Both the position numbers and the translations under genes were made by a program. From an uncultured Anaerolineae bacterium (GTDB taxonomy: Bacteria > Chloroflexota > Anaerolineae > VGOG01), in the NCBI GenBank assembly GCA_964510205.1, contig CAZEBW010000004.1, forward strand, positions 3,638-67,637: a DNA stretch of 64,000 nt, written 5' to 3'. Of this stretch, positions 1 through 64,000 are shown one piece after another (within the stretch, counting starts at the first letter, position 1; each line of letters opens with the position of its first letter). Under the pieces are notes generated by a model. The model ran no database searches. It had not been told where the DNA came from and saw only the letters and a list, made by a program, of their open reading frames with translations.

Positions 1-894
1 GCGGGGGAGGCCGTGGTGCCGCTGCGCACCCAACTGCCGGTGGACAGGCACGAGGGCGTGACTCTGTTCATGCCCGCCTATCTTTCGGACAGCGATGACC
101 TGGGAGTCAAGATCGTCTCTGTCTTCCCCCGCAATCTGGACAAGCGTCTTCCTACCATCTTCGCCTTGGTGATCGTGGTGGAGGCCGCTACCGGCCGGCC
201 GCTGGCGGCGATGGACGGCGCTTATCTGACCGCCCTGCGCACGGGCGCGGCTTCGGGGGCGGCTACCGACCTGTTGGCCAGGGAGGACGCCGGGGCAGCG
301 GCCATCTTCGGGGCGGGAGCGCAGGGGCGCACCCAGCTTCTGGCCGTTTGCGAGGCGCGGGACATCGAAACAGCCTGGGTGTACGACGTCAACCTCCAGG
401 CGGCGGAGAAATACGCCCAGGAAATGGCGGGAAAGGGGAGGGTTCCCGCTGATGTCCGGGTCGCCTCCTCCCCAGCGGAAGCGGTCCGCGAGGCCGATGT
501 CATCTGCGCGGCCACCACTTCCAGCACGCCCGTCTTCGCCGACGGCGACCTCAAGCCCGGCGCCCACATCAACGCCGTGGGGTCTTTCACGCCGCAGATG
601 CAGGAGGTGCCGGAGCAGACGGTCGCCAGGGCCAGGCTGGTGGTAGGCTCGCGGGAGGGATGCCTGGCCGAGACGGGCGACCTGATCATCCCCATCCAGA
701 AGGGCCTGATCACCGAACACGATATCTACGCCGAGCTGGGGGAAATCGCTGCGGGGCTCAAGCCGGGGCGCGACCATGCCGACCAGATCACGCTCTTCAA
801 GTCGGTGGGCAATGCTGTGCAGGACGTGTCGGTGGCCCGCGCGGTGCTGACGCAGGCCGAGGCGCTGGGGCTAGGTATTGAGGTGGAACTGTGA
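1..894 (+). CDS. Ornithine cyclodeaminase / mu-crystallin family protein (5' partial; reading frame is open to the window edge)
   Basis: 293-aa ORF with the OCD family NAD-binding core; frame continues to nt 1 without a stop. Read with some uncertainty. Confidence 0.6.
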   Translation, partial: AGEAVVPLRTQLPVDRHEGVTLFMPAYLSDSDDLGVKIVSVFPRNLDKRLPTIFALVIVVEAATGRPLAAMDGAYLTALRTGAASGAATDLLAREDAGAAAIFGAGAQGRTQLLAVCEARDIETAWVYDVNLQAAEKYAQEMAGKGRVPADVRVASSPAEAVREADVICAATTSSTPVFADGDLKPGAHINAVGSFTPQMQEVPEQTVARARLVVGSREGCLAETGDLIIPIQKGLITEHDIYAELGEIAAGLKPGRDHADQITLFKSVGNAVQDVSVARAVLTQAEALGLGIEVEL

Positions 895-901
895 GGCGCG
901 C

Positions 902-1711
902 TCAAGAGGCGAATTTGAGGAGCAGCGCCAGGCCGATCAGCCCCACCGCAGCGAACTCGATGACAATCCGCCGATTGAGGGCCTCCAGCAACCCCTGGCG
1001 GGCGAGGCCAGTGGTCAGGTAGAAGACGAGCAGCAGCAGGATGCCAGCGGTCAAGCTGTGCATCTGCAAGTGGCTCAAGGCCCAGAGGATTTCCCCCATG
1101 ACCAGGCCCACGATCAGCGCGTAGAGACCGCTTCGCCGCAGGCCCTGCTCGGTGCTGTGCAGCAGAGTGAGAGCCAACAGGCTGCTCCCGACCATCGCTG
1201 CCACCGACGAGAGCAGCGGGCGGTCCGCGCCCTCGTGGATGAGCGTGAAAAGAACGAGGGCCATGAGATAGGCGATGAAGTTCAGGCCCAAGTGAGTGAC
1301 GTTGTGGAACGAGGCGGTAGGATCAACGGAACGATACTCAGCGGAGATGATCAATGGAAGAACGATTCCCATCGCGGCCAGACCGCCCAGAGTGTAGATT
1401 GCATTTGGAGCCTTGGGCAGCAGAATCGCGGCCAGCAGCGTGGCCAGGCTGGGTAGGATGCAGGGAACGAAGGTGTGTTTGGACAGGGGATGGAGGCGCA
1501 TGATGGATGCGGCGCCGCTGTAGGCCAGGCCGGTCAGCAGCGCCGCCGTCAGCCAGTGCGCCAGTTCCCTGGCCGCGGAGAGTCGGATCGTCACAGGGAT
1601 GCTCAGCACGGCGAAGCCGAAAGTCCTCTGCGGCAAGACGACGAACAGCGAGAGGGCCAAACAGAGCAGTATCACACTTACCACCACGCTGAGCTTGTCG
1701 TAGTTGGGCAT
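902..1711 (-). CDS. Hypothetical polytopic integral membrane protein
   Basis: 269 aa, about 8 hydrophobic helices, no recognisable catalytic motif. Confidence 0.5.
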   Translation of the reverse strand: MPNYDKLSVVVSVILLCLALSLFVVLPQRTFGFAVLSIPVTIRLSAARELAHWLTAALLTGLAYSGAASIMRLHPLSKHTFVPCILPSLATLLAAILLPKAPNAIYTLGGLAAMGIVLPLIISAEYRSVDPTASFHNVTHLGLNFIAYLMALVLFTLIHEGADRPLLSSVAAMVGSSLLALTLLHSTEQGLRRSGLYALIVGLVMGEILWALSHLQMHSLTAGILLLLVFYLTTGLARQGLLEALNRRIVIEFAAVGLIGLALLLKFAS

Positions 1712-1761
1712 AGGCTCATTCTACAACTACCCCTCGTTTTTGTCAAACAGTTCTCTGGGGT

Positions 1762-1830
1762 CAGGGAATCAGGGAATCGGGGAATCGGGGAGCTGATTCT
1801 GATCCCTGATCACTGATTCCTGATTCCCTG
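1762..1830. repeat. Inverted arrays of 7-8 nt tandem repeats (AGGGAATC x3.5 followed by the reverse-complement GATTCCCT array) in a divergent intergenic region
   Basis: cagggaatcagggaatcggggaatcgggga / tgattcctgattccctg read directly; could form a long hairpin. Confidence 0.85.
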
Positions 1831-1839
1831 GTCACTTGA

Positions 1840-3930
<2,091 letters not shown>

Positions 3931-3964
3931 AACGGATTGGAGGAAGGAAATCCGTTCTTTTCTT
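3931..3964 (+). terminator. Rho-independent terminator after ligA
   Basis: aacggatt-ggaggaaggaa-aatccgtt hairpin followed by cttttctt. Confidence 0.5.
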
Positions 3965-3995
3965 AATCTGTTGTAGTGTTGTTGCGAGGAATGCC

Positions 3996-5183
3996 ATGCC
4001 ACAAGTCGTCCTGAAACGAGGCCGTGAAAAACCTATCCTGAATCGTCACCCCTGGATCTTCTCCGGGGCCATCCAGCGCGTCGAGGGGGAGTGTGATGAC
4101 GGGGATGTGGTGGAGGTGGCCGACCAGCGGGGGCGCTTCCTGGCGCGAGGCTACCTAAACCGCCGCTCTCAGATCGCGGTGCGTCTCCTCACCTGGGATG
4201 AGGACGAGGTCATCGGGACGGACTTCTGGCGGCGTCGGCTGGAGCGGGCCTTCGCCAGCCGGCAGGCCCTGGCCGCTGATCCCTCCACCGACGCCTACCG
4301 CCTGGTCAACGCCGAGTCCGACCTACTGCCCGGCCTGGTTCTCGATCGCTACGGCGATTACCTGGTGGCCCAGTTTCTAACGCTGGGAATCGAGCGGTGG
4401 AAGGCCGAACTGGTTGGCCTGGCGGCTGATCTGCTGCAGCCCAGGGGCGTCTACGAGCGGAGTGACGCGGAGGTGCGGGAGAAAGAGGGATTGGCTGCGG
4501 TCAGCGGCCTGCTGCACGGCGAGCAGCCGCCGGACCTGGTGGACATAATGGAGAACGGCCACCGTTTCTGGGTGGACATAAAGGCGGGGCACAAAACCGG
4601 CTTCTATCTCGACCAGCGGGAGAACCGTGCCAAGCTGACCAGGTACTGTGCGGGCAAAGCGGTGCTCAACGGCTTCGCCTACACGGGGGCTTTCGCCGTC
4701 TACGCCGCTGCGGCGGGGGCGGGGCGCATCACCAATGTGGAATCCTCGGCCGAGGCCCTGGCGCTGGCCCGGCGCAACATGGCCCTCAACGGTTTCGCCG
4801 ACCGCGACGACGGGTACATTGAGGGGGACGTTTTTCAGGTGCTGCGGGGGTATCGCGATCAGGGGCGGACCTTTGAACTGGTCATCCTCGATCCGCCGAA
4901 GTTCGCCCACTCCAAGGCCCAGGTGCAGTCAGCCTGCCGGGGCTACAAGGACATCAACTTGCTGGCCATGCAGCTCCTGGCCCCCGGCGGCGTCCTGGCC
5001 ACCTTCTCTTGCTCAGGCCGGGTGAGCGCCGATCTCTTCCAGAAGGTGCTCTTCGGGGCCAGCGTGGACGCCGCCCGCGATGTGCAGATCATCGAGAAGC
5101 TGTCCCAGTCCTCCGATCACGCCATCCTGCTCACCTTCCCTGAGTCGGAGTACCTGAAGGGGTTTGTGTGTCGGGTGTTTTGA
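3996..5183 (+). CDS. rlmI: 23S rRNA m5C1962 methyltransferase RlmI (PUA + class I SAM MTase)
   Basis: Near-collinear similarity to E. coli RlmI from N-terminus (KRGREKPILNRHPWIFSGAI) to C-terminus (EYLKGFVCRVF). Confidence 0.88.
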   Translation: MPQVVLKRGREKPILNRHPWIFSGAIQRVEGECDDGDVVEVADQRGRFLARGYLNRRSQIAVRLLTWDEDEVIGTDFWRRRLERAFASRQALAADPSTDAYRLVNAESDLLPGLVLDRYGDYLVAQFLTLGIERWKAELVGLAADLLQPRGVYERSDAEVREKEGLAAVSGLLHGEQPPDLVDIMENGHRFWVDIKAGHKTGFYLDQRENRAKLTRYCAGKAVLNGFAYTGAFAVYAAAAGAGRITNVESSAEALALARRNMALNGFADRDDGYIEGDVFQVLRGYRDQGRTFELVILDPPKFAHSKAQVQSACRGYKDINLLAMQLLAPGGVLATFSCSGRVSADLFQKVLFGASVDAARDVQIIEKLSQSSDHAILLTFPESEYLKGFVCRVF

Positions 5184-6229
5184 AATGCGGTGACCGCGCC
5201 CTGCTGTCCCACCTCACCCTCTATCTCAAACGCTACATCTAAGAACTGTTCTACCACCCAGATATTGGTCAGCAAGTGCTGGGTGATCTCGCAGGTGGTG
5301 AAAGCTGACGGGCCAGAGGCTAGGGCCAGGGGCAGAATCAACTGATCGGCCAGGTACTTGCCCAGGCAGGCGCCGCTTTGGTGGTAGGCCATGAACTCGC
5401 GGCAGGCATCCTCGGCCACTTTCTCGGCAGGCTTGCCGCGCTTTCCCAAAGAGGAGAAGCCGGCCACTGCATTCTCGTACTCCGCCGCGAGAAAGAGGAC
5501 GGTGCCTTTGCCTGGCGAGGGCGCGTCCACGATCTCTACCTGCGGCTCGAAACCGCGCTCTCGCAGATATCCCTCCGCGCGCTTCTGCTGCCTCTGTCCG
5601 ATGTGGGCGGGCAGGTTGGAGGCCGCGGAGACGCCCCACAGGCGCTTCAGTTCGCCCCGCTGGGTCAAATCCAGGCCCGAAAGTTCGCTCTCTCCTCGGC
5701 CCTGGATTGCCACCGTCATCTCCCCTCCGCCTATGGGATACCAGCCCCACTTCTCGACCTCGGCTTTAGCTTCCAGGCCCGTGCGGGCCAGGGTGGGCAG
5801 GTAGACGTGTTTGAGGTAGTGAAAAGAGGGGCTCCAGGCCACGTGGGTGCCGCCGCGTACGGTCAGGCGGGATGAGCCGGAGGCGAAGGCCAGGGGCAGC
5901 AGCAGGGTTTGGGCGACCAGACTGGTTGCGCCCGCGCTTCCGCCCTTGCGGGCCTCGGCCACGTCGAATAAATACTGCCCAGCGCGAGGCGACGACCGAG
6001 GCTTGAAAGTCAGCTCCAGGGAGCCCAGGCTGGCGCCTTCTAGCTCGGCCTGGCAGACTTGAGCTGTGGCCCGGACCCCGGTGAGGTGTTGGGCTTGCAG
6101 GCCGGGCCTGCGGCGCTGAGCGCGGACGTTCTCGATGCGTGTGGGTTGGCCCAGGATCGCGGATAGGGTCAGGGAAGTGCGCAGCACCTGCCCGCCTCCC
6201 TCGCCATAAGAGCCATTGATGACGATCAT
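5117..6229 (-). CDS. rtcA: RNA 3'-terminal phosphate cyclase RtcA
   Basis: The ORF extends to 6301, but the likely start is MIVINGSYGEGGGQVLRTSLTLS, matching the RtcA N-terminus; conserved H (RGGTHVAWSPS) region; C-terminus TNIWVVEQF. Confidence 0.8.
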   Translation of the reverse strand: MIVINGSYGEGGGQVLRTSLTLSAILGQPTRIENVRAQRRRPGLQAQHLTGVRATAQVCQAELEGASLGSLELTFKPRSSPRAGQYLFDVAEARKGGSAGATSLVAQTLLLPLAFASGSSRLTVRGGTHVAWSPSFHYLKHVYLPTLARTGLEAKAEVEKWGWYPIGGGEMTVAIQGRGESELSGLDLTQRGELKRLWGVSAASNLPAHIGQRQQKRAEGYLRERGFEPQVEIVDAPSPGKGTVLFLAAEYENAVAGFSSLGKRGKPAEKVAEDACREFMAYHQSGACLGKYLADQLILPLALASGPSAFTTCEITQHLLTNIWVVEQFLDVAFEIEGEVGQQGAVTAFQNTRHTNPFRYSDSGKVSRMA

Positions 6230-6385
6230 CGTTCCTCCTTCTTCCCTCAGTGGCAGATGCAAATACCATACCACATTGTCCCCAAAAGTCAAATGGGTCA
6301 TTTTTCGCCTGGCAAAAACGCTCAGCCATTGGCCATCTCTCCAACGTGTATTTCAATTTGGGGGCAAGACCGAGAGACAGCGTCA

Positions 6386-6475
6386 TGTGTCATTGCGAGG
6401 AGCGGAGCGACGAAGCAATCCCCTACGCACATTGGAGATTGCTTCGGGCGCACACACCGCGCCCTCGCAATGACA
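6386..6475. repeat. Palindromic repeat element, copy 1 (TGTCATTGCGAGGAGCGGAGCGACGAAGCAATC ... GATTGCTTCG ... CCTCGCAATGACA)
   Basis: 37-nt core identical to a second copy at 42157-42238; long terminal inverted repeat gtcattgcgagg / cctcgcaatgac. Confidence 0.7.
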
Positions 6476-6586
6476 TTTGCCCTAGAACTGAAACGCACAT
6501 CTCTCCAAATCGCTTTTTGCGTTGAATCCGACTATCGTGTATAATAAGGCAGTGTGTCCTTTACCACCTGAAGAGGAGGTCAATAA

Positions 6587-6739
6587 GTGATACCATTTCT
6601 GTCACGTGAAGAAGGACAGGGGCTCATTGAGTATGCCCTGATCATCGTCTTGGTAGCCATAGTCGTCACTGCCATCTTGCTGTTGCTGTGGGACAAGATA
6701 TACGTCTTGCTGAACCAGTTTATCAACTTCATTAGCTGA
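6587..6739 (+). CDS. Flp/Fap family type IVb (Tad) pilin, 50 aa; below the ORF-track length cutoff
   Basis: GTG start 8 nt after RBS aagaggagg. Translation VIPFLSREEGQGLIEYALIIVLVAIVVTAILLLLWDKIYVLLNQFINFIS carries the Flp signature G-x-x-x-EY-ALI plus a hydrophobic helix. Confidence 0.6.
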   Translation: MIPFLSREEGQGLIEYALIIVLVAIVVTAILLLLWDKIYVLLNQFINFIS

Positions 6740-6923
6740 CTCGTCGTCTTCGTGCACTCGACCTGACATTTGCCGTGTTTTTTCTTGCTTCAGTGGATCC
6801 AGATTCTGAGCAGAGCGGACCTTCGCGCCATTCGGCTGCGTGCGCTCAGGCCCGTGCTGATCCGGCCGCAATGACAGGCATGGGGGCCGCCTCTGCTGGA
6901 AATCCTGGCAGGCCAGGGGAAAC

Positions 6924-7628
6924 TTGACCGCTTTAGATTTGGTGCAGGGAATCAAAAGAGGTCTCCTGGATTTGCTGTTCCCCCCTCGCTGTGCGAGCTG
7001 TCGAGAGGTGGGGAGTTTGCTCTGTGCCAAGTGCCTCGATGAGTTCGAGTTGATTGAACCGCCCCTCTGCCCCCGCTGTGGTCGCCCCAGGTCCAACGGT
7101 CGCCTTTGCCCCCTTTGCCAACGCGGCCCGCTGCGAATAGACGGTGTTCGTGCTGTGGCCTATTTTGATGGAACCTTGCGCGATACCATTCACCGCTTCA
7201 AGTACTCAAACCTGCGGGATCTGGCCATCCCCTTGGGCAAGCTGATGGGCGACTATTGGGAGAAGAGCCCCCTTCCGGCTGACATCATTGCCCCCGTGCC
7301 CTTGCATCCAGCCCGACTGCGTGAGCGCGGCTACAATCAGGCGGCGCTCCTGGCCAGAGAGTTGGGGAAAAGCATCGGGTTGCCGGTCGTAGAGCACAGC
7401 TTGGTGCGCGTGCGGGCCACTCGCCCCCAGGTGGAGTTGGGTGCGCTGGAGCGCAAGGAGAACGTTCAGGACGCTTTTCGCTGCCCGAACGCCGAGCTGG
7501 GGGGCAAGCGAATCCTGTTGATTGACGACGTGTGCACCACCGGCGCCACGTTGGAGGCTTGCAGCATCGCCTTGCAGCAGGTCGGCGCTCGTTCCGTTTG
7601 GGCCTTCACCTTAGCCAGGGCCAGATGA
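6924..7628 (+). CDS. comF: ComF family protein (ComFC-like zinc-finger + phosphoribosyltransferase domain)
   Basis: N-terminal C4 cluster (CASC...CAKC...CPRCG...CPLC) and PRTase P-loop LIDDVCTTGATL. Confidence 0.75.
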   Translation: MTALDLVQGIKRGLLDLLFPPRCASCREVGSLLCAKCLDEFELIEPPLCPRCGRPRSNGRLCPLCQRGPLRIDGVRAVAYFDGTLRDTIHRFKYSNLRDLAIPLGKLMGDYWEKSPLPADIIAPVPLHPARLRERGYNQAALLARELGKSIGLPVVEHSLVRVRATRPQVELGALERKENVQDAFRCPNAELGGKRILLIDDVCTTGATLEACSIALQQVGARSVWAFTLARAR

Positions 7629-7742
7629 GCAGTGATCTGAAACGGCTTGCCTCATGCTGGCGGCGGATGATAAATCGCCAGTTCCAGGGCGGGCTGAGGC
7701 CGATGGTAGGACGCAAAACCGATTAAGGAAAGGAGATGTCAA

Positions 7743-8288
7743 ATGCAGTTGATCATCCAGGGTAAGAACATTGACGTGACCGATCGCTTGGAGGAGTACA
7801 TTGAGAAGAAAGTGGGCAAGCTGGACCGCTATCTGCCCACCATAAGCGAGGCGCGGGTAGAGCTGGCTGTTGAGGACACCAAGAGCGCTAAGGATCGCCA
7901 GGTAGCGCAGTTGACCGTGCGGAGCAAGGGCACATTTTTGCGGGCCGAAGAGAGAACTGCTGATATGTTCTCCTCGATTGACGTTGTTACGGACAAGATG
8001 TACCGCCAGATCGTTCGCTACAAGGGCAAACGCTATGGCCGAGGTCGCGGGCCAGGTGAGATGCCGCCAGTGGAGGACTTCGCATTTGAAGAGGAAGAAG
8101 AATCGTCTCGCATCGTCAGAACCAAGCGTTTCCAGTTGGCTCCCATGGATGCAGAAGAGGCCATCGAGCAAATGGAGCTTCTGGGCCACGACTTCTTCCT
8201 GTTCTTCAATGTTTACAACAATGCCATAAACGTCGTCTATCGGCGTAAGGATGGCAACTACGGGCTGCTTGAGCCGGAGCTGGCGTAG
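7743..8288 (+). CDS. hpf: Ribosome hibernation promoting factor, long form
   Basis: 181 aa; N-terminal MQLIIQGKNIDVTDRLEEYIEKKVGKL and a C-terminal dimerisation extension. Confidence 0.85.
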   Translation: MQLIIQGKNIDVTDRLEEYIEKKVGKLDRYLPTISEARVELAVEDTKSAKDRQVAQLTVRSKGTFLRAEERTADMFSSIDVVTDKMYRQIVRYKGKRYGRGRGPGEMPPVEDFAFEEEEESSRIVRTKRFQLAPMDAEEAIEQMELLGHDFFLFFNVYNNAINVVYRRKDGNYGLLEPELA

Positions 8289-8325
8289 AGACGAAACTGT
8301 CGGCGCTCAAAAGGAAAGTCAGCAA

Positions 8326-8787
8326 ATGAAGACCATACTTATCGTCTGCACGGGCAACATCTGCCGTTCACCTATGGCCATGGGGCTGCTGCGGGACAAG
8401 CTGCGGGAGGAGGGATTAGAGGACCAGTACGCGGTATCGTCGGCGGGCGTGTGGGGGCTGGATAGCCAACCGCCTTCCGCGTACGCCATTCAGATGATGG
8501 CGGAGCGAGGTATTGACATCAGCGATCACCGCAGCCGCGACCTCAGCTCGGCGGATGTGGAGGAGGCCGACCTCATTTTGACCATGGAGCGCGGGCAGGC
8601 CGAGGCCATCCGGGTGGAGTTCCCTCAACACGCTCACAAAGTTCATTTGCTGAGCCAGATGGCCGGGCGGCACTACGACGTCCGCGATCCCTACGGCGAC
8701 CCTTTGCCCGAATACCGCCAATGCGCCAACGAGATCGAAAGGTTGATCGGGGAGGGCTATCCGCGCATCATGCAGTTGGTGGGCTGA
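8326..8787 (+). CDS. Low molecular weight protein-tyrosine phosphatase
   Basis: CTGNICRSP P-loop at the N-terminus and DPYG motif near the C-terminus; internal start MKTIL preceded by aaaggaaag. Confidence 0.8.
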   Translation: MKTILIVCTGNICRSPMAMGLLRDKLREEGLEDQYAVSSAGVWGLDSQPPSAYAIQMMAERGIDISDHRSRDLSSADVEEADLILTMERGQAEAIRVEFPQHAHKVHLLSQMAGRHYDVRDPYGDPLPEYRQCANEIERLIGEGYPRIMQLVG

Positions 8788-8810
8788 GTGCAGCCGAAAT
8801 CCAAAAGAGT

Positions 8811-8895
8811 GTGGCTAAAATCTGTGGAAGGTAGTAGCGACTTCAGTCGCTTGGAACGACTAAAGTCGTCACTACCACAAGTTTTAGCCACACCC
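8811..8895. repeat. ~85-nt imperfect nested palindrome between convergent genes
   Basis: Outer stem gtgtggctaaaa / ttttagccacac, inner ggtagtagcgactt / aagtcgtcactacc. Confidence 0.4.
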
Positions 8896-8905
8896 AATCC
8901 AAAAA

Positions 8906-8935
8906 GGGGAGACCGCCGGCGGTCTCCCCTTTTCT
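8906..8935. terminator. Bidirectional Rho-independent terminator
   Basis: ggggagaccgccggcggtctcccc flanked by aaaaa (5') and ttttct (3'); serves the convergent + (PTP) and - (HNH) genes. Confidence 0.65.
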
Positions 8936-8950
8936 CATTCTCTTCAGTCG

Positions 8951-9466
8951 TCACCATCCCTCTATGAACTGCTGCCAGTCGGCGTTTTCTTTGACGTAAC
9001 GGCCAAAGAGGTAGGTACTCGTGGCAGCGGGTTCGTAAGGGCGCCGCAGCAACTGCATGTGGGCCTCTTGGAGCGTTCGTCCGCCCTTTCGATGGTTGCA
9101 GTCCGGGCACGCGCTCACCAGGTTCTCCCACTCGTGCTGTCCCCCATTGTGACGTGGGTTGACGTGATCCACGGTCAGGTTTTTGGTCTGTTTCCCGCAG
9201 TATTGGCAGGTGTAGTTGTCTCGCCGGAAGATCTCTTTTTTGGTGAGCTTGACCCGGGGGCGAGGCCGCTTGATCAGGCAGGCCAGCTTGATCACCGAAG
9301 GGCACTGGAAAGTGGTGGAAGGGGTGCGGATGACGCCCCGGCTGTTCTCCAGGACGTCGGCCTTGCCCACCACGACCAGGGTGATGGCCCTCTTGACGCT
9401 GCAAACATTCAGAGGTTCGTAATTTAGGTTAAGCACGAGAACAGGATAATCTAGCAAGCCTCTCAA
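8951..9466 (-). CDS. HNH endonuclease
   Basis: CQYCG...DHVNPRHNGG...WENLVSACPDCNHRKG HNH/zinc motif. Confidence 0.75.
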   Translation of the reverse strand: MRGLLDYPVLVLNLNYEPLNVCSVKRAITLVVVGKADVLENSRGVIRTPSTTFQCPSVIKLACLIKRPRPRVKLTKKEIFRRDNYTCQYCGKQTKNLTVDHVNPRHNGGQHEWENLVSACPDCNHRKGGRTLQEAHMQLLRRPYEPAATSTYLFGRYVKENADWQQFIEGW

Positions 9467-9524
9467 CGATGCCTCCTCTGGCTTTTCGATCCAGTACCGA
9501 TTATAACACGACCTGGCGATTAGG

Positions 9525-10298
9525 TCAAGCTTGCCCTTGCCACAGCCGCCTCAGGCGCAGGTACATCACCAGATTGTAATAAGCCATCAACAGGCTTAGG
9601 AGTAATCCGTGGAAGCCGTCCTTGTAGCCCTCCAGCGAGACGTAGCGCCGCTTGAACTCCCGGAGGGGCTGCAGGATGAAGTTATGCGGCTTGGGCCGGA
9701 CGCCTTGCTCAAACATGATCTTGGCTTCGTAGTCAGTGTAGCGGTTCTGCCTCTGGATGAATTGAGCCAGGGTGTCGTAGTTGTAGTGGATCAGGGGATG
9801 TTCCAGATGCCCCGCTTCGCCGTCCAGGATGACGACCTCGTGGACCTCCCGCTGGGGATCGTAGCGGGCTTGGCCCTGCCGCAGGAGGCGCAGTTGATAG
9901 TCGGGATACCAGCCGGCGTGGCGGATCACGCGGCCGAAGATGTAGTTGTGGCGCGGCGCCCACCAGCCCGACCGCGATTCGTCCTGGATGGCGCGGCGTA
10001 TCTCGGCCGCCAGCTCCGGTGTAGCGCGTTCGTCGGCGTCCACGAAAAACACCCAATCGCTGTCCACGGCATCCAGGGCGGCGTTGCGCTGCTGGGCGAA
10101 ATTCTGAAACGGGTGCTGGAGCACCGTCGCCCCCGCCTCTCGTGCCACCGCCACCGTGCCGTCCTGGCTGAACGAGTCGAAGACCACCACCTCGTCGGCC
10201 CATTTCACGCTGGCGATGCAGTCGGCGATGTTCTTCTCCTCGTCCTTGGTGAGAATGATGACACTCAGCTTCGACCGAGATTGGCTATTTGTCCTCAA
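9525..10298 (-). CDS. Glycosyltransferase family 2
   Basis: LSVIILTKDEEKNI...DSFSQDGT...FFVDADE (DxD) GT-A fold motifs. Confidence 0.8.
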   Translation of the reverse strand: MRTNSQSRSKLSVIILTKDEEKNIADCIASVKWADEVVVFDSFSQDGTVAVAREAGATVLQHPFQNFAQQRNAALDAVDSDWVFFVDADERATPELAAEIRRAIQDESRSGWWAPRHNYIFGRVIRHAGWYPDYQLRLLRQGQARYDPQREVHEVVILDGEAGHLEHPLIHYNYDTLAQFIQRQNRYTDYEAKIMFEQGVRPKPHNFILQPLREFKRRYVSLEGYKDGFHGLLLSLLMAYYNLVMYLRLRRLWQGQA

Positions 10299-10311
10299 GC
10301 AATCACTCCCT

Positions 10312-11268
10312 TTACGACATCTCCGCCACAGTCCGATACGCTGCCAGGCGTCCTTCTAGTTCCGCTTCGCTGATCTCACCGTGCTCGTGGGCGGCCATCG
10401 CTCGACGCTTCTCCGCTCGCAGTCCCAGCCGCACCATGCGGCGCACAGTCCACTGATAGAAACGGCCATAGTGCTTCTCGAACAGCAGATAGCGGCTCTT
10501 CCACAGGGCCGCAAACATCTCGCCCCGCACCTGCCGGGTGCTCCTGGCCTCGTGGTGCACCACCTCAGCCTGGGGCACGCAGTAGACGCCCCAGCCCGCT
10601 TTCTTCATCCGCAGGCACCAATCAATCTCCTCGCAGTAGATGAAAAACCGTTCGTCCAGCAGTCCCACCTCTTGGATGGCCTCCCCCCGCCCCATCAGCG
10701 CTGCTCCGAGGGGATGGTCAATAGCGAAGGGCTGCCCGCGCTCGTACAGTCGGCGGGGATAGCGGCCGTTGAGGCGGGAGTTGAGCAGGCGGTGATGGAG
10801 GGGGAAAAAGTCGAGAAAGGCCTGGGCCAGGGTGGGGAAGGCGAAGGCCGAGTGCTGCAGGCTGCCGTCGGGATAGAGCAGCTTGGCCCCGGCCACGCCG
10901 GCGCGGGGATTCTCGTCCAAAAAGCGCACCATCGTGGCCAGCGCGTCGCCCAGCACCTCCGTATCGGGATTCAGCAGCAGAACATAGCGGGGCTGCTCGT
11001 GACGCTTGACGGAGGCAAACCCCATCCCCCGCAGCGCTTGGTTGTTGGCCGCGGCAAAGCCCACGTTCGTCTCGTTGGCCATCAGCCTGGCCTGGGGGAA
11101 GCGCTCCCGCACCATCTCGATACTCCCGTCCGTGGAGGCGTTGTCCACTACCCAAACCTCGGCCGTCAGATTCGAGCGTTGCAGGCTGCCATAAACCGAG
11201 GTCAGGCAAGCTGCCAGCAGCCCCCGCACGTTCCAATTGACGATGATGATGGCCAGGTTCGAGTTCAA
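10312..11268 (-). CDS. Glycosyltransferase family 2 (paralog of the GT2 at 57604-58623)
   Basis: IIVNWNVRGLL...VVDNASTDGS...NVGFAAANN. Confidence 0.8.
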   Translation of the reverse strand: MNSNLAIIIVNWNVRGLLAACLTSVYGSLQRSNLTAEVWVVDNASTDGSIEMVRERFPQARLMANETNVGFAAANNQALRGMGFASVKRHEQPRYVLLLNPDTEVLGDALATMVRFLDENPRAGVAGAKLLYPDGSLQHSAFAFPTLAQAFLDFFPLHHRLLNSRLNGRYPRRLYERGQPFAIDHPLGAALMGRGEAIQEVGLLDERFFIYCEEIDWCLRMKKAGWGVYCVPQAEVVHHEARSTRQVRGEMFAALWKSRYLLFEKHYGRFYQWTVRRMVRLGLRAEKRRAMAAHEHGEISEAELEGRLAAYRTVAEMS

Positions 11269-11400
11269 GCCTCCCTCCTGCAGAAGCGACGTGTGCTACT
11301 GGCCTAGATTATACTCGTGGTGGGGTAAAAGGCAAGCTCTGGTTGGGGAGAAAAGAAAGAGGCCATCCCGGTGGGTGAGGGGTGGGATGGCCCGGTCAAT

Positions 11401-11430
11401 TTGACAAGATTAGAACATGTGTGCTATAAT
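11401..11430 (+). promoter_or_regulatory. Near-consensus sigma70 promoter with extended -10 (TTGACA-18-TGcTATAAT)
   Basis: ttgacaagattagaacatgtgtgctataat read directly; ~55 nt upstream of the small ORF at 11486 with RBS agaggaggga. Confidence 0.6.
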
Positions 11431-11485
11431 CAATCTCGAAAAACCGTTCTGTTACTTACGCTTCTAATGCAGAGGAGGGAGTGAA

Positions 11486-11725
11486 ATGGGTTTGGATATT
11501 TGGTTCAAGGAAGACATTAGGAACATTCTATTGGGTGTGGAGTTGGCCAATGGGCATCTGGCCAGTCGCTACAGTGATGACGAAGTGCGGGCTTATCGTG
11601 AGGGGTTTAAGGCTGCTCTGGCAGCGACGGCGGTGAGTTTTGGGATCTATCAATTCGGACCGCGGGCGGAAGCGCATCGCATTGGGAGCCAAACTGCGCT
11701 CTCCACAATTGCAGAGCAGCCTTGA
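11486..11725 (+). CDS. Small hypothetical protein (79 aa) behind a strong promoter at the left edge of the low-GC island
   Basis: ORF with good RBS; no recognisable domain. Confidence 0.4.
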   Translation: MGLDIWFKEDIRNILLGVELANGHLASRYSDDEVRAYREGFKAALAATAVSFGIYQFGPRAEAHRIGSQTALSTIAEQP

Positions 11726-11840
11726 ACCCGGCTGATTGATTCTTAACCCCGATGCCATTCTCCACTGGGACGCCAGGCATGCTTTGTGCAAGGCGTGTCT
11801 GCTGCTGGTCTCGGTAGAGCGGTTGCGATGCCCCCACTTT

Positions 11841-13340
11841 TCATGGAAGCGGTGGCAGTAGTATCCTATTGATGGTTATGCCCCACTGGTCACTTCTTCG
11901 TTCAAGCCCTTCCATTAGTTGCTGGCATGCTGTGGCCTTGTTCGGCGGATCATGTACATCCTGTTGCCTGTATCCACATAACGCCTCATTCAGGAGCACG
12001 GCCATTTCCTGCACGATTTCTTTGTCCCAAATAGTCTTCATGTCGGCTTCGGTCAGTTTTTTCTTCTTGGTCTTCTTGTGGTTATTCTCACCAGATTCTC
12101 TAAAGAAGTGAGGTGCATGAACCGCTTTTTCCTTATTGACCTGGTAGTAAACTACTGGGGCAAGCTGCAAGACCCCATCTGCTAGTGCGACTTTCTGTTT
12201 GGGGCAACGGCATCTCAGCTCCATGGTCGGGATTACAGCTTGAATTTGGCTGTACAAGGGAAGCTGAAGAATACTTTGACCTTCTTCCAGCACCCTGATT
12301 TCGCGACTGTCTCCGATCACAGCAATCCTGTCGGGTGGGACGGTGAAGGTGAACGCCCTGTATCCAACGAGCACCAGAAGGACAAGCAAGAGTGGCAAGG
12401 CCGTACCCGCGGCAGTCAAGACAACGATGTGCAGTGAACTGCGCACGGAAAGCAGTATGCTCGCCAGCAGCATCAGTAGTACAATGACCACAAAGCCTGC
12501 CAACGCGCTGACAAAGGCGAGCACAGGGCTGGACAGTATTAGGTTGATGGCATCGCGAGCGTATGTGAGCAATGTCTCGAGTTGAATAGCAAGCGATGGT
12601 GGAGATTGCTCCGCCGCTCCGTCCTTCTCCTGCTCTGACGGCCTCATGCCTTGCGGACTGGCGTCTCCAGGTGGAAGGGATTCTTCGTCAATGTCCTCTG
12701 AGTTCATGGCTAGTCGTTCCGTCGTTTGCTCAGGCATACTCTCTTCACCCTCCTCTTGTTTTTGCTTCGCCTCTTGGCCTGACGGCTCCGTTTGTACGGG
12801 ACCAGCTCTTCCACGTCGAAGCGGTCCTCCGCCGGTATCTCCTGAATCCATGGCTACTTGTTGGTCTCGCAGGATCTTCCGGTATCGTGACTCGACTGTG
12901 CGCCTTAGGCGGCGGTCCATGTCCTGCAGCAGTTCCAGGCTGCGTGAACAGGCTTGACTTGCCTTGAGCCATTTGCCTTGGGCCTCGCACACCGTGGCCA
13001 ATCCAAAGAGGGCTACTGCTTGACTATGTTTGTCACTCAGAAAGAAGCGAGTGCTCTCTTGATACTTGTTGGCTGCCTCATCCAAGTGTTCCTGAGCGTG
13101 AAAGATAGCTGCGAGGTGAATAAGGGCTACCCCTTGAGCATATGAGTCATCCAACATGTCCAATTCGAGAGATCCTCTTGCTGATCTAATGCTTTGCTCA
13201 GCTATCGATTGGGCTGCTTTGTACCGGCCAGCTCGTCGCAGTTTGTCGGCCTCCTTGTTGAGCACGGTACCGCGATTAGTTCGTTCTCTTAGTTGGCGTA
13301 TGATCTGGTTGGCTTGTCGGTGGTAAGGATCGGATGTCAT
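11841..13340 (-). CDS. TPR-like / acidic linker / transmembrane / SPFH-like domain protein
   Basis: Likely start MTSDPYHRQ (rc ATG at 13338-13340). TPR-like helices, an E/D/Q-rich linker, two hydrophobic helices, then IAVIGDSREIRVLEEGQSILQLPLYSQIQAVIPTMELR...VVYYQVN resembling the start of an SPFH/band-7 domain. Confidence 0.5.
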   Translation of the reverse strand: MTSDPYHRQANQIIRQLRERTNRGTVLNKEADKLRRAGRYKAAQSIAEQSIRSARGSLELDMLDDSYAQGVALIHLAAIFHAQEHLDEAANKYQESTRFFLSDKHSQAVALFGLATVCEAQGKWLKASQACSRSLELLQDMDRRLRRTVESRYRKILRDQQVAMDSGDTGGGPLRRGRAGPVQTEPSGQEAKQKQEEGEESMPEQTTERLAMNSEDIDEESLPPGDASPQGMRPSEQEKDGAAEQSPPSLAIQLETLLTYARDAINLILSSPVLAFVSALAGFVVIVLLMLLASILLSVRSSLHIVVLTAAGTALPLLLVLLVLVGYRAFTFTVPPDRIAVIGDSREIRVLEEGQSILQLPLYSQIQAVIPTMELRCRCPKQKVALADGVLQLAPVVYYQVNKEKAVHAPHFFRESGENNHKKTKKKKLTEADMKTIWDKEIVQEMAVLLNEALCGYRQQDVHDPPNKATACQQLMEGLERRSDQWGITINRILLPPLP

Positions 13341-13419
13341 TGAAGTCCCCCCATAGAAGGAAAGCCCACCGGGATGCAGGAGAGTTGGGCCGGATAAACT
13401 AAGGTGTTCTGCGATATCG

Positions 13420-14727
13420 CTATGGGCTGCCAGGCGGCAATGCAATCGCTGATCTTATGGATTGCAGAGTGGCCATCACGTCGGAAGGCAGAAGGATCTT
13501 GGTCGCTGGATCGGAGGCCATTTTCTCCAGAGCTTCAATGAAACGCAAGGCTATGAATTGTGGAATCGGGATGTTCTTAGTCTCCATCTGACGGAAGCCT
13601 TCGGTGATGGCTATGATCATTCTAGTTTGAGCTTGTGCTCTGGCAACCTCAATCAGGTTATATACTTCAGCCTGTGCCTCGCCTTCAGTGATGAGGACTT
13701 GCTTGCGACTCTCCGCCATGCGCGCTTCCCAGTCTACTTGCCATTTCTTTTGCATTCCTTCCCTAATTTCCGGAGGCACCTCAATATTCAGCATCTGAAA
13801 GCTTATGATAGTGCCTCCCCAGCCTTCGGCTATCTTTCGCAGGGAATCTCGGACACGCTGCTTGATGTCGCTTTGAGGGAACGTGTTGGGATCCAGTGGG
13901 TCAAAGATATCATCCAAGTAACGTTTGCCAATCTCGTCGCGAAGCAGATTCTTGGCTACTTCGATAGTGGCGATTTCCCAGTCATAGCTATCGTAGGTAG
14001 CTTTGAGGACCGCCTCTCTAGAGAATGGATAGGGCTTCTCTGGGTTCCACACCTTGGCTGGATCCTGCGCGATGCGGAATAGAACGCTATAGTGGATGGT
14101 CACCGGTATGCCATCTTTGGTTGAGGCATTATCTAGCGTTCCTCTCCTGAACCGTTTCCGTGTGACGATGACCTTCCTGATACTTTCAAAAGGCTTGGTG
14201 CGCACTGCACCGGGCCCCTCAATGCGAGTGAATTTCCCCATCCGCTCGAAGACAACGGCTTGCTCGTTGCGTATTACGATCAAATTGGCTACCTTGAAGC
14301 CGGCGAGTGCGCCTTTGGACTTCACCTCGTCCACTTGGCCATCTTCAACGATGATGTAGCTTCCCAGGAATAGCTCTCCGGTGACAAAAGAGAGTAAATA
14401 CCGAAAGCAGTCCCACTGATTGCCGCCCCGGCTGACCAGTATGAGTTGCGAGGCCAGAAACAGGAGACTGCCTGTTAAGAATAGATAGACAGCCAGCCCC
14501 AATACTGCCCCCGTCAGGCCTCTCGTGACGAAGGAGAAGGTCAGAAACACCCCACTTGCAGTGAAGAATATCGCCAGCGCCACGCCCTTGCTCTGGCCCA
14601 TCCTGACAAGACACCCAAGGGAGACCACAGCGAGCCATACTAGGCCCCATTTGGGCTCGTGAACTACAGAGACTAAAATCAGTAGTGGAAGCAGGGCTAC
14701 GGACAACACAAGCAAGATCTTCTTCAT
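13420..14727 (-). CDS. SPFH/band-7 (stomatin/HflKC-like) domain membrane protein
   Basis: N-terminal 4-5 TM helices, then NEQAVVFERMGKFTRIEGPGAVRTKPFESIRKVIVTR...TKDGIPVTIHYSVLFRI (SPFH core) and a coiled-coil tail; start MKKILLVL. Confidence 0.7.
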   Translation of the reverse strand: MKKILLVLSVALLPLLILVSVVHEPKWGLVWLAVVSLGCLVRMGQSKGVALAIFFTASGVFLTFSFVTRGLTGAVLGLAVYLFLTGSLLFLASQLILVSRGGNQWDCFRYLLSFVTGELFLGSYIIVEDGQVDEVKSKGALAGFKVANLIVIRNEQAVVFERMGKFTRIEGPGAVRTKPFESIRKVIVTRKRFRRGTLDNASTKDGIPVTIHYSVLFRIAQDPAKVWNPEKPYPFSREAVLKATYDSYDWEIATIEVAKNLLRDEIGKRYLDDIFDPLDPNTFPQSDIKQRVRDSLRKIAEGWGGTIISFQMLNIEVPPEIREGMQKKWQVDWEARMAESRKQVLITEGEAQAEVYNLIEVARAQAQTRMIIAITEGFRQMETKNIPIPQFIALRFIEALEKMASDPATKILLPSDVMATLQSIRSAIALPPGSP

Positions 14728-14903
14728 AGCACAAGCTCTCCTTGTTTCTGTCAGCACTCTTAAGGTACGTGAGACTGCCGTCCAGTGCGTTCAACACGAG
14801 CTTATCTGACGGCGCCACAGGTATCACCCAGTTTCCATAGATCGAGGCAAAACCAAAAGGCCGCGGCTCGATATCGAAAACGTTTTGCAATGAGGGTGCT
14901 CAC

Positions 14904-16418
14904 TCAGCTCTGGGCGATCAAAATGGGGGAAGCCCAAGTCAAGTCATCCTTATTACGCATTGCCAGCTCTCGCCGGGCATCCAGCAGTGCCAGTTCAGGG
15001 CTGCCGTGCTGGAGCATAGAACGATAGAACGCCAGTGCCATTTCCTTGGCGCTCACTGCCGGCACTGACCACCTGTAGCCCAAAACAGACGGCACCCCTG
15101 ATTGGATAATTCCATCAGCGATACCCAGGTAGTCATCGTCCAGCAAATCAACCGGGCTGCCGGTACGAGTGCCCTCGCAGCACGTCAGGTGAAACAAACG
15201 GGTGTCAGAATCTTCCAACAGCCATCTCAGCTCATTTCCGGTCATTGGCTTTATATTCCCTGACCGGTTGCTGTCTTCCCAGAAGAACAATCTGCTCTGT
15301 TCCGGAGACCCCTCGTGAAAGACTCCGTGACCAACATAATGCACGATGTGATGCTTACACCCACGGAGCATTTCTTGCACTGCACTGTATGTAGCTGCTT
15401 CGGTTCTGACATGAGTCAAATCCAACCAGTTCAGTGGCGACAGCAAATCCACCAACTCTTCTCCGATTTTGTCAATCAGATCAATGCGTGGCTCAGTGTT
15501 GGACACGAGCAGTAGAACACGCAGGTTCTCGCCTGAACTGGCGAGACGTCGTATGAGTTCAGCAGAGATGGGTTCACGCCTCGTCACTACGCCTCGAATT
15601 TGGCGGACCATTGGATGGAGCAGTGTAAGGTAATCACCAGCCTCATCGGAAAAGATGAACTCCAGTGGCAATCCTGCCAGATCTCGGGTGGATTCAAACA
15701 CGAGGTGCAAGTATTGGTTCATTTGCGTCCTACCGAGTGCTCGGTGATACCCGTTGAGTACCGCAGAGTGCTGTTCGAACAGCAGGCGGTATAGCTCCCG
15801 TCCCACGTCTTTGATCAGAAAGCGGCGGTCTGCTGTGCTCATCATGCGTTCGCTTCCCCAGCGTGCAAAACGTGGAGCGTCGAGGCTTAGTGGATTGACA
15901 GAGGTGTATGTGAAGCGGATGTTGCCACGGCCCCGCACAAGAAGTCGCTGCCCTGGCTCTAGCGAGATTGTAATTTCGCACTCTTGGCTCGGCTCAAAGA
16001 CCGGCAATTGCCATTTCAATGACCTACTGATCACGCTATCCATCACTTTAACCACATCTTCTATCATGGTCTTTGGGAGGTACTCGGCTACAAGTCGCCG
16101 TCCAGTTGCATCAGGTTCCAGGGCGCGCCTCATCGTGTCAGGGGTACCATAGCCGGTGATAATGACAATCGGGAGCCCAGGGAATCGTCGTTTAAGCTCA
16201 GCAGCTAGATCAAGGCCTTCTAGGTTGCCTTCATCTGTCTCGTCCAAGCGCATGTCAAGTAGGGCTGCGTCGAAATGCTCTCGGTCAGACAAATCCAGGG
16301 CTCGCGCAACACTGGCAGCCGTTTTGGTTGCGTAGCCCTCGTCAATCAAGAGTTGTGAAAGGGTCACTCGCCAGTCAAACAAATCATCTACGATAAGCAC
16401 CTGGATTTGTTTAGTCAT
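14904..16418 (-). CDS. Response-regulator receiver fused to CHAT (caspase-like) protease domain
   Basis: REC: ILIVDDL...FDAALLDMRL...ITGYG...YLPKT. CHAT: IVHYVGHGVFH (catalytic His) and LFHLTCCEGT (catalytic Cys), C-terminus ALLDARRELAMRN...WASPILIAQS. Confidence 0.75.
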   Translation of the reverse strand: MTKQIQVLIVDDLFDWRVTLSQLLIDEGYATKTAASVARALDLSDREHFDAALLDMRLDETDEGNLEGLDLAAELKRRFPGLPIVIITGYGTPDTMRRALEPDATGRRLVAEYLPKTMIEDVVKVMDSVISRSLKWQLPVFEPSQECEITISLEPGQRLLVRGRGNIRFTYTSVNPLSLDAPRFARWGSERMMSTADRRFLIKDVGRELYRLLFEQHSAVLNGYHRALGRTQMNQYLHLVFESTRDLAGLPLEFIFSDEAGDYLTLLHPMVRQIRGVVTRREPISAELIRRLASSGENLRVLLLVSNTEPRIDLIDKIGEELVDLLSPLNWLDLTHVRTEAATYSAVQEMLRGCKHHIVHYVGHGVFHEGSPEQSRLFFWEDSNRSGNIKPMTGNELRWLLEDSDTRLFHLTCCEGTRTGSPVDLLDDDYLGIADGIIQSGVPSVLGYRWSVPAVSAKEMALAFYRSMLQHGSPELALLDARRELAMRNKDDLTWASPILIAQS

Positions 16419-17205
16419 GGCTGCTATCCGTGGGAGTTTCTATGGCTTTGATCACAGGGAGTGTGATCGCTATCGTCGTGCCGTGGCCAATCTCAGTATG
16501 TTTTACACTAATCTCTCCACCAAACCTGGCAAGTATCAAATGCGCTAACCAGAGACCCAGGCCCTTGTTGGTCCCGGTTGACGGAATCGGACCCTGAAAA
16601 AGATCGGCAAGAATGAGTTGCGGTATCCCTGTTCCGTTATCTGCAATCTCTACTCGCACTGTGTTGTCCGCGTCCACGTACTGGGTATGGATGTCAATAT
16701 GTCCGGGTTTTTTGCTTGTTGCTTGGATCGAGTTTTCGAGCACCGCCCGGAAAACCTCCGCGAGCAAGTGGCTATCAGCACGCACGGGAGGGACATCCTC
16801 TGGAAAATCAAAACTCACCCGTACTGTCTTGGAAGTGTGGCTAGCAGAAAGTTCTTCCCAGACCTCATACAGCAGTGAGTTTACGTCTAAGGGCATAGGC
16901 GGCTCACTCGGCTCTCTGAGTACTTCGACGGCGGCACTTAATTCGCTCAAACTGCTAATGGTCTTTTCTATGGCTGTGACCAGGTCGAGGGCGGCTCTAT
17001 CGTTGCTATTGATGTATTCCTTAAGACGACCGACTCGAACTCCCAGCAACCCAGTCAAGTTGGAGAGCTGGTGCAGTAATGCAGCAGAAGCCATCCCCAG
17101 TGCAATGAGGCTGGCCTCCTCCCCGTGGCTACGGTTAGGATGTGCACTTTCTTGCGGTAGGGGTGGATTTGGTCTCTGACTTTCCCGGTCATTTGGTGGA
17201 CTCAT
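16411..17205 (-). CDS. Cytoplasmic sensor histidine kinase (DHp + HATPase_c, no TM or sensor domain)
   Basis: H-box AALLHQLSNLTGLL; N, G1 (ADNGTGIP) and G2 (GLGLWLAHLI) boxes. Confidence 0.75.
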   Translation of the reverse strand: MSPPNDRESQRPNPPLPQESAHPNRSHGEEASLIALGMASAALLHQLSNLTGLLGVRVGRLKEYINSNDRAALDLVTAIEKTISSLSELSAAVEVLREPSEPPMPLDVNSLLYEVWEELSASHTSKTVRVSFDFPEDVPPVRADSHLLAEVFRAVLENSIQATSKKPGHIDIHTQYVDADNTVRVEIADNGTGIPQLILADLFQGPIPSTGTNKGLGLWLAHLILARFGGEISVKHTEIGHGTTIAITLPVIKAIETPTDSSHD

Positions 17206-17241
17206 TTGTCGGATTCTCCCAAGCGCGGCGCGTCCTTCAGT

Positions 17242-18768
17242 TCACTCCTGATGAATCAAGATAGGCGACAACCAGGTTGGATCGTTTCTGTCCATAGCGG
17301 CCAGCTCGCGCCTTGCGCTCCAGAGGGCGAACTCCGGCCCCCCTTGCTCCAATAAGGACTGGTAGAAAGCCAACGCCAGCCGACGGGCTCCATCATCTGA
17401 CACAGGCCAGCGGAAGCCCAGCACCGAGGGTGCGCCGGCCTGCGCGACAGCGTCGGCCAGCCCAAGGAAATCGTCATCCAGCAAAGCAGCCTGAGCGCCG
17501 CTGGCTGTGCCATAGCAACTGCTCATGTACACCAGACGTGCTTCCGAGCGCCTGAGTAGCATCTTTAGTTCGGTTGCTTTCATCGGCATGACGCCACCTT
17601 GCTTATTCTCCTGGGCCCAGAAGTATAGGCTGCTATCTTCAGGGGACTCGGTCCTGTACGAGCCATGTCCTGCGTAATGTACAATGTCGTAACTGGGCTT
17701 CCCCAACTCTGATCTTACGCGCTCATACGTGGCGCGCTCCGTGGGGATGAGTTTAACACTGACAGGGATGCAGTCCTGGCTCTTTAAGTACTCGTACAGT
17801 GCCTGCGCCTCGGCATCTACGCCGTCTATTGGAGGCTGTGTGTTAGAGGCGATAATCAGAATTCGCAATTCCTGAGTCAGTGCCAGCAGCGAAGGGGAAA
17901 TCAGGCTGCGTTTCGGGGTAGCATTGTATAGAAAACGGGCGAGGGGGTGTTGAAGTACCAGGTACTCTGGAGGATCATCCGAGCGCATAAATTCCAATGG
18001 TAGTCTGAGAAATTCCCTGGGCGTCTCAAAAAGCATTGAAAACGACTGGCTCTTGGCGCGCGCTTCCACATAGGCTTTTTCGGCTTCAGGGTGCTCAGTA
18101 AATATGTCACGCCACAGACTGTGGCCGATCTCCCCAACCTGGAAACGCAAATTGCTCACGTCTCTTCTGGCGAGTTCTGTCCGCCTTGCATAGCGTTCGA
18201 GTGCCACACGCAACACTTTCCACGAGCGCAAGGAACAGACGTGGCGACCGCGCGCCCTGATCACCAGAGGCTGTCCGGCTGTGAGTGATAGAGATAGCTG
18301 GGTAGCATCACCTGTCTTCTCAAACCTCGGCTTGGTTGCCTCCTGGCGTGCTTTCGCGATAGTCTCCAGAACTTGTTCAGCCACATCCGGGGTTTTTTCG
18401 ATGAAGTCAACTACTCCGAGATATCGAATCGCGCGTACAATTTGCTTGGTTCTCGGGTAGCGTGTGAGCAGGATGACGCGAACCCGCGGATTGAGGGCGC
18501 GGAATGCCATCGCCAGGCTCAATCCGCTTTCGTCCTCTTCATCATCTCCGTGCAGGCGCACGTCAATGAGAGCAAAGTCGAACGGTTCTTGCGTGACAGC
18601 AACCAGGGCTTGTTCCTCGTTGGCCGCTGACCGGACGGTGTATCCTTCATCGGAAAGTCGCCCTGCTAACGTGGTACAGAAATCGGCATGGTCATCTACT
18701 ATCAGAATCTTGCACATTGCTACCCTCTTCATCAACTGTCTGATGGGACGCTCCGGGTCATCCAGCAT
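17242..18768 (-). CDS. Response-regulator receiver fused to CHAT protease domain (second copy)
   Basis: REC: KILIVDDHADF...FDFALIDVRL...LTRYP...IEKT. CHAT His IVHYAGHGSY and Cys LVYMSSCYGT; start may be the internal M (MCKILIV). Confidence 0.75.
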   Translation of the reverse strand: MLDDPERPIRQLMKRVAMCKILIVDDHADFCTTLAGRLSDEGYTVRSAANEEQALVAVTQEPFDFALIDVRLHGDDEEDESGLSLAMAFRALNPRVRVILLTRYPRTKQIVRAIRYLGVVDFIEKTPDVAEQVLETIAKARQEATKPRFEKTGDATQLSLSLTAGQPLVIRARGRHVCSLRSWKVLRVALERYARRTELARRDVSNLRFQVGEIGHSLWRDIFTEHPEAEKAYVEARAKSQSFSMLFETPREFLRLPLEFMRSDDPPEYLVLQHPLARFLYNATPKRSLISPSLLALTQELRILIIASNTQPPIDGVDAEAQALYEYLKSQDCIPVSVKLIPTERATYERVRSELGKPSYDIVHYAGHGSYRTESPEDSSLYFWAQENKQGGVMPMKATELKMLLRRSEARLVYMSSCYGTASGAQAALLDDDFLGLADAVAQAGAPSVLGFRWPVSDDGARRLALAFYQSLLEQGGPEFALWSARRELAAMDRNDPTWLSPILIHQE

Positions 18769-19639
18769 TCCCCCAATTTGCCTGTATGTAACTCGTTGTC
18801 GCCTTTACGTCCAGGCTGCGAGTCGAATTGCCAATACGCACCCAGAACTTGTGAACATCGCCCGTCGCCAGGAACACCGGCTTTGGGCTTTTTTCAATCG
18901 CAACGATGCAGACGTGTTTACCATCTATGGGTTCGAAGCGTGTGCGAATGTATGGCATATATTCTAGACCCACATAGGTCTTGACAATATCCGTCAATGC
19001 CAATTGAAACCCATCGGTATTTGGCTTGCGCAGAGTTTGTAAGTCTTTTTCAATACCTAGCACCGTGCCATCGTCAGCGACGCCAATGAGTAGGGTCCCA
19101 CCCTTGCTGTTCAACATTCCTGTGATTGCCACGGCGATCGTTTCCTGCAGGCTCTTGTTAGTTGTGTTTTTCTTGAAATCCCAGCGGATACTGGACTTGA
19201 ATTCCACGTGGTCATTTTCACCTTGGGCAATCAAATTGAGTACCGAGCGTTCAAATGCGCGGTTCACGTACTCCGGCAGTTGGTCTACTTCAGATTTTTC
19301 CAGGAAGCCAAACGCTGGTGATACTCCCTCGCGATCAGGTTGAAGGACCTCCCTCACCATCCTGACGTTTGCATAGCCGGTCAAGATAATGATGGCCACA
19401 TGGGGGTCCTTCTCTCTGATCTCGCGCATAAGCAAGATGCCATCTTGGTTGTCCTCGTCGGCCTCGTCCAAGCGCACGTCCAGAACTGCGACGTGAAAAC
19501 GCTCGGCGTCCAACATTTGCAGAGCCTCAACTCTGCTGGATGCCGAGCGTACTTCATAGCCTTCGTCTGACAAAAGGCCCGACAATGTTGCGCACACGTC
19601 GGGCAGGTCATCTACTACGAGAACGCGACCTTTGTACAT
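18758..19639 (-). CDS. Response-regulator receiver fused to an AlbA_2 (Schlafen-like) domain
   Basis: Likely start MYKGRVLVVDD. REC with VAVLDVRL; C-terminal ENDHVEFKSSIRWDFKKN...TLLIGVADDGTVLGIEKD matches the AlbA_2/Schlafen N-domain signature. Confidence 0.65.
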   Translation of the reverse strand: MYKGRVLVVDDLPDVCATLSGLLSDEGYEVRSASSRVEALQMLDAERFHVAVLDVRLDEADEDNQDGILLMREIREKDPHVAIIILTGYANVRMVREVLQPDREGVSPAFGFLEKSEVDQLPEYVNRAFERSVLNLIAQGENDHVEFKSSIRWDFKKNTTNKSLQETIAVAITGMLNSKGGTLLIGVADDGTVLGIEKDLQTLRKPNTDGFQLALTDIVKTYVGLEYMPYIRTRFEPIDGKHVCIVAIEKSPKPVFLATGDVHKFWVRIGNSTRSLDVKATTSYIQANWGNAG

Positions 19640-19665
19640 GGCACTCCTGCCGATTGCATCTTGTC

Positions 19666-20067
19666 TTATCGTGCCAACACTTCCTGTACTATCTTGACCA
19701 ACTCTTCGGTCTGGGTTTTCGGGATATAGTTCGCTACAAGTCTCCGGCCCTGCGTATCTGGCTCCATTGCCCGTCTCATGGTATCCGGCGTGCCGTAGCC
19801 TGTGATCATTACGACTTCGGTAGTGGGCCAATGTTGTTTGATCTCATCCGCCAGGTCCAGCCCCTCGGTGTTACTCTCGTCCGTCTCGTCCAGGCGCATG
19901 TCCAGTACTGCCAGATCAAAATGGCTGGTTTTGAGCAACTCCAATGCCGCAGGCGAAGACTCGGCAACCTGGACATCGTATCCCGCGTCCTCCAACAAGC
20001 CACCGAGCGTCGTGCGCCAATCTAGCAGGTCATCTACCACCAGAATCTTCTGCCGTTTGTTTGTCAT
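19666..20067 (-). CDS. Single-domain CheY-like response regulator (paralog of the REC of the 14904 REC-CHAT)
   Basis: ILVVDDL...FDLAVLDMRLDETDESNTEGLDLADEIK...ITGYGTPDTMRRAMEPD...YIPKT, almost identical to the REC of 14904-16418. Confidence 0.8.
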   Translation of the reverse strand: MTNKRQKILVVDDLLDWRTTLGGLLEDAGYDVQVAESSPAALELLKTSHFDLAVLDMRLDETDESNTEGLDLADEIKQHWPTTEVVMITGYGTPDTMRRAMEPDTQGRRLVANYIPKTQTEELVKIVQEVLAR

Positions 20068-20459
20068 TCTCTTACTCCTTCGTGCTTACCATGGCGATTA
20101 CGCGGCACCTGTGGAAACAGAATGATCTCCCTGACCTGCTCGAAGAGATCCTCGCTTCCGAAAGACTTGGCGAAGTAGCGCATGGCTCCCAACCGGTAGG
20201 CCGCAAGCGCCTCTTGGGTCGTGGGTTGTACTGTTGTTACGACCACCCGCTTATCAGAGTATTTCTCAGCGATGACTGCAAGCACGTCCAGGCGGCGGGA
20301 GCTTGCGATGACCAGGTCGAACTGATCCGCTTCGAGTTCAGCGAGTGCTGCCTTGGTGTCAGGCGCAACGACGATTTCAAACTTGTTGAGATCGCTCTTG
20401 GCGAACTCAATCCAGCGAGGTTCGTCGTCAATGATCAGAATGCGAGTTTTCATGATCAC
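20064..20459 (-). CDS. Atypical receiver-like protein (pseudo-receiver; phospho-acceptor Asp apparently replaced)
   Basis: ILIIDDEP present, but the expected D in FDLVI-A-SSRRL is Ala. Confidence 0.55.
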   Translation of the reverse strand: MIMKTRILIIDDEPRWIEFAKSDLNKFEIVVAPDTKAALAELEADQFDLVIASSRRLDVLAVIAEKYSDKRVVVTTVQPTTQEALAAYRLGAMRYFAKSFGSEDLFEQVREIILFPQVPRNRHGKHEGVRE

Positions 20460-23400
20460 ACCTCCTTTCCCGTCCCCGGCGCTGGGATCTGAACCAGCAT
20501 TGTTGTTCCAGTGGGATCGGTCTCTTCTATTATAGCATCACCGCCAATACTTTGCAACATCAGTCGGCTGAGCCAGAGACCCAGACCTGCCCCTCCGCCT
20601 GGCTCCTTGGATGGGACTGGTTTGACGAAGAGACGTTGCTGGACTTGCAGTGGGATGCCCGGTCCTGTATCCTGAACCCGCACACAGATATTACTGTCGG
20701 TCAGACGACTGGTAACTGCTAACTGGCCACCCGCCTTCATTGCTCGGTAGGCATTGTCAACCAAGTTGTAGAAGACCTCAGCGATCTGACCGATCGGGGC
20801 CCGAATCTGCGGCAGCGATTGATCCAGGTCTAGGGTATGTTCGATCGTTGATCGAATGGGATCCGTTCGCCACTGTTCTCTCACTTTACCCACCACGTCA
20901 CTCAGCACTGCGTTAATGTCCACATCCTGATCCTCGACCTCTCGCAGCGGTTCTTGAATGCGCGCGATGATATCCGACGTATAGCGGGCGTTACGTTCGA
21001 TGATGTCAAGGATCTCTGCAATCGTATCATTCGACATATCAACGCGCTTCCGCAGGCGCGTCACGTTGGGAACGATGATGTTGAAGGTATTATTGACACG
21101 ATGTTGTAAAGCTGCGATGGCCGTGCCCAGTGTGGCCAAGCGCTTGGTCGCGATGACTTCACTGCGTGCCTCCTCATATAACCGGGCATTCTCAAGGGCA
21201 ATGGCTGCCTGGTTGGCCATAGAGGAGATGACCTGCAAGTCCTGTTCATCGTAGGCCTGCTCTCTTTCCCAGTCGTAGATAGCGATCACGCCCAGAACCC
21301 TATTCTCCAGAACCATCGGGACACCTATCCAAGATTTGGCGACACGCCCGATGAACTCTTGATGTCCGGGCTGTCCATACCACGCTTTAGATTCCACTTG
21401 GGTGCGATGCAGGATTGGCTTCTTGGTAAGGATGACTTCTTCGGTCTTACCCCGCTTCTCCATATCAGCCTTGCGGGGATCGTAATGCACCTGCTCACCG
21501 TGCTCCGTTGCCAGACCGAAGCGGATCATCCCTGTTTCCTCGTCATACAGCGCGATGTACATGTCCTGTGCGCCGGTCAACTCCCTGGCCTGCTCGTAGA
21601 TTAGCTCCAGAATCTCATCTTGCTTCAGACGAATACCGGAGGTTAGTGCCTGTCCTACCTCATTCAGTGCCGCCAACGCCTGAACGCGCCGTGCGAGCTG
21701 CTGGTTGATCTCGTAGTAAAGCGTTGCATTATCCAACGCGATTGCCGCTTGGTTGGCCACAGAGGAGATGACCTGCAAGTCCTGTTCATCGTAGGCCTGC
21801 TCTCTTTCCCAGTCATAAATGGCGATCATACCCAGTACCTTCTCACCTGTGACCATGGGAACGCCCAAGTAAGAAGGCTGAACACGCCCGATGAACTCTT
21901 GATGTCCGGGCTGTCCATACCACGCTTTAGATTCCACTTGGGTGCGATGCAGGATTGGCTTCTTGGTAAGGATGACTTCTTCGGTCTTACCCCGCTTCTC
22001 CATATCAGCCTTGCGGGGATCGTAATGCACCTGCTCACCGTGCTCCGTTGCCAGACCGAAGCGGATCATCCCTGTTTCCTCGTCATACAGCGCGATGTAC
22101 ATGTCCTGTGCGCCGGTCAACTCCCTGGCCTGCTCGTAGATTAGCTCCAGAATCTCATCTTGCTTCAGACGAATACCGGAGGTTAGTGTCTGTCCCACCT
22201 CGTTCACTGCCTGTATAGCTTTATACAAGCGTGCGCTTTTAATAGCAACCGCTGCTGCCCCAGCTAGGGCCTCAACCAGACGCATGTGATCGTCTGTAAA
22301 GGCTCCGATTTGGGTACTCTCCAGATTGAGCGTTCCAATCACTCTGTCACGGTGTATCAACGGTGTTGTGAGTTCGGATTGTACTTCCTCAAACCACTCC
22401 TTGTAGTACGGATCGCTTTTGATATCGTTGCAAAGATATGTCTTTCTACTCAAGGCAACGTGTCCGTTGATGCTCGTCTCGTCTAGGGGTAGTCTCGTGA
22501 GGGTTCGCGTCGGCGTCTCATCCCTCTTGTTTCTCGCCCCAAATCGCAGTTCACGTGTCCGCTCGTCCAGCAACCAAATACTCGTATACTTGGCTGGCGT
22601 CAGCCTGGCCGCTTGCTCTGCGATTTGCTCCAGCAGATCCTCTAGGGAAGCAGTGCCAATGAGCGCGTATAGGTTCTGAAGAGCTCTGATATCATCAATT
22701 CGCTCTTGTAGGCTAGTCTGAGCCTCTTCGTACACACGGGCGTTATAGATAGCTGTCGCCGCTTGATTAGCGAACAGCTCGATAGCCCCCCGTTGCTCAG
22801 GAGTGAAGGGTTGTCGGCTCCGGTAATTGACGAACATAGCGCCCACGGTTTCGCCTGCTGCTTCGAGGGGGACGGCGGCTGACGATAGGATTCCCTCGCG
22901 CACTACAAAGCGCTTTTCCGGGCGCTCAGGGCGCTCTACGGTGAATGGGCCGGTGAGCAGGGTATCCGTCTGAGTATCGGGAGAGTAGAGGGGCTCTCCA
23001 CCCTCGACCACTTTCACAACGACATCATCCTTGAATATTTCGTCCTTGACAACTGTGGGGTCTCGGCGCTCTCCTTCCAAGATAGGTGGCATGATGTAAC
23101 GGTCATCCGCCTCAACGTACTGGTACACATCCACGAGATCGGCACCCAATACACTCCTGGCACTTCGCGCCACCTGACGCAATACCTCTCTCAACCCCTG
23201 TGCCGAAAGCTCAGCCGAGAGTATTCGTCCCCCAATCTGGTGCAGCCTCTGCAAGACTGCAGCCCGGCTGGTTGCCTGCTCAAGAAGTTGAGCATTGTGT
23301 ACAGCCACGGCGGACTGGCTGGCCACCGCCTCTAACAGCATCTGATCGTGCTCGTCAAAGCCGCTCAGCCCGTCCATATCAGCAGAGATCACCCCAATAA

Positions 23401-24193
23401 CCTCGTCTTGCAAGATTATGGGCGCCAGCACCATTGAGCGCTCGACGATGTCTGACGACAAACCGGGGACAAACTGAGGGTGCTTGACCGCATCCGGGAC
23501 GAGTTCTGATTGCTTGGTTTGGGCTACCCACCCGGCCAACCCGACCCCTTGGGCGAACTGCTGTCGTGCGATGCCTGCTGACGAGGCAGCTTCCAACGCT
23601 AGGTCACCGCTCTTATCCACTAGAAAAACGCTGATGTGCTTGCAATCCAGCACTCTTTCTGCGGCTTGCATAATGCGTGCGAAAAGATCGGCACGGCGCA
23701 ATTCGGAACTGATCAAGAGGCTCACTGCGTTCAGGGTCGCCAGATCCTGAATTCGACGCTGCGTGGCAGCCACTTGAGCGGAAGAACTCTCAATCAGCGC
23801 CTTCTCGAAATCAGTGAAATCCCTTGCCTCACGGGTATAAACGTCAAGCACACCAACGATTTTCCTTTTTACTCGTAGTGGTACCACCATAGCCGACTTC
23901 AGTCCCATAGCGGTGGTTTCTGGTTTGTACTTCCAGCGAGCATCGGTGTCAACGTCTGTCACGACGATTGCCTGTTCAGTCGCAAAAACGTCAGACGCGA
24001 CACTGGGCTCATCCAGGCGCAGAAACGCATCGCGAACGTATTCCTCTGACAACTCTGTCGCTGCAGCGATCCGGAGGGTTTCCCCCGTTTCATCGGCAAG
24101 CCAGATACAGGCCGGCAGTCCCAGAGTCTGGCTTATGGTCTCCACCACGGGTTGAAAGAACTGCTTTTTATCAAGTTCTTGAGAGGGGATCAT
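20456..24193 (-). CDS. Large cytoplasmic multi-GAF-domain sensor histidine kinase (1245 aa)
   Basis: At least 5-6 GAF-like modules, coiled coil, H-box ALQHRVNN, HATPase_c (DTGPGIP...GLGLWLSR); no TM helices. Confidence 0.8.
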   Translation of the reverse strand: MIPSQELDKKQFFQPVVETISQTLGLPACIWLADETGETLRIAAATELSEEYVRDAFLRLDEPSVASDVFATEQAIVVTDVDTDARWKYKPETTAMGLKSAMVVPLRVKRKIVGVLDVYTREARDFTDFEKALIESSSAQVAATQRRIQDLATLNAVSLLISSELRRADLFARIMQAAERVLDCKHISVFLVDKSGDLALEAASSAGIARQQFAQGVGLAGWVAQTKQSELVPDAVKHPQFVPGLSSDIVERSMVLAPIILQDEVIGVISADMDGLSGFDEHDQMLLEAVASQSAVAVHNAQLLEQATSRAAVLQRLHQIGGRILSAELSAQGLREVLRQVARSARSVLGADLVDVYQYVEADDRYIMPPILEGERRDPTVVKDEIFKDDVVVKVVEGGEPLYSPDTQTDTLLTGPFTVERPERPEKRFVVREGILSSAAVPLEAAGETVGAMFVNYRSRQPFTPEQRGAIELFANQAATAIYNARVYEEAQTSLQERIDDIRALQNLYALIGTASLEDLLEQIAEQAARLTPAKYTSIWLLDERTRELRFGARNKRDETPTRTLTRLPLDETSINGHVALSRKTYLCNDIKSDPYYKEWFEEVQSELTTPLIHRDRVIGTLNLESTQIGAFTDDHMRLVEALAGAAAVAIKSARLYKAIQAVNEVGQTLTSGIRLKQDEILELIYEQARELTGAQDMYIALYDEETGMIRFGLATEHGEQVHYDPRKADMEKRGKTEEVILTKKPILHRTQVESKAWYGQPGHQEFIGRVQPSYLGVPMVTGEKVLGMIAIYDWEREQAYDEQDLQVISSVANQAAIALDNATLYYEINQQLARRVQALAALNEVGQALTSGIRLKQDEILELIYEQARELTGAQDMYIALYDEETGMIRFGLATEHGEQVHYDPRKADMEKRGKTEEVILTKKPILHRTQVESKAWYGQPGHQEFIGRVAKSWIGVPMVLENRVLGVIAIYDWEREQAYDEQDLQVISSMANQAAIALENARLYEEARSEVIATKRLATLGTAIAALQHRVNNTFNIIVPNVTRLRKRVDMSNDTIAEILDIIERNARYTSDIIARIQEPLREVEDQDVDINAVLSDVVGKVREQWRTDPIRSTIEHTLDLDQSLPQIRAPIGQIAEVFYNLVDNAYRAMKAGGQLAVTSRLTDSNICVRVQDTGPGIPLQVQQRLFVKPVPSKEPGGGAGLGLWLSRLMLQSIGGDAIIEETDPTGTTMLVQIPAPGTGKEV
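21209..22290. repeat. 540-bp tandem duplication (2 copies) of one GAF module inside the histidine kinase gene, with a ~320-nt 100% identical core
   Basis: 21343-21662 equals 21883-22202 at nucleotide level (the + strand ORFs 21359-21604 and 21749-22144 translate identically); flanks ~75-85% identical. Confidence 0.75.
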
Positions 24194-24228
24194 GGGTCAC
24201 TCTCCTTGTCATCTGTAAATGGGCAGAT

Positions 24229-25569
24229 TCAATTATGAGGTTGGTGTCTCCAGACTTCCAATGACTCCCTATATCCCGCTTCCGAAAATGCTAACCCCTT
24301 CTCCCTCAGCATCATAGCGGTGAGAAGGTGAGGTAATCCTTTCTTCTTTTCCAGGAAGACGATTTGTGGGCCGGAAAGCGTACGCCTACCATTCTTCTTC
24401 AGGAATTGCATGAGCTGGCGACGTCCGCGCTCAACGGTCTTTAAGAAACGCTGTGCCTCGGTTGAGAAATAGGATTCCAGTTTCTCCTCGTCCTCCGGCG
24501 CCGCTCGCGAAGCGTTGCGCACTGTTTGGGAAATGCAATCTATCAGTGTGGGTAGAAACCCCCTGGTTTCGATGCCCAGAACAATCTGCCGCGTTACGAC
24601 ACCTCGAATCAATAGCTTAATGAGACGCTCTCGCCCATTCTTACCTGGAGGTGGAGCGCCATCTGCGACTAGGAAATACAGCGCCTTTAGATAATCTGCC
24701 ATCACATGTTCGCTGGCAGTGATCAACGATTCTGGCAGGTCAGGTGCGCGAACGAGACTATGTATGGTGTCTGTGATCGGTTGGTAACTACTTATCTCAA
24801 ACACTGATTGAGCATCTTGCAGGATCATTGCCACGCGCTCAGTGCCAATCACCGTTTCGAAGAAAGGCTCCGTCATCGGTTGGAGCCTTTGGGTCTTAGT
24901 GTCTATCTCGGTGCTGACAAAGAGTGAATTGGCGAATTCAACGAACCGACCGCACTGGCAAGGCGGCCGACAATCGGGGCCGCAGCCAAAGACCGCGCCT
25001 CGATCAAAGAACATCTCAGTATTGGGCCCGCATTTACGATAGCGAACTACCCCTTCAATGCCATTTCCTTGTTTCCAGAGGTTGTCCTTGACTCCCAGAC
25101 CTATGATCTGCTCTTCAGGCATCCCGATACTCCGCCAAGCTTGATGAGCCTCTACATCCTCGTCAAACGCATGCTTTGAAATCTTACCCCCGGCGAAATA
25201 AGTGACCCATATGTTGTCTGGCTTGATTCTCAGGTTTGAGGTCATGAACTCCCACATTTGCTGGATAACAGTTGCCTTGCTGAGAGCATTAAAGGAAAAA
25301 GCGGCGGGCATTTCAAACAAGCTTAGGTGCACATTGTCGGTTCCAACGGTGTCAATGTCGAAATATCTGAAGCACTTTTGCACCAGTGCATACTTATGCC
25401 CGGCACGCTTGCCCATCTGATCAAGAGCCTTTTCAAATTGCGGTAATCCAGCACTCATTACGAACGACATAGGAATAGAGGGATGCAACAGCGAGGCACT
25501 AGGCAGAACGGAGAATCCTTTGCCCTGGTAATAATCGAGGAACGTTTGGCTAATGGCTGGGGATCGCAT
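24229..25569 (-). CDS. Alanyl-tRNA synthetase catalytic-fragment paralog (AlaRS N-terminal ~441-aa-like, divergent)
   Basis: SQTFLDYYQGKGFSVLPSASLL...QFEK...VQKCFRYFDIDTVG...HLSLFEMPAAFSF...GKNGRERLIKLLIRG is collinear with the AlaRS N-terminus (FLDFF..GH..VPS..LLFTNAGM..QKCIR..D.VG..HHTFFEML.NFSFGDYFK..GNEGRGYVLRRIIRR). No editing or C-Ala domains; several canonical motif residues are changed. Confidence 0.6.
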   Translation of the reverse strand: MRSPAISQTFLDYYQGKGFSVLPSASLLHPSIPMSFVMSAGLPQFEKALDQMGKRAGHKYALVQKCFRYFDIDTVGTDNVHLSLFEMPAAFSFNALSKATVIQQMWEFMTSNLRIKPDNIWVTYFAGGKISKHAFDEDVEAHQAWRSIGMPEEQIIGLGVKDNLWKQGNGIEGVVRYRKCGPNTEMFFDRGAVFGCGPDCRPPCQCGRFVEFANSLFVSTEIDTKTQRLQPMTEPFFETVIGTERVAMILQDAQSVFEISSYQPITDTIHSLVRAPDLPESLITASEHVMADYLKALYFLVADGAPPPGKNGRERLIKLLIRGVVTRQIVLGIETRGFLPTLIDCISQTVRNASRAAPEDEEKLESYFSTEAQRFLKTVERGRRQLMQFLKKNGRRTLSGPQIVFLEKKKGLPHLLTAMMLREKGLAFSEAGYRESLEVWRHQPHN

Positions 25570-25620
25570 TTTCTAGCTCCAAATCACGCGATACACCGAA
25601 CGTTATTGTAGATGCATGAA

Positions 25621-25649
25621 TATTATATCAAACCTGTCCTTAAATGTCA
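25621..25649 (-). promoter_or_regulatory. Perfect sigma70 consensus promoter (TTGACA-17-TATAAT on the minus strand) driving the AlaRS-like / HK / REC / CHAT operon
   Basis: Reverse complement reads ttgacatttaaggacaggtttgatataat; ~45-nt leader with ggag RBS before the ATG at 25569. Confidence 0.55.
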
Positions 25650-25704
25650 AGGCATCCAAAATACTGGATAGACATACACCGTATCGTTCAAGGAGTTGGG
25701 GTAA

Positions 25705-26070
25705 TCACACATTCGGGTGATGGCACTTCTTCCCAGTCGAAAATATCTCTAGCGAAGGGGCATCATATCGAGGCCCTCCTTCGAAGTCCCTAACGAACCG
25801 GTAAAACTCGTCAATGAAGCTGACTAATTCATCAGTATGCTCACTGATCGCCTTGACATCAGGGGAGATGTTCTCCTTGAGTTCCCTCTTGAACTTTTCA
25901 TCCTTCTCCTCAAGAGCAGCCCAATCCCAAGCCCCGTCAAGGTACTTGCGAATCTCCCCTAGCACATGATCTCGTGCGAGTGTGAGATCAGATGGGCAAT
26001 CTTTTGCCTTTAATCTACGATAATCTAATTCCATTTCCCTGCAAAGGGCTGGCGCATGGTCTCTGTCCAT
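25705..26070 (-). CDS. Hypothetical protein (possible C-terminal part of a frameshifted lipoprotein)
   Basis: 121-aa ORF, no domain; low-GC. Confidence 0.3.
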   Translation of the reverse strand: MDRDHAPALCREMELDYRRLKAKDCPSDLTLARDHVLGEIRKYLDGAWDWAALEEKDEKFKRELKENISPDVKAISEHTDELVSFIDEFYRFVRDFEGGPRYDAPSLEIFSTGKKCHHPNV

Positions 26071-26249
26071 CCCCTCGAAACTCTCAACACGTGAGTCAAA
26101 TTCATTGAGCGATTGACCAGCTCACAGGCATATTCCCTTACCAATTTGACATCAGCAGGTTTTGAGGATGTCTGCTCAGGGCTGCAGGCCATGACCACCG
26201 GCATTAGAAAACAAAACAGAAGTAGCAAGACAATCTTTTTCATGAGCAC
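26025..26249 (-). CDS. Lipoprotein N-terminal fragment (signal peptide + lipobox), possibly frameshifted into the downstream ORF
   Basis: MLMKKIVLLLLFCFLMPVVMACSPEQ; overlaps 25705-26070 in another frame by 46 nt. Confidence 0.35.
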   Translation of the reverse strand: MLMKKIVLLLLFCFLMPVVMACSPEQTSSKPADVKLVREYACELVNRSMNLTHVLRVSRGWTETMRQPFAGKWN

Positions 26250-26440
26250 TCTACCTCCTCAGATGGTGTGGCAGATCGTAGTGCCGGCAGGTCAGAGCCA
26301 GAAGCTGATTGGCCCCGACATTTCATAGATTAGTTAGGGCTCTAGAAGAGTGTAATCCATTCGCCACGGTTCATTTACGGGGGTTACCTGCGTCATGCTT
26401 CCACCCCTCTACACGGCGGTTGCGCCCCCCCAAAAAACGC

Positions 26441-27730
26441 CTACTCGTTCCAAGCCCCCCCACTAGCCACATCAACCGTGATCAGCACGGGGTCAACCCG
26501 GTCCTGGACGATTTCGACGCCCTCGTGGATCAGGCCCGCCCAGACGTAGAAGGGGTTGCGCGGGGGCTTGTCCAATATCTGGATGGCGCCGGCGATGGTC
26601 ACTCTCTGGCCGGGCATGAGGTAGTGGAATACGTCGTCTCCCTTGACCACCGCCTCTAGTTCGTCGTGCTGGCCTAGGGACCAGCGGAAGGGGTAGGGAT
26701 AGGCGGGGTTCTCTTCGAAGTCTAGGCCGAAGCGCCAGGCGCCGTCCGATTGGTGCCACTCCAGGGTGCTGAAGTTCTGACGGCTGGTGTAGGTGGCGCC
26801 CGGCTCGGGGCCGGTGGTGCGAACGGGGGTGTCGCCGTAGTTCTCCACGGTGGCGGTGAAGTACAGCGTCCCGCTCAGGGGGATGGTGAGAGAGGTGAAA
26901 TCGCCCCGCAAGCCCTCGTCGGTGGCATACTCCACCACGGCGTTGATGATGTCGGCGCGGGGCACCCCGCCGTGCTGGATGGTCAGGGTGCTTCGCTCCT
27001 CCACCCGCTGGCCCAAGATGTCCTCGGCGATGGCCGTCACGGTGTAGGTGCCATCGGGCGGGGGGACGGACCCCAGATCAACGCCGCCCTCGTAGTCGTA
27101 CTCGTGCAGGCCCACCTCTCCCGGCTCGATCCGCTGCGATACTTTCTCTGGAATGAAGAACTTCTCCCCTTCGTCGTTGAGGAGATAGACGCGCACGGTG
27201 GCCGGCTTGGGGAGGAAGTAGTTGATGGTCACGTGGTCGCCAACGCCGTCGCGGTTGGGGCTGAAAACCTGGGGGGAGACGGAGAAGCCTCTCAGCTCAG
27301 GAAGGCTGGTGTCAGCGTCAACGATGGTCAGGCTGCCCTCCGCCTTCTGGGTGTGGCCGTCCTCGCCGGTGGCCTCGACGACCCAGGCGTACTGCCCATT
27401 GGGCAACATGCGCCGCTTGACCGAACCGCCGTCAGCCACGTCCACCACCCCGCCGAATAGGGTCCAGTAGGTCTCGTCCTGGGCCGAGCGTCGCTCTTCC
27501 TTTCGATGGTAGTGCCGCTCGCCGGCCTGGTCAATGAAGTAGATGGACACGCTGGCGTTGCGGGAGAGCTTGTAAAGGATGTTGGCGGCGTCGTCGTGCC
27601 CGTCGGCATTGGGCGAGATCACGTCGGGATAGAACTCCACGTCGTAGAGCAGCGGGCGGGACGAGCAGCCGGTCATGCTGAGCCCCGTCAGGATCAATGC
27701 GATCACCAGCGCGATAGACAAGTGTTTCAA
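26441..27730 (-). CDS. Secreted lipoprotein, hypothetical (Ig-like/beta-sandwich rich)
   Basis: Signal peptide + lipobox LSMTGCSS; no catalytic motif recognised. Confidence 0.55.
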   Translation of the reverse strand: MKHLSIALVIALILTGLSMTGCSSRPLLYDVEFYPDVISPNADGHDDAANILYKLSRNASVSIYFIDQAGERHYHRKEERRSAQDETYWTLFGGVVDVADGGSVKRRMLPNGQYAWVVEATGEDGHTQKAEGSLTIVDADTSLPELRGFSVSPQVFSPNRDGVGDHVTINYFLPKPATVRVYLLNDEGEKFFIPEKVSQRIEPGEVGLHEYDYEGGVDLGSVPPPDGTYTVTAIAEDILGQRVEERSTLTIQHGGVPRADIINAVVEYATDEGLRGDFTSLTIPLSGTLYFTATVENYGDTPVRTTGPEPGATYTSRQNFSTLEWHQSDGAWRFGLDFEENPAYPYPFRWSLGQHDELEAVVKGDDVFHYLMPGQRVTIAGAIQILDKPPRNPFYVWAGLIHEGVEIVQDRVDPVLITVDVASGGAWNE

Positions 27731-27880
27731 ATCAGCGGCACCTCCTTAACGTTGTGAGTTCTCCCGGAAAGTGCTCGAAGCCCCGTCCTCGGGGCGGCTT
27801 TCGTAGCGCAGCTACGCCAGCGACGCCCCCGGGGACGGGGGCTGGGAGCATCTTCAAAGACTTTCCGGGAGATCTCTTGT
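27731..27880 (-). promoter_or_regulatory. Highly structured GC-rich leader upstream of the lipoprotein gene (nested inverted repeats)
   Basis: tcccggaaagt...actttccggga outer stem; ccccgtcctcgggg, cgtagcgcagctacg and cccccggggacggggg inner hairpins. Confidence 0.3.
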
Positions 27881-27922
27881 CAGCCTGAAGTTTACCAGAT
27901 TGTGGATGAATAGTCAAGACGG

Positions 27923-27975
27923 TTCACTTTTCACGTTTTTTACGTTTCACGTTTCACGCTTCACGCATCACGTAG
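27923..27975. repeat. Heptamer tandem array TTCACGN x7, upstream of folC
   Basis: ttcacttttcacgttttttacgtttcacgtttcacgcttcacgcatcacg. Confidence 0.85.
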
Positions 27976-28123
27976 GTATCTTGCTTAAGCAGGTAGCGAT
28001 TTGTCATGCAGCTTTCTCTATCTCCTGATCTCTGGTTTTCGCATGATTTTACTTTTTCCCCCAGTTGGTATAAAATACAAGGCCGAAGTTCAAAGGCCAC
28101 CCGTTGGGATCGGATGACGAGAT

Positions 28124-29482
28124 ATGCTAACCTACCAAGACGCGCTCGACTACATCTACGGCTTCACCGATTACGAGAAGAAGATCTCCTACCTATACTC
28201 GCCGGAGCACTTCGATCTGGCGCGCGTGGAAAAGCTGTTGGCCTCGCTCGATGACCCCCACCGACGCTTTAAGTCCATTCACATCGCTGGCACCAAGGGC
28301 AAGGGTTCAGTGGCGGCGATGAGCGAATCTGTCCTGCGGGCGGCGGGCTACCGCACGGGTCTCTACACTTCGCCGCACCTGCACACTTTTCGAGAGCGGA
28401 TTCAGGTCAACGGCCAGTTGATTCCCGAGGAAGCGGTGGCTTCTCTCACCGAGCGATTGCAGCCCCTGGTGAGCCAGATCGAGGGCATCACCACCTTCGA
28501 GATCATGACTGCCCTGGGCTTTCTCTTTTTCGCCGAGCAGGGCGTGGAGCTGGCCGTTCTGGAGGTGGGCATGGGCGGCCGACTGGACGCCACCAACGTC
28601 GTGGATCCTCTGGTAGCCGTCATTACCTCCATTAGTTACGATCACACGCGTGTGCTGGGGGAGACCCTGCCCCTGATCGCACGGGAGAAGGCGGGCATTA
28701 TCAAGGACAAGGCTTTGGTGGTCAGTGCGCCCCAGGCGCCGCCGGCCATGGCCGTCATCGAAGAGGTGTGCAGGGAGCGCGATGCCGAGCTGATGGTCGT
28801 CGGCCGAGACTGGACGTGGGAGGCCGGGGAGGCCAACCTGGACGGGCAGTGGTTTGGAGTAACGAGTACCGAGGGACGAGTACCGAGGGACGAGTTCTGG
28901 ATTCCTTTGCTGGGCAGGCACCAGGTGGATAACGCCACCGTCGTCGTGGCCGCTGTGGACAAGCTGCGCCAACGAGGCGTCAACATTCCCCAGGCCAGCA
29001 TCGCCGAGGGCCTGCGGCGGGTTCGCTGGCCGGGACGGCTGGAGATTCTGGGCCGCGAACCCTGGCTGGTGGTGGACGGGGCGCACAACGGCGATTCGGC
29101 GAACAAGTTGGTGGCGGCGATCAAGGCCTTGTTTCCCTATCGGAAGCTGATTCTGGTGTTCGGCGCCCTGGCGGGCCACAGCGCGTCCGATATGCTGCGT
29201 GCCCTCTTGCCAGCGGCGGATGAGGTGATCCTCACCCAGGCCCATCGCATCAGGGCCGTGGCGACATCGGATTTGCTCCGAGAGGCGGAGGCCGTCTCCA
29301 CTTCCAAGACGAAGGCGGCAGTGGTCGCTGAAACAGTGGCCGAGTCCTTAGAACGCGCGTTGGCCCTGGCCGGCCCTGATGATCTGATTTGCGCCACCGG
29401 CTCGTTTTCCATCGTGACTGAAGTGCGCGAGGCCTGGGCCGAGAGGCAGGGCGCGGAGACGCCAGAGCGCGATGTGGGGTAG
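28124..29482 (+). CDS. folC: Bifunctional folylpolyglutamate synthase / dihydrofolate synthase
   Basis: Mur-ligase P-loop IHIAGTKGKGS, collinear with FolC; contains a 14-nt tandem duplication at ~28861-28895. Confidence 0.9.
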   Translation: MLTYQDALDYIYGFTDYEKKISYLYSPEHFDLARVEKLLASLDDPHRRFKSIHIAGTKGKGSVAAMSESVLRAAGYRTGLYTSPHLHTFRERIQVNGQLIPEEAVASLTERLQPLVSQIEGITTFEIMTALGFLFFAEQGVELAVLEVGMGGRLDATNVVDPLVAVITSISYDHTRVLGETLPLIAREKAGIIKDKALVVSAPQAPPAMAVIEEVCRERDAELMVVGRDWTWEAGEANLDGQWFGVTSTEGRVPRDEFWIPLLGRHQVDNATVVVAAVDKLRQRGVNIPQASIAEGLRRVRWPGRLEILGREPWLVVDGAHNGDSANKLVAAIKALFPYRKLILVFGALAGHSASDMLRALLPAADEVILTQAHRIRAVATSDLLREAEAVSTSKTKAAVVAETVAESLERALALAGPDDLICATGSFSIVTEVREAWAERQGAETPERDVG

Positions 29483-29502
29483 AGAGCGATAACGGAGGAG
29501 AG

Positions 29503-31119
29503 TTGATGAAAGCTATACTGTCTCCAAGTGGCAGACGTAAAACGTCAAGCGTGAAACGTGAAACGTCAAACGTAGAACGTCAAGCGTCAGGTGCCAGGGG
29601 TCAAACGTTGAGGTTCAAAGCTATCTTGGCGACCTTGCTGATAAGCTTGGGGGCGCTGATCTTGTGCCAATCCCTGAGGGTGGAAGGGTCGCCCGTCCCC
29701 GCCTCTCCTGTCCTCCAGACTGAGGAGGAGAGGACGGCGGCGAGCGACGCGCCGTATCGGGCCCGCATCGTGATCAGCACTTCCTCTGACTGGACGCGGC
29801 TCTACGTTCGAGGTGGAGAGCGCATTTTGAACGCCAAAACTGCTATCCTGCAGGGCGACGCCGCCACGACGAAAGCGGAGTGGGACGGCGACGAGCTCTA
29901 TTTGGAACAGCCTCTGGCCAATGCTCCAGCCCAGACGGTCAAAGTGCAGTACGATCTGGTGATGACGGGCCTGGACAGTGACGGCCACGTCTTCTTCGAG
30001 AGCCAGAAAGGCGATTTGGGCGTCACCACCACGGAGTTCTACAATTACAGCTCATCTTCCGCTACTCCCATCGCCTCCTGGTCCAATCTGCTGGACAAAG
30101 CGGGCGATCCTTCCAATCCCTTCTCTTTTTCCATAGCCAGTTCCCATTTCACAACGGGTGGTCCCCTGCCCCTGCGGCACGTCTCGCCCAGATTGGTTTT
30201 GGCCTTTTATTATCCCTGGTACGATCTCGATTCCTGGTCGAGCCCAGTTCTCGAGGACCATCCGCTCATGCCTGCTAGTTCCGGCGACGTGGAAGCCATC
30301 ACCAGGCACGTCACCTGGGCACAGCAGCATGGCATTCACGGCTTCATCTCGTCCTGGTGGGGTTCGGGCAACTACCGCGATGCCAATTTCGCCAAGTTGC
30401 TCTCCGTGGCGGAAGGCACCGATTTCAAAGCAACTATCTACTTCGAAACCCTGGGCGAACGTTTCAGGACCCCCCAGGACGTTGTTCATCAGTTGGAGTA
30501 CGTCCTGGATTCCTACAGCGATCACCCCAACTTCCTGCGCTATCGGGGCCAGCCGGTGATTTTTCTTTACGCTGTGGACCACGTAGCCAGAGAGCCCGGC
30601 CAACCCCCCCTTCAGTCCTGGCAAGCCATACTGGGGCAGATGCGGGCTGATGGTTACGATGCAGTGTGGCTCGGCCAGACCTTCGATCCCAGCTATCTGC
30701 AGGTGTTCGACGGCCTGCACGCCTACGGCTTCTATGCCCCAGATATGGCTGAGGTGTACGCTTCGGTTTCGGGCCAGGTGAGGAGCTATCAATTCCTGCA
30801 CGACCCGACCGCCGAGCGGAAGATCTGGGCGCCAGCGGTCATGCCGGGCTATGACGACGACCTGTTGGGCCGCCCAGGTTCCTGGTATCTGGATCGAGCC
30901 GGTGGGGACGCCTACGGCTTCACTTTCCAAGCGGCCATTCAGTCCCAGGCCGATTGGATCGTCATCACCAGCTTCAACGAGTGGTGGGAGCACACTCACA
31001 TCGAGCCCAGCGACCGCTACGGGTTCACTTATCTGGGGCTGACTAAGGAGTGGTCGGACGCTTTTCTGGCTGGAGCTCCTCAACTCACTTTCCTGCCCCT
31101 GATCACCAAGAACTGGTAG
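29503..31119 (+). CDS. Secreted putative glycoside hydrolase, GH99-like (endo-alpha-mannosidase family); true start probably TTG at 29608
   Basis: FYYPWYD...HGFISSWWG...ITSFNEWWEHTHIE resemble GH99 motifs. The first 35 codons are encoded by the heptamer array; a signal peptide MRFKAILATLLISLGALILC follows the TTG. Confidence 0.45.
   Translation: MMKAILSPSGRRKTSSVKRETSNVERQASGARGQTLRFKAILATLLISLGALILCQSLRVEGSPVPASPVLQTEEERTAASDAPYRARIVISTSSDWTRLYVRGGERILNAKTAILQGDAATTKAEWDGDELYLEQPLANAPAQTVKVQYDLVMTGLDSDGHVFFESQKGDLGVTTTEFYNYSSSSATPIASWSNLLDKAGDPSNPFSFSIASSHFTTGGPLPLRHVSPRLVLAFYYPWYDLDSWSSPVLEDHPLMPASSGDVEAITRHVTWAQQHGIHGFISSWWGSGNYRDANFAKLLSVAEGTDFKATIYFETLGERFRTPQDVVHQLEYVLDSYSDHPNFLRYRGQPVIFLYAVDHVAREPGQPPLQSWQAILGQMRADGYDAVWLGQTFDPSYLQVFDGLHAYGFYAPDMAEVYASVSGQVRSYQFLHDPTAERKIWAPAVMPGYDDDLLGRPGSWYLDRAGGDAYGFTFQAAIQSQADWIVITSFNEWWEHTHIEPSDRYGFTYLGLTKEWSDAFLAGAPQLTFLPLITKNW
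29534..29590. repeat. Heptamer tandem array CGTGAAA/CGTCAAG x7 (inverse orientation of the 27923 array), immediately after folC
   Basis: gacgtaaaacgtcaagcgtgaaacgtgaaacgtcaaacgtagaacgtcaagcgtcag; together with 27923-27975 it forms inverted repeats bracketing folC. Confidence 0.85.
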
Positions 31120-31159
31120 GTCAATCTAGACTCTACTGAAAGAAGGTGAACTGCTGGCA

Positions 31160-31208
31160 AGACCCTAAAGGTTTCCAAAACCTTTAGGGTCTCCACGCTG
31201 CTTTTTTC
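31160..31208 (+). terminator. Putative terminator after the GH gene
   Basis: agaccctaaaggttt-cca-aaacctttagggtct hairpin, T-tract ctttttt ~10 nt downstream. Confidence 0.45.
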
Positions 31209-31247
31209 GGGGGAGTCAATCTATCAAACTATTGGAGGCTTAGCTGA

Positions 31248-33704
31248 ATGTCGGATACCGATATGGACAAACTTCTTGAGGAGGGAGGCTTCTTGGCCGT
31301 CAGTGGCCGGCGAGCCGAAGGAGTCCTTCAGAATGCTTGGGAGGAGGTGCGTGAAGCAACCAACGAAATCGCTGAATATCCCTTGCTTCCCCTGCGCGAT
31401 ACGGTGGTTTTCCCGCACATGGTCACCCCGCTCTTTGTGGGCCGCGATCGCTCGCTGAAGGCTGTGGAGGCGGCGATGGCTACCGATGGCATCATCGTCG
31501 TGGCGGCCCAGAAGGATGCCGAAATCGAAGAGCCAGGCTGTGATGACATCTACGCCGTCGGCACCGAGATGACTATCGCCCGCATGTGGCACCTGCCCGA
31601 CGGCACGACCAACATCTGGGGGAAGGGCACGCGAAGGGTCGAGATCCTCAATTGCGTGCACGTTGACCCCTACATCAAAGTGAGAGTCAGGAACATAGTG
31701 GAACCCAGCGAGGAGGATCTGTCCACTCAGGCCCTGATGCGCGCCGTGCTGGCTCTGTTCGAAAAGTGTGTGCAACTGGACCGCAATCTGCCCGAAGACG
31801 CTTACGTGATCGCCCTGAACATTGACGAGCCGGGGTGGTTGGCAGACCTGGTTGCTTCTGCCCTGAACATAGATATCGAAAAACGCCAGGAAGTGCTGGA
31901 GACCATTCAGCCGCTCAGCCGCCTGCAGCGATTGAGCATCCTTCTGGCCCAGGAGCTGGACGTCCTGGAGCTGGAGGACCGCATCCACGCTCAGGTCCAG
32001 GAAGAGGTGGACAAGTCTCAGCGCGAGTATTTCCTGCGCCAGCAAATGAAGGCCATCCAGACCGAGTTGGGCGAGATTGATGGCCAGTTCCAAGAGGTCA
32101 ACGAGCTGAAGGAGAAGATCGCCGCCATCGGGATGCCGCAGGAGGTGCGCGAGAAGGCGGAGAAGGAGCTTGGCCGTCTCTCTTCCATGCCCGTCGCCTC
32201 TCCTGAGGTGAGCGTCATTCGCACCTACCTCGATTGGTTGATCGAATTACCGTGGAGCGAGGACACCAACAATAACATGGACATCGCGGCTGCAGCCCAG
32301 GTGTTGGAAGAAAGCCACTATGGCCTGGACAAAGCCAAGGAGCGCATTTTGGAATACATGGCCGTCCGCAAGCTGGCCGGCGAGAAAATGCGCAGCCCGA
32401 TCTTGTGCTTCGTGGGGCCGCCGGGAACGGGCAAGACCTCCCTCGGCAAAGCCATCGCTCAGGCGTTGGGAAGGAAGTTCGTGCGGGTCAGCCTGGGCGG
32501 CGTCCGAGATGAGGCGGAGATACGGGGGCACCGGCGCACTTACGTGGGCTCTATGCCGGGCCGCGTCATCCAGACCATGCGCCGCGCCGGAACCCTCAAC
32601 CCCCTCTTCATGCTGGACGAGATAGACAAAATGGGCGTTGACTTTCGGGGCGATCCCTCGGCCGCCCTGCTGGAGGTGTTAGACCCTGAGCAGAACCACG
32701 CTTTCTCCGATCACTACCTGGACGTGAACTATGACCTGTCAAAAGTGATGTTCATCACCACGGCCAATATCCTCGACCCCGTCCCGCCTGCCCTGCGTGA
32801 CCGTATGGAGGTCATCGAGTTCCCCGGCTACATCGAGGAGGAGAAGCTGGAGATCGCCAGGCGATTTCTCTGCCCCCGGCAGTTGACGGAAAATGGCTTG
32901 GACGATACGGAGCTCCACTTTTCAGATGAAGCATTGCGTCACATCATCCGCGAGTATACTTACGAAGCTGGGGTGCGCAATCTGGAGCGAGAGATCGCCA
33001 ATGTGTGTCGCAAAGTAGCCCGGCGAGTGGCTGATGGCGGGCCGCCCGCCCAGCGCGTCACCATCCAGTCGCTGCCCAAATATCTAGGCCCGCCGCAGTT
33101 TACCTACGGCCTGGCTGAGGAAGAAGACGAGATCGGGGTGGCTATGGGCATCGCCTGGACGGAGGCTGGCGGAGACATCATGCCCGTGGAAGTGAGCCTG
33201 ATGGAGGGCAAGGGGAATCTCATGCTGACTGGCCAGTTGGGCGAGGTGATGCAGGAGTCGGGCCAGGCGGCGCTTTCCTATGCCCGTTCTCACGCCGAGG
33301 CGTTGGGCATCCAGGGGCAGGACTTCGATAAGCTGGACATCCACATCCACGTGCCAGAAGGGGCCATCCCCAAGGACGGGCCTTCGGCGGGAATCACCAT
33401 GTCCACGGCCCTCATCTCGGCCTTAGCCCACCGTCCCGTCCGCCACGATGTGGGCATGACGGGCGAGATCACCCTGCGGGGGCGGGTGCTGCCCGTGGGC
33501 GGCATCAAGGAGAAGGTGCTGGCCGCCCACCGCGCCGGGCTGAAAACCGTCATCCTGCCCAAGAGAAACGAAAAGGACATGGTCGAAATTCCTAACAAGG
33601 TCAAACGGGACCTGGAGTTCATCTTCGTGGAGCGAATGGATGAGGTGCTGGCCGCGGCTCTGCTGCCGGCAGACAAGAAGCGCAAGAAGAGGTCCCTACA
33701 CTGA
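31248..33704 (+). CDS. lon: ATP-dependent Lon protease
   Basis: LON N-domain, AAA+ Walker [10 protein letters not shown], protease domain with catalytic S ([11 protein letters not shown]) and K. Confidence 0.95.
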
Positions 33705-33781
33705 GAGGCGCGCAATCGAGCGTGATCCTGCCTGGGTGAAGGGGCAGCGGCTGGCACGGGCGATTTACGAAAGGCGGAACA

Positions 33782-34810
33782 ATGATATCGGTCATTAGAA
33801 AAGCAGTTCTCCTGGGCGTGGTACTGGGCCTGCTGAGCCTTGCTGGCTGCGACTTCGGCGACCTGTTGGCAGGGAGAGGGACGCCGACGCCGAACATACC
33901 TGATCTCAGTGAGCTGGTCCCCGATGACTGGACCATCGAGAAAAGAGTGGAAGTAGACGTTGACGGGGACAGCGAGGTCGAGTGGCTCGTCATCTACCGC
34001 TACGACAAATCTCCCAGAGGCTTCGGCGGCCCTCTGGGGGGCGTGATTTATGACCGCCAGCCCGACAGGTCGCCCGAGAATCTGGCCACGCCGGAGCCGT
34101 ACCGGCCGTCCATTCTGGTGGCTTACCACCTCTTGCCGGGGAAGGGCGGAAAGGGCTATTTGGGGGAAAACCTGGGCGGCGAGGATACGCCCTGGCCTAG
34201 AGTGGCGCAATATGATGCCAACGGGGATGGCCGCGAGGAACTGGTGATCCTGGGCTACTCCTTTCCCGGTTTCCCCACTAGCCTGGCCATCTTCCGTTGG
34301 GTGGATAGGCAGAGAGGCTATGAGACTCTGATCCGCACAGAGGGCGAGGGCGCAGACGTGCTGTGGGGCGATGCCGGGGTCGAGCTGAAACCCGCCTTTG
34401 GCGAGGGGCCTATAGGAACGGTCATCGTGAGAAGCAGGCTGCATCACCCCTACTGGTATCTGCGTAGTCAGATTGGCCGCCGAATCGTTTACGAGTGGGA
34501 TGATGCCCAGACGAAGCTGGTGAAGAAATCCGAAAACATTGATTTCGTCTTTGGTCGCCCTCGGGGCGCCGAGCAGTCCAAGCAGAAGCAGTACCCCGTG
34601 GCCTATCCCGAGGCTGCCGTGCTGGCGTACTACGAAGATGGGCGCATAGAGGACATCGTTGCTGTGCAGGAAAACGAGGACGGGGAGGCTAAGGTGAACG
34701 TGCGACTGACGGTTGATGGCCAGCTTGTGGAGGATGTCTGTAGCCTCACCAGGAAATCCACCGGAAAGGTGAAGGACGTGACAAAGTGGGAGGTGAGTTG
34801 TCCGGAATGA
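33782..34810 (+). CDS. Hypothetical lipoprotein
   Basis: Signal peptide + lipobox LSLAGC. Confidence 0.5.
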
Positions 34811-34815
34811 TGTCT

Positions 34816-34890
34816 GTGATTCGTAGGTTCGTAGATTCGTAAATTCGTGGGTTCGTAGATTCGTAAGTTCGTAGATTCGTGTTACCGACT
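34816..34890. repeat. Tandem array of 8-mers RTTCGTRR x8
   Basis: gattcgtaggttcgtagattcgtaaattcgtgggttcgtagattcgtaagttcgtagattcgtg. Confidence 0.9.
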
Positions 34891-34902
34891 GGAGGAGGCT
34901 GA

Positions 34903-36216
<1,314 letters not shown>

Positions 36217-36225
36217 TGATTTGAC

Positions 36226-36254
36226 ATCAGGCCCGATTAACGGTACAATAGAAG
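36226..36254 (+). promoter_or_regulatory. Candidate sigma70 promoter (TTGACA-17-TACAAT)
   Basis: ttgacatcaggcccgattaacggtacaat upstream of 36345. Confidence 0.4.
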
Positions 36255-36344
36255 GTGATGTTATATTCTCTTGCTTGGGCTCGGTCTGAGACCTTCGCCC
36301 AACGGAGGATGTCGGTTCTGGGCTGTCCAAGTTAGGAGGATCAC

Positions 36345-36695
36345 ATGCGAGCTACTTTACCCAAAATACCCCAGAGTGTGGAGCGAACCCTCGGCCCAGA
36401 GGCGACGGGTGACTTGAGCCAGTGGTTCGAGATTGTTCTGGTTGAACACGCCGTGCGTCGTGACGAGTATCGTGAGGTGCTTTCACGTCTGGACATCCTA
36501 GAGCACGACGTCGCCGATGTGAAGGACGGAATCACCGACCTGCACCGCACAATGGATGATCGCTTCGATCGGATGAACGAGCGCTTCGATGAAATGTACA
36601 GGCACATCAGCACCATGACCCGCTGGACGGTGGGGACGCTGGCTCTGTTGGGCACCATCATGACCATCCTGATGGCTATCGCTCAGTTCACCTGA
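36345..36695 (+). CDS. Hypothetical coiled-coil protein with C-terminal transmembrane anchor
   Basis: 116 aa; C-terminal WTVGTLALLGTIMTILMAIAQF. Confidence 0.45.
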   Translation: MRATLPKIPQSVERTLGPEATGDLSQWFEIVLVEHAVRRDEYREVLSRLDILEHDVADVKDGITDLHRTMDDRFDRMNERFDEMYRHISTMTRWTVGTLALLGTIMTILMAIAQFT

Positions 36696-36737
36696 TTACA
36701 ACTAGCTTCTTGCATAAACGGCAGGGATTTCATCCAG

Positions 36738-36776
36738 AAAAGCCACCAGAGGTCTTACCTCTGGTGGCTTTTTGTC
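36738..36776 (+). terminator. Rho-independent terminator
   Basis: aaagccaccagagg-tctta-cctctggtggcttt + ttgt. Confidence 0.65.
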
Positions 36777-36784
36777 TTGGAGAG

Positions 36785-36864
36785 CCCACCCTCCCCTAGC
36801 CCCTCCCTGTGAGGGAGGGGAACATCATGCTCCTCCCCCTCGGAGGGGGAGGCTGGGTGGGGGA
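36785..36864. repeat. GC-rich nested palindromes (C-tract / G-tract hairpins)
   Basis: cccaccctcccc...cccctccctgtgagggagggg...ccccctcggaggggg...ggctgggtggggg. Confidence 0.45.
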
Positions 36865-36905
36865 GCTTCAGTAGATCACAGTCGCTCGCGGTGGATTGCC
36901 AAATC
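36865..36905 (-). other. Conserved ~40-nt motif, copy 1 (second copy at 57547-57586), in the 3' region of a minus-strand glycan gene
   Basis: gcttcagtagatcacagtcgctcgcggtggattgccaaatc vs gcttcagtagatcgcggtcgctcccgttgaattgccaaacc (~33/40 identical). Confidence 0.4.
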
Positions 36906-36973
36906 CACCGCCAAACCGCTGGATCTGGCGATCCAGCGGGAGCAAATTGTGATGTACTGAGCTTCGATGATTT

Positions 36974-38437
36974 CTAGACAGACTCTTCCAGCTCCGGACG
37001 AGCCTCTTCTGTCAGCCTGGCGGCAGCCACCGCCAAACCGATGTACAGCCAGAACAGGGCCACGGCGTGGGGGAAGCTGAAGAGGTAATGGTCGAGGATG
37101 CCGCCTATCAGTCCCCCCACCACGGCTGTTTGAAGACCCAACAGGATGGCCTCCAAACGCGGATCGTGCTCCATGTTTTTCCAACTGCGCCAGGTATACC
37201 TGAAGAAGATGGCCATGATGACCAAGAACACGCCCAGCCCCACCAGGCCCATCTCCTCGGCGATGAGCAGGTAGAGGCTGGATACGCCCAGGTAGATGTC
37301 TATATCGGGCGTGCCGATGAAGCCTACGCCGATCCAGGGGTAGCGGCTGATGAGGATGAAGGCGTCTTTGTACTCCCCCAGACGCATTTGGCTGGCCAGG
37401 TCTTGAAACTGCACTCCCTCGGTGAAGTGTATGACGTATTCTCGCGTCTGCGGCAGGAGCAGGACGAGCAGGCCCGCAGCAGCCAGCACGGGCAACAGGC
37501 GGCGATACTTGATCACGGCCAGCAGGACCAGGGCGCAGCCGAGGCCGGCCATTGAGCCTCGCGAGAAGGTCAGAATCAGACAGAGGCCCATCGCCGCCAA
37601 CATGGGTGCGGCCAATGTGCGCTTCAGGAGCGGGCGCCGCGTGAAAAGCTGGGGGACGGTCAGCGACGCCACCAGGATCAACAGGCCGCCCAAAATGTTG
37701 GGGTCCACGGAGGTGCCGATGGCCCGCATGGGCAGCGAGGGGTCGTCGCGGATGAAGCGCAGCACCCCCCAGCCGGCCGGGTAGTTGAAGACGCGCAGGG
37801 CGGAGAGGAGGCGGACGGTGAGGGCGCGGGGCAGGAGATAGAGCACCACGCCAATCAGGGCTTCCCCGAAGCCGGCCAAGATGATGACCAGCACCAACTG
37901 CTCCAGCTCCTTGCGGGTGCGCACGCAGTTGACCGTTACGAAAAACAGGGCGATGCCCATGATGATCTCGGCGAAGCGGCGCACGGCGTTGGGCGTGGGA
38001 CTGGCGTGGGCCAGGCCGGCCACGAAGGAGACGAAGGCCAGGAACAGGAAAATGACGATGGGCAGGGCCAAAGGGGAGGTCACGAACTCCTGCTGCTGGC
38101 CGGTGACCAGGTGGGCCAGCCAGACGGCGAACAGCACCGCCAGCACCAGGTTCGGAAAAGTGGGGGTGAAGCCGATCTTGATGGGCAGGGCGCCGAAGGG
38201 CAGCAGGCAGACGATGCCGATGAGGGCCATGAAGCCGAATTGAGTGCTCTGCAACATCATCAGTCCGCTGACAAGCGCCATCACCAGGGCCGCCGTGATC
38301 AGCGGGCCGGGATAGGCGATCAGCCATCCCCCGATGATTCCCAGCGCCAGGCAGAGGGCTATCACCGCCAGGGCCACCACCCAGCGCTTGTCGGATACGA
38401 AAATGGATTGTAGGCGGTTGTAGGTGGAGTTTTGCAT
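36974..38437 (-). CDS. O-antigen ligase / O-antigen polymerase family membrane protein
   Basis: 487 aa, ~11 TM helices with a large periplasmic loop typical of the Wzy_C family. Confidence 0.55.
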   Translation of the reverse strand: MQNSTYNRLQSIFVSDKRWVVALAVIALCLALGIIGGWLIAYPGPLITAALVMALVSGLMMLQSTQFGFMALIGIVCLLPFGALPIKIGFTPTFPNLVLAVLFAVWLAHLVTGQQQEFVTSPLALPIVIFLFLAFVSFVAGLAHASPTPNAVRRFAEIIMGIALFFVTVNCVRTRKELEQLVLVIILAGFGEALIGVVLYLLPRALTVRLLSALRVFNYPAGWGVLRFIRDDPSLPMRAIGTSVDPNILGGLLILVASLTVPQLFTRRPLLKRTLAAPMLAAMGLCLILTFSRGSMAGLGCALVLLAVIKYRRLLPVLAAAGLLVLLLPQTREYVIHFTEGVQFQDLASQMRLGEYKDAFILISRYPWIGVGFIGTPDIDIYLGVSSLYLLIAEEMGLVGLGVFLVIMAIFFRYTWRSWKNMEHDPRLEAILLGLQTAVVGGLIGGILDHYLFSFPHAVALFWLYIGLAVAAARLTEEARPELEESV

Positions 38438-38448
38438 AAAGACCTCCG

Positions 38449-38580
38449 GGGTTCGTAGATTCGTAAATTCGTAAATTCGTAAATTCGTAGATTCGTAGAT
38501 TCGTGGGTTCGTGGATTTGATCCCGAATTTATGAGTCCCGAGTCTACGAATCTACCAGTTTCACGTTTCACGTTTTACGG
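38449..38580. repeat. Composite repeat block: TTCGTAR x9 direct, inverted partial copy, then TTTCACG x3
   Basis: gttcgtagattcgtaaattcgtaaattcgtaaattcgtagattcgtagattcgtgggttcgtgg ... tctacgaatctac ... tttcacgtttcacgttttacg. Confidence 0.9.
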
Positions 38581-38800
38581 TAATGGTGACAGGCAGTAGG
38601 ATTCTGTTGTCCTTTATCTCTCCATCATCTCCCAAGATTGGCAATCGTTGCTCTGTCGCCAGTTCGTACATTCCGACCTCCAGCCAATGTGGTCCCGCTG
38701 GAGTGTCCTCTCGGACAGTCAGGATGTACTCGTCTTCGATGACCTCGCCGACGTCCCAGACGGAAGTGGGATAATCGCCCTCCAAAGGCTGGCTGTCCAT
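38561..38800 (-). pseudogene. Orphan 79-aa ORF homologous to the C-terminal repeat domain of the adjacent GT-C proteins (likely gene remnant)
   Basis: WLEVGMYELATEQRLPILGDDGEIKDNRILLPVTITV parallels EVGLYLAETGNRLDLLDQDGRLMGNRILLSKVRIV at the C-termini of the paralogs. Confidence 0.4.
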
Positions 38801-38814
38801 CTGCCCCCAGATGT

Positions 38815-38888
38815 GCGCCGCGACGTCATGTGATGAAGCCGCCGCGACGTCATATGATGAAGCGGCCTCGACGTCATATGATTAAGCG
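38815..38888. repeat. 24-nt tandem repeat x3 (GCCGCGACGTCATRTGATGAAGCS) with internal GACGTC / CATATG palindromes
   Basis: Read directly between the remnant ORF and the GT-C gene. Confidence 0.8.
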
Positions 38889-40990
38889 GCCTCGTCAATC
38901 AGGTGGGTGAAGATGGTGTAATCGGTGTCCATCTCTGCCTCAGCTCGCCAGTAGAGGGTCAGGTGGATCTCCTCGTCTGGCCTAAGCTCGACTTTGTCCA
39001 CTTTGTATCCGATCAGAGTGACCTTGTTATCCAGGTTGAAATCCAACGGGTTATCAATCGCTACCTCCCGACGTTCTCGCGGGAGCATCTTCAACTGACC
39101 GATGACGACGCTTGGGGGATCAAGTTTTGAACCAGTGGTGGGGTCGTAGTGCCCCACCTCAACTCGCACGAGGCTGGGCGCTTGGGCGTCCTCGCTGATG
39201 GGCAGCCGATAGGCGTCGGCGATGATCCCCCCTGGGGCCCACAAGCTGGTGGGATACGAACCCCAACCGGGATAGGTGTCCTCAGATCCCACTAGTTCGC
39301 CCCCGCGCCCCAGCAGGTGGATAAACAGGTAGTAGTCCTTCTCCTCCATCTCCGCCAGCCCCTGCCAGTAGAAAGTGACGCCCAGCGTCTCGCCCGGCCT
39401 GACCGTCTCTCTATCTAGTTTGAAACCGAGCAGTCGGATTTTCTCTCCAAAATCGTGGACCACCCCTGGCGGGACCTCGCTGGGGGAGACGATGGGCGGC
39501 CTGGCGTAGGCAGGGTGGATGTAGACAAATGGACAGAGGGCGGCGAAGGCGAACATGGCCAGACCTATCACCGTCACCAGGATGTTAACGTATCTCCCAG
39601 ATACCAGTTGGCTCAGGCCCAGCATCAGCAGGACGGATATGGCGGAGATGGCGGGAAATAGCAGCCGTCCCTGGCTGGCGGGCGTCGTCCACGTCCAGCG
39701 AACTAGTCCCGCGAAGACGATGCCCAGCCAGAGGATGAGGACAAAGAAACCAGGTTTTTCCCGTTTCACAGTACTTCCCTGGGCGTTTGGAGTGTTCGTA
39801 AACTGGTGTGTTTTGGGTCCAAAGGATGCGAAAAACCTGGTTTCTGACAACCAACGCCGTCTCACAAACCAAATCCCCAAGCCCACCAGGGCCAGCAAGC
39901 TTACCACGTCCAGGATGGCGTAGGCGGCGGGCGCAACCAAGATGCTGAACCAGCCAAACAGCGCCCAGAAAGACATGCGCAGGCCCCGAAACTCGCCCCA
40001 CAGTTCTGACAGATTCGATGGCCCACTATCTCGGCCCACCACGGCCAGCATGGCGTTGAGGCCGGTCGGGTCCCCGTAAAGCTGCCAATTCCTGACGTAC
40101 CACCAGCCAGCCACCGCCAGCACTACGGCAAGGACGATCAGCCCCCCGATCAACGGCCTCGCCGACCGGCGGCGGTAGGCTTGCACGACGAGGACGACGG
40201 CGGTCAAGATCAACAGGCCCAGGCCGCTGAGCTTGGAGAGGCAGGCCAAACCTAGGACGAGGCCCAACAACACGTAATACGCAATACGCAATACGAACAG
40301 GCGGCGTGTTGCGTACTGCGTATTGCGTATTTCGTATTGCGTATTGCGTACCAACAGAAGCAGCGTCAGTGACGATAGGAAGACCACTAGATTGTCGTTG
40401 TTGATGGAGCTGCTGATGAACAAGAACTGCGGGATGAAGGCGTTGATGGCTGCGGCGCCGAGGGCGAGGTGTTCGCGGTCAGGGAAGACCTCCAGAGCGA
40501 GTCTATGCGTCAAGAACACGGTGCCTGCCCCCAGGAGCACCGACAGCAGGCGGACGAGGTGCACCGCCAAAGCTGTGCCCTGAAAGGGGAAACTCTCCCG
40601 CCGGGTATGGACGATCACGTTCTTGTTGCCTGCATCCAGCGGCGTGCCGACGTTGCGCTGGGGATTGTACCAGAGTAGGTCCTCCGCCTCGCTGGTATCG
40701 CTCCAGAAAGTGGTCAGTGCGCCGATCAGGTAATACAGAGGCGGCTGGCTGCCCTCCTGCTCCCACAATCCCGGCTCTTCGGGGTTCTGCACCGGCAGTC
40801 CCTTCCCATCAGCAAGATGCTTGATGAAGAAGTAGTGGTAGATCTCATCGGGCGCCTCGAAGATGGGCGTGACCAGGCTGTAGGTGATGCCCAGGGCGAT
40901 GAACGTGGTTAGAATTAGGGTTATGGCCCAGTGTTGTCTCATAGTGCAAAGTCCTACGTCCCACGTCCTACGTCTCACGTCCGAAGTCAT
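38882..40990 (-). CDS. PMT/ArnT-like GT-C glycosyltransferase (GT39/GT83-like), paralog 1, with 2 C-terminal beta-domain repeats
   Basis: ~12 TM N-terminal domain with loop-1 motif FEAPDEIYHY; C-terminal repeats ...LTLYWQ...DYxxFxHL...; N-terminus and an internal site encoded by heptamer arrays. Confidence 0.6.
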   Translation of the reverse strand: MTSDVRRRTWDVGLCTMRQHWAITLILTTFIALGITYSLVTPIFEAPDEIYHYFFIKHLADGKGLPVQNPEEPGLWEQEGSQPPLYYLIGALTTFWSDTSEAEDLLWYNPQRNVGTPLDAGNKNVIVHTRRESFPFQGTALAVHLVRLLSVLLGAGTVFLTHRLALEVFPDREHLALGAAAINAFIPQFLFISSSINNDNLVVFLSSLTLLLLVRNTQYEIRNTQYATRRLFVLRIAYYVLLGLVLGLACLSKLSGLGLLILTAVVLVVQAYRRRSARPLIGGLIVLAVVLAVAGWWYVRNWQLYGDPTGLNAMLAVVGRDSGPSNLSELWGEFRGLRMSFWALFGWFSILVAPAAYAILDVVSLLALVGLGIWFVRRRWLSETRFFASFGPKTHQFTNTPNAQGSTVKREKPGFFVLILWLGIVFAGLVRWTWTTPASQGRLLFPAISAISVLLMLGLSQLVSGRYVNILVTVIGLAMFAFAALCPFVYIHPAYARPPIVSPSEVPPGVVHDFGEKIRLLGFKLDRETVRPGETLGVTFYWQGLAEMEEKDYYLFIHLLGRGGELVGSEDTYPGWGSYPTSLWAPGGIIADAYRLPISEDAQAPSLVRVEVGHYDPTTGSKLDPPSVVIGQLKMLPRERREVAIDNPLDFNLDNKVTLIGYKVDKVELRPDEEIHLTLYWRAEAEMDTDYTIFTHLIDEAA
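40268..40347. repeat. In-frame inverted heptamer arrays (CAATACG x3 / CGTATTG x5) inside a GT-C CDS
   Basis: taatacgcaatacgcaatacgaacaggcggcgtgttgcgtactgcgtattgcgtatttcgtattgcgtattgcgta; encodes RNTQYEIRNTQYATRR. Confidence 0.85.
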
Positions 40991-41035
40991 TGACTTAGGA
41001 CCTCGGACTTAGGACCTAGGACTATTCTCACTTTG
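40921..41035. repeat. Inverted heptamer arrays (GTCCYAC x4 / GGACYTAG x4) spanning a GT-C stop/start junction
   Basis: gtcctacgtcccacgtcctacgtctcacgtccgaagtcattgacttaggacctcggacttaggacctaggac. Confidence 0.85.
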
Positions 41036-43332
41036 CTCAACAGGATTCGGTTGCCCATCAGCCGGCCGTCCTGGTCGAGGAGGTCTAAGCGATTCCCGGT
41101 CTCAGCCAGGTAGAGCCCCACCTCGATCTCGTAGACGTCGGGAGGGGCGTCGGGGGCGATGTCTAGCTCGTATTGGTCCACGACGATTTGCCCCCTGGCC
41201 CAGGCGGAAGTGGAAGGCTGCGGCTGGCGGTCCGCTCCTGCCCAGATCTGATCTCCCTCTCTCAGCAGGTGGACGAAGACGGTGTAGGCGTCCCTCATCT
41301 CGGCCAGGCTCTGCCAGTACAGAGTAAGGTGGATGGCTTCGCCCGGCTCGGCCTTTCTGCGGTCCATCTCGTAGCCCACCAGGGCGATCTGGCCCCCAAA
41401 GTTGAAATGCACCGGATTGGGCAGCCCGGTTTCGGACCTGGGCAAGACCCCGATTTTCCCGAAGCGCACGTTATCTCCCGCAAGTTCTCCATTGGCCCCG
41501 TACACGGGTAGGCGTTCGCCCGTCGCAGCGTCGTAAGGCCCCACCTCCAGTTGGGCCGAACTGGGGGCGTAGGTCGTCTCTGGCAGCGTCAGGGTGTAGG
41601 CGTCCGCGATGGCGTCGCCGGCCTGCCACAGCGTGGTAGGGAAGCTGCCCAGTCCGGGGAAGGTGTTCCTCTGGGCTATGACGAGATCGTTTTCGTCCAG
41701 CAGGTGAACGAAGACGGCGTAGTCCCGGTTCATCTCGGCCAGGGATTGCCAGTACAGGGTGACGGTTAGCGAATCGCCGGGTTGCAGGTTGTAGGTTGTA
41801 GGTTGCAGGTTGTAGCCCAGCAGCTTCATCACTCCGCCGAAGTTCATATCCAGGCGATTTGGGATGGCCTCGATCTGTTCGGGAGAGAGCAGGGGCGGCC
41901 TGGCGTAGGCTGGGGCGATGTAGGCCACGGGACAGATGCAGGCGAACACGAACATCGCTCCGGCCAGCAGGGCTGTGGCCTTGCCTCGCCAGCGGGTGGG
42001 AATGAGTTGTAACCATCCCAGCAGGGGCAGGATGGCGAGGGACGCAGTGGCTGGGAAGAGGTGCCGCCCAGAGGGTGCAAAGACCCACTGCAGCCAGCGC
42101 AGCAGGGCGGCGAAGACCAGTAAGCTCCACAGCAGGAGCAGGGCTAAGCCCTGCCATGTGTCATTGCGAGGAGCGGAGCGACGAAGCAATCTCCTCCTTG
42201 CGGCTTGGGGATTGCTTCGCTTCGCTCGCAATGACACATCCGTGAGTTTGGTCCCGTTTCTAACGACTAGAACTAACAGCCCCAGGGCGCCCAGGCGCAC
42301 CACAATTCGCAGGACGGTGTAGATCCAAGGGTGGACGTGGACATTGCCCCAGCCGAAGGCGGCCCAAAAGGACAGCTCCATCTGAGAGAACTCGTGGATC
42401 AACTCGCCGAGGGTGAGCTGCGGCCGGCCGGGGCCCACGATGGCTTGGTGGATCTGCACCCCCAGCGGGTCGCCGTGCAATCGCCAATTCAAAGTATACC
42501 ACCATCCGGCTACGATGGCAACAACAGCAAAGACGATCAGGCATGCCTTGAGAAAGGCCCACCCAGAGCCTCTGCGCCAGGCGGCCATGGCGATGGCCAC
42601 GACCGCAGCAGGCAGCAGGGCCAGCGCGCTCGCTTTGGTGATGAGGGCCAATCCCACGGTCAGCCCCAGCCAGACCAGACGGCGGGTGGAGAGGCCCCTT
42701 CTCCTCAGGCGGACCATGAGCCACAGGGCCAGGGTGCACAGGGCCGACACTGCGCTGTCGTTGCTCACTGCACTTGATATAAAGATGAACTGCGGATTGA
42801 AGGCCACCAGGCCCGCTGCACCAGCGGCGAAAGAACGTTGCCGGGGGAACAACTCCAGCGCAATCAGATAGGTGGCCAAGACGGTGGTTGCTCCCCAGAG
42901 CACCGACACCAGGCGGGCCATACGAACGGCCAACACCGCGCCGCGATAGGGGAAGCGTTCCTCGTTGGTGTGAAGCACTCGGTTTTTGTTGTCGTTGACC
43001 GTGCCAGGCGCGCTGTAGCCCCAGAAAGGATTGAGCCACGCCAGGTTCTGCCAATCGTCGTCTTCGATCCAGAACGTAGCCAAAGCCGCCGTGACATAAT
43101 ACAGTGGGGGCTGGGTGGCCTCCTGTCTCATCAGAGGCTGCGTTTGCGCCAGGCTCTGCACCGGCAGACCTTTCCCGTCGCCCAGCCATTTGACGTAAGG
43201 GTAATGCCACAACTCGTCGGGCTTCTCGAAGAGGGGCGTGGCTGCGTTGTAGGCGATGCCCAGGGCGAAAAACGCGGTTAGGATTAGGATGATGGCCCAA
43301 TGTTGTTTGATGGTCCGAGGTCCCCTATCCAT
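40987..43332 (-). CDS. PMT/ArnT-like GT-C glycosyltransferase, paralog 2, with 3 C-terminal repeats
   Basis: FEKPDELWHYPY loop motif; contains in-frame GGTTGTA repeats (TYNLQPTTYNLQP) and the palindromic element (SLRAKRSNPQAARRRLLRRSAPRNDT). Confidence 0.6.
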   Translation of the reverse strand: MDRGPRTIKQHWAIILILTAFFALGIAYNAATPLFEKPDELWHYPYVKWLGDGKGLPVQSLAQTQPLMRQEATQPPLYYVTAALATFWIEDDDWQNLAWLNPFWGYSAPGTVNDNKNRVLHTNEERFPYRGAVLAVRMARLVSVLWGATTVLATYLIALELFPRQRSFAAGAAGLVAFNPQFIFISSAVSNDSAVSALCTLALWLMVRLRRRGLSTRRLVWLGLTVGLALITKASALALLPAAVVAIAMAAWRRGSGWAFLKACLIVFAVVAIVAGWWYTLNWRLHGDPLGVQIHQAIVGPGRPQLTLGELIHEFSQMELSFWAAFGWGNVHVHPWIYTVLRIVVRLGALGLLVLVVRNGTKLTDVSLRAKRSNPQAARRRLLRRSAPRNDTWQGLALLLLWSLLVFAALLRWLQWVFAPSGRHLFPATASLAILPLLGWLQLIPTRWRGKATALLAGAMFVFACICPVAYIAPAYARPPLLSPEQIEAIPNRLDMNFGGVMKLLGYNLQPTTYNLQPGDSLTVTLYWQSLAEMNRDYAVFVHLLDENDLVIAQRNTFPGLGSFPTTLWQAGDAIADAYTLTLPETTYAPSSAQLEVGPYDAATGERLPVYGANGELAGDNVRFGKIGVLPRSETGLPNPVHFNFGGQIALVGYEMDRRKAEPGEAIHLTLYWQSLAEMRDAYTVFVHLLREGDQIWAGADRQPQPSTSAWARGQIVVDQYELDIAPDAPPDVYEIEVGLYLAETGNRLDLLDQDGRLMGNRILLSKVRIVLGPKSEVLSQ
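42157..42238. repeat. Palindromic repeat element, copy 2, inserted in frame inside a GT-C CDS
   Basis: atgtgtcattgcgaggagcggagcgacgaagcaatc...gattgcttcgcttcgctcgcaatgacacat. Confidence 0.75.
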
Positions 43333-43583
43333 AGTCCATAGTCCTAGGTCCGATGGAAGGCGGCCTCGGACCTAGCGCGATTTCACAAAACAGGCATTGA
43401 TTCTTGAGACAGCGTCCGCCAGGGGCTCCGCTGCGCTCAAGCCCCTGGCTCAGTCTACAAAGCCCCCGCTGGGGCTGGGGTCGTCAGGCCGCAGGCCTTT
43501 GTACCTGAGCCCGGCGGCTTCAGCCCCGGGCGGAGTGGCGGCGGAGTCAACCTTTGTTGTGTGATGCAGTGCTAGGCTTGGAT

Positions 43584-45926
43584 TTATTTGACTCGTACTT
43601 TGCTCAACAGCACGCGGTCGTCCAGCAGCCGCCCGCCCTCCCCCACGATTCTCAGGCGGTCGCCTGTCTCCGCCAGGTAGAAGCCTATCTCGACGTCGTA
43701 CACGTCGGCGGGAGTGTCGGCATAGATGGTAAGTTCGTATTCGTCCACTATCGTCTGGCCGGGCTGCCAAGTCGAAGTGGGGGACTTGCCGTCCAGGGGC
43801 CAGCTATCCTCTTGGGCCCAGATGCGGTTCTCTTCTCCCAAAACGTGGGTGAACACGGAGTAGTCTTCTTTCATGTCAGCCAGCCCCTGCCAGTAGAGGG
43901 TCAGGTGGATGGTCTCGCCGGGCGCGGCCGTCCGTCGGTCCATATCGTATCCGACGAGGGCGATCTTGTTTGCGAAGTTGAAGTGGACGGGGTTGGGCGC
44001 CTCTGCTTCAGCTCGGGGCAGGATCTCGAATTGGTGGAAGCGGACGTTGTCGCCCAGGGCCTCTCCATTGGGAGCGTAGGCCGACAGCCGCTCCCCGGTG
44101 TCGAAGTTGTAGAGTCCCACGGCCAGTTGGGCTTGGTTGGGGGCGAAGGCCGTCTCTGGCAGGATGAGGACGTAGCGGTTGGCGATGGCCTCTCCTGGCG
44201 ACCAGAGGCTGGTGGGATAGAGGCCCTGTCCGGGGTACATGTCTCGTTGGGCGACGATGAGCTCGGTTTGGTCGAGCAGGTGGACGAAGGTGCTGTAGTT
44301 CTCGTTCATTTCGGCCAGGGCTTGCCAGTAGAGGGTGACCTCCAGTGAATCGCCAGGTTTCAGGTGACTGGGTATTGGGTATTGGGTATTGGGTATTGCG
44401 TAGCCTAGCAGCTTGATCACTTCGCCGAAGGAGACGTCGAGGCGGTTGGGGATGGCCGCGATCTCTGCTGGTGAGAGGGGTTGGGGTTTGGCGTAGGCGG
44501 GGGCGATGTAGCGGAAGGGGGTGGCGGCGGCGATGATGAACATCAGGCTGCCCAGCAGGCAGGCCAGCGTTTTGGTGTAAGCGAAGCGGCGGTTTTTGTA
44601 AGCGAAGCGACGGCGTCGGGGCACGAACTGGCTCAGGCCCAAGAAGAGCAGGATGGAGAGGGCCGAGATAGCTGAAAAGACCAGTCGCCCTTGAGAGGAC
44701 CAGGTCAGCAGCGCCCAGCGGATCAGGGATATGAACACGATGGCCGGCCAGGCCAGCAGCAGCGCTACTTTGATCCAGGCCTCTGGCCGTGGTTTGTCTC
44801 CAATCAATTTGCGAATCAGGAAGGCGATCACCCCCAGGGCGGCTGCTATGGCCATGAGATTCAGCAGGTCGTAGACCCAGGCATCCATGGGCACGTTCAC
44901 CCCGCCGAACAGGCCCCAGTACGACATGGCGAAGCCCTCACGCTCCCCCCACAATTGACGGAGGGTGGCGGGCGGGTGGCGCCGGCCCAGAATGTCCAGG
45001 AACACGTTTAGCCCCAGGGGGTCGCCGTAGAGCTTCCAATTCCTGACAAACCACCAGCCTGACAGGAGTGCAGCCAGACCCACCACGATGAGGCCGCCTT
45101 GCAGGAGAGTTCGCCAGGAGCGTTGACGGTAAGCAGCGTAGGCGACGGTCAGGCCCGCCAGCGCCAGGAGACCGATGGCGCTCTCTTTGGTCAGGATGGC
45201 CAATCCTATGACCAGCCCCAGCCATGCCCAATCGCGGTTTGCGGTTTGCGGTTTGCGATTTGCGATTTGTGGTTTGCGATTTGTGATTTTGACCATCATC
45301 AGCAGGGCCAGGCTGCACAAGGGCACCACCAAGTTGTCGTTGTTGATCGCGCCGCTGACGAACAGGAACATGGGAGTGAAGGCGTTGACGGCGGCTGCGC
45401 CCAGGGCCAAGTCCTCGCGGCCGGGGAAGATCTCCAGAGCGAGCAGGTAAGTCAGCAGCACCGTGGCCGCTCCCATCAACACCGAGAGGAAGCGTATGAG
45501 GTGCACGGCCAGGGCCGTCCCATGCCAGGGGAAGGCCTCTTGTTCGGAGTGTATGACCAAATTGGTGTTGCCGTCGGCGGTCAGCACGCCGTTATCCACG
45601 TGGGGGTTGGGCCATAACAGGGGCGGCTGGCCGTGGTAGGCGTCGTCGGTGTCAATCCAGAAAGTGGCCAGGGCGCCCAGGGCGTAGTACAGGGGCGGCT
45701 GGCTCCCCTCCTGCCGCCAGGGCTGATCAATGCCGGGATCCTGCACGGGTAGACCGTGGCCGTCCGCCAGGTGCTTGACGAAGGGGTAGTGCCACAACTC
45801 GTCGGAGGCCTCGAAGATGGGTGTGACTACGCTGTAGGCAACGCCCAGGGCGATAAACGTGGCCAGGATGAGGGCGATGGCTAAAGGTTGTAGGTTGTAG
45901 GTTCTAGATTTTAGGGTTGCGTTCAT
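43584..45926 (-). CDS. PMT/ArnT-like GT-C glycosyltransferase, paralog 3
   Basis: FEASDELWHYPF motif; in-frame heptamer insertions at 44361-44400 (GGTATTG; AIPNTQYPIPS), 44575-44610 and 45225-45290 (GCGRTTT; KITNRKPQIANRKPQTANRD). Confidence 0.6.
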   Translation of the reverse strand: MNATLKSRTYNLQPLAIALILATFIALGVAYSVVTPIFEASDELWHYPFVKHLADGHGLPVQDPGIDQPWRQEGSQPPLYYALGALATFWIDTDDAYHGQPPLLWPNPHVDNGVLTADGNTNLVIHSEQEAFPWHGTALAVHLIRFLSVLMGAATVLLTYLLALEIFPGREDLALGAAAVNAFTPMFLFVSGAINNDNLVVPLCSLALLMMVKITNRKPQIANRKPQTANRDWAWLGLVIGLAILTKESAIGLLALAGLTVAYAAYRQRSWRTLLQGGLIVVGLAALLSGWWFVRNWKLYGDPLGLNVFLDILGRRHPPATLRQLWGEREGFAMSYWGLFGGVNVPMDAWVYDLLNLMAIAAALGVIAFLIRKLIGDKPRPEAWIKVALLLAWPAIVFISLIRWALLTWSSQGRLVFSAISALSILLFLGLSQFVPRRRRFAYKNRRFAYTKTLACLLGSLMFIIAAATPFRYIAPAYAKPQPLSPAEIAAIPNRLDVSFGEVIKLLGYAIPNTQYPIPSHLKPGDSLEVTLYWQALAEMNENYSTFVHLLDQTELIVAQRDMYPGQGLYPTSLWSPGEAIANRYVLILPETAFAPNQAQLAVGLYNFDTGERLSAYAPNGEALGDNVRFHQFEILPRAEAEAPNPVHFNFANKIALVGYDMDRRTAAPGETIHLTLYWQGLADMKEDYSVFTHVLGEENRIWAQEDSWPLDGKSPTSTWQPGQTIVDEYELTIYADTPADVYDVEIGFYLAETGDRLRIVGEGGRLLDDRVLLSKVRVK

Positions 45927-48900
45927 TGCACTTGCACCTTGCTCAACAGAATGCGGTCGCCGGGCAAAGGTTCGCCCTGTTCATCGAAAGCGGGAAGTCG
46001 CTGCATGGTCTCCAAATCGTACATCCCCACTTCGATCTGGTACTCGCCGGCCGGTGCGGCCGCGTCCACGATGATCTCGTATTCGTCTACCACGACCTCG
46101 CCGGGAAGCCAGCTCGTCGTCGGATGCGCGCCCCTCATGGGAAGGTTATCTTTTTGCCCCCAGGTGCGATTCTGGGCGTCTACGAGGTGGGTGAAGACGG
46201 TGTAGCTGGTCTCCATTTCTTGCTGTAAGCGAAGCGGCGCTTGCCAGTAGAGGGTGAGGTGCAGCGTGCCGCCTGGCTTCACGGTGGTCTTGTCGAGATC
46301 GTAGCCGAGGAAGGCCACCTTGTCAGCCAGGTTCGCTCGCAAGGGATGTTGGATGTCGGTGGGCGCGGTGAAAAGCCGCTCAGGGGCGATTACCGACAAT
46401 GTCGCCAGAGGTTGGAAGTCGGAAGTTGGAGATTGGAGGTTGGAAGGTTGAATTTTGAAGTTTAAGCTTTGCTCGCCCGTTGGAGCAGCGGCATCAACCG
46501 CCAGGTCGTATTGGCCGCGAATGACCTCGCCTTCCTTCCAGCGGCTGGTGGGGTATTCTTCGTTGGCCAATGGGAACTCTCCCCTGGCCCAAACGTTTCC
46601 CGTGCTGTCTTGCATCTGTAGATGAAGGCGGTAGTCGCTTTCCATCGAGCGCAGCGCCCGCCAGAAGAGCGCGGCTCGCATTGTCTCCCCCGCCCGCGCT
46701 TCGGTGGACGACAGGTCGTAGCCCAGGAGTTCCACCTGGCCGTCGAAGTCGTGACGCAGGGGGTGGGGGATGGCCAGCTCCTCGATGGTCGGCGGCACGC
46801 TGGGGCTGGCTACGGCGACTGTCCCCAAGGCGTACTCCGTACCCGCTGGCGCGTTCCTTTCGTCCAAGATGCGCAGGCTTTGCAGCGTGTCCACATCATA
46901 AACGACCAGCTCCACTTGATAGCGGCCCGGCGGGATGCCAGGCAGCAGGGAGAGGGTATGATGCCTCTCCACGATCCCGCCCACCTCCCAGGCATAGGTC
47001 GCCAGGCCGTCTTCGTTCTCCAGCCATTCGTCTGTTTGGCTCCAAAGGCGCCCCTGTTCGTCCACCAGGCGGAGGGAGAGGGCGTAGCCCTCCTGCATCT
47101 GCGCCTGGGTCTCCCACCGAAGGGCGACCCCCAACTGCTTTCTGTACTCGATGATGTCCCCGGTGAAGCCGTGGCCCGTCAGCCGCAAGCGGTTGCCGAA
47201 ATTGACGTTAGCCTGGACCTGGATGGGGCTCAAATCCAGGTCCAGAGGAGAGGTGAGGAGATAGCGAGAGACGGTGGTATGGGGAAGGGCCTCTCGGCCG
47301 ATGAGCAGGGCATGGGTATTCAGTTGGTAACTGATCCAATTGCCCATATCGCTTTCTGGGTAGGCCACGTACCATAGCTGTCGGGGCGCGGCGGACTCTG
47401 TTAGCTTGTCGGTCATGTCGGTCCAGCCCTGGCTATCGGAGACGACGTAGTAGGTCAGCGGCCCTTGATAATGCTTGACGAAGGGCGAGTCGGCGTCGAG
47501 CAGCACGACGTCGTCCGGCTGAGCCTGGCTCTCCAAATAGGCGATCAGCTCTTGGTAGTAAGTGTTGGGATAGATCCAGGCGTAGTCCACGCCGCGAATC
47601 TTGACCACGTGCTCTGGCTGCTGTTGACCGTGGAGAGCCGCTGTGACGGGCGAGTCTTGCTGCACATCGCTGACGTAGAGCACGGCGTAATCGGCGGTAG
47701 CTGTGTTGTGCTCCGTCAGTGCTTCCGTCTGGCCCTTGAACAGGGGGGCGAACCCTGGGATGTCCCAGGTGGCAACGCGAAGGTCTGTTGCATTCTCCTT
47801 TTGATTCAAATATCTGGCCGCCAGATCCATGCCCTCGCCCCAGCCCGCGGGCAGGATTTGGATGGCTCTGGATGTGCCGCCCAGCAGGGGGTTGGCGTAG
47901 GCCAGATAGTAGGGATGGTAGGGCAAGGCGAGAGCAGCCTGGAGGAGCACCACTAAGCTCAGAGCCAGCTCGATCCCCCATCTCCAATGCCTGGATAGGA
48001 AGGCTTCGATGAAATAGACCCACCCAACAGCGGCCAGGATGTCAAGGGCCAGAAAGGCGGGCAATAGATACCGCTCGAACTTCTTGGCCCCCACGGCCAG
48101 AGTGATCGTGACCAGGGAAACGTAGACGAGCAGGGCGAGTACCTCGAACCACTTCGAACCTCTTTTCTTTACGATGGCCCAAAATGCTGCTGCCAGTAGG
48201 CCCAGCCAGACGAGGGGCGTCGTCCTGAAGAGCAGGCTGAAGGGATAGAACCAGGGGCCTGGGTCGGAGACGGACTGACCGAGGAAGAAGTTGACGGGGT
48301 GAGGGGTGGCGGCGAAGCGGTGGGCGAGTCCGAAGGTGCCGCGCAGGGTCTCGACGGGAGAGACCCACATAGCTGGCCAAAGGGCCACAAAAGCGATAAC
48401 CGCTACCATGCACCACACCGAGAGGGACCGTAGCGAACTGAAAATCGGCTTGGCCCACGCCTGCCCTGAGCCTTGTCCTGAGGCCGCTTCGCCTACAGTC
48501 GAAGCGTGTCGCCGGAGGATTGCCGACTTCGTGAGACCCTCGAAGCTGAGCAAAAGGGCGGCGAAGGGTAGCAGAGCGAAGGCGGTGGCCTTGGTCAGAA
48601 AGGCCAGGCCGGCTAGGCACCCTGAGAGGCCGAGGTAAACAAGGGAGCGATTATGCCTCAGGTAGACGAGAAGGCTCAGGACGGACAGGATCATCAGGTT
48701 GGCCGCCGCCCCGTCGGTGTGGAAGACTCGCGAATGGGCCAGGTGGAAGGGGTCGAAGCAAATCAAGAGCGCGGCCAGGAGGGCCACCCTCCCCCCGAAG
48801 AGTTTCCTGGTCAGGAGGTATACCCCCACCGCGCTCGCTGCGCCGAGGAGAACGAGTGGGAGCTTGGCTGCCACCAGGAAGAGGGCCAGGCGGCGCAGGG

Positions 48901-49234
48901 CAGCTACGTTGTACAAATCAAGCGTGGCTAGCTGTTGCAGCCAGTTCCACTCGGCCGCCCCTTGCCCCAGCAGGAGCTGGCCGGCTGCCCCCAAAGCCCC
49001 GGCCCACATGATGGTCACCCCAGGCGCCCCCACCTGGAAGGTATCGGCGAAGCGCCCGCTCTCTATGGCAGAGAGGAAGCGGAGCGAGCGGTAGACCCAC
49101 ATTGGCTCGTCCCAGGTGATGAAGGTGTTGAGGGCCAGGATGCGGGGCAGCAAGGCCAAAACGAAAAGGCCCAGGCAGATGAGCGTTTGTCGCTTCTTGT
49201 TACGAAATCGCATTCGCCGCTGGCTCATTTTCAA
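45923..49234 (-). CDS. PMT/ArnT-like GT-C glycosyltransferase, paralog 4 (1103 aa, 3-4 C-terminal repeats)
   Basis: TWDEPMWVYRS loop motif, 12+ TM; C-terminal repeat domains; in-frame GGTTGGA-family array at 46420-46465. Confidence 0.55.
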   Translation of the reverse strand: MKMSQRRMRFRNKKRQTLICLGLFVLALLPRILALNTFITWDEPMWVYRSLRFLSAIESGRFADTFQVGAPGVTIMWAGALGAAGQLLLGQGAAEWNWLQQLATLDLYNVAALRRLALFLVAAKLPLVLLGAASAVGVYLLTRKLFGGRVALLAALLICFDPFHLAHSRVFHTDGAAANLMILSVLSLLVYLRHNRSLVYLGLSGCLAGLAFLTKATAFALLPFAALLLSFEGLTKSAILRRHASTVGEAASGQGSGQAWAKPIFSSLRSLSVWCMVAVIAFVALWPAMWVSPVETLRGTFGLAHRFAATPHPVNFFLGQSVSDPGPWFYPFSLLFRTTPLVWLGLLAAAFWAIVKKRGSKWFEVLALLVYVSLVTITLAVGAKKFERYLLPAFLALDILAAVGWVYFIEAFLSRHWRWGIELALSLVVLLQAALALPYHPYYLAYANPLLGGTSRAIQILPAGWGEGMDLAARYLNQKENATDLRVATWDIPGFAPLFKGQTEALTEHNTATADYAVLYVSDVQQDSPVTAALHGQQQPEHVVKIRGVDYAWIYPNTYYQELIAYLESQAQPDDVVLLDADSPFVKHYQGPLTYYVVSDSQGWTDMTDKLTESAAPRQLWYVAYPESDMGNWISYQLNTHALLIGREALPHTTVSRYLLTSPLDLDLSPIQVQANVNFGNRLRLTGHGFTGDIIEYRKQLGVALRWETQAQMQEGYALSLRLVDEQGRLWSQTDEWLENEDGLATYAWEVGGIVERHHTLSLLPGIPPGRYQVELVVYDVDTLQSLRILDERNAPAGTEYALGTVAVASPSVPPTIEELAIPHPLRHDFDGQVELLGYDLSSTEARAGETMRAALFWRALRSMESDYRLHLQMQDSTGNVWARGEFPLANEEYPTSRWKEGEVIRGQYDLAVDAAAPTGEQSLNFKIQPSNLQSPTSDFQPLATLSVIAPERLFTAPTDIQHPLRANLADKVAFLGYDLDKTTVKPGGTLHLTLYWQAPLRLQQEMETSYTVFTHLVDAQNRTWGQKDNLPMRGAHPTTSWLPGEVVVDEYEIIVDAAAPAGEYQIEVGMYDLETMQRLPAFDEQGEPLPGDRILLSKVQVQ

Positions 49235-49276
49235 CTCCGAGGTAATGCGTTTCTCCCGCTATTCTTGTGCCTGCTC

Positions 49277-50302
49277 TCAATCTGGCTCTGCGGTGAGGGC
49301 TGAGCTCTCAACGGCAGCCTCGTGCGAAGCGCCTGCCCGCTCAATCAACTCAAATCCTTCCCGCGAGAGATAGAAGTAGCCCAAGGCCAGGGGGAGTATG
49401 TGAGTGGCCCGAAAAAGGAGGGCGAAGGCTAGTGCATCGCTCCTGTCGGCGGAGAAGACCGCGAGTATGCCGGCGAAAACGAATTCCAGAGTACCCACTT
49501 TGCCAGGCAGAGCCGGGACGAGGCTTGCCAAGTTGAAGATGACCAGCAGAAGGACATAGATGTATCCGGACAGGGATATGCCTAACGAGGCGCCGGTCAG
49601 AAGAAAGGTGATCAGCATAAGAGACCAAGCCGAAAACGATAGAAGGACTGAGAGCGCCATCCCTCTTCCCTCTTTCAAAATCAACATCCCTTTGCTGAAG
49701 GAGGCCAACAGGTTCTTGGCTTTGGAGGCCAGAGAGGGAGAGATTTTGGCCAACCCCGTGGTCAGCAGATGGGTGATGTCTTCCCCTCGGTGATACCAGC
49801 TCGCCAGGAGAAGGAGGCCGACGGCAAATAGAAGGCCGGCCAGACCACCCACGTACATGATCCAGTCGGGCAGCGGGAAAAGACGGAGGAGCACCAGCAG
49901 GCCAAAGAGTAGAATCAGCACATCGAGCATCCTCTCCACGACGATGGTCGCCAGAACCGTGCTGGTCCGCAGGCTTTCCCCTCTTGCCAGCGCGAAAGCG
50001 CGCAACAACTCGCCCGATTGGACGGGTAGAAAGTAGTTGCCGAAATAACCAATCAAAATCCTGGGCAGCAGAATGCGGACCCTCAAATCCTTAACCGGCC
50101 TGAGAAGATACTTCCAACGGGCGGCTCGCAAGCCGAAAGCCCCCAGGCGAAGCAAATTGGCCAGAACCAGATAGGAGTAGTCAGCTCCTCGCAGGGCCAA
50201 CGCGAGCTTTCCCGCCTCGATATTTCTCACGACCAGGAACAATAGGAGAAGGCTGATTCCAGTTCCGATCAGCAGCCGATATCTTTTCACCGTCAACCCC
50301 AA
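49277..50302 (-). CDS. Flippase-like domain protein (UPF0104 / lysylphosphatidylglycerol-synthase TM-region family)
   Basis: 341 aa, 8 TM, N-terminal KRYRLLIGTGISLLLLFLVV. Confidence 0.55.
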   Translation of the reverse strand: MGLTVKRYRLLIGTGISLLLLFLVVRNIEAGKLALALRGADYSYLVLANLLRLGAFGLRAARWKYLLRPVKDLRVRILLPRILIGYFGNYFLPVQSGELLRAFALARGESLRTSTVLATIVVERMLDVLILLFGLLVLLRLFPLPDWIMYVGGLAGLLFAVGLLLLASWYHRGEDITHLLTTGLAKISPSLASKAKNLLASFSKGMLILKEGRGMALSVLLSFSAWSLMLITFLLTGASLGISLSGYIYVLLLVIFNLASLVPALPGKVGTLEFVFAGILAVFSADRSDALAFALLFRATHILPLALGYFYLSREGFELIERAGASHEAAVESSALTAEPD

Positions 50303-51981
50303 TACCCCAGCCCTTTGAGCCTCTCCTCGATCAACGCGCTATCTTCCTGGGAATAGGCGCCAGCCTGGCCTCCCCGTTCCTCAGGGGCCTCGGTGTAGAG
50401 CACAGGATTGGAGACAAGAAAATCTTCCTGGAGGGCTTCTTTTAGCACTTTCCCATCCATGTCCACAGGCACGGGCAGACCCAGCAGATGTAGGATGGTG
50501 GGAGCGACGTCTATGATCTGCGCTCCCGTGATGGTCTCGTTCTCTCTGATGCCGTCACCCATCAGGGCAATCAAGCCGTTCATCCTATGGTCGCCGGAAT
50601 TGCCGAAGACATCCTCGATGATATGACGGGACGCAAACTCCAATATGCCCAGTGGCTTATATCTCATGTCCCTAGCTATAAAGGAGATATCGGGGGCTTT
50701 GTCAACGTATGGGCCATTGTAGAACTCTTCTTTGGTCAAGATCTCGCCGATAATCTTCTCACCAGTCTGAGGATCTCTAAACTGGCGCAAATCATGTACG
50801 ATTTTATCCCGAAGCTCCTCGTATTCGCGGCCAGGCTCGACAATGCCCTGGGGCTCCCTACCTTTGAGATTGATGAAGATCTGACCGTAGTTGCCTCTGG
50901 AATAGGCCCTTGTTGTGGACCAGTCCACCGACGACATGGAGAGGAACATGGCTTTCAGCAGACGAATCAGTTTGTGGCGTTGAACCAACCCGCCGGAAAG
51001 CCTCAATTTGGCCAGACCGAGCTCCATAGCCAGCCTGTATAGGAGACCGGGGGTGAACCCTCTGCTGAAAAGGGCGTACTTGGCCTTGGTGATGAAATCC
51101 TGTTTCAACCTTAAATAGCCTGACTCCATCAGCCAGATGTTGAAGTTGACGAATTTGTGAATAGGCCCAAAGCCATGATCAGACATTAAGATCACCACGG
51201 TCTCGTCGCCCGCGCTCTGAATCAACTGTTGCAGGCCGGCATCCACCTCCTTGAGAAAGGACATGATCCGACCCTCGAATTTCGCCGCCTCACTGTGGTT
51301 GTGCTTGGGATGGGTGGGATCGAAGATGTGCCACAGTTCGTGTTGGAGCCGATCCATGCCCGAGAAATGCACCATGAAGAAATCCCAATCGTAGTGCTCG
51401 AGAAGGTAGCGGCTCGTGTTAAGCCTGTACTCGAAAACCTGAAAGAGTTCCTCGATGACATGGCCGACTCGCCCTGGGCTGTAGACCTCGGTGTGCAGCA
51501 GGCGGTACTTTCCAAACTTCCTCTCCAGCTCGGGTATCAAAGTCTTGGGGTAGGAAAAGCGCCTATCTCCGGGCGGCGTCAGCATGCCGCTTATGAGGAA
51601 ACCATTGACCTGGCGCGGTGGATAGGTGACCGGCACATTGACCGTTCCTACCTTCTTACCCGCCTCGCTCACCAGGTCCCAGATCGCCTGACCGCTGCAC
51701 ATGTCGGCGCTGACGGGCTCTCGATCGAAGCTCTCTCCGTGGCGAAGGAGGAATTCGAAAACCCCATGTTTGCCGGGGTTTTTGCCCGTCATGAAGGACG
51801 CCCAGGCGGCTGCCGTCACGGGGGGAAAGACGGTGTGCAATTCACCTGCTGCCCCATTCTCAAGCATCTTTCTCAGAACAGGGAGGTGGCCCTCCTTAAT
51901 CAAGGGGTTGAGCAAATCCAAAGTCGCCCCATCGAGGCCGATGACCAAGACCCTGCGATGATTCACGTTCTCCTCTTTCAA
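50293..51981 (-). CDS. Alkaline-phosphatase superfamily protein (type I phosphodiesterase / nucleotide pyrophosphatase family)
   Basis: VLVIGLDGATLDLL...TVFPPVTAAAWASFMTGKNPGKHG (metal-binding / Thr nucleophile region). Confidence 0.7.
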   Translation of the reverse strand: MKEENVNHRRVLVIGLDGATLDLLNPLIKEGHLPVLRKMLENGAAGELHTVFPPVTAAAWASFMTGKNPGKHGVFEFLLRHGESFDREPVSADMCSGQAIWDLVSEAGKKVGTVNVPVTYPPRQVNGFLISGMLTPPGDRRFSYPKTLIPELERKFGKYRLLHTEVYSPGRVGHVIEELFQVFEYRLNTSRYLLEHYDWDFFMVHFSGMDRLQHELWHIFDPTHPKHNHSEAAKFEGRIMSFLKEVDAGLQQLIQSAGDETVVILMSDHGFGPIHKFVNFNIWLMESGYLRLKQDFITKAKYALFSRGFTPGLLYRLAMELGLAKLRLSGGLVQRHKLIRLLKAMFLSMSSVDWSTTRAYSRGNYGQIFINLKGREPQGIVEPGREYEELRDKIVHDLRQFRDPQTGEKIIGEILTKEEFYNGPYVDKAPDISFIARDMRYKPLGILEFASRHIIEDVFGNSGDHRMNGLIALMGDGIRENETITGAQIIDVAPTILHLLGLPVPVDMDGKVLKEALQEDFLVSNPVLYTEAPEERGGQAGAYSQEDSALIEERLKGLGYWG

Positions 51982-51995
51982 ATCAGATCAATCTC

Positions 51996-53678
51996 CTAAG
52001 CTATGTAGCCCAGTCCCTTCAGCCGCTCCAGGATCAGCTCCCTGTCCTCTCCGACGTAGTCCTGGCTGCTCTCCGCTTTTTCCAAAGAGGGCTCGCCATA
52101 AGTTACCCGATGGGATTTCAGGAATCCGGGAGTAAAAGCCTTCTGCAAAACCTTGCCTTCCAGGTCGGAGGGTAGAGGTAGCCCCATAGCGTAAAGGATG
52201 GTGGGAGCGAGGTCAATGATCTGAGCCTCGTCTAAGCTCTCGCCGGCTTTGACACCTCCGCCGTGTAGGATCAATATACCATCCATACTGTGATGGCCCG
52301 TCTGTCCATAGCTGGGCTCGATGACGCGATTTGAACCGAAATCCGCATGGCCGAAGGAAACGTACTTGGAGCGCTCAGTATGCAGAACCAGATCGGGCAT
52401 CCTGTCCAGGCTTTTCCCCTGGAATATCTCCTCTTTTCTATAAGCCCTTTTGATCACCTTCTCGCCGCTTTGAGGATCGCGCAAGCTCTGCGCTTCGCCG
52501 ATTAACCTGTCTCGCAGCCTCTCGTACTCCCGCCCCGGCTCGACAATTCCCTGCGGGTACTTTTCCTTGAGATTGATGTAGACCTGCCCGAAGTTGCCCA
52601 CGGCGAAGGCCCTGGTCTTCGACCAGTTGACATCGGAGAAGGAGAGGAAGAGCTTTTTCAGGAGGCCGAGGGATTTCCCCCGTTTCACGTTTGCCCGCAG
52701 GCCGCTTAGGCCCAAATACGTCGCTAGCTTCAGGATATTCATGGGGGTGAATCCCGCCTGGAACATAGCATACTTGGCCAGGCTGAGCGGATCTTTCTTC
52801 AGGCTCAGCAAGCCCAATTGGCGCAGCCAGTTGTTGACGTGGAAGAAACGATGGAAGGGACCGAATCCGTGATCCGACATCACCACAACGATGGTATCCT
52901 CGTCCGCTTGAGCCAGAATCCGACCCAGGTGGCGGTCAATCTCCCGATAGAAGCTCAGGATGGACTCCCTGTGCAGATCTGCCTGGATGGGATCGTATAG
53001 AGGGTGCTTTTCGTCGAGGAGATGCCAGAGCTCATGTTGCAGCAAATCCACCGATTCGAAGACAGAGACGAAGAAATCCCACTCCCTGTTCTCCAGCAGG
53101 TAAAGCACAGCCTCGACTCTTTGGGCCTCGAACGCTTTCACATCCTCAACGAAACGTTCAATGTTACCAGATCGGTTGCCCTCAGGCGGGGAGAGCGGGA
53201 AATCCCCCACCTTTCGCCGCAGCTCTTCCCTGAGCGAAGGGGGATAGGTGTAATCGCTATCGGGACCAGGGGCCATAAAAGAGCTGACGATGAAGCCGTT
53301 CACCGCCTCGGGGGGATAGGTGACGGGAAAGCTCACTAGCCCCACCTTGCAGCCAGCATCGCTGATGAGATTCCACAGCGTCCTTGAGGTTCTGAAGGTG
53401 GCGTTGGCGACAGATACCTGATAGCTGCCAGGGCGGGGAAAGACGAAATCCACCAACCCGTGTTGTCCAGGGTTCTTGCCCGTGGCGAAGGATGTCCAGG
53501 CCGAGGCCGAGACGGGAGGGATGGTGGTGGTCAGGGCTCCGACCGTCCCTTCGCTCATCAACCTTTGCAGGGTAGGCAATTTGCCGTCCCTGGCCCAAGG
53601 CCGGAGCAGGTCGAAAGTGGCGCCGTCCAGTCCTATTACCAACACTCTTCTGTTCTCCGCGGCGTTCTCAGCAAACAT
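51996..53678 (-). CDS. Alkaline-phosphatase superfamily protein (paralog of the preceding gene)
   Basis: VLVIGLDGATFDLL...TTTIPPVSASAWTSFATGKNPGQHG. Confidence 0.7.
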   Translation of the reverse strand: MFAENAAENRRVLVIGLDGATFDLLRPWARDGKLPTLQRLMSEGTVGALTTTIPPVSASAWTSFATGKNPGQHGLVDFVFPRPGSYQVSVANATFRTSRTLWNLISDAGCKVGLVSFPVTYPPEAVNGFIVSSFMAPGPDSDYTYPPSLREELRRKVGDFPLSPPEGNRSGNIERFVEDVKAFEAQRVEAVLYLLENREWDFFVSVFESVDLLQHELWHLLDEKHPLYDPIQADLHRESILSFYREIDRHLGRILAQADEDTIVVVMSDHGFGPFHRFFHVNNWLRQLGLLSLKKDPLSLAKYAMFQAGFTPMNILKLATYLGLSGLRANVKRGKSLGLLKKLFLSFSDVNWSKTRAFAVGNFGQVYINLKEKYPQGIVEPGREYERLRDRLIGEAQSLRDPQSGEKVIKRAYRKEEIFQGKSLDRMPDLVLHTERSKYVSFGHADFGSNRVIEPSYGQTGHHSMDGILILHGGGVKAGESLDEAQIIDLAPTILYAMGLPLPSDLEGKVLQKAFTPGFLKSHRVTYGEPSLEKAESSQDYVGEDRELILERLKGLGYIA

Positions 53679-53848
53679 ATCTTACCTCAGTGGACGGATT
53701 ATAGACGAAAGCGTGGGTAAAGTCAATGCAGGCCAAACAGCATTTTCCCCCTCGTTGTAGAGGGGGATGACGATAGATCCGTCTGCTTTCACCTCTGCGA
53801 CCCTCCCGCAGACTCTGAGCCTGCGGGAGGGTGTTATTGGCTGTCGGT

Positions 53849-56074
53849 CTATGGCCCGAAGTTCTTGAGCACCAGCGGCAAATAGACGTGGTAGGCGGAT
53901 GTCGGCGTTGTCGTGGATGTGGCAGTGCTGGTTGCGGTAGGCGTAGGTGTGCGGGTGGCCGTTGGTGTGTTGGTCAGCGTTGGAGTCAGCGTGTTTGTAG
54001 GCGTTGGTGTGTTAGTCGGTGTTGAGCTTGGCGTGGCGGTAGAGGTTGATGTAGAGGTGGGCGTCGGCGTAGGCTCGTCTGTGATGCGCAAGATGAGGAG
54101 GCCACCTGCGTTATCGGCCACGTAGACGTAGTCCCCGGCCACCTGAACGCCTCTGGCATCGCCGGGCGTGTCAAAGGCCCCAACTTCGATGGGATTTTCC
54201 TTGTCAGCCACGGAGACGATCCGCAGGCCAGCGCTTCCATAGGCCACGTAGGCGAGGTTTCCTACGACCTGAACGTCGAAGGCCCAGCCACGGATGTCAA
54301 ATGAGCCGACCTCGGTGGGATGGGCCTTGTCGGCCACCGAGATGATCCGCAGACCGCCCCCCCGATCGGCGACGTAGGCATAACTGCCAGCCACGTGCAC
54401 ACCGCTTGCCCGGTCGGGTGTATCGCAGAAGCCTTCCTCTGTAGGATTGGCCTTGTCGGCAATGGAGATGACGCGCAGCCCGCTTTCTCCGTCGGCGACG
54501 TAAGCGTGGTTGCCGACCACGTGCACGCCGCTTGCCTGGTCGGGTGTATCGCAGAAGCCTTCCTCTGTGGGATTGGCCTCATCGGCAACGGAGATGATGC
54601 GCAGCCCGCTTTCTCCATCGGCGACGTAGGCATAAGCCGCTGTCGCTTCCGAGGCCGCTGCCGCTTCGCCCACTACATGAACGCCTTTGGCGTCATCGGG
54701 CGTCTCGGCGAAGCTGACTTCGGTGGGGTTTGCTTTGTCCGAAACGGAGATGACGCGCAGCCCAGCCACGCCATCGGCGACGTAGGCGTAAGCCGCTGCC
54801 GCTTCCGAGGCCGCTGTCGCTTCCGAGGCCGCTTCTGCTTCCGAGTCACCCACCACGTAAACGCCCTTAGCCGAACCAGTGGTATTCCAGAAGCCTTCTT
54901 CTGTAGGATTGGCCTTGTCGGCCACCGAGATGACTCTAAGTCCCTCGTCCCACTCAGCGACGTAGGCATAGTTCACTTCCGAGGCCGCTTCCACATAAAC
55001 ATCCCTTGCCTCGCCAGCGGTGTCGAAGAAGCCTTCCTCTGTCGGACTGGCCTTGTCGGCCACGGAGATGACTCGGAGGCCGCCTGTCTCATCGGCGACG
55101 TAAGCGCGGTTGTCAGCTACGTGAACGTCGAACGCTCGGTCGGGTGTGTCACAGGAACCGACTTCAGTGGGATTCTCCTTGTCGGCCACCGAGATGACCC
55201 GCAGCCCGCCGTAGTTGTGGGCGATGTAGGCATGGTCGCCCACAACGTGGACCTTCCTGGCATAGCCAGATAGGTCCAGATGGCCAGTCTCAGAAGGATT
55301 CTGCTTGTGGGCGACTGAGATCACCCGCAGACCTCTATCCCAATTGGTGACGTAGGCGTGGGCCGCTCCCGCTTCCGAGTCGTCCATGACGTGAACGCCA
55401 TTGGCCGAGCCTGGCATATCGAAGAAGCCGACCTCGGTGGGGTTGGCCTTGTCGGCGACGGAGATGATCCGAAGCCCTCCGGTTCCAGCAGCGACGTAGG
55501 CGTAGGCTCCCAAAACGTGGACGTCTTCTGCCGAGTCGGGCGTGTAGAGGGAGCCTACCTCGGTTGGATTCGCCTTGTCAGCAACGGAAATGATCCGCAG
55601 CCCGCTCCACTCGTCGGCCAGGTAGGCGTACTCGCCAACGACATGAACGCTGTGGGCACGGTCCAAATCTAGGTGACCTACCTCAGTGGGGTTGCCTTTG
55701 TCGGCAAGCGAGATGATCCTTAGGCCCCCGTCCCCAGCGGCGATATAAGCGTAGGCCGTTTCCACTTCCGAGTCCCCTTCCACGTGGATGTCCCTCACGA
55801 TGCCGGGGAGCGCTTCAGTGCGTCCCATCTCGGTGGGGTTGGCCGGATCGGAGACATCCACGATGACCAGCTTCAGCCCGTTGCCGACATAAGCGTACTG
55901 TCCGGCGACGTGAACGGCGTGAGTCGCTCCCCTAATCTGGCCCACTAACTCCAGCGCCAAACCGTTCTGGGCGCCCTGGGGCGGAAGGGCCAGCCCCGAA
56001 AGGGAAGTGCCCGCCAGGATAAGTGCGAGGCTGATGACGACCGGGGCAATCTTCCAGAGATGTTCTTTGTTCAT
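53849..56074 (-). CDS. Secreted LVIVD-repeat beta-propeller protein with Thr/Pro-rich C-terminal linker and short hydrophobic tail
   Basis: Signal peptide MNKEHLWKIAPVVISLALILAG; ~14 repeats of YAYVAD..GLRVISVADKANPTE (LVIVD motif at LKLVIVDVSDPANPTEMG); PT-rich segment; ends AYHVYLPLVLKNFGP. Confidence 0.7.
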   Translation of the reverse strand: MNKEHLWKIAPVVISLALILAGTSLSGLALPPQGAQNGLALELVGQIRGATHAVHVAGQYAYVGNGLKLVIVDVSDPANPTEMGRTEALPGIVRDIHVEGDSEVETAYAYIAAGDGGLRIISLADKGNPTEVGHLDLDRAHSVHVVGEYAYLADEWSGLRIISVADKANPTEVGSLYTPDSAEDVHVLGAYAYVAAGTGGLRIISVADKANPTEVGFFDMPGSANGVHVMDDSEAGAAHAYVTNWDRGLRVISVAHKQNPSETGHLDLSGYARKVHVVGDHAYIAHNYGGLRVISVADKENPTEVGSCDTPDRAFDVHVADNRAYVADETGGLRVISVADKASPTEEGFFDTAGEARDVYVEAASEVNYAYVAEWDEGLRVISVADKANPTEEGFWNTTGSAKGVYVVGDSEAEAASEATAASEAAAAYAYVADGVAGLRVISVSDKANPTEVSFAETPDDAKGVHVVGEAAAASEATAAYAYVADGESGLRIISVADEANPTEEGFCDTPDQASGVHVVGNHAYVADGESGLRVISIADKANPTEEGFCDTPDRASGVHVAGSYAYVADRGGGLRIISVADKAHPTEVGSFDIRGWAFDVQVVGNLAYVAYGSAGLRIVSVADKENPIEVGAFDTPGDARGVQVAGDYVYVADNAGGLLILRITDEPTPTPTSTSTSTATPSSTPTNTPTPTNTLTPTLTNTPTATRTPTPTATSTATSTTTPTSAYHVYLPLVLKNFGP

Positions 56075-56099
56075 CTTTCCTTCCATTCGCTTCTCTTGC

Positions 56100-57305
56100 T
56101 CAGGTGATCTGATCTTGCAGAACTCTCTCGTAAAGCGCACCTGTTTTCTCAGCGATCTTCTCCCAGGTGAAGCTCTGGGCTAGTCTGGCCGCCCCCTCGC
56201 CCAGGCGCCGCCGCAGCTCGGCGTTCGACGCCAGTCTGGCAATGGCCTCGGCCAGCGCGACCGGGGCGTCGGGGGGGACGAGGAGGATGTTCTCTCCATG
56301 CACAAGCTCAGGCACGTCCGCTCGTGGGCGGGTGCTGACGGTGGGCAGGCCATGGGCCAGGGCGGCCATGAAGCTCCCCCGCCGGAACGAGGCCCCGTCC
56401 CGGTAGGGCAGCACGCAGATGTCGGAGGCCAGCAAGTTGGCTGAGACCTCGGCCTGGGGAGTGTAGCCCGTCCAAAACACGCTATCCGTCAGGCCCAGCT
56501 CCGCGATCAAACCTTCGACCCTCTTCAGATAGGCCAGGTTGGTGGGATCGCTGGAGCCTACTTTGCCCCCTACCATCATCAGTTGGAGGTTGGAGGTTGA
56601 TTGCATCAGCCTAGCCAGGGCACGTATCAGGGTTTCGGCTCCTTTGCTCTTGTTGAGGAAGCCGAAGTAGGAGAGCAGGATGTCATCCGGTCCCACGCCC
56701 CAACGGGCTCGCCAGGCCTCGCGGTCGTAGTCCGCCGGCGGTGCGGGGCTGATGTTGGAGCCGATGGGGATCAGCGATAGGGAGCGGATGGACGAATAAT
56801 CGGACAGCCTGGCGAAATCCTCGGCGTTGGTGGCGATGACGGCGTCGCTCCAGCGGGCCAGGGCCAGGTTCACCCACCAGCGCAGGGGGCCGGCTTTGGG
56901 GAAGAGGTAGGGCACCTTTAGATCGTGGAAGGTGACTACGGTCAACGGATGGTCTTTGGAAGAACGGGACGCGAGGCGCAGCGGCAGGAGATTGATGGCC
57001 GGGTGCATGTCGTAGGCGGCTGTCTGGTATTGGATGTTGACGATGTCGGAGCGGGTCTCGTTCAGTAGCTCGATGATGCGTCGCCAGGAGCCCCAATCCC
57101 ATTTCTCGATGATAGGGAAAAGGGACAAGTGACCAGTGACAAGGGGCAGCCCTGATCCCTTGTCCCTAGTCCCTAGTCCCTTGACCGAGGTGATAACGCT
57201 GACCTCAACTCCCAGCTCGGCCAGCGCCTTACCCAGCTCGTTGGTGAAATCTCCCACACCGCCTTGCATGGGTGGGAACTCGCCGCTGATTAGACACACT
57301 TTCAT
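56100..57305 (-). CDS. Glycosyltransferase family 4
   Basis: MKVCLISGEFPPMQGGVGDF... GT-B fold with E-x7-E region; in-frame heptamer insertions at 56575-56600 and 57140-57180. Confidence 0.8.
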   Translation of the reverse strand: MKVCLISGEFPPMQGGVGDFTNELGKALAELGVEVSVITSVKGLGTRDKGSGLPLVTGHLSLFPIIEKWDWGSWRRIIELLNETRSDIVNIQYQTAAYDMHPAINLLPLRLASRSSKDHPLTVVTFHDLKVPYLFPKAGPLRWWVNLALARWSDAVIATNAEDFARLSDYSSIRSLSLIPIGSNISPAPPADYDREAWRARWGVGPDDILLSYFGFLNKSKGAETLIRALARLMQSTSNLQLMMVGGKVGSSDPTNLAYLKRVEGLIAELGLTDSVFWTGYTPQAEVSANLLASDICVLPYRDGASFRRGSFMAALAHGLPTVSTRPRADVPELVHGENILLVPPDAPVALAEAIARLASNAELRRRLGEGAARLAQSFTWEKIAEKTGALYERVLQDQIT

Positions 57306-57546
57306 GCTTCGGTCCTGCTTTCGAGAACACGGATGTACAGGGTAGTCCCCCTCTTGGGTGTTGTTGATTGGCCCTCGGTCTGAAGACCTCGGCTGATACA
57401 GGAAATCCGTTGAAACGGATTCAGAACAAATGCGATTTATCGCATTTTATGTCTCAGCCGGGCAATTCATTGCTCGGCAAGGCCAGCAACACTCTACGGG
57501 GGGACTACCGAGTACAGGATTTACGGATTTTGCCTCAAGCTGGGTA

Positions 57547-57586
57547 GCTTCAGTAGATCGCGGTCGCTCCCGTTGAATTGCCAAAC
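57547..57586 (-). other. Conserved ~40-nt motif, copy 2 (see 36865-36905), followed by two perfect hairpins
   Basis: gcttcagtagatcgcggtcgctcccgttgaattgccaaacc; nearby aatccgttgaaacggatt and aaatgcgatttatcgcattt hairpins at ~57400-57460. Confidence 0.4.
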
Positions 57587-57603
57587 CGACTGAGCTTGAT
57601 CCG

Positions 57604-58623
57604 TTAATCCTGCGAATCCGCCGTTATCCTCCCTAACACTTGCCAATACGACTTAATCCGCGCTGCTCGCAGCGGTCGCTTGTGCCCCACCAGCCACTTG
57701 AGGGCTTCTACGATCAGTTGATAGAAATAGGTGACTAGGATAAACAACCGCAACGCCTCTGCTTGCCACGGGCCGTGATGCTTGCGGAAATAGCGGATTT
57801 TGCTGCGCTGGAATTGGATGTGCTGGAAGGATTTGACCTGCTCGCTCGATTGCCCCCCGTGGTGGACCACTTTGGCCGTGGACAGGTAGATTATCTTCCA
57901 GCCTCGCTCCTGGGCTCGACGGCACCAATCCAATTCCTCAGAGTACATGAAGAAGCCTTCGTCTAGTGGCCCCACCTGTTCGATGGCCTCGCGGCGGGCC
58001 AGCAAGCAGGCTCCAGTGACCCAGTCCACCTCTTGCACCTCGTCGTCCGGGCGGTCTGCGATGTAGTAGCGTCCGGCGACGCGGTTGTGGGGGAACCACT
58101 GCTGCATGATCGTGCTTTCCAGGAAAGCGGTGGTCAGGGTCGGGAAGCGGCGGCGCGAGGACTGGATGCTGCCGTCGGGGTTCAGGAGCTGCGGCCCCAG
58201 CGCGCCCACTTGAGGATGCTCGTCCATGTACTCGACCATCGTCGCCAGCGCGTCGCCGACCACTTCCGTGTCCGGGTTCAGCAGCAGGACGTATCGCCCC
58301 CGGCTGACGGCGATGCCCTGGTTGTTGCCCACGGTGAAGCCCACGTTCTCGCGGTTGGCGATGAGCCGCACCTGGGGGAACTCCTTTTCAACCATCGCTG
58401 CGCTGCCATCTGAGGAAGCGTTGTCTACTACGATGACCTCGAGCCGGAAGTTGGAAGGTGGAAGGTGGAAGATGGAATCGAGACAACGCTTCAGGAGGTC
58501 TCGTACATTCCAGTTCACGATCACAATGGACAGATCCATTCTAACCTTCGACCTCCAATCTCCAACCTCTAACCTCCAACCTCCATTTGCTAAGACGGCG
58601 GCTTCTAGGCCGCCGCGTCTCAA
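57604..58623 (-). CDS. Glycosyltransferase family 2 (true start probably MDLSIVIVNWN near 58539)
   Basis: IVNWNVRDLL...VVDNASSDGS; the annotated N-terminal extension is encoded by GGTTGGA-type heptamers. Confidence 0.75.
   Translation of the reverse strand: MRRGGLEAAVLANGGWRLEVGDWRSKVRMDLSIVIVNWNVRDLLKRCLDSIFHLPPSNFRLEVIVVDNASSDGSAAMVEKEFPQVRLIANRENVGFTVGNNQGIAVSRGRYVLLLNPDTEVVGDALATMVEYMDEHPQVGALGPQLLNPDGSIQSSRRRFPTLTTAFLESTIMQQWFPHNRVAGRYYIADRPDDEVQEVDWVTGACLLARREAIEQVGPLDEGFFMYSEELDWCRRAQERGWKIIYLSTAKVVHHGGQSSEQVKSFQHIQFQRSKIRYFRKHHGPWQAEALRLFILVTYFYQLIVEALKWLVGHKRPLRAARIKSYWQVLGRITADSQD
58440..58600. repeat. Inverted GGTTGGA/GGAAGGT heptamer arrays flanking the GT2 start codon (one array in frame inside the CDS)
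   Basis: gaagttggaaggtggaaggtggaagatgg (58443-58472) vs cctccaatctccaacctctaacctccaacctcc (58548-58590). Confidence 0.8.
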
Positions 58624-58706
58624 ACATCTATCCCCAAGTTACCAATTCAGGACTCTCACCCCTCACCGCAAGACAGATGGCCGCCACCTCTCATTGCCTC
58701 GTTGCC

Positions 58707-59684
58707 TCATTCTCGCCGCTCTACCACAAAATTGGCTAGGTCGAGCATGGCCTGGCGGTATTCGTTGGGGGGCAGGAGCGTGAGGGCCTCGCGGCTCTTG
58801 GCGGCGAAACGCTTGGCTTCGGCCGTGGAAGACTCAATCGCTCCCGATTCCTTGATCGCTTTCAGCGCTTGCGCCTCATCGCCTCCCCGATCTCGCCCGT
58901 TCAGCACGCTGGTCACTGTCTCGTCCTCTGGATGGGCCTCCAGGAAATAGAGAGTGGGCAGGGTGAGGATGCCCTGGCGCAGGTCGCTGCCGACAGGCTT
59001 TCCCAGCACATCCTCGTTGCCTGCGAAGTCGAGGATGTCGTCCACGATTTGAAAGGCCATTCCCAAGTTGTAGCCATAATCGCGCAGGGCTTGTATTTCT
59101 GGCTCCGGTGCGCCGCTCAGGACGCCCCCCGCCTCCGTTGAGGCGGCGAAGAGAGAGGCGGTCTTGCTGTAAATGCGTTGGTAGTAGTATTCCCTAGCGG
59201 TAGCCGTTGTTCGCTCCCCCTCTTTGCTGTCAAAGATCTGATTCAACTCGCCGCTGCAGATCGTCATCAGGGTTTGGGCGAAGATGGAGACCACGCGCAC
59301 GCTCTCGGTCTCGGCGGCAAACGCCGCTGATCTGGCGAAGAGGTAATCACCGGTCAGCACCGTCGCTGCGCTGTTCCACATGGTATTCAGGGTGGGGTTG
59401 CCGCGGCGTAGAAAAGCGTTGTCTATCAAATCGTCGTGGACGAGAGTGGCTGTGTGCAGCGTCTCCACGGCTGCGGCCAGGGAAGTGACCTTTTCGGCGT
59501 CGGCGGGATAGAACTTGCTCGATAGGAGAACCAGAGCAGGGCGCATCCGCTTGCCGCCGCCGCTCAGCAGATAGTCCAGTATGGTCCTCATTTGTTCGTA
59601 TTCGATGCGGTAGACTTCGCGCATCTTGCGCTCTACACGCTCCAGGTCCTGGCGGATGATTTTGAAGATGGGGATGACCTTCAA
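58707..59684 (-). CDS. Polyprenyl diphosphate synthase (trans-isoprenyl diphosphate synthase family)
   Basis: First and second Asp-rich motifs LVHDDLIDNA and FQIVDDILDF. Confidence 0.85.
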   Translation of the reverse strand: MKVIPIFKIIRQDLERVERKMREVYRIEYEQMRTILDYLLSGGGKRMRPALVLLSSKFYPADAEKVTSLAAAVETLHTATLVHDDLIDNAFLRRGNPTLNTMWNSAATVLTGDYLFARSAAFAAETESVRVVSIFAQTLMTICSGELNQIFDSKEGERTTATAREYYYQRIYSKTASLFAASTEAGGVLSGAPEPEIQALRDYGYNLGMAFQIVDDILDFAGNEDVLGKPVGSDLRQGILTLPTLYFLEAHPEDETVTSVLNGRDRGGDEAQALKAIKESGAIESSTAEAKRFAAKSREALTLLPPNEYRQAMLDLANFVVERRE

Positions 59685-59700
59685 GGCTGTTTCCTTTCGT

Positions 59701-60489
59701 TCAGAGATCTAATGCAAATAGTGCTCGCGCATTGTCCGAGGTAATTCGCGCCACTTCTTCTACCGACATCTCCTTTAGGCGGGCGATGGCCTGAGCCACC
59801 AGCTTTACGTAAGCAGGCTCGTTGCGTTTCCCTCGATGGGGATGGGGCGTCAGGTAGGGACAATCGGTCTCCACCAGCAGCTTTTCCAGGGGCAGTTGAC
59901 GGACCAAGTCCCGCAGGCGTCGGGCATTGTCAAAAGTCACGGGGCCGGCGACGGAGATATAGAAACCCAGTTCGATGGCCTCTTGCGCCATAGCCAAATC
60001 GCCGGAGAAGCAGTGCAGAACCCCCGCTGGCTGATGGCTGCTCTTGGCCCAACGGCGCAGAGTGGCCATAATCTCTTCGTGGGCTTCGCGATCGTGGATG
60101 ATAACCGGTTTCCCCACTTCGCTCGCCAGGGCCAACTGCTGTTGGAATGCCCGGCGCTGCTGATCTCGGGGCGAGAGATCGCGATAGAAGTCCAGCCCGA
60201 TTTCGCCGATGGCGACCACTTTGGGATGGAGCGCCAAGGCCCCCAGCTCTTCCAGCATTCTCCTCGTCACGGTCTTGGCGTCGTGAGGGTGCACACCTAC
60301 CGCTGCGTAGACCTGGGGGTAAGCCTCGGCCAGGGCCACCGCCGCCTGGCTGGAAGCCAAGTCGGCTCCGACATTGACGATAGTCCTCACCCCAGCGGCC
60401 TGGGCTCGCTCGATGACTCGCTTCCGATCGTCGTCGAATTGGGGGAAGTCGAGATGGGTGTGGGTATCAACCAGCAGCGTGTCTGGCAT
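59701..60489 (-). CDS. tatD: TatD family metal-dependent hydrolase/DNase
   Basis: MPDTLLVDTHTHLDF...; conserved His/Glu/Asp positions. Confidence 0.85.
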   Translation of the reverse strand: MPDTLLVDTHTHLDFPQFDDDRKRVIERAQAAGVRTIVNVGADLASSQAAVALAEAYPQVYAAVGVHPHDAKTVTRRMLEELGALALHPKVVAIGEIGLDFYRDLSPRDQQRRAFQQQLALASEVGKPVIIHDREAHEEIMATLRRWAKSSHQPAGVLHCFSGDLAMAQEAIELGFYISVAGPVTFDNARRLRDLVRQLPLEKLLVETDCPYLTPHPHRGKRNEPAYVKLVAQAIARLKEMSVEEVARITSDNARALFALDL

Positions 60490-60907
60490 CTCGTCGTTTC
60501 CTGGGCTGAATGAAAGTGGTCTCGTGCTCCTCGAAGATCACCCGGAAGGTCTCAAGGAAGTCCTGCCTGCCCAGCAAAGGGGGGATGTCATCCCTGTCCA
60601 GGAAGCCAAGCGGGATATGCCTCTCCCAGCGACCAAGCTTGACCGTCACATCACGGCATAGATAAATTGTCTCGCTGCCGCCAATGCCGTGGGTACCGTG
60701 TTCTATGCAATCCACATTGACATCTATCCCCAGTAGAGGAGCATACCGTTTGGGCATAATGGTGTAATCGGCTCCGGTATCAACTATCATGCTGACGGAT
60801 ACCCAATTGTCCTGCTCTTTCGTCTGGACCAGAACGTCAGCAACAGGGCGATACACGACGCCGAAGAGATCGGAGGGCACGGCTTTGTGACGGAATTTTA
60901 GAGCCAT
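60467..60907 (-). CDS. Retropepsin-like (clan AA) aspartic peptidase domain protein
   Basis: VSMIVDTGADYTIM (D-T-G-A active-site motif). Confidence 0.55.
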   Translation of the reverse strand: MALKFRHKAVPSDLFGVVYRPVADVLVQTKEQDNWVSVSMIVDTGADYTIMPKRYAPLLGIDVNVDCIEHGTHGIGGSETIYLCRDVTVKLGRWERHIPLGFLDRDDIPPLLGRQDFLETFRVIFEEHETTFIQPRKRRDARHAAG

Positions 60908-61125
60908 AGGATGTATAGCTCCTCTTTCGTGACATAGGTTAGCAGAGGGATTCTACCTGGATGTTTCTTCCTGACCTCTTCCAACAGTCGTACCCCCTGT
61001 TCTTCGTCCTCAATTTCGTGTATCTCCTCGCCGATCACGAGGACATGCTTTCCCCTGAACTCTTCTTCTCTTGCCTGAAGGGTTTGATGTTCCAGTGAGA
61101 AATCGGTTTGCATTTCCATTATCAA
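60898..61125 (-). CDS. Small acidic hypothetical protein
   Basis: 75 aa, overlaps the start of the aspartic peptidase gene by 10 nt. Confidence 0.3.
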   Translation of the reverse strand: MIMEMQTDFSLEHQTLQAREEEFRGKHVLVIGEEIHEIEDEEQGVRLLEEVRKKHPGRIPLLTYVTKEELYILWL

Positions 61126-61135
61126 TCCTCCCTCA

Positions 61136-62560
61136 TTAAGGTTCCAGCCCCGCCAGCCTCATCCCCTCCTCCAGGAGGGGCCTCACCTTGTCCTGGTGCG
61201 TTGTCTCGCAGTAGATGCGGAGCAGGCCGGGCTCGGTGCCGGAGAAGCGCATCAAAAGCCAACCGCCGTCCTCCAGGCTGAACTTGTAGCCATCGGTGGT
61301 GTTAAGGTCTGTCACCTCGAGGCCAGCCACGGACTCCGGCCTAGCCTCATCCACGCGCCGCTGCACAGTTTCTCGCTCTTCACGCGGGAAGTAGTGGTCA
61401 ATGCGGTCGTAGTAGTAGCGAGCGCCGACGACTTCGTACAGGTGGTCCAGGAGCTGGGAGGGGGTCTTGCCCGTTTGCACCATGAAATCGAGGAAGTAGA
61501 GATTGGCCAGGATGCCGTCCCGGTCGGGGACGTTGCCCCGAAAGGCGTAGCCTCCACTCTCCTCCCCGCCGATCATGGCCTCCACCTCCAGCATCTTGGG
61601 GGCCACGTACTTGAAGCCTACCCCGGTCTGGTATACCGGCACGTCGTAGATCTGCCCCAGCTTCTCCAGAACCGAGGTGGTGGAGAGGGTTTTCACAATC
61701 GGACCCCGCCAGCCTCGCACTTCCAGCAGGTACAGCGCCAACAGGCCGTAGACCTGCAACTGGTTGACGAAGCGGCCATGCTCGTCGCCTATGCCGATGC
61801 GGTCGGCGTCGCCGTCGTTGATGATGGCCACGTCGGCTCCTAGCTCCACTACCGTGGCCAGGCACGGGTCCACGTTGGGGGGGATGGGCTCGGGTCGAAC
61901 CATGTCGGGGAAGAGGGGATTGCGCAGGTTGTGGATCTCGATGATCTCTGTGCTGCCGCCCCCCAGGATGCGCGGGAACCAGCCGATGCCGTTGCCCCAC
62001 ATGGGATCCGCGACGATGGTCAGGCCAGCGGCTTTGATAGGCTCGACGTCAATCAGGTCTCGCAGGTGGGCCAGATAGGCCGGCGCCGGGTCGAAGCGCT
62101 CCACTAGGCCCTGATCCTCGGCCTCGTCCAACGCCAGGCGTTTCACCTCCTCAATGGGCGGGATGTGAGCCTCGATCTCTTTTAGCCCATCGGGAGCGAT
62201 GGCGCCCCCGTGCTCGTCCCGCACCTTGAAGCCGTTGTCGGTGGGCGGATTGTGGCTGGCGGTGATGTTGACCGCTCCCGCCGCCCCCAGCGCCACCACG
62301 CTGTGGCCGATGACCGGGGTGGGGGTGGCCCCCTCGGTGAGGTGGACGCGGATGTCGTGGGCGGCCATCACCTCGGCCACGGCAGCGGCGAAGTGCTCCG
62401 AGGCGAAGCGGCGGTCGTGGCCCACTACCACGCCCTTTTCGGAGCCGCCATTGTCGAGCAGATAGCGGGCGAAACCTTGGGCGCAGCGCCGCACATTGTC
62501 GAAAGTGTAATCCTCGGCGATTTGAGCACGCCATCCGTCGGTGCCAAATTTGATCTTCAT
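61136..62560 (-). CDS. Phosphoglucomutase/phosphomannomutase family protein
   Basis: KFGTDGWR at the N-terminus, active-site [13 protein letters not shown], metal-binding DGDADR. Confidence 0.85.
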
Positions 62561-62964
62561 TCGTCTTCTAATCCTTTCCTCACCATCGCCAGGACCTCGG
62601 AGGCCAGGCTGATAGCTTCTGCGGCATCCTGTTCGTCGTAGACTTCAGCTGGCACCCCGCCTGGCAAGGCATTGGGGTAGCGAGTGGGAATGTAGAAACG
62701 GTCCAGTTTGCCTGCCGATCCAGCGAGGTCAGCGAAGCTCTTCTCGTACTCTCTGCAGCGACGGCTGAGCTCAGCCACCGAGTGCCCCACTACCACCCGC
62801 TCTCCTTGAGCGAACAGGAAGGCTTTAAGGGCCTTCTCTGCTGCTTGCTGGGCGCTGAAGCAGGCTATCGAGTAGTATTCCCCGTCCGCATTGTGTTCAG
62901 CAGCTCGGAGGTCGTATTCGGCTTGCTTCAGCCAGCGCTCTGCTTCACCCTTAGGGTCTTTCAT
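62557..62964 (-). CDS. HEPN domain protein (toxin component of a HEPN/MNT pair)
   Basis: 135 aa all-alpha, C-terminal FYIPTRYPN motif typical of PF05168-type HEPN; 4-nt overlap with the upstream MNT gene. Confidence 0.6.
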
Positions 62965-63292
62965 AGATGACGACTCCTTCTTTCAGTACCATTTCGATAA
63001 AGGGATTTCTCCGCTCTTGCATCTCGGCGAACTCTTGAGGGGTGTAGACCAATACGTCCATAGCGAAAGTGGGTTTGACGAGTTCATACACCCTTCCCAG
63101 TCTGTCCAGAAAGCGCTCCTGGGTCTCTTTGATGATCACCAAGTCGAGGTCGCTGTATTCATCCTCATCTCCGCGGGCCCAGGAGCCGAAAAGGATCACC
63201 TGCTGGGGGTCGTATGCTTCTAGCGAGGCAATGACGTGAGAGATTCCCTCTCGTCTTGAAACGGTTTCCATGTTATCAAAGATCTTTCTCAT
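62951..63292 (-). CDS. Minimal nucleotidyltransferase (MNT) antitoxin
   Basis: ILFGSWARGDEDEYSDLDLVII (G-S-x9-D-x-D). Confidence 0.75.
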   Translation of the reverse strand: MRKIFDNMETVSRREGISHVIASLEAYDPQQVILFGSWARGDEDEYSDLDLVIIKETQERFLDRLGRVYELVKPTFAMDVLVYTPQEFAEMQERRNPFIEMVLKEGVVIYERP

Positions 63293-63552
63293 TGCTCTTT
63301 CCCGTAAAGGTAGCGATCGTGCTCTACAGCAGCGTTTGGCAGTCGGCCAGGTTGGGCATCACGTCCCAGGGAGCGAAAAACCTCCCAACCCCTTGGTGAT
63401 TCTTTTCGCTTAGCTTCATCCGGCACGGGCAAAATGCGAATCTCCCCTGGCCGCACTACTACCTGCAAACGGGTGCCCAATCCAGCATTGCGAATCCAGT
63501 GTTCGTCAATCCAGATCCCCTGTTGAACCTCTAGCATCTTTTGATTAGGCAT
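63289..63552 (-). CDS. Small hypothetical protein, possibly AbrB/MazE-like
   Basis: 87 aa; RLQVVVRPGEIRILPV beta-strand pattern; weak. Confidence 0.3.
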   Translation of the reverse strand: MPNQKMLEVQQGIWIDEHWIRNAGLGTRLQVVVRPGEIRILPVPDEAKRKESPRGWEVFRSLGRDAQPGRLPNAAVEHDRYLYGKEQ

Positions 63553-63569
63553 AGTTTTGTTCTCCTCTC

Positions 63570-64000
63570 CTATCTCAGATAGTTTTCCTTCTTCAGCGCT
63601 TCCAGATCGGCATCCACCATGATCTGGATCAGCTCCTCAAAAGTGACGGCAGGCTCCCAGCCCAGCTTGGTGTGGGCCTTGTTGGCATCAGCCACCAGAC
63701 AGTCCACGTCGGCAGGGCGAAGGAATCTGGGATCGACCACCACATGGTCTTGCCAGCCCAGATCGAGGTAGCTGAAGGCCACCTCGCAGAGATATCGCAC
63801 TGAGTGAGTTTGCCCGGTACCCACCACGTAGTCGTCCGGCTCGTCCTGCTGGAGCATGAGCCACATGGCTTTGACATAGTCTCCGGCGTAGCCCCAATCT
63901 CGTTGGGCCTCTAAGTTGCCCATCCTCAGTTCATTGTCCAGGCCCAGTTTGATGCGGGCTGCGCCGTAGGTCACTTTATGGGTTGAGAACTCCAGGCCTC
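63570..64000 (-). CDS. gmd: GDP-mannose 4,6-dehydratase, C-terminal part (gene continues beyond the window end)
   Basis: [38 protein letters not shown] matches the Gmd C-terminus. Confidence 0.8.

Follow-up and report, generated by a model that had tools for sequence, protein, structure and literature searches.

Classical SPFH proteins carry one transmembrane (TM) segment or hairpin, not four. HflK and HflC (SPFH3a/b), which are encoded by tandem paralogous genes in one operon, form a heteromeric cage around FtsH; each has one TM segment and a coiled coil and faces the periplasm. In the stomatin/NfeD operons, such as PH1511/PH1510 and E. coli QmcA-YbbJ, an SPFH gene is followed by the gene of a membrane partner, and in Pyrococcus the stomatin PH1511 undergoes processing by PH1510, a Ser-Lys protease of the same operon. 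A pair named SPFH11a/SPFH11b was reported from four of eight Chloroflexi genomes, with members from Chloroflexus and Roseiflexus (e.g. YP_001276552/YP_001276551); two adjacent SPFH genes lie in each operon, the second is devoid of the coiled coil, gene duplication was presumed and no function was known (Hinderhofer et al. 2009, PMC2636767). Band7-like domains have also been described as modules that build superstructures and occupy the effector position in vWA-MoxR ternary systems, which use caspase-like and TPR domains too (Kaur et al. 2020, PMC7159879). A preprint presents Detocs as a phosphorelay defence system (bioRxiv 10.1101/2023.01.24.525353).

The window, i.e. the whole stretch of 64,000 nucleotides that was analysed, contains two tandem SPFH genes directly downstream of an operon encoding receiver and caspase-like CHAT domains. 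The features of the locus are collected in Table 1.

Table 1 Features of the SPFH pair and of the neighbouring operon in the window
Feature	Position	Strand	Description	Basis or remark
Protein 2	11841-13340	(-)	499 aa; TPR, acidic disordered linker, TM hairpin and short SPFH core without coiled coil	
Protein 2, residues 330-499	11844-12353	(-)	Divergent SPFH core ending at the C-terminus, without coiled-coil extension	Profile and fold
Protein 2, residues 250-329	12354-12593	(-)	Predicted amphipathic helix and two-helix TM hairpin	Hydropathy and AF2
Protein 2, residues 166-249	12594-12845	(-)	E/G/P/S/Q-rich disordered linker (~85 aa)	Composition and pLDDT
Protein 2, residues 5-165	12846-13328	(-)	TPR-like helical domain, the family-defining module	TPR_12, pLDDT ~95
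Spacer between the SPFH genes	13341-13419	(-)	79 nt	
Protein 1	13420-14727	(-)	435-aa SPFH/Band_7 membrane protein; four N-terminal TM helices, SPFH core, long coiled-coil helix and conserved C-terminal tail	
Protein 1, residues 391-414	13486-13557	(-)	Family-specific C-terminal motif FIALRFIEALEKMASDPATKILLP	Best-conserved stretch of alignment A2
Protein 1, residues 319-383	13579-13773	(-)	Single 65-residue helix	AF2 model; further helices besides
Protein 1, residues 149-316	13780-14283	(-)	SPFH alpha/beta core	Pfam and AF2 secondary structure
Protein 1, residues 1-98	14434-14727	(-)	Four predicted TM helices	Hydropathy and AF2
Spacer, REC-CHAT stop to protein 1 start	14728-14903	(-)	176 nt, GC 0.517	
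REC-CHAT protein	14904-16418	(-)	504 aa, directly upstream of protein 1	CHAT E=4e-27, Response_reg E=2e-15
Short histidine-kinase-like protein	16411-17205	(-)	HATPase_c	
Second REC-CHAT protein	17242-18768	(-)	508 aa	
REC-SLFN_AlbA_2 protein	18758-19639	(-)	Likely start Met65 of a 357-aa ORF	
Two stand-alone receiver proteins	19666-20067, 20064-20459	(-)		80% and 82% identical to the L028 homologues
Six-GAF histidine kinase	20456-24193	(-)	1245 aa	Homologues adjoin SPFH modules in L022, L026, L027/L028
AlaRS-like protein	24229-25569	(-)	446 aa, tRNA-synt_2c catalytic part only; heads the block	

Domain architecture of the pair

Protein 1 had been read from the sequence alone as a classical multi-TM SPFH protein; the SPFH assignment and the multiple TM helices were borne out, while the word classical is slightly off for a protein with four of them. 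Its ATG at 14727 is preceded at ~9 nt by the ribosome-binding site AAGGAGA. Pfam Band_7 (PF01145) is matched with E=8.9e-18 and 65.4 bits against a gathering cutoff of 23.6, and the match spans residues 161-353 of a 445-aa ORF. In the AF2 model (mean pLDDT 74) the TM region is folded into helices at residues 2-23, 27-47, 49-67 and 71-98. According to the positive-inside rule, the charge distribution fits an N-in/C-in orientation with the SPFH domain in the cytoplasm, a topology that is tentative because this region was modelled at low confidence (pLDDT 44-71). The single long helix behind the core corresponds, as modelled, to the CC1 helix that forms the wall of SPFH cages. With the model as query, Foldseek retrieved chains of HflK/C, stomatin, erlin and prohibitin over ~280-300 columns, with E-values down to 1.6e-11. 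The relatives of protein 1 (n=15) range in identity from 84% to 26%. Its C-terminal motif, which was the scan pattern by which all related loci were retrieved, recurs in SPFH genes that stand alone (P0006 in L005) and hence does not co-vary with the TPR partner.

The domain order first proposed for protein 2, namely a TPR-like N-terminus, an acidic linker, a TM hairpin and an SPFH-like C-terminal part, was upheld. TPR_12 is matched with E=6e-10 and 39.6 bits (cutoff 30.1); structures of consensus TPRs and of kinesin-light-chain TPRs are matched by the fold in Foldseek as well as by the family profile. The linker has pLDDT <50 at residues 175-247 in the AlphaFold model and varies in length among orthologues, with a large gap in L002 and in the distant ones. 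Hydropathy peaks at residues 263-336, AF2 helices are found at 250-270, 272-300 and 303-329, and the orthologues also have two hydrophobic segments. In both proteins the membrane anchor precedes the SPFH core, as four hydrophobic helices in protein 1 and as the hairpin directly before the core in protein 2; as modelled, this hairpin would place the TPR and SPFH domains on one side of the membrane, presumably the cytoplasmic one. The NCBI record of protein 2 covers the C-terminal 298 aa only. Gene calls by JGI and Logan are full length (496 and 499 aa), and the full-length frame is supported by orthologues at 82%, 35% and ~21-22% identity, which align from Met1.

A Band_7 match had been expected for both proteins. 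It was obtained for protein 1, but protein 2 itself falls below the threshold, its C-terminal 244 aa reaching 17.9 bits (E=0.0034) where 23.6 are required, and the full-length protein gave no match to Pfam Band_7 at E<=0.01; its L002 orthologue passes with 26.9 bits. Protein 2 was confirmed as an SPFH protein via its orthologues, its family profile and its predicted fold: Band_7 is matched by 13 of the 16 family members (best E=2.7e-9), the family profile matches stomatin chains of the PDB at 1e-10, the alpha/beta domain at residues 331-494 is modelled with pLDDT ~85-93, and the top Foldseek matches of the model are stomatin, HflK/C, prohibitin, erlin, flotillin and QmcA (E=9e-7 to 1e-4). In hhalign, the core aligned with the neighbour's family A2 at 98.3% probability (E=1.7e-14) and more weakly with other SPFH subfamilies (7.9e-8 and 3.4e-6); this closeness to the neighbour's family fits an origin of the domain as a tandem duplicate of the protein 1 core.

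Relationship to described SPFH systems

Compared by published description, the window pair resembles SPFH11a/b, in that protein 1 has a coiled-coil helix, whereas protein 2 lacks one and shows its closest similarity to the neighbouring protein. Unlike for the window pair, no TPR domain, acidic linker or four-TM anchor is mentioned for SPFH11a/b (PMC2636767), and a generic SPFH HMM gave E=3e-14 to 4e-26 for SPFH11b members (PMC2636767) against 3e-3 for protein 2 of the window. The relatives of the window pair are Anaerolineae MAGs rather than Chloroflexus and Roseiflexus, and the fact that the motif scan yielded Anaerolineae loci only is weak evidence against close relatedness.

The pair shares with HflK/HflC the tandem arrangement of paralogous genes in one operon. 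The alignment of protein 1 with the HflK/C chains 7vhq, 9cz2 and 7wi3 covers ~290-300 columns, wall helix included, and the core of protein 2 matches HflK/C as well. It differs from them in the four TM helices of protein 1, in the TPR arm and missing coiled coil of protein 2, and in the predicted cytoplasmic location of both SPFH domains. FtsH was not found among the annotated neighbouring genes of the window. An HflK equivalog was also considered and rejected, the NCBIfam model (TIGR01933) giving 26.5 bits against a cutoff of 159.4.

With the stomatin/NfeD operons the pair has in common that an SPFH gene is followed by the gene of a membrane partner, and the structure of QmcA (PDB 8z5g) is among its Foldseek matches. 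Searches of the pair against Pfam and NCBIfam gave no match to NfeD, the partner consisting of TPR and SPFH domains only. Unlike in those operons, there is neither an OB-fold nor a ClpP-like S49 peptidase, and protein 2 has no protease domain. The vWA-MoxR ternary systems differ too, as no vWA or MoxR genes are present at the window locus.

Distribution of the pair

As judged from its conservation, the pair is a rare two-gene module and a unit of its own in Anaerolineae-type bacteria. It was found in metagenomes and MAGs only, and the named ones are Anaerolineae. An adjacent same-strand pair was observed in the window/L001/L018, L002, L007/L008, L009, L011/L042/L043, L013, L014 and L040, with SPFH identities across lineages from 84% down to ~28%. 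The intergenic distance is 18-139 nt in orthologues, and the mechanical ORFs of L007 overlap; the spacer of the window contains a weak hairpin at 13380-13365, which does not exceed what shuffled sequences give. The pair follows a radical-SAM gene in L002 and a giant LTD protein in L007, and it precedes PfkB in L014 and SIR2/NACHT genes in L040. The module, found in many unrelated gene contexts, appears to be autonomous.

This wide variation of neighbours would also be expected of a housekeeping pair for membrane microdomains or quality control, like HflK/C or flotillins, whose adjacency to the operon reflects nothing but synteny or the insertion of an island. PfkB lies directly after SPFH modules of all types in five lineages, a pattern that has the look of vertical inheritance beside an unrelated gene; in this group, gene order is thus kept even where no function connects the genes. 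We nevertheless consider a housekeeping role highly improbable. The family is patchy and far from universal, with 15 representatives of protein 2 at E<=1e-3 among 1.84 billion and 4 loci, all Anaerolineae, in the motif scan of 185,579 species genomes. Moreover, modules of different type and orientation are repeatedly found next to the AlaRS-like/multi-GAF block, and the pair shares with the operon an island of atypical composition (low GC and GC3, ~11.3-26.3 kb of the window) from which the flanks differ.

Sister modules and exchange of the partner domain

In related modules the TPR domain was observed in a different fusion. Residues 9-158 of protein 2 share 31% identity (E=2e-17) with the N-terminus of the 321-aa partner in L015, the C-terminus of which is a Peptidase_S24 domain (E=1e-22) with the catalytic motifs GDSM and LKR. 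An SPFH and S24 pair is also present on the P0013 contig, and in L019, L026, L027/L028 and L030 the SPFHa-SPFHb pairs are followed by a third gene that encodes TPR and an S24-like domain. The recurring unit, as these alignments indicate, is an SPFH protein with a TPR adaptor whose C-terminal domain can be swapped, being either S24 or a TM hairpin with SPFH.

These sister modules suggest a logic of protease and substrate as in stomatin/NfeD, in which S24 in the sisters, or CHAT in the window, would cleave the SPFH protein or else protein 2 in its acidic linker, so that the scaffold opens or disassembles. Active-looking S24 peptidases take the partner's place in L015/16, L027/28 and the P0013 contig, and their Ser-Lys dyad is the catalytic type of PH1510, by which PH1511 is known to be processed; the S24 peptidase is LexA-like, unlike the NfeD-type protease, and is joined to TPR. 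The window module itself encodes no protease, but two CHAT proteases lie directly upstream. Such cleavage is quite improbable all the same, given that no cleavage site is known and that the CHAT linkage is facultative. In many modules, furthermore, the S24-like domain is inactivated (GDSM to EDGW, lysine lost) or no protease is present, and hence proteolysis cannot be essential to the family.

A putative membrane scaffold

The reading that we favour, and to which we would give an even chance, is an autonomous two-subunit membrane scaffold of uncultured, Anaerolineae-type Chloroflexota that lies on the cytoplasmic face and is facultatively coupled to the phosphorelay block. By analogy with solved SPFH assemblies, protein 1 would be the cage- or ring-forming subunit and would oligomerise on the cytoplasmic face. 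Protein 2, as a presumed tandem duplicate of the SPFH core of protein 1, would have lost the coiled coil and kept the TM hairpin, with three TM helices' worth of complexity lost from its anchor relative to protein 1; it might attach to the ring, or next to it, by means of its SPFH core and hairpin. To our knowledge, the coiled coil mediates assembly in every solved SPFH heteromer, and protein 2 may not join the ring at all because it has none. The TPR arm, on its flexible acidic tether of ~85 residues, could capture a soluble client at the membrane. The constant partner element would then be this TPR domain, which sister modules fuse to an active or inactivated S24 peptidase. In the window genome, the module may act as the membrane platform of the phosphorelay-effector block rather than as a dedicated or obligatory regulator of CHAT.

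Association with the REC-CHAT block

The layout of the window operon, with a kinase, stand-alone receivers and receiver-effector proteins, presumably resembles that of Detocs; in PADLOC, the models, including that of Detocs, matched nothing here beyond generic receiver-domain similarity. The spacer between the operon and protein 1, estimated earlier at ~150 nt, is somewhat longer (Table 1), and no terminator-like or promoter-like site was reported in it.

In the observed neighbourhoods, the pair type SPFH plus TPR-TM-SPFH adjoins REC-CHAT only in the clade of the window (L001, L018; 87-88% nucleotide identity). In the clade of L022, L026 and L027/L028, a different module of the same SPFH family, composed of o334, SPFHa, SPFHb and TPR/S24, lies directly upstream of a homologous block of AlaRS-like protein, multi-GAF kinase, REC, REC, REC-SLFN and REC-CHAT, on the opposite side of the block from that in the window. 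Block proteins of this clade are 60-82% identical to those of the window against only 28-32% for the SPFH proteins; the 504-aa REC-CHAT protein is 67% identical to that of L028, and the REC-SLFN_AlbA_2 protein is 81% identical to its L028 homologue from residue 67 on. At L009, the pair and a third gene lie 0.4-7.6 kb from genes for S1-REC-HK, REC-GAFx6 and AlaRS-like proteins. In contrast, no CHAT or GAF-kinase gene was found within 3-10 kb of flank beside the pair in L002, L007, L011/L042, L014 and L040, or near related modules in L005, L015/16, L023, L034, L035 and L037.

Membrane-localised control of the CHAT proteases, as suggested by the sequence-only reading, is thereby partly supported. 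The association recurs in three arrangements while ten or more lineages, with several kb of flank, have neither a CHAT nor a GAF-kinase neighbour, so it appears facultative, a lead rather than a demonstrated dependence. Repeated placement next to the GAF-kinase/CHAT block could also mean that the coupling is tighter than facultative.

A tighter form of coupling would make the pair a dedicated, co-transcribed accessory of the phosphorelay-CHAT system, which anchors, sequesters or gates REC-CHAT or reports membrane perturbation to the GAF kinase, with the TPR arm binding an operon component. The common strand, the spacer free of terminator-like sites and the shared composition island are in its favour, as are the different SPFH module flanking the homologous block in L022, L026 and L027/L028, the position of the L009 pair near REC-GAFx6 and AlaRS-like genes, and an AAA_16-CHAT gene three genes after the SPFH-S24 pair on the P0013 contig. 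Sister modules, moreover, hold their own protease (S24), as SPFH-NfeD operons do. Dedication is nonetheless somewhat unlikely in view of the five pair lineages and the related modules without CHAT or GAF-kinase neighbours. In L028, REC-CHAT is followed by an unrelated membrane protein instead of SPFH. The loci L022, L026 and L028 all belong to a single clade, which leaves no more than about three independent associations, in a sample biased by the fact that all block-bearing loci came from SPFH-based searches. In PADLOC-DB v2, protein 1 matched 0 families and protein 2 generic TPR only (E ~0.006-0.009), so that neither SPFH protein is matched by a defence-system model, and the literature searched gave no link between SPFH and CHAT.

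A broader proposal, which we regard as unlikely, is that SPFH and the TPR adaptor form the membrane arm of a phosphorelay-controlled effector system of Anaerolineae-type Chloroflexota, comprising the multi-GAF kinase, buffer RECs, REC-SLFN, REC-CHAT and an AlaRS-like partner. The arm would hold or release effectors or be cleaved by them at the exposed acidic linker, and evolution would have exchanged its protease freely among active S24, an inactivated S24-like domain and CHAT acting in trans. If this were true, membrane state would be coupled to a caspase-like response by a scaffold. As regards the AlaRS-like protein, no kinase domain was detected in the REC-GAFx6 protein that its L009 homologue (42% identity) adjoins. 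In L022, L026 and L028, the AlaRS-like proteins adjoin the multi-GAF kinase and are 60-63% identical to that of the window and 75-81% identical to one another.

Architecture of the two SPFH proteins

SPFH proteins are universal membrane organisers; to our knowledge, their choice of clients is poorly understood outside the HflK/C-FtsH and stomatin-NfeD systems. The window encodes two of them side by side (protein 1 and protein 2, hereafter the pair) on the minus strand, as are all genes of the neighbouring CHAT operon. Protein 1 matches Pfam Band_7 at E = 8.9e-18 (65.4 bits, cutoff 23.6), which confirms the multi-TM SPFH protein named in an earlier, sequence-only reading. Its AlphaFold model (input of 14 homologues, mean pLDDT 74) has four N-terminal hydrophobic helices (residues 2-98), an alpha/beta SPFH core (residues 149-316) and one 65-residue helix (residues 319-383) followed by more C-terminal helices. 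In Foldseek, the model aligned over about 280-300 columns with full-length HflK/C, stomatin, erlin and prohibitin chains (best E = 1.6e-11). The epithet 'classical' had to be dropped, four TM helices not being classical. A word-indexed search gave 15 relatives with identities from 84% to 26%. A role of the conserved C-terminal tail as a TPR ligand was considered and found to be unsupported, because solo SPFH genes carry the tail too.

Protein 2 has the four parts that had been read from the sequence, namely a TPR domain, an acidic linker, a TM hairpin and an SPFH-like C-terminus. The TPR domain (TPR_12, E = 6e-10; pLDDT ~95) is followed by a disordered linker rich in E, G, P, S and Q (residues ~166-249, pLDDT <50), an amphipathic helix with the TM hairpin (residues 250-329), and an alpha/beta domain (residues 331-494, pLDDT 85-93) that closes the protein without a coiled coil. 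Alone, this C-terminal domain scores 17.9 bits against Band_7, under the cutoff of 23.6, so that the Band_7 hit proposed earlier as a check was obtained for the family (13 of 16 members; 26.9 bits for the orthologue at L002, one of the related loci L001-L043 from genomes and metagenomes) and not for protein 2 itself. The family profile matches stomatin PDB chains at 1e-10, and the best fold matches of the model are stomatin, HflK/C, prohibitin, erlin, flotillin and QmcA. The question left by the sub-threshold score is settled by this orthologue, family, profile and fold evidence, by which the domain is classed as SPFH.

The NCBI gene call for protein 2 has only 298 aa (11841-12737) and starts inside the acidic linker, and a mis-fusion of the longer reading frame was therefore considered. 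This was ruled out because the N-terminus is kept from Met1 onward in four orthologues, and because JGI and Logan call the whole length, 496 and 499 aa, in an orthologue and in the identical protein. The truncated public call masks the TPR-SPFH fusion and is corrected by the present work. The whole architecture is kept down to ~20% identity, with a linker of varying length.

With the C-terminal half as query, an exhaustive HMMER search of 1.84 billion cluster representatives yielded 15 at E<=1e-3; the 10 of these looked up all came from metagenomes or MAGs and bore 'hypothetical protein' as their sole name in any source. A word-indexed search with protein 2 returned only itself and one 84%-identical fragment among the 8000 candidates sharing most words, and a repeat with a 15-sequence C-terminal alignment gave the same two among 8000 top candidates; swamping by low-complexity and TM words is the probable cause.

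Conservation and relation to known systems

The pair is adjacent and on the same strand wherever the contig is long enough (window/L001/L018, L002, L007/L008, L009, L011/L042/L043, L013, L014 and L040), and the four species-genome matches are all Anaerolineae MAGs. In profile-profile comparison, the SPFH core of protein 2 matched the protein 1 family with 98.3% probability (E = 1.7e-14), as against E-values of 7.9e-8 and 3.4e-6 for two other SPFH subfamilies found here. Origin of this core as a tandem duplicate of its neighbour's, with loss of the coiled coil, would fit. The two proteins are an SPFH paralogue pair with a dedicated TPR adaptor, and the family is rare and uncharacterised.

The closest published description is that of SPFH11a/b, an invariably adjacent pair in one operon, with a b member that lacks a coiled coil, found in four of eight Chloroflexi genomes and of no known function (Hinderhofer et al. 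2009, PMC2636767). The window pair shows the same organisation and is likened to SPFH11a/b by organisation alone; the description holds no TPR fusion, unlike protein 2, and SPFH11b scores far above protein 2 against the generic SPFH model. As HflK/C, the pair fails (TIGR01933, 26.5 versus 159.4 bits), and no FtsH gene was seen among the neighbouring genes scanned in the window. NfeD is absent from the pair, unlike in stomatin/NfeD, and PADLOC gave no match for either SPFH protein. In conflict systems of multicellular prokaryotes, Band7-like domains have been noted as modules that form superstructures (PMC7159879); no direct precedent emerged from literature searches that combined SPFH with CHAT, with anti-phage defence or with S24.

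A third, conserved gene follows the pair in L007, L008, L009, L011 and L013; it was absent in the window, L001, L002 and L014. Its product (~230-280 aa) begins with a TM segment, continues with a Thr/Pro-rich linker and a domain of ~170 aa with conserved Cys residues, and gave no Pfam match. Downstream of the pair in L040 (3152-13129) lie genes for a 680-aa unknown protein, LysM-PA14, 8xMP, SIR2_2 (804 aa), NACHT-TPR (989 aa) and radical-SAM/SPASM proteins, a defence-island-like neighbourhood; 8xMP recurs close to the pair in L011/L043.

TPR adaptors with exchanged C-terminal modules in sister loci

In L015/L016, whose SPFH protein is a more distant relative of protein 1 (33% identity), the downstream gene encodes a soluble TPR and Peptidase_S24 protein rather than a TPR-TM-SPFH protein, and a Peptidase_S24 protein follows another such relative on a further contig, P0013. 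The N-terminal 150 residues of the L015 partner align with residues 9-158 of protein 2 (31% identity, E = 2e-17). Its S24 domain retains the GDSM serine and LKR lysine motifs, which we take, by analogy with LexA, to hold the catalytic residues.

A metagenome scan followed by HMM labelling of all ORFs revealed a third layout, composed of o334 (~330 aa), the full-length paralogues SPFHa and SPFHb, and a further gene in which a TPR-related domain is combined with one of S24 or S24-like type. The S24-like domain of L026, L019 and L030 has EDGW where GDSM is expected and no lysine, and for these reasons is probably inactive; in L020, L022 and L037, the inactivated domain is joined to the C-terminus of an SPFH protein. 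From its sequence, the EDGW domain appears to be a pseudo-peptidase kept in the module. The TPR swap across sister modules argues that the recurring unit is one or more SPFH proteins with a cognate TPR adaptor whose C-terminal module is exchangeable, the TPR domain being what stays constant on the partner side. This suggests a modular answer to client choice, in which a cage-type SPFH protein would be served by a dedicated TPR adaptor carrying an SPFH core with membrane anchor, an active S24 peptidase or an inactivated S24-like domain.

The o334 protein, of ~310-510 aa across loci and with no significant Pfam domain, is encoded immediately upstream of the SPFHa-SPFHb pair in six of seven loci and immediately downstream in L022. 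On the P0013 contig (genes 382-10280), the SPFH and Peptidase_S24 genes are followed by HEPN_Swt1, acetyltransferase, AAA_16-CHAT (805 aa) and AAA_16-TPR (914 aa) genes; this related SPFH module thus has a CHAT protein of another kind in its vicinity.

In five lineages, which between them include every layout, the gene immediately after the SPFH module is PfkB. The adjacency resembles synteny passed on together with a gene that is unrelated to the module, such that synteny persists in the group without obvious functional link, and the original place of the module on the chromosome was probably this PfkB-adjacent site. In L015, an Indigoidine_A gene comes after the PfkB gene, and the two therefore probably form a pseudouridine kinase/glycosidase pair.

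Coordinates of the features discussed
Feature	Locus and position	Strand	Remark
Protein 1 gene	window 13420-14727	minus	435 aa; ATG start, AAGGAGA before ATG
Protein 2 gene	window 11841-13340	minus	499 aa; four-part architecture
Six-GAF histidine kinase gene	window 20456-24193	minus	
AlaRS-like gene	window 24229-25569	minus	
AlaRS-like genes elsewhere	L009 19432-20847; L022 5297-6634; L026 6282-7619; L028 5378-6781		42-63% identity to window copy
PfkB-family kinase gene after module	L005 6008-6934; L010 2885-3811; L014 1827-2750; L015 12167-13090; L034 13241-14167		
S24-like domain	L026 4913-6079; L019 4567-5730; L030 8135-9127; L022 185-2026; L020 3-1415; L037 9578-11422		GDSM to EDGW, lysine lost
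o334	L019 797-1768; L026 878-1981; L028 390-1394; L022 3823-4788; L030 3734-5254; L035 5641-6582; L037 7126-8175		
Third gene after pair	L007 12420-13130; L008 3803-4531; L009 12381-13217; L011 3250-3933; L013 2345-2863		

Association with the CHAT operon

The block upstream of the pair begins with the AlaRS-like and six-GAF kinase genes and continues toward the pair with genes for two stand-alone REC proteins, REC-SLFN_AlbA_2, REC-CHAT, a short kinase-like protein and a second REC-CHAT. It ends 176 nt from the pair and not ~150 nt as first estimated. A scan for promoters and terminators yielded no more sites than shuffled sequence did and none in the 176-nt gap, which speaks neither for nor against co-transcription; an Rfam search of window 11200-15000 found no RNA family. 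Pair and operon have a GC of 0.52-0.56 and a GC3 of 0.53-0.66; the flanking glycosyltransferase genes have 0.62-0.64 and >0.8.

The exact pair type adjoins CHAT only in the clade of the window, that is, L001 and L018, which are not independent of it because their DNA is 87-88% identical. In L027/L028, the order o334-SPFHa-SPFHb-TPR/S24 is directly followed by AlaRS-like, five-GAF kinase, REC, REC, REC-SLFN and REC-CHAT genes, with identities to the window of 80-82% for REC, 81% for REC-SLFN, 67% for REC-CHAT and 63% for the AlaRS-like protein, and of only 28-32% for the SPFH proteins. L026 and L022 have the same type of layout up to the contig end, and L022, L026 and L028 form one clade (AlaRS-like proteins 75-81% identical). 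In L009, an Anaerolineales MAG, the genes after the pair and its third gene encode S1-REC-HK, REC-GAFx6 and AlaRS-like proteins, the last at 42% identity to that of the window. No remnants of an L028-type module (o334, SPFHa, SPFHb, S24) were found upstream of the window AlaRS-like gene. No CHAT or GAF-kinase gene was found within the available flanks of L002, L005, L007, L010, L011/L042, L014, L015/16, L017, L023, L030, L034, L035/36, L037 and L040.

The co-occurrence with REC-CHAT operons that the sequence-only reading had asked about was thus seen in three arrangements, those of the window clade, of the L022/L026/L028 clade and, in part, of L009, and many lineages have the module without CHAT or GAF kinase. 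We conclude that the association of module and block is facultative, with about three independent recurrences in three arrangements, from a sample that is biased since every block-bearing locus came from an SPFH-based search. Coupling of the pair to the caspase-like operon is suggestive and not established. Should the recurring adjacency to the kinase, REC-CHAT and REC-SLFN block prove functional, an SPFH scaffold would for the first time be linked to bacterial caspase-like effectors under two-component control.

Proposed mechanism

The following proposal starts from what was demonstrated, namely architecture, fold, conservation of the pair, TPR swap and neighbourhoods. By analogy with the solved HflK/C, stomatin, flotillin, prohibitin, erlin and QmcA assemblies, protein 1 may oligomerise by means of its wall helix, as a ring or a cage. 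Hydropathy and charge distribution suggest an N-in/C-in topology for protein 1 and a hairpin in protein 2 that would place its TPR and SPFH domains on one side of the membrane. Both SPFH domains would then be cytoplasmic, as in stomatin and flotillin, and not periplasmic as in HflK/C. Lacking the coiled coil, protein 2 could not be a wall subunit and is more likely docked at the membrane-proximal SPFH layer. Its TPR domain, on an acidic tether of ~85 residues, might capture a soluble client, candidates being the adjacent phosphorelay components or a substrate that falls to the S24 peptidase in sister modules. A protease-substrate relationship like that of stomatin/NfeD is plausible as a sub-hypothesis, but not for the family as a whole, since in many modules the S24-like domain is inactivated or missing.

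Other features of the region

The SPFH pair, CHAT operon and AlaRS-like gene lie in a low-GC stretch of ~15 kb (~11300-26300; GC 0.50-0.56, GC3 0.42-0.66) between flanks of GC ~0.60-0.64; the stretch may be an island gained by horizontal transfer. At 8951-9466 there is a gene for an HNH endonuclease. A 79-aa ORF (11486-11725, plus strand) is convergent to protein 2 and is also called in L001 (7351-7590); it has a perfect 12/12 sigma-70-like promoter with TG extension (11401-11430) and a terminator-like hairpin (11717-11734) overlapping its end, and the region 11401-11744 gave no Rfam match.

The AlaRS-like protein is truncated to the tRNA-synt_2c catalytic region (~446-472 aa) and adjoins a multi-GAF two-component protein. 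In L009 this partner is REC-GAFx6 with no kinase domain detected; in the other four loci (window, L022, L026 and L028) it is a histidine kinase. The six-GAF kinase gene of the window contains a 540-nt tandem duplication (21186-22181), in which 300 nt are 100% identical between the copies (21342-21641 and 21882-22181), with an identity of 79% over the 149 nt next to them; it is either a very recent in-frame copy of a GAF segment or an assembly artefact.

Follow-up and report, generated by a model that had tools for sequence, protein, structure and literature searches.

A candidate Detocs-like two-component system with an AlaRS-like input and predicted Schlafen nuclease and CHAT protease outputs in an Anaerolineae bacterium

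The closest characterised analogue of the operon described here is Detocs (DtcA/DtcB/DtcC; Rousset et al. 2023, bioRxiv 10.1101/2023.01.24.525353), in which both the His of the kinase and the Asp of the receiver are required for defence. Its stand-alone receiver DtcB has been proposed to buffer stray phosphate, and its effector is a response regulator with a cell-killing output domain that is swapped between operons. The output domains found in our operon are known from other systems. Schlafens with an Ex4(E/D)xK motif, such as pSlfn1-55 (Nat Microbiol 2026, PMC13056530) and the CRISPR-associated Cash (PMC13462974), cleave tRNA and stop phage. The most frequent partners of pSlfn are HisKinase-like (GHKL), HTH, DUF5929, Ig-like, DUF262, and TBP-like domains, and the terms 'receiver' and 'response regulator' are absent from the main text of that report (PMC13056530). 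Csx29/TPR-CHAT (Craspase) and SAVED-CHAT, both from prokaryotic immunity, as well as separase and DdvA share with our operon a CHAT domain of caspase fold in which the His/Cys dyad is conserved, and in all four the protease stays inactive until it receives an upstream signal. The NTP-dependent ternary conflict systems (Kaur, Burroughs, Iyer, Aravind 2020/2021; PMC7159879, PMC8195603) are constructed around vWA-MoxR-VMAP, STAND, or GTPase modules. Their authors stated that the vWA-associated effectors included no histidine kinases, and described receivers acting independently of kinases.

The window analysed is a stretch of 64,000 nucleotides from contig CAZEBW010000004.1 of an uncultured Anaerolineae bacterium (assembly GCA_964510205.1). 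Eight tightly packed genes occupy its minus strand at 14904-25569 (Table 1). They are transcribed in the order AlaRS-like protein, six-GAF kinase, pseudo-receiver, free receiver, REC-Schlafen/AlbA_2, REC-CHAT, sensorless kinase, and second REC-CHAT, and the junctions are either 4-8 nt overlaps (GTGA, ATGA) or 26-40 nt spacers. A sequence-only reading had described this operon behind one perfect sigma70 promoter, and the open reading frames, coordinates, junctions, and promoter agree with it; no other perfect site occurs in the 15 kb scanned (11.5-26.5 kb). Its CHAT, AlbA_2, Response_reg, GAF, and HATPase_c assignments are borne out by Pfam matches that all lie above the gathering thresholds. 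Both of the small receivers it listed are present, but their order is reversed, as the pseudo-receiver precedes the true one. Transmembrane segments were predicted in none of the eight proteins. The GC content of the operon is 0.536 versus 0.601 in the flanks, and 20 of 22 long related loci show a lower value than their flanks as well. The flanks encode a Mur ligase, Lon, glycosyltransferases, and RtcA.

Table 1. Features of the operon and its downstream neighbours (positions within the window)
Feature	Position	Strand	Evidence and details
Sigma70-type promoter	25622..25650	-	TTGACA, 17-nt spacer, TG-extended (extended-10) TATAAT, 12/12 matches
AlaRS-like paralog, 446 aa	24229..25569	-	Pfam tRNA-synt_2c, E 5e-70
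Cytoplasmic histidine kinase, 1245 aa	20456..24193	-	Pfam six GAF + HATPase_c
GAF-unit tandem duplication in large-kinase gene	21342..22181	-	300-nt arms 21342-21641 and 21882-22181, 100% identical
Pseudo-receiver, about 129 aa from ATG at 20453	20064..20459	-	Pfam Response_reg
Free single-domain receiver, 133 aa	19666..20067	-	Pfam Response_reg; Asp56 intact
REC-Schlafen/AlbA_2, 293 aa	18758..19639	-	Response_reg + SLFN_AlbA_2, E 3e-18; Asp54
REC-CHAT protease 1, 491 aa	17242..18717	-	Response_reg + CHAT, E 1.5e-33; Asp52/His351/Cys401
Small sensorless histidine kinase, 264 aa	16411..17205	-	HATPase_c, E 5.5e-18; His45
REC-CHAT protease 2, 504 aa	14904..16418	-	Response_reg + CHAT, E 4e-27; Asp55/His364/Cys414
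Membrane SPFH/Band_7 protein, 3 predicted TM segments	13420..14757	-	Pfam Band_7, E 9e-18
TPR - TM - weakly SPFH-like membrane protein	11841..13445	-	TPR_12, E 6e-10; predicted TM segments

On balance we favour the view that the operon is a Detocs-like 'defensive' two-component system, i.e., a phosphorelay with toxic-enzyme outputs instead of transcription factors, which would probably trigger growth arrest or cell death and probably serve an antiviral role. The likeness to Detocs (kinase, buffer receiver, REC-effector) is one of gene and domain content. Both the phospho-acceptor His of the Detocs kinase and the Asp of its receiver are conserved, and a PNP-family effector, a Detocs effector type, occurs in one related locus (L065). 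Several features differ: the TPRs of DtcA are replaced by a GAF array with an AlaRS-like partner, there are two small receivers (one of them often a pseudo-receiver), two to three REC-effectors (Schlafen and CHAT) stand in place of one that is mostly PNP, the window adds a further tier of kinase and REC-CHAT, and the named hosts of the operon family are Chloroflexota.

Judged from the alignments, catalytically intact residues are present in the core of the kinase, in four receivers, in the nuclease motif of the Schlafen domain, and in both CHAT dyads. The intact phospho-His and phospho-Asp sites also fit the proposed two-component circuit. In the large kinase the phospho-acceptor is H1031 (motif ALQHRVNN, 21089-21112), a His shared by all 46 family kinases compared. 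The GAF-unit duplication in its gene has a 540-nt period and is recent, and in an 80%-identical relative (L101) the kinase has 1084 aa and is one GAF unit shorter. Family kinases range from 555 to 1927 aa; the sensor array grows and shrinks rapidly. The pseudo-receiver has a Ser at the phospho-acceptor position (CheY D57) and keeps the DD, T, and K positions; among 36 homologs at its gene position the acceptor residue is D in 14, S in 14, N in six, and G in two. The Asp of the free receiver is retained in 26 of 29 homologs at its gene position. This receiver had been called nearly identical to that of REC-CHAT 1, which proved wrong: identity is 39% to the latter and 59% to the one in the more distal REC-CHAT 2. 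The sequence-only reading had suggested a phosphate sink, an idea for which DtcB offers an experimental precedent, and we propose that the free receiver acts as a phosphate buffer or shuttle.

The REC-Schlafen protein is proposed to be a phospho-activated RNA (tRNA) nuclease. Its motif (E141-x4-E146-x-K148) and D189 occur unchanged in all 33 homologs and align with SLFN13 E205/E210/D248 and the prokaryotic Ex4(E/D)xK motif. As in pSlfn and Cash, the AlbA_2/Schlafen domain is joined to a domain with a sensing or regulatory role, but here the partner of the predicted nuclease is a two-component receiver in a multi-gene phosphorelay. In the two CHAT proteases, which are 37% identical to each other, the motifs are HYAGHG/SSCYGT and HYVGHG/TCCEGT, with the His351 motif of REC-CHAT 1 at 17662-17679 and its Cys401 motif at 17506-17523. 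The catalytic His and Cys that had been assigned to both domains are indeed present and, together with the receiver Asp, invariant across 41 homologous sequences. The AF2 model of REC-CHAT 1 (pLDDT 87.9) has separase, Csx29, SAVED-CHAT, and DdvA as its best Foldseek matches. Activation is predicted to occur through Asp phosphorylation of the N-terminal receiver, whereas target-RNA-bound Cas7-11 or cyclic-oligonucleotide-driven filaments activate known cases. The dyads fit the suggested proteolytic output, although the Schlafen nuclease motif argues against proteolysis as the only one. Homolog alignments place the likely starts of REC-AlbA_2 and REC-CHAT 1 at 19639 (MYKGR) and 18717 (MCKIL), respectively.

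Related loci were sampled from metagenomes and MAGs, and the named hosts belong to the Chloroflexota/Anaerolineae. They share a fixed core of AlaRS-like protein, GAF-kinase, and small REC(s), followed by exchangeable REC-fused effectors whose domains are typical of immunity or cell death. Of the 63 loci in which 1.5 kb or more of DNA lies downstream, 59 have a GAF/HK gene next to the AlaRS-like gene, an adjacency that extends down to about 40% identity. Relatives at 50-91% protein identity keep the operon as a unit. The 75 downstream proteins yielded Response_reg (52), CHAT (13), AlbA_2 (9), TCAD9+APH (5), TIR (4), EAD11 (2), and caspase (2), and once each PNP, HD-CE, trypsin, Metallophos, and Nuc_deoxyrib_tr. 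In one related locus a REC protein and a trypsin carry matching EAD11 domains; others contain EAD7 and TIR fusions or Trypco1. The definition of such EAD/Trypco1-type domains comes from conflict systems (PMC7159879). EAD7, EAD11, TCAD9-APH, and Trypco1 are thus common to the ternary conflict systems and our loci, as are TIR, caspase/CHAT, and trypsin and a host bias to filamentous/multicellular bacteria (PMC7159879, PMC8195603), but the core here consists of the AlaRS-like protein and the GAF kinase. The swapping of effectors behind the same core backs the suggested gating of effectors by receivers, and the overall pattern is the one seen in conflict or immune systems.

The AlaRS-like paralog retains the aminoacylation and tRNA-recognition domains only, without an editing or C-Ala domain, and NCBIfam alaS scores it at 224 bits (cutoff 457). 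Across 45 such paralogs R68, FEM, W165, N214, and GxER motif 3 are kept, whereas E238 (= Ec D235), V240 (= Ec G237), and L216 (= Ec V214) are altered. The D235E and G237V changes are invariant in the family alongside invariant ATP-motif residues, and so is a C196/C200/C204/C206 cluster (Cys4). We infer that this protein is the input or sensor module of the operon. No AlaRS-like/GAF fusion was found among the loci, and the tie to GAF domains is one of gene adjacency. By analogy only, GCN2 also joins an aaRS-derived module, a HisRS-like tRNA-sensing domain, to a protein kinase. AcmF, which serves in ascamycin biosynthesis as a truncated AlaRS-like aminoacyl-transferase, likewise comprises aminoacylation and tRNA-recognition domains only and shares the Asp-to-Glu change at the alanine-binding Asp (PMC12945691). 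Compared with the published description of AcmF, whose ATP-binding residues are mostly reported lost and whose gene lies in an antibiotic cluster, our family keeps the motif-2/motif-3 arginines and N214, has gained Cys4, and adjoins a histidine kinase.

In the favoured mechanism the AlaRS-like protein, with its ATP-binding motifs and tRNA-acceptor-stem-recognition domain kept, its amino-acid pocket remodelled, and a new Cys4 site, would report the tRNA state or make an adenylate-type ligand read by the GAF domains. The large kinase would then autophosphorylate on His1031 and pass phosphate to the receivers, the free receiver draining stray signal as proposed for DtcB and the pseudo-receiver possibly sharing in the buffering. 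Above a threshold, phosphorylation-driven REC dimerisation would switch on CHAT protease 1 and, for cleavage of RNA/tRNA, the Schlafen nuclease, with the sensorless second kinase and REC-CHAT 2 as an added tier, amplifier or fail-safe. Translation shut-off and proteolysis would result in growth arrest or cell death, and the likeliest trigger would be phage infection in filamentous Chloroflexota. Against this mechanism, a consensus promoter before toxic effectors would demand very tight post-translational control.

Several observations count against defence, and some of them lend weight to a different, though rather unlikely, role: a non-immune stress or differentiation circuit for growth arrest, filament fragmentation, or programmed death in multicellular Anaerolineae, in which the AlaRS-like/GAF-kinase pair senses amino-acid/tRNA-charging status or, via Cys4, redox. 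The window is not a defence island, and its chromosomal context is of the housekeeping kind, with no integrase or transposase in the flanks. No relatives were found in IMG/VR, and PADLOC models gave receiver-level matches only, with neither of the two kinases nor the AlaRS-like protein matched. In several divergent genomes the operon lies beside the same uvrC neighbourhood, which indicates long vertical inheritance, atypical of mobile defence genes. The family is broadly represented in a single phylum of filamentous bacteria, an input derived from an aaRS points naturally to a signal from metabolism or translation, and NCBIfam gives a weak HetF match for REC-CHAT 2; HetF-type CHAT proteases of cyanobacterial development and GCN2-type tRNA sensing would be the nearest analogies. 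The swapped effector slots (TIR, caspase, PNP, HD, trypsin-EAD, Schlafen), however, fit arms-race diversification better, and the consistently low GC and the rapidly expanding and contracting sensor array speak in the same direction. Immune and stress readings are compatible; Kaur et al. make the case that systems of this kind do both.

A conventional two-component network with non-lethal outputs appears improbable. REC-AlbA_2 would be a DNA-binding transcription factor, the AlaRS paralog a co-regulated enzyme, and the CHAT proteases would make limited regulatory cuts, for instance in an anti-sigma-like or SPFH/TPR membrane partner, as DdvA-type regulators do. AlbA_2 is often annotated as an HTH-regulator module (one homolog bears the name 'predicted HTH transcriptional regulator'), the structural matches include DdvA, a CHAT-containing anti-sigma factor, and membrane TPR/SPFH proteins adjoin the operon. 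Yet the Pfam search found no HTH domain in REC-AlbA_2, the Ex4ExK + Asp nuclease motif is invariant, the alternatives in the same slots elsewhere (TIR, PNP, caspase, HD) are not gene regulators, and several parallel effectors with a buffer receiver recall Detocs. Mere co-transcription of functionally unrelated genes, be it the AlaRS paralog or the second pair of kinase and REC-CHAT, is very improbable. For the core this is largely refuted by the conserved AlaRS-like/GAF-kinase adjacency, and the overlapping or abutting junctions and the single promoter also oppose it. In its favour, the second pair is absent from most loci and confined to the window and its close relatives L100/L101. The small kinase, however, is paralogous to the DHp-CA core of the large one (30% identity over 225 aa), and this paralogy together with the 59% receiver identity to the free receiver indicates that the pair arose within the system.

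No published description of this AlaRS-like/GAF-kinase operon was found. The novelty claimed in the sequence-only reading holds for the system itself, which is widely conserved, and for its AlaRS-like/GAF kind of sensor; the idea of a phosphotransfer-gated immune effector was already present in work on Detocs (2023) and on bacterial Schlafens (2026).

No Csx30, gasdermin, or PCaspase gene lies near the operon. Directly downstream are two SPFH/Band_7-type membrane genes (11841-14757), and the C-terminal part of the TPR-containing product is weakly similar to its Band_7 neighbour (E 0.009). The two genes may belong to the system, with their products as a possible accessory or target and, in the proposed defence mechanism, as candidate partners or substrates. 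Band_7 genes flank the system in L001, L010, L012, and L100 and in nine of the 30 loci with enough upstream DNA, and in L012 and L100 they are accompanied by TPR genes.

The eight open reading frames that the sequence-only reading had placed on the minus strand between 14904 and 25569 are present with the sizes it gave, and each of the domains it assigned to them is backed by a Pfam match above the gathering threshold. The genes are joined by GTGA/ATGA-type overlaps or by spacers of 26-40 nt and lie behind a sigma70 promoter that had been described as perfect and indeed matches at 12 of 12 positions, the only such match across 15 kb. A predicted membrane segment is absent from all eight proteins. 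The operon has a GC content of 0.536 versus 0.601 in its flanks. Immediately upstream of the promoter lies a 121-aa ORF for which Pfam gives no match, and a 181-aa TTG ORF, which is probably spurious, overlaps the gap that separates REC-CHAT2 from the Band_7 start.

Features of the operon and its surroundings, in window positions
Feature	Position	Strand	Basis or remark
121-aa ORF	25705-26070	-	no Pfam match
sigma70 promoter	25650..25622	-	TTGACA-17-TATAAT, TG extension
AlaRS-like	24229-25569	-	Pfam tRNA-synt_2c, E 5e-70
CxxxCxxxCxC cluster	24952-24984	-	AlaRS-like residues 196-206
Large kinase	20456-24193	-	Pfam six GAF stretches + HATPase_c
300-nt direct repeat in large kinase	21342-21641 and 21882-22181	-	100% identical, 540-nt period
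First small REC (pseudo-receiver)	20064-20459	-	Pfam Response_reg, weak, 42 bits
Free REC (second small REC)	19666-20067	-	Pfam Response_reg
REC-AlbA_2	18758-19639	-	Pfam Response_reg + SLFN_AlbA_2
REC-CHAT1	17242-18717	-	Pfam Response_reg + CHAT
Small kinase	16411-17205	-	Pfam HATPase_c
REC-CHAT2	14904-16418	-	Pfam Response_reg + CHAT
Acidic receiver inserts	19894-19911, 19472-19489, 18556-18573, 16248-16265	-	RLDE[T/A]DE...G
181-aa TTG ORF	14345-14890	-	probably spurious
Membrane SPFH/Band_7 protein	13420-14757	-	directly downstream of operon
TPR-TM protein	11841-13445	-	downstream of operon, beyond SPFH/Band_7 gene
RtcA	5117-6301	-	RNA 3'-terminal phosphate cyclase
Envelope-glycosylation cluster	38882-57305	-	

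The view of these genes as one unit holds in the neighbourhoods of relatives, where at 50-90% protein identity the same order recurs: AlaRS-like, GAF kinase, a REC of ~118 aa, a REC of ~133 aa, REC-AlbA_2, and REC-CHAT. One relative at 80% identity has all eight genes and, in addition, a pair of Band_7 genes and one TPR gene. Searches returned 320 matches for the REC-CHAT family, ~1000 for REC-AlbA_2, and at least 120 clusters, all of ~446 aa, for the AlaRS-like family; for relatives of the three anchor proteins, the organism named by the source was almost always from the Chloroflexi/Anaerolineae. A metagenome scan seeded with an alignment of the AlaRS-like paralogs yielded 80 loci, which were pooled with loci fetched earlier. 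Among the 63 loci (some redundant) with at least 1.5 kb downstream, a GAF/kinase gene follows the AlaRS-like gene within two genes in 59, and in one of the remaining four it takes the third place. The operon is lower in GC than its flanks in 20 of 22 long loci. Band_7 genes are found upstream of the system in 9 of 30 loci and downstream in the window and in the related loci L100, L057, and L010. A single-sequence scan of GTDB genomes with very specific peptides, which is not a measure of prevalence, returned two paralog loci along with canonical AlaRS genes. A phage or mobile origin was set aside, as no relatives were found in IMG/VR and no integrase or transposase genes in the window. In L010 (JGI Ga0307377_10001204, positions 1228-2568 and 17546-18886) the operon appears twice, at a 16.3-kb period, with AlaRS-like copies that are 100% identical; this arrangement was set aside as a likely assembly loop from strain variants differing in GAF number, a variation for which the kinase lengths of 1047 aa versus 1231 aa in the related locus L011 are cited.

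Both window kinases have a HATPase_c domain above threshold, and the H-box histidine (H1031 in the large and H45 in the small kinase) is present without exception in the 46 family kinases compared, so that by sequence each combines a phospho-accepting His in a DHp helix with a GHKL ATPase domain. Family members range from 555 to 1927 aa, and the small kinase is a paralog of the large kinase core (30% identical). The direct repeat inside the large kinase gene gives the window kinase one GAF more than its 80%-identical relative (1084 aa); it either reflects a very recent duplication or arose in assembly. When aligned to CheY, four of the five window receivers display the acidic pocket DD, the acceptor Asp, Thr/Ser, and Lys. 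The first small REC has a Ser in place of the phospho-acceptor Asp and is therefore a pseudo-receiver, which reverses the proposed order of a CheY-like receiver followed by a pseudo-receiver. In related loci, the acceptor Asp is missing from the first small REC in 22 of 36 and retained by the second in 26 of 29. Likewise, the near-identity claimed for the free REC and the receiver of REC-CHAT1 had to be abandoned, the two being 39% identical; the receiver of the distal REC-CHAT2 reaches 59%. All four Asp-containing receivers have in common an acidic insert directly after the acceptor Asp, which homologs retain and CheY lacks. This insert may be a peculiarity of the beta3-alpha3 loop in the family, with an influence on phosphotransfer or dephosphorylation.

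The AlaRS-like protein (446 aa) comprises a catalytic and tRNA-recognition fragment, from which the editing and C-Ala domains are missing. Judged by its sequence, it fails the NCBIfam equivalog test for alanyl-tRNA synthetase: TIGR00344 (alaS) scores 224 bits versus a cutoff of 457, and the match covers only profile positions 2-417 of 847, i.e., the N-terminal half. Residues were compared between 45 paralogs and PDB AlaRS sequences plus five canonical enzymes. The paralogs keep the motif-2 Arg, FEM, W165, N214, and the motif-3 GxER, and the class II ATP-binding residues R68, G242, E244, and R245 are invariant in the family. In E. coli AlaRS, D235, G237, and V214 belong to the alanine pocket, in which D235 binds alanine, and Lys73 lies in the motif-2 loop. 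These three positions are D/G/V in five of five canonical enzymes and are changed to Glu, Val, and Leu, respectively, in all 45 paralogs, while a 4-residue deletion in the motif-2 loop takes out GGKH. It is plausible that ATP and tRNA acceptor-stem binding are retained and that canonical alanine activation is lost. The CxxxCxxxCxC cluster, found in 45 of 45 paralogs and missing from canonical AlaRS, is a candidate metal or redox site. That AlaRS-like fragments can acquire new chemistry follows from AcmF, a truncated AlaRS-like enzyme that uses Ala-tRNA as donor (PMC12945691) and has the Asp-to-Glu change in common with the operon's family. A dedicated tRNA gene or T-box accompanying the paralog was ruled out: ARAGORN, run on the window and nine related loci, detected no tRNA gene beside the AlaRS-like gene, and Rfam returned no credible known RNA element across 11-27 kb. 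In some distant loci (L091, L092, and L095, with ORFs of ~920 aa) two AlaRS-like modules are fused into one protein, and several others (among L072, L073, L082, L084, L087, and L098) have, immediately ahead of the AlaRS-like gene, a gene for a protein made up of GAF alone; such variants might help to define how the input module is coupled to the kinase.

On the output side, the CHAT domains (PF12770) score 117 and 95.7 bits (cutoff 24), and the two REC-CHAT proteins are 37% identical. The His/Cys dyads reported for both were located, and the receiver Asp, GHG His, and Cys columns are invariant across an alignment of 41 homologs, in which both window paralogs are included. An AlphaFold (AF2) model built from that alignment (pLDDT 87.9, pTM 0.83) gave as its best Foldseek matches in the PDB the separase protease domain (5fby), Csx29 (TPR-CHAT, 8eex_B), and SAVED-CHAT (8tl0), with E values of about 1e-9 to 1e-7, followed by DdvA and then receiver domains. 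The modeled domain has a caspase/separase-like fold and is predicted to be proteolytic. SLFN_AlbA_2 (PF04326) scores 67 bits (cutoff 25.3), and the best, weak PDB sequence matches are SLFN8/13, SLFN12, and SLFN14. Its ENDHVEFK motif (E141, E146, and K148) and D189, the counterpart of SLFN13 D248, are invariant in 33 REC-AlbA_2 homologs; the Schlafen Ex4(E/D)xK motif has been defined previously (PMC13056530, PMC13462974, PMC5862951). Receivers are absent from the most frequent fusion partners named in the main text of the bacterial Schlafen study (2026, PMC13056530), whereas the operon encodes a receiver fusion.

The decisive pattern among related loci is that the core is constant and the effectors vary. 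In a Pfam survey of the 75 distinct proteins whose genes come after that of the kinase, Response_reg was found in 52, CHAT in 13, AlbA_2 in nine, TCAD9 plus APH kinase in five, TIR in four, EAD11 in two, and Caspase (C14) in two, with one case each of PNP, HD-CE, trypsin, calcineurin-like phosphoesterase, and a nucleoside deoxyribosyltransferase-like domain. REC-TIR proteins occur in L046, L070, and L092; HD-CE-REC is followed by a NACHT protein in L027; REC-EAD11 adjoins EAD11-trypsin in L019; and L015 combines REC-TCAD9-APH, REC-CHAT, and Trypco1. Among individual proteins, REC-EAD7-CHAT (P0049) and TIR-REC-CHAT (P0007) were also observed.

The closest characterized analogue is Detocs, a defensive two-component system consisting of a kinase, a stand-alone receiver, and a REC-effector, with effectors exchanged between operons; defense requires both the His of the kinase and the Asp of the receiver, and mutation of the Asp in the stand-alone receiver, described as a 'buffer', renders the system toxic (bioRxiv 10.1101/2023.01.24.525353). 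The likeness is one of architecture: in both cases, and in the related loci, a kinase, an Asp-bearing stand-alone receiver, and a REC-effector are encoded by adjacent genes. The Detocs kinase DtcA has an N-terminal TPR sensor, whereas the operon kinase has six GAF domains, and most Detocs members use a PNP (ATP nucleosidase) effector, which the window lacks and one related locus has (PNP_UDP_1). By analogy, the operon shares the logic of Detocs but differs in its sensor and has a larger number of outputs. The definitions of the EAD, TCAD, and Trypco domains come from conflict systems of multicellular bacteria, in which no histidine kinases were reported among the vWA-associated effectors and no aaRS/GAF core was described (PMC7159879, PMC8195603). 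The vWA, MoxR AAA+, and VMAP (or STAND/GTPase) core of the vWA-MoxR-VMAP and STAND ternary systems (Kaur et al.) is absent from the operon, and the overlap with those systems is confined to effector/adaptor domains (EAD, TCAD9, and Trypco1) encoded in related loci. Full-text literature searches found no description of the operon, of REC-CHAT proteins, or of a kinase-coupled AlaRS paralog, and searches on Detocs follow-ups and two-component anti-phage systems turned up no account of the operon either. That phosphotransfer can gate immune effectors is already known; the AlaRS-like/GAF sensor, the multi-effector CHAT and Schlafen design, and the family itself are new.

In the proposed mechanism, adjacency and residue conservation suggest that input enters via the AlaRS-like protein and the GAF array, upon which phosphate would be passed from His to Asp at sites that are intact. 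The free REC would buffer phosphate as DtcB is proposed to do in Detocs, and phosphorylation of the effector receivers, probably through dimerization, would switch on the Schlafen nuclease and the CHAT proteases, leading to translation arrest and proteolysis. The second kinase/REC-CHAT pair may be a lineage-specific extra tier duplicated within the system, because the small kinase is paralogous to the large core and the REC-CHAT2 receiver resembles the free REC.

A physiological role in stress or differentiation of filamentous Anaerolineae stays a serious rival to an immune function, because PADLOC does not recognize the operon, the locus lies outside any defense island and without mobility genes in the window, and the operon adjoins uvrC in several genomes, which suggests long residence. 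PADLOC v2.0.0 gave no match for either kinase or the AlaRS-like protein; its matches were confined to the receiver level (PDC-M60B/C, SduA) and to weak CHAT hits (BovA, SAVED_CHAT), so that the operon is not a system catalogued there. The 220-aa gene that follows REC-CHAT in other genomes was dismissed as a counterpart of the small kinase since it shows no similarity and is part of the uvrC neighborhood. The physiological and immune readings may not be mutually exclusive. A purely transcriptional role of the AlbA_2 protein is unlikely because its nuclease motif is invariant, REC-AlbA_2 has no HTH, and the alternative effectors found in related operons are of a kind that argues against it.

As for the signal, we tentatively propose, and regard as possible and on balance doubtful, that the AlaRS-derived protein acts as a tRNA-state sensor or as an adenylate/Ap4A-type signal synthetase, which would steer the kinase through the GAF array and release a tRNA-cutting Schlafen and caspase-like proteases. 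The cell would thereby monitor the integrity of its translation machinery (e.g., phage attack on tRNAs or their charging) and answer with self-inflicted translation shut-off and proteolysis. GCN2 senses tRNA through an aaRS-like domain; its output is translational regulation, whereas a tRNA sensor in the operon would release a nuclease and proteases. If this tRNA-sensor reading were true, the operon would be a bacterial counterpart of GCN2's sensing, which would bring prokaryotic immunity or programmed cell death a new principle of sensing and show an aaRS paralog in a new function. Should the proposed phosphorelay mechanism be right, the operon would hold the first aminoacyl-tRNA-synthetase paralog wired to a histidine kinase and offer a directly testable route to what phage-defense systems sense. 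Detocs, the only characterized defensive two-component system, would gain a large and distinct family from a phylum that has been little studied, with several killer enzymes (Schlafen RNase and caspase-like proteases) gated at once by one phosphorelay, and receiver-controlled CHAT and Schlafen proteins could become phosphorylation-switchable protease and RNase tools.

Outside these genes the window is ordinary chromosomal DNA that encodes a Mur ligase, GH99, Lon, glycosyltransferases, RtcA, and an envelope-glycosylation cluster. The RtcA gene lies ~5.5 kb past the TPR gene; RNA-end chemistry enzymes of this kind bear on tRNA cleavage and repair, and a tie to the operon is speculative. The glycosylation cluster, an ordinary one, contains four tandem PMT_2-type glycosyltransferases, followed by an LPG_synthase_TM protein, two type-I phosphodiesterases, an LVIVD beta-propeller protein, and a GT4 transferase. 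At 50-54 kb, the GC content of the window drops to 0.54-0.57.

Follow-up and report, generated by a model that had tools for sequence, protein, structure and literature searches.

Organization of the operon

In the window, by which we mean the whole stretch of 64,000 nucleotides analysed from an uncultured Anaerolineae bacterium, the minus strand carries one low-GC operon of about 13.8 kb (11841-25650). It comprises about 10-11 genes in the following order: a paralog of alanyl-tRNA synthetase (AlaRS), a histidine kinase with six GAF domains, a pseudo-receiver, a receiver, a receiver-Schlafen/AlbA_2 fusion, a receiver-CHAT protein (C), a second histidine kinase (B), a second receiver-CHAT protein (A) and two membrane SPFH proteins. 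The assignment to a single operon follows from three features: (i) a consensus promoter before the first gene; (ii) closely packed or overlapping genes; (iii) the lack of any detected terminator-like site between the cassette genes. The promoter-like site, of sigma-70 type (25622..25650; TTGACA-17-TATAAT with a TG extension), precedes the first gene by 53 nt and is a consensus match only, at 12 of 12 positions. The preliminary description had presented A, B and C as the unit; this trio is real, but it forms only the last third of the operon, and the interpretation given to it holds in part. All genes and sites given below are located on the minus strand.

Receiver-CHAT proteins A and C

The two ORFs reported earlier (14904-16418 and 17242-18768) were found exactly so. 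Protein A (14904..16418) has 504 residues, and C has 491 residues from its likely start (17242..18717), with an ORF running to 18768. In Pfam, A matches Response_reg (1.9e-15) and CHAT (4.4e-27), and C, taken as 508 residues (17242-18768), matches the same families at 8e-16 and 1.5e-33, all far over the gathering scores. The CHAT (PF12770) scores of 95.7 bits for A and 117 bits for C, against a cut-off of 24, place both within the family. Both N-termini match the receiver profile (PF00072) and possess the acidic pair, the acceptor Asp, the Thr/Ser, the Lys and the aromatic switch residue. In A these are DD10-11, D55 (LLDMRL; 16254-16256), T88 and K116; in C, in the numbering of the 508-residue form used throughout, DD25-26, D69 (LIDVRL; 18562-18564), T102 and K125. 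The described fusion of a complete receiver to a CHAT domain is thus borne out for both ORFs.

The CHAT domains have the caspase-hemoglobinase fold, like solved CHAT/separase structures. The catalytic dyad consists of H364 (15327-15329) and C414 (15177-15179) in A, and of H368 (17665-17667) and C418 (17515-17517) in C. The dyad residues lie where the expected strands end, and alignment pairs them with chain positions 355/402 of the SAVED-CHAT structure 8tl0. These positions have the same spacing, at a constant offset of 20, as the residues altered in the dead SAVED-CHAT mutant, H375A/C422A (bioRxiv 10.1101/2023.06.23.546230). H368, C418 and D69 do not vary across 36 aligned family members, and the dyad His and Cys are kept in 25/25 CHAT regions, four phyla included; the dyads are intact, as had been claimed. 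A and C are paralogs with 37% identity. Over 120 clusters, formed at 90% identity, show the full-length receiver-CHAT architecture, which is therefore no chance pattern. From their sequences, both proteins look as if they were caspase-like proteases switched on by phosphorylation.

Kinase B and the gene overlaps

Kinase B (16411..17205; 264 residues) consists of a variable N-terminal tail of about 35 residues, a DHp region and a complete catalytic domain (HATPase_c, 5.5e-18 in Pfam) with the N, G1 and G2 boxes VLENS, DNGTGIP and GLGLWL. The DHp assignment is alignment-based, the Pfam HisKA profile giving no match; its His45 (LLHQLSN; 17071-17073) is kept in four kinase-B homologues and five GAF-kinase cores. 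In agreement with the preliminary description, no membrane segment was found (top 19-residue Kyte-Doolittle mean 1.29), and no sensor domain was found by Pfam in front of the DHp, just the variable tail. Homologues of 252-266 residues occur in three further loci (L001, L008 and L014), and the GAF-kinase core shares 30% identity with kinase B.

Two gene overlaps had been proposed. The one between A and kinase B (16411/16418; ATGACTAA, 8 nt) stands. The other (18758/18768) is probably an artefact of ORF calling, since the longest-ORF ATG of C (18768) lacks a spaced Shine-Dalgarno sequence, while the ATG at 18717 (MCKILIVDD) is preceded, at a distance of 5 nt, by AAGAGGG and gives an N-terminus that matches those of homologues of about 490 residues. 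Position 18717 is the likely true start of C, which would leave a gap of 40 nt behind the stop of the upstream gene.

The remaining genes of the cassette

The first gene (24229..25569) encodes a 446-residue paralog of the AlaRS catalytic core (tRNA-synt_2c, 5e-70, covering positions 2-426 of the 552 in the Pfam profile). It possesses the aminoacylation and tRNA-recognition domains only, without editing or C-Ala domain, and aligns to AlaRS 1-441 fragments. R68, FEM, W165, N214 and GxER are retained; the changes are D235->E, G237->V, a 4-residue deletion and a Cys4 cluster. ETVIG stands in place of VDTGMG, and its Glu and Val are invariant or nearly so in 31 paralogs. Asp235 and Gly237 (E. coli numbering) belong to the alanine pocket of AlaRS. 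A canonical alanyl-tRNA synthetase was rejected on account of this altered pocket, the missing editing and C-Ala domains, and an alaS score of 224 bits over profile positions 2-417 of 847, where the cut-off is 457.

The second gene (20456..24193) encodes a soluble histidine kinase of 1245 residues, with GAF_2 matches in six stretches (9e-109), a HATPase_c domain (3e-17) and the H-box LQHRVNN; a 540-bp tandem duplication lies inside the gene, and hydropathy analysis revealed no membrane segment. Cytoplasmic multi-GAF kinases are frequent in ordinary metabolic signalling. The stand-alone pseudo-receiver (20064..20459; 131 residues) has Ala at the phospho-acceptor position (VIASS), which is occupied by Ala in 19, Val in 3 and Thr in 1 of 23 distinct homologues, and never by Asp. 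The stand-alone receiver (19666..20067; 133 residues) has an intact acceptor Asp and is 58% identical to the receiver of A.

The receiver-Schlafen/AlbA_2 fusion (18758..19639; 293 residues, start MYKG) matches Response_reg (1.2e-18) and SLFN_AlbA_2 (2.8e-18) in Pfam, and its 293-residue form is a called gene in a public collection. Direct sequence matches to PDB were not significant (E=0.064). The motifs GExxxxEFK and GVxDxG do not vary among 14 homologues and can be aligned with a rat SLFN13 fragment. Judged from this alignment, the nuclease triad is intact; its residues correspond to the Glu-Glu-Asp triad of Schlafen RNases as identified in SLFN13.

The last two genes encode membrane proteins: an anchored SPFH/Band-7 protein (13420..14757; 445 residues; Band_7, 9e-18; membrane segment with a Kyte-Doolittle value of 3.1) and, overlapping it by 26 nt, a TPR protein (11841..13445; 534 residues; TPR_12, 6e-10) with an acidic linker and a membrane segment (3.0). 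The C-terminal part of the latter, which has no Pfam match, may be SPFH-like from a reading of its sequence. SPFH genes also lie next to the cassette in L001, L002, L010, L015, L016, L073, L074, L077, L078 and L084-L089.

Conservation, effector swapping and distribution

Apart from the window, 15 distinct loci show the same gene order. Among the 37 AlaRS-paralog loci with at least 2.5 kb downstream, a GAF/kinase gene follows directly in 34, and in the other three a kinase or receiver lies further on. The partner fused to the receiver in the slot occupied here by Schlafen/AlbA_2 alternates with a TCAD9/APH-type kinase. Relatives of the cassette encode REC-EAD7-CHAT, REC-EAD11 with EAD11-trypsin, a metallophosphatase or TIR-REC-CHAT, and Trypco1 or Pepco proteins stand behind the protease in some loci. 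The cassette has a lower GC content than its flanks in 13/13 loci, and its flanking genes vary between genomes. It is a conserved, mobile accessory cassette of Chloroflexota. In the window, the flanks are housekeeping genes, and no phage, integrase or other mobile-element gene was found beside it. Low GC could also stem from gene-family composition and not from transfer.

A minimal pair of kinase and receiver-CHAT is present in Desulfobacterota, Acidobacteriota and Bacteroidota. The trio of C, kinase B and A recurs in L014, which contains the whole cassette, and in L001 and L008, which are short contigs. In at least 12 distinct loci a C-type protein immediately follows GAF-kinase/receiver genes and kinase B is absent, and in L021, L030 and L078 an A-type protein is the sole CHAT, likewise with no kinase B; neither protease therefore needs kinase B as a rule. 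The receiver of A resembles the stand-alone receiver here (58%) but the Schlafen-fused receiver in L001 and L014 (62%), so the pairing of kinases and receivers is not readable from relatedness.

Comparison with known systems

The closest architectural parallel is Detocs, an anti-phage operon of kinase, buffer receiver and receiver-effector with swappable effectors (bioRxiv 10.1101/2023.01.24.525353). Both combine a histidine kinase, a stand-alone receiver and a receiver-enzyme fusion in one operon, with an effector that is swappable between loci and an output that is enzymatic and not transcriptional. The likeness is one of architecture. There are also differences: the Detocs kinase has a TPR sensor and the cassette kinase has GAF domains with the AlaRS paralog in front; the Detocs effector is a PNP ATP nucleosidase and those of the cassette are proteases and a nuclease-like protein; and the cassette has, in addition, a pseudo-receiver, as many as three receiver-effectors together (one Schlafen-like, two CHAT) and a second, sensorless kinase. 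A search for a relationship to DtcA/B/C in PADLOC 2.0.0, which may lack Detocs models so named, gave no match for the kinase and only weak receiver-level matches (PDC-M60B, 2e-6).

In PADLOC, no cassette protein matches a defence model beyond weak domain-level matches (BovA, 3.8e-7; SAVED_CHAT, 5.5e-5; receiver-level PDC-M60B/C). The best match of C is BovA of Borvo, a single-gene CHAT anti-phage system (E=3.8e-7, 27.5 bits), within the CHAT region only; the likeness is at the domain level, as BovA has neither receiver nor kinase partner. In type III-B CRISPR-CBASS, oligomerisation activates SAVED-CHAT, which then sets off a cascade of proteases including PCaspase (bioRxiv 10.1101/2023.06.23.546230; PDB 8tl0). 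The switch there is the cyclic-oligoadenylate-binding SAVED domain fed by a cyclase; in the cassette the switch would be a phospho-receiver fed by a histidine kinase, and both proteases are CHAT paralogs. Classification of A and C as SAVED-CHAT was rejected, their N-terminal domain being a receiver and the PADLOC match covering the CHAT part only. The type III-E Craspase (Cas7-11 with Csx29; PDB 7y83, 7y9x, 8eey) was likewise rejected, since A and C have no TPR arm; the scanned ORFs of the window include no cas genes or Csx30/31. The RNA-guided target binding that activates Craspase does not apply to the cassette proteases.

In CheB, the unphosphorylated receiver masks the esterase active site and phosphorylation relieves the masking. 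A and C resemble it in the N-terminal receiver fused to a hydrolase, but their output fold is that of a caspase-like cysteine protease. PorX was among the structural matches. In the literature searched, we found neither a characterised response regulator with a caspase-like cysteine protease output nor a description of this cassette.

The NTP-dependent conflict systems of multicellular bacteria are built on STAND, vWA-MoxR or GTPase cores, and their receivers are described as occurring independently of histidine kinases (Kaur et al. 2020, 2021; PMC7159879, PMC8195603). Caspase-superfamily peptidases, TCAD9, Trypco1, EAD7, EAD11 and TIR are common to them and to the cassette relatives. The cassette core is instead a histidine kinase with an AlaRS paralog, and assignment to the ternary systems of this kind was rejected, as no STAND, vWA-MoxR or GTPase switch protein is encoded in it.

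The AlaRS paralog may be compared, by domains and residues, with AcmF from the biosynthesis of ascamycin, a truncated, AlaRS-like aminoacyl transferase that carries D232E and N219Q and has lost most ATP-binding residues (PMC12945691). Both have the aminoacylation and tRNA-recognition domains only, and D232E matches D235->E, at the residue holding the amino group of alanine. Unlike AcmF, the paralog keeps R68, FEM, N214 and the motif-3 Arg, adds the Cys4 cluster and G237V, and is encoded in a kinase operon and not in a biosynthetic cluster.

Proposed mechanism and role

The order of the genes, their domains, conserved residues, fold and synteny, the exchange of effectors and the composition are observations; the routes of phosphate transfer, the activation of the proteases, their substrates, the signal and the biological role are inferred. 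The reading that we favour, with belief and doubt about evenly balanced, is a Detocs-like branched two-component phosphorelay whose outputs would be enzymes and not transcription factors, namely phosphorylation-gated proteases and a nuclease. Against this reading count the weak PADLOC matches, the housekeeping flanks and missing mobile-element genes in the window, the frequency of multi-GAF kinases in ordinary signalling, the other possible origin of the low GC, and a kinase-receiver pairing that relatedness does not reveal. The AlaRS paralog and the GAF kinase would form the sensor module. The pseudo-receiver, not being phosphorylatable, would serve as a modulator, and the stand-alone receiver is probably a phosphate sink or relay, like DtcB of Detocs. 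The effectors would be the receiver-Schlafen/AlbA_2 fusion and the two receiver-CHAT cysteine proteases. Firing of the kinase would lead to phosphorylation of the acceptor Asp (D69 in C, D55 in A), and the receiver may then switch or dimerise, so that the CHAT domain is released or assembled as an active protease. The analogies are CheB, for unmasking by the receiver, and SAVED-CHAT and caspases, for activation through induced oligomerisation. The activated His/Cys dyad would cleave specific proteins, for which the co-transcribed membrane SPFH proteins are candidates here and the small Trypco1/Pepco-type proteins in relatives; the SPFH/Band-7 protein (13420..14757) could alternatively act as a scaffold. 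Kinase B and protease A would constitute an optional second kinase-protease pair, possibly derived from the minimal unit of other phyla, in which kinase B supplies the second protease with its own phosphodonor. Its biological role would most likely be, by analogy with Detocs, a response to conflict, either abortive infection or dormancy, and the cassette is probably an undescribed relative of the two-component anti-phage systems.

A physiological regulator is possible, though on the unlikely side. Here an internal metabolic state, either alanine/tRNA charging through the AlaRS paralog or a small ligand through the GAF domains, would lead to proteolysis and RNA cleavage that remodel or arrest the cell in starvation, stress or filament development, comparable with HetF in cyanobacterial differentiation. 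The pairing of a cytoplasmic multi-GAF kinase with an AlaRS paralog retaining ATP- and tRNA-binding parts fits such a role, as do the wide distribution in one phylum whose members are often filamentous, the lack of a match to known defence models in PADLOC, the housekeeping genes that flank it in the window, and HetF as the top NCBIfam match outside the receivers (E=1e-4). SPFH proteins, moreover, classically partner housekeeping membrane proteases (HflK/C-FtsH, stomatin-NfeD). Against it stand the lower GC than the flanks at all 13 loci, the differing chromosomal neighbourhoods, the patchy spread over distant phyla, and effector swapping at a fixed position together with EAD7/EAD11, the TIR fusion and Trypco1/Pepco/TCAD9, which are the vocabulary of conflict systems (PMC7159879).

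It is improbable that C, kinase B and A form a self-contained module, in which kinase B would be the dedicated phosphodonor of both proteases, its own input coming from contact with proteins or from GAF-kinase cross-talk. The position of kinase B between the protease genes, its 8-nt overlap with the start of the second, its complete catalytic core and the recurrence of the trio agree with this, but the loci with C-type or A-type proteins lacking kinase B do not, and the trio never stands alone on a contig long enough to judge. Very improbable is that the receiver-CHATs are inactive as proteases and, with a degenerate caspase-like domain, act as phosphate sinks or scaffolds, as some CHATs do in non-proteolytic roles, given a dyad that is invariant in 36/36 family members and 25/25 CHAT regions, sits at the expected strand ends and aligns with a validated dyad, a conservation unexpected in a dead enzyme.

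The phosphorelay reading may be extended further, although this extension, with an AlaRS-paralog input, a Schlafen-type nuclease and caspase-like proteases as outputs, and an initiator-to-executioner step, is speculative and rather doubtful. The AlaRS paralog would report the tRNA(Ala)/alanine state, for instance when phages have attacked tRNA; alternatively, in an AcmF-like use of aminoacyl-tRNA or ATP, it would produce an aminoacyl-nucleotide messenger bound by the six GAF domains. Phosphorylation would then relay the signal to the Schlafen-type tRNA/rRNA nuclease and the proteases. In genomes with two receiver-CHATs, C or the GAF kinase would license kinase B, which in turn would fire A.

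If this extended reading is true, the cassette would represent a hitherto unrecognised class of immune or programmed-dormancy system in multicellular Chloroflexota. The initiator-to-executioner step, if it exists, would parallel caspase cascades, with phosphorylation as the driving event.

Receiver-CHAT proteases and their catalytic residues

The three open reading frames named in the preliminary description are present at exactly the expected positions on the minus strand: protein C (17242-18768, 508 aa), kinase B (16411-17205, 264 aa) and protein A (14904-16418, 504 aa). Both A and C match the Pfam families Response_reg (1.9e-15 and 8e-16, respectively) and CHAT (4.4e-27 and 1.5e-33). Together with these matches, the presence of all key receiver residues confirms that a complete receiver is fused to a CHAT domain in both proteins; these residues are the acidic pair, the acceptor aspartate (D55 in LLDMRL of A; D69 in LIDVRL of C), the threonine and the lysine. 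An aromatic residue is located three positions N-terminal of the lysine. A and C are paralogs, with 37% identity across their entire length.

In an alignment of 36 family members, His368, Cys418 and Asp69 (C numbering) are invariant. A PDB sequence search with full-length C returned receivers only and matched no CHAT structures; a CHAT-only family profile, covering the CHAT region from 25 loci of four phyla, was required for a match. This profile aligned with SAVED-CHAT (8tl0, E=2e-8), placing the invariant His of the GHG motif at chain position 355 and the Cys at position 402. The published dead mutant of SAVED-CHAT is H375A/C422A (10.1101/2023.06.23.546230), and the dyad spacing is 47 residues for both 355/402 of 8tl0 and H375/C422, with a constant offset of 20. 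Because the His and Cys positions coincide with H375 and C422 of SAVED-CHAT, the dyad is indeed intact, as had been proposed, both residues being conserved on alignment with this protein.

Two gene overlaps had also been proposed. The overlap at the B/A junction (16411/16418) is real and comprises 8 nt, ATGACTAA. The overlap of C with its upstream gene (18758/18768) is probably an artefact of ORF calling: a G-run directly touches the ATG at 18768 without spacing, whereas the ATG at 18717 lies 5 nt downstream of AAGAGGG, and translation from it begins with MCKILIVDD, an N-terminus common to the homologues of about 490 aa.

A search of 5.8 billion proteins revealed more than 120 clusters that share this receiver-CHAT architecture over the full length, mostly from Chloroflexota/Anaerolineae metagenome bins. 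The family counts 215 representatives at E<=1e-30 among 1.84 billion and is almost confined to uncultured Chloroflexota; full-length receiver-CHAT proteins make up about 70 of the best 150 representatives. Its small size and narrow distribution may explain why the family has gone unnoticed. The A-type and C-type CHAT domains are old paralogs, the A-type being the sole protease in three loci (L021, L030 and L078). The receiver and protease assignments are much more secure than the biological role.

Kinase B

The only Pfam match of kinase B is HATPase_c (5.5e-18). Its H-box, LLHQLSN (His45), is conserved, and its N, G1 and G2 boxes are complete. The earlier view of B as a kinase without a sensor or transmembrane domain holds, as the part ahead of the DHp helix is a variable stretch of only about 35 residues and a hydrophobic segment is absent. 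B shares 30% identity with the catalytic core of the GAF kinase encoded upstream, and its combination with a second protease is found only in the window, L001, L008 and L014. This combination looks like a minimal kinase/receiver-CHAT pair that lost its sensor. B would serve as the second protease's own phosphodonor, and its input could come from contact with a further protein of the cassette or from processing of the variable N-terminal tail.

Organization of the cassette

The preliminary interpretation was right in part, and too narrow in that the three genes form the tail of a larger minus-strand unit. Upstream of the trio lie, successively, the genes of an AlaRS-like protein (24229-25569, 446 aa), a soluble kinase with six GAF domains (20456-24193, 1245 aa), two small receivers missing from the preliminary list, REC1 (20064-20459) and REC2 (19666-20067), and a receiver-Schlafen/AlbA_2 protein starting with MYKG (18758-19639). 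Downstream of the trio, on the same strand, are the genes of the membrane SPFH protein G (13420-14757) and the TPR/membrane protein H (11841-13445). A promoter-like site with 12/12 consensus positions and a TG extension is located 53 nt ahead of the AlaRS-like gene (25622-25650, minus strand), and no terminator-like sites were found between the cassette genes. A second such sigma-70 consensus site (12/12, with TG extension) occurs at the far end of the cassette, pointing away from it (11401-11430, plus strand).

The GC content of the cassette is 53.2%, versus 60.1% in the rest of the window. It is lower than that of the flanks in all 13 loci compared (the window, L002, L006, L010, L012, L014, L020, L021, L030, L035, L036, L069 and L070), with a deficit of 1 to 9 points in the 12 other loci. 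In the window the cassette is bordered by glycosyltransferase and other housekeeping genes, and the window holds no tRNA genes.

The GAF kinase gene contains a 540-bp tandem duplication (21186-22181) covering one GAF domain of about 180 aa; 300 nt of it are 100% identical (21342-21641 = 21882-22181), and identity drops to 79% over the 149 nt next to them. The duplication either happened very recently or is an artefact of the assembly.

Two further candidates were rejected. A 181-aa ORF (14345-14890), considered as a small downstream substrate, overlaps the SPFH gene out of frame, starts with TTG and has no family match. RtcA, an RNA 3'-phosphate cyclase (5117-6301), would suit an RNA-damage theme, but lies 5.5 kb away behind unrelated genes. 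A ribosome hibernation factor (7743-8288), which suits a dormancy theme, is likewise encoded a few kb from the cassette, with unrelated genes intervening. Elsewhere in the window (38882-49234), PMT_2/DUF2142-type glycosyltransferase domains are present in each of four large membrane proteins encoded one after another (702, 781, 780 and 1103 aa), which form an array of tandem paralogs inside a glycosylation and polyprenyl gene region.

Receivers of the cassette

The acceptor position of REC1 is occupied by Ala in the window, and by Ala (19), Val (3) or Thr (1), never Asp, in 23 distinct homologues of related cassettes. REC1, in which the DD pair, Thr and Lys are retained, is a conserved pseudo-receiver. 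Behind the acceptor Asp, every cassette receiver other than REC1 carries an unusual acidic insertion, D[VM]RL[DH]ExDExN.

In the window, the receiver of A (16020-16418) is closest to REC2 (19666-20067), at 58% identity, whereas in L001 (3069-3470) and L014 (12367-12770) the second-protease receiver has the Schlafen-fused receiver as its closest match, at about 62% identity. This different grouping of the A-type receiver points to an exchange of receiver modules within the cassette. It also makes receiver relatedness unusable as a guide to kinase partners.

AlaRS paralog and Schlafen domain

The AlaRS-like proteins constitute a distinct family of about 445 aa with more than 120 clusters. The paralog aligns along the entire catalytic fragment (1-441) of bacterial AlaRS and keeps the class II ATP residues and the motif-3 arginine. 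The alanine pocket is altered (Asp235 to Glu, Gly237 to Val), four residues are deleted after Arg68 (the class II arginine), and the protein has a CxxxCxxxCxC cluster that is nearly invariant and probably forms a metal site. AcmF, a truncated AlaRS-like protein, moves alanine from Ala-tRNA onto a nucleoside sulfamate (PMC12945691). The Asp-to-Glu change is common to AcmF and the paralog.

In the Schlafen/AlbA_2 domain, GExxxxEFK and GVxDxG are kept in 14 of 14 homologues and align with the motifs of rat SLFN13, which we take to be the RNase triad of that enzyme.

Conservation and variation among loci

Loci gathered via the protease from species-representative genomes and a contig collection have a constant gene order, found in 15 distinct loci besides the window: AlaRS-like protein, multi-GAF kinase, one or two small receivers, a variable receiver-effector (receiver-X) and receiver-CHAT. 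The effector of receiver-X is Schlafen/AlbA_2 (about 300 aa) or a TCAD9/APH-type kinase (about 530 aa). In the reverse approach, 80 metagenome loci encoding the AlaRS paralog were collected, 37 of them with 2.5 kb or more of downstream sequence. In 34 of these 37 the paralog is immediately followed by GAF or kinase sequence; in the other three, a kinase core or receiver is located slightly further. In Desulfobacterota, Acidobacteriota and Bacteroidota the minimal unit lacks the AlaRS paralog and consists of a GAF kinase with receiver-CHAT immediately behind it.

Further effectors were identified. In L069 (17964-19688) the effector behind the kinase is a receiver-EAD7-CHAT protein, L070 (15766-17555) encodes receiver-EAD11 with an adjacent EAD11-trypsin, L071 has a metallophosphatase with a ParA-like receiver protein, and protein P0007 is a TIR-receiver-CHAT fusion. 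In L069, L070 and P0007, TIR and death-like adaptor domains are joined to the same predicted phosphorelay.

The neighbours of the cassette differ from genome to genome. SPFH genes lie next to it in the window as well as in L001, L002, L010, L015, L016, L073, L074, L077, L078 and L084-L089. A tblastn search with protein H (TPR/SPFH-like) against the other loci found no relatives, which leaves the SPFH partner G as the only one with support for conservation. In some loci the protease is followed by a small Trypco1 or Pepco protein. The 221-aa protein after the protease in L002 and L010 was set aside, being a multi-pass membrane protein that lacks a homologue in the window.

A different arrangement is seen in L117, L122, L123, L129, L130 and L137, where the AlaRS paralog does not head a single GAF kinase but is flanked by a large GAF protein of 1056-1637 aa on one side and a separate kinase of 600-930 aa on the other. 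More distant AlaRS homologues of about 920 aa, which share 39-40% identity with the paralog, occur in L145 (8585-11362) and L146 (3138-5897), and there too a histidine kinase and a receiver come after the synthetase; the synthetase-kinase linkage may therefore reach beyond the truncated AlaRS-paralog family.

Comparison with known systems

The closest validated analogue in logic is Detocs, with a kinase, a buffer receiver and a receiver-effector with swappable effectors, whose output is abortive infection (10.1101/2023.01.24.525353). By sequence, however, the cassette does not belong to Detocs, and it differs in its GAF sensor and AlaRS paralog, its several simultaneous effectors and its effector type. 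Proteases A and C have their fold and chemistry in common with Csx29, SAVED-CHAT and separase, but are without the partners that define the Csx29 and SAVED-CHAT systems (TPR/Cas7-11 and SAVED). The conflict systems of Kaur et al. have effector and adaptor domains in common with the cassette relatives; those systems have NTPase cores, and their receivers are described as effectors independent of histidine kinases (PMC7159879, PMC8195603). PADLOC assigned no cassette protein to any known defence system. The literature searched, with incomplete coverage, yielded no description of receiver-CHAT proteins, of response regulators with CHAT output or of the AlaRS-paralog/GAF-kinase linkage. The cassette is best read as a two-component system with enzymatic outputs, whose function is probably defensive.

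Proposed mechanism

Architecture, residue conservation, fold, synteny and effector swapping are established here by analysis; to the overall phosphorelay model, which goes beyond them, we give an even chance. The GAF kinase, acting jointly with the AlaRS paralog or on a signal from it, would autophosphorylate on the H-box His and then hand the phosphate to the receivers. REC2 may be a phosphate sink, as has been proposed for DtcB of Detocs, in which mutation of the Asp makes the system toxic (10.1101/2023.01.24.525353). REC1 would work independently of phosphorylation and may be an adaptor on a kinase.

Phosphorylation of D69 or D55 would switch the receiver and thereby unmask the CHAT domain or bring two CHAT domains together. 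Receivers commonly dimerise when phosphorylated. SAVED-CHAT is activated through ligand-induced oligomerisation (10.1101/2023.06.23.546230). These two properties make the bringing together of two CHAT domains attractive. The activated proteases would cut specific targets, the obvious candidates being the conserved neighbours: the membrane SPFH proteins and, in relatives, the Trypco1/Pepco proteins. The receiver-Schlafen protein would attack RNA in parallel.

Significance

CHAT caspase-like proteases are emerging as executioners of bacterial immunity in Craspase, SAVED-CHAT and caspase-like Thoeris. In all studied cases known to us, the switch is an RNA-guided complex or a nucleotide messenger, and Detocs is, to our knowledge, the single validated defensive two-component system. 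Two features are of real interest: the phospho-receiver as the switch of a caspase-like protease, and the dedicated AlaRS paralog heading the pathway. With a receiver-fused CHAT domain, aspartyl phosphorylation by a histidine kinase would join the known triggers of caspase relatives as a new one, and the receiver-CHAT/Schlafen cassette would extend defensive two-component systems to protease and nuclease outputs. The strict linkage of the AlaRS paralog to the GAF kinase offers a concrete, testable handle on a new, non-translational role for a synthetase paralog, and on what multi-GAF kinases sense.
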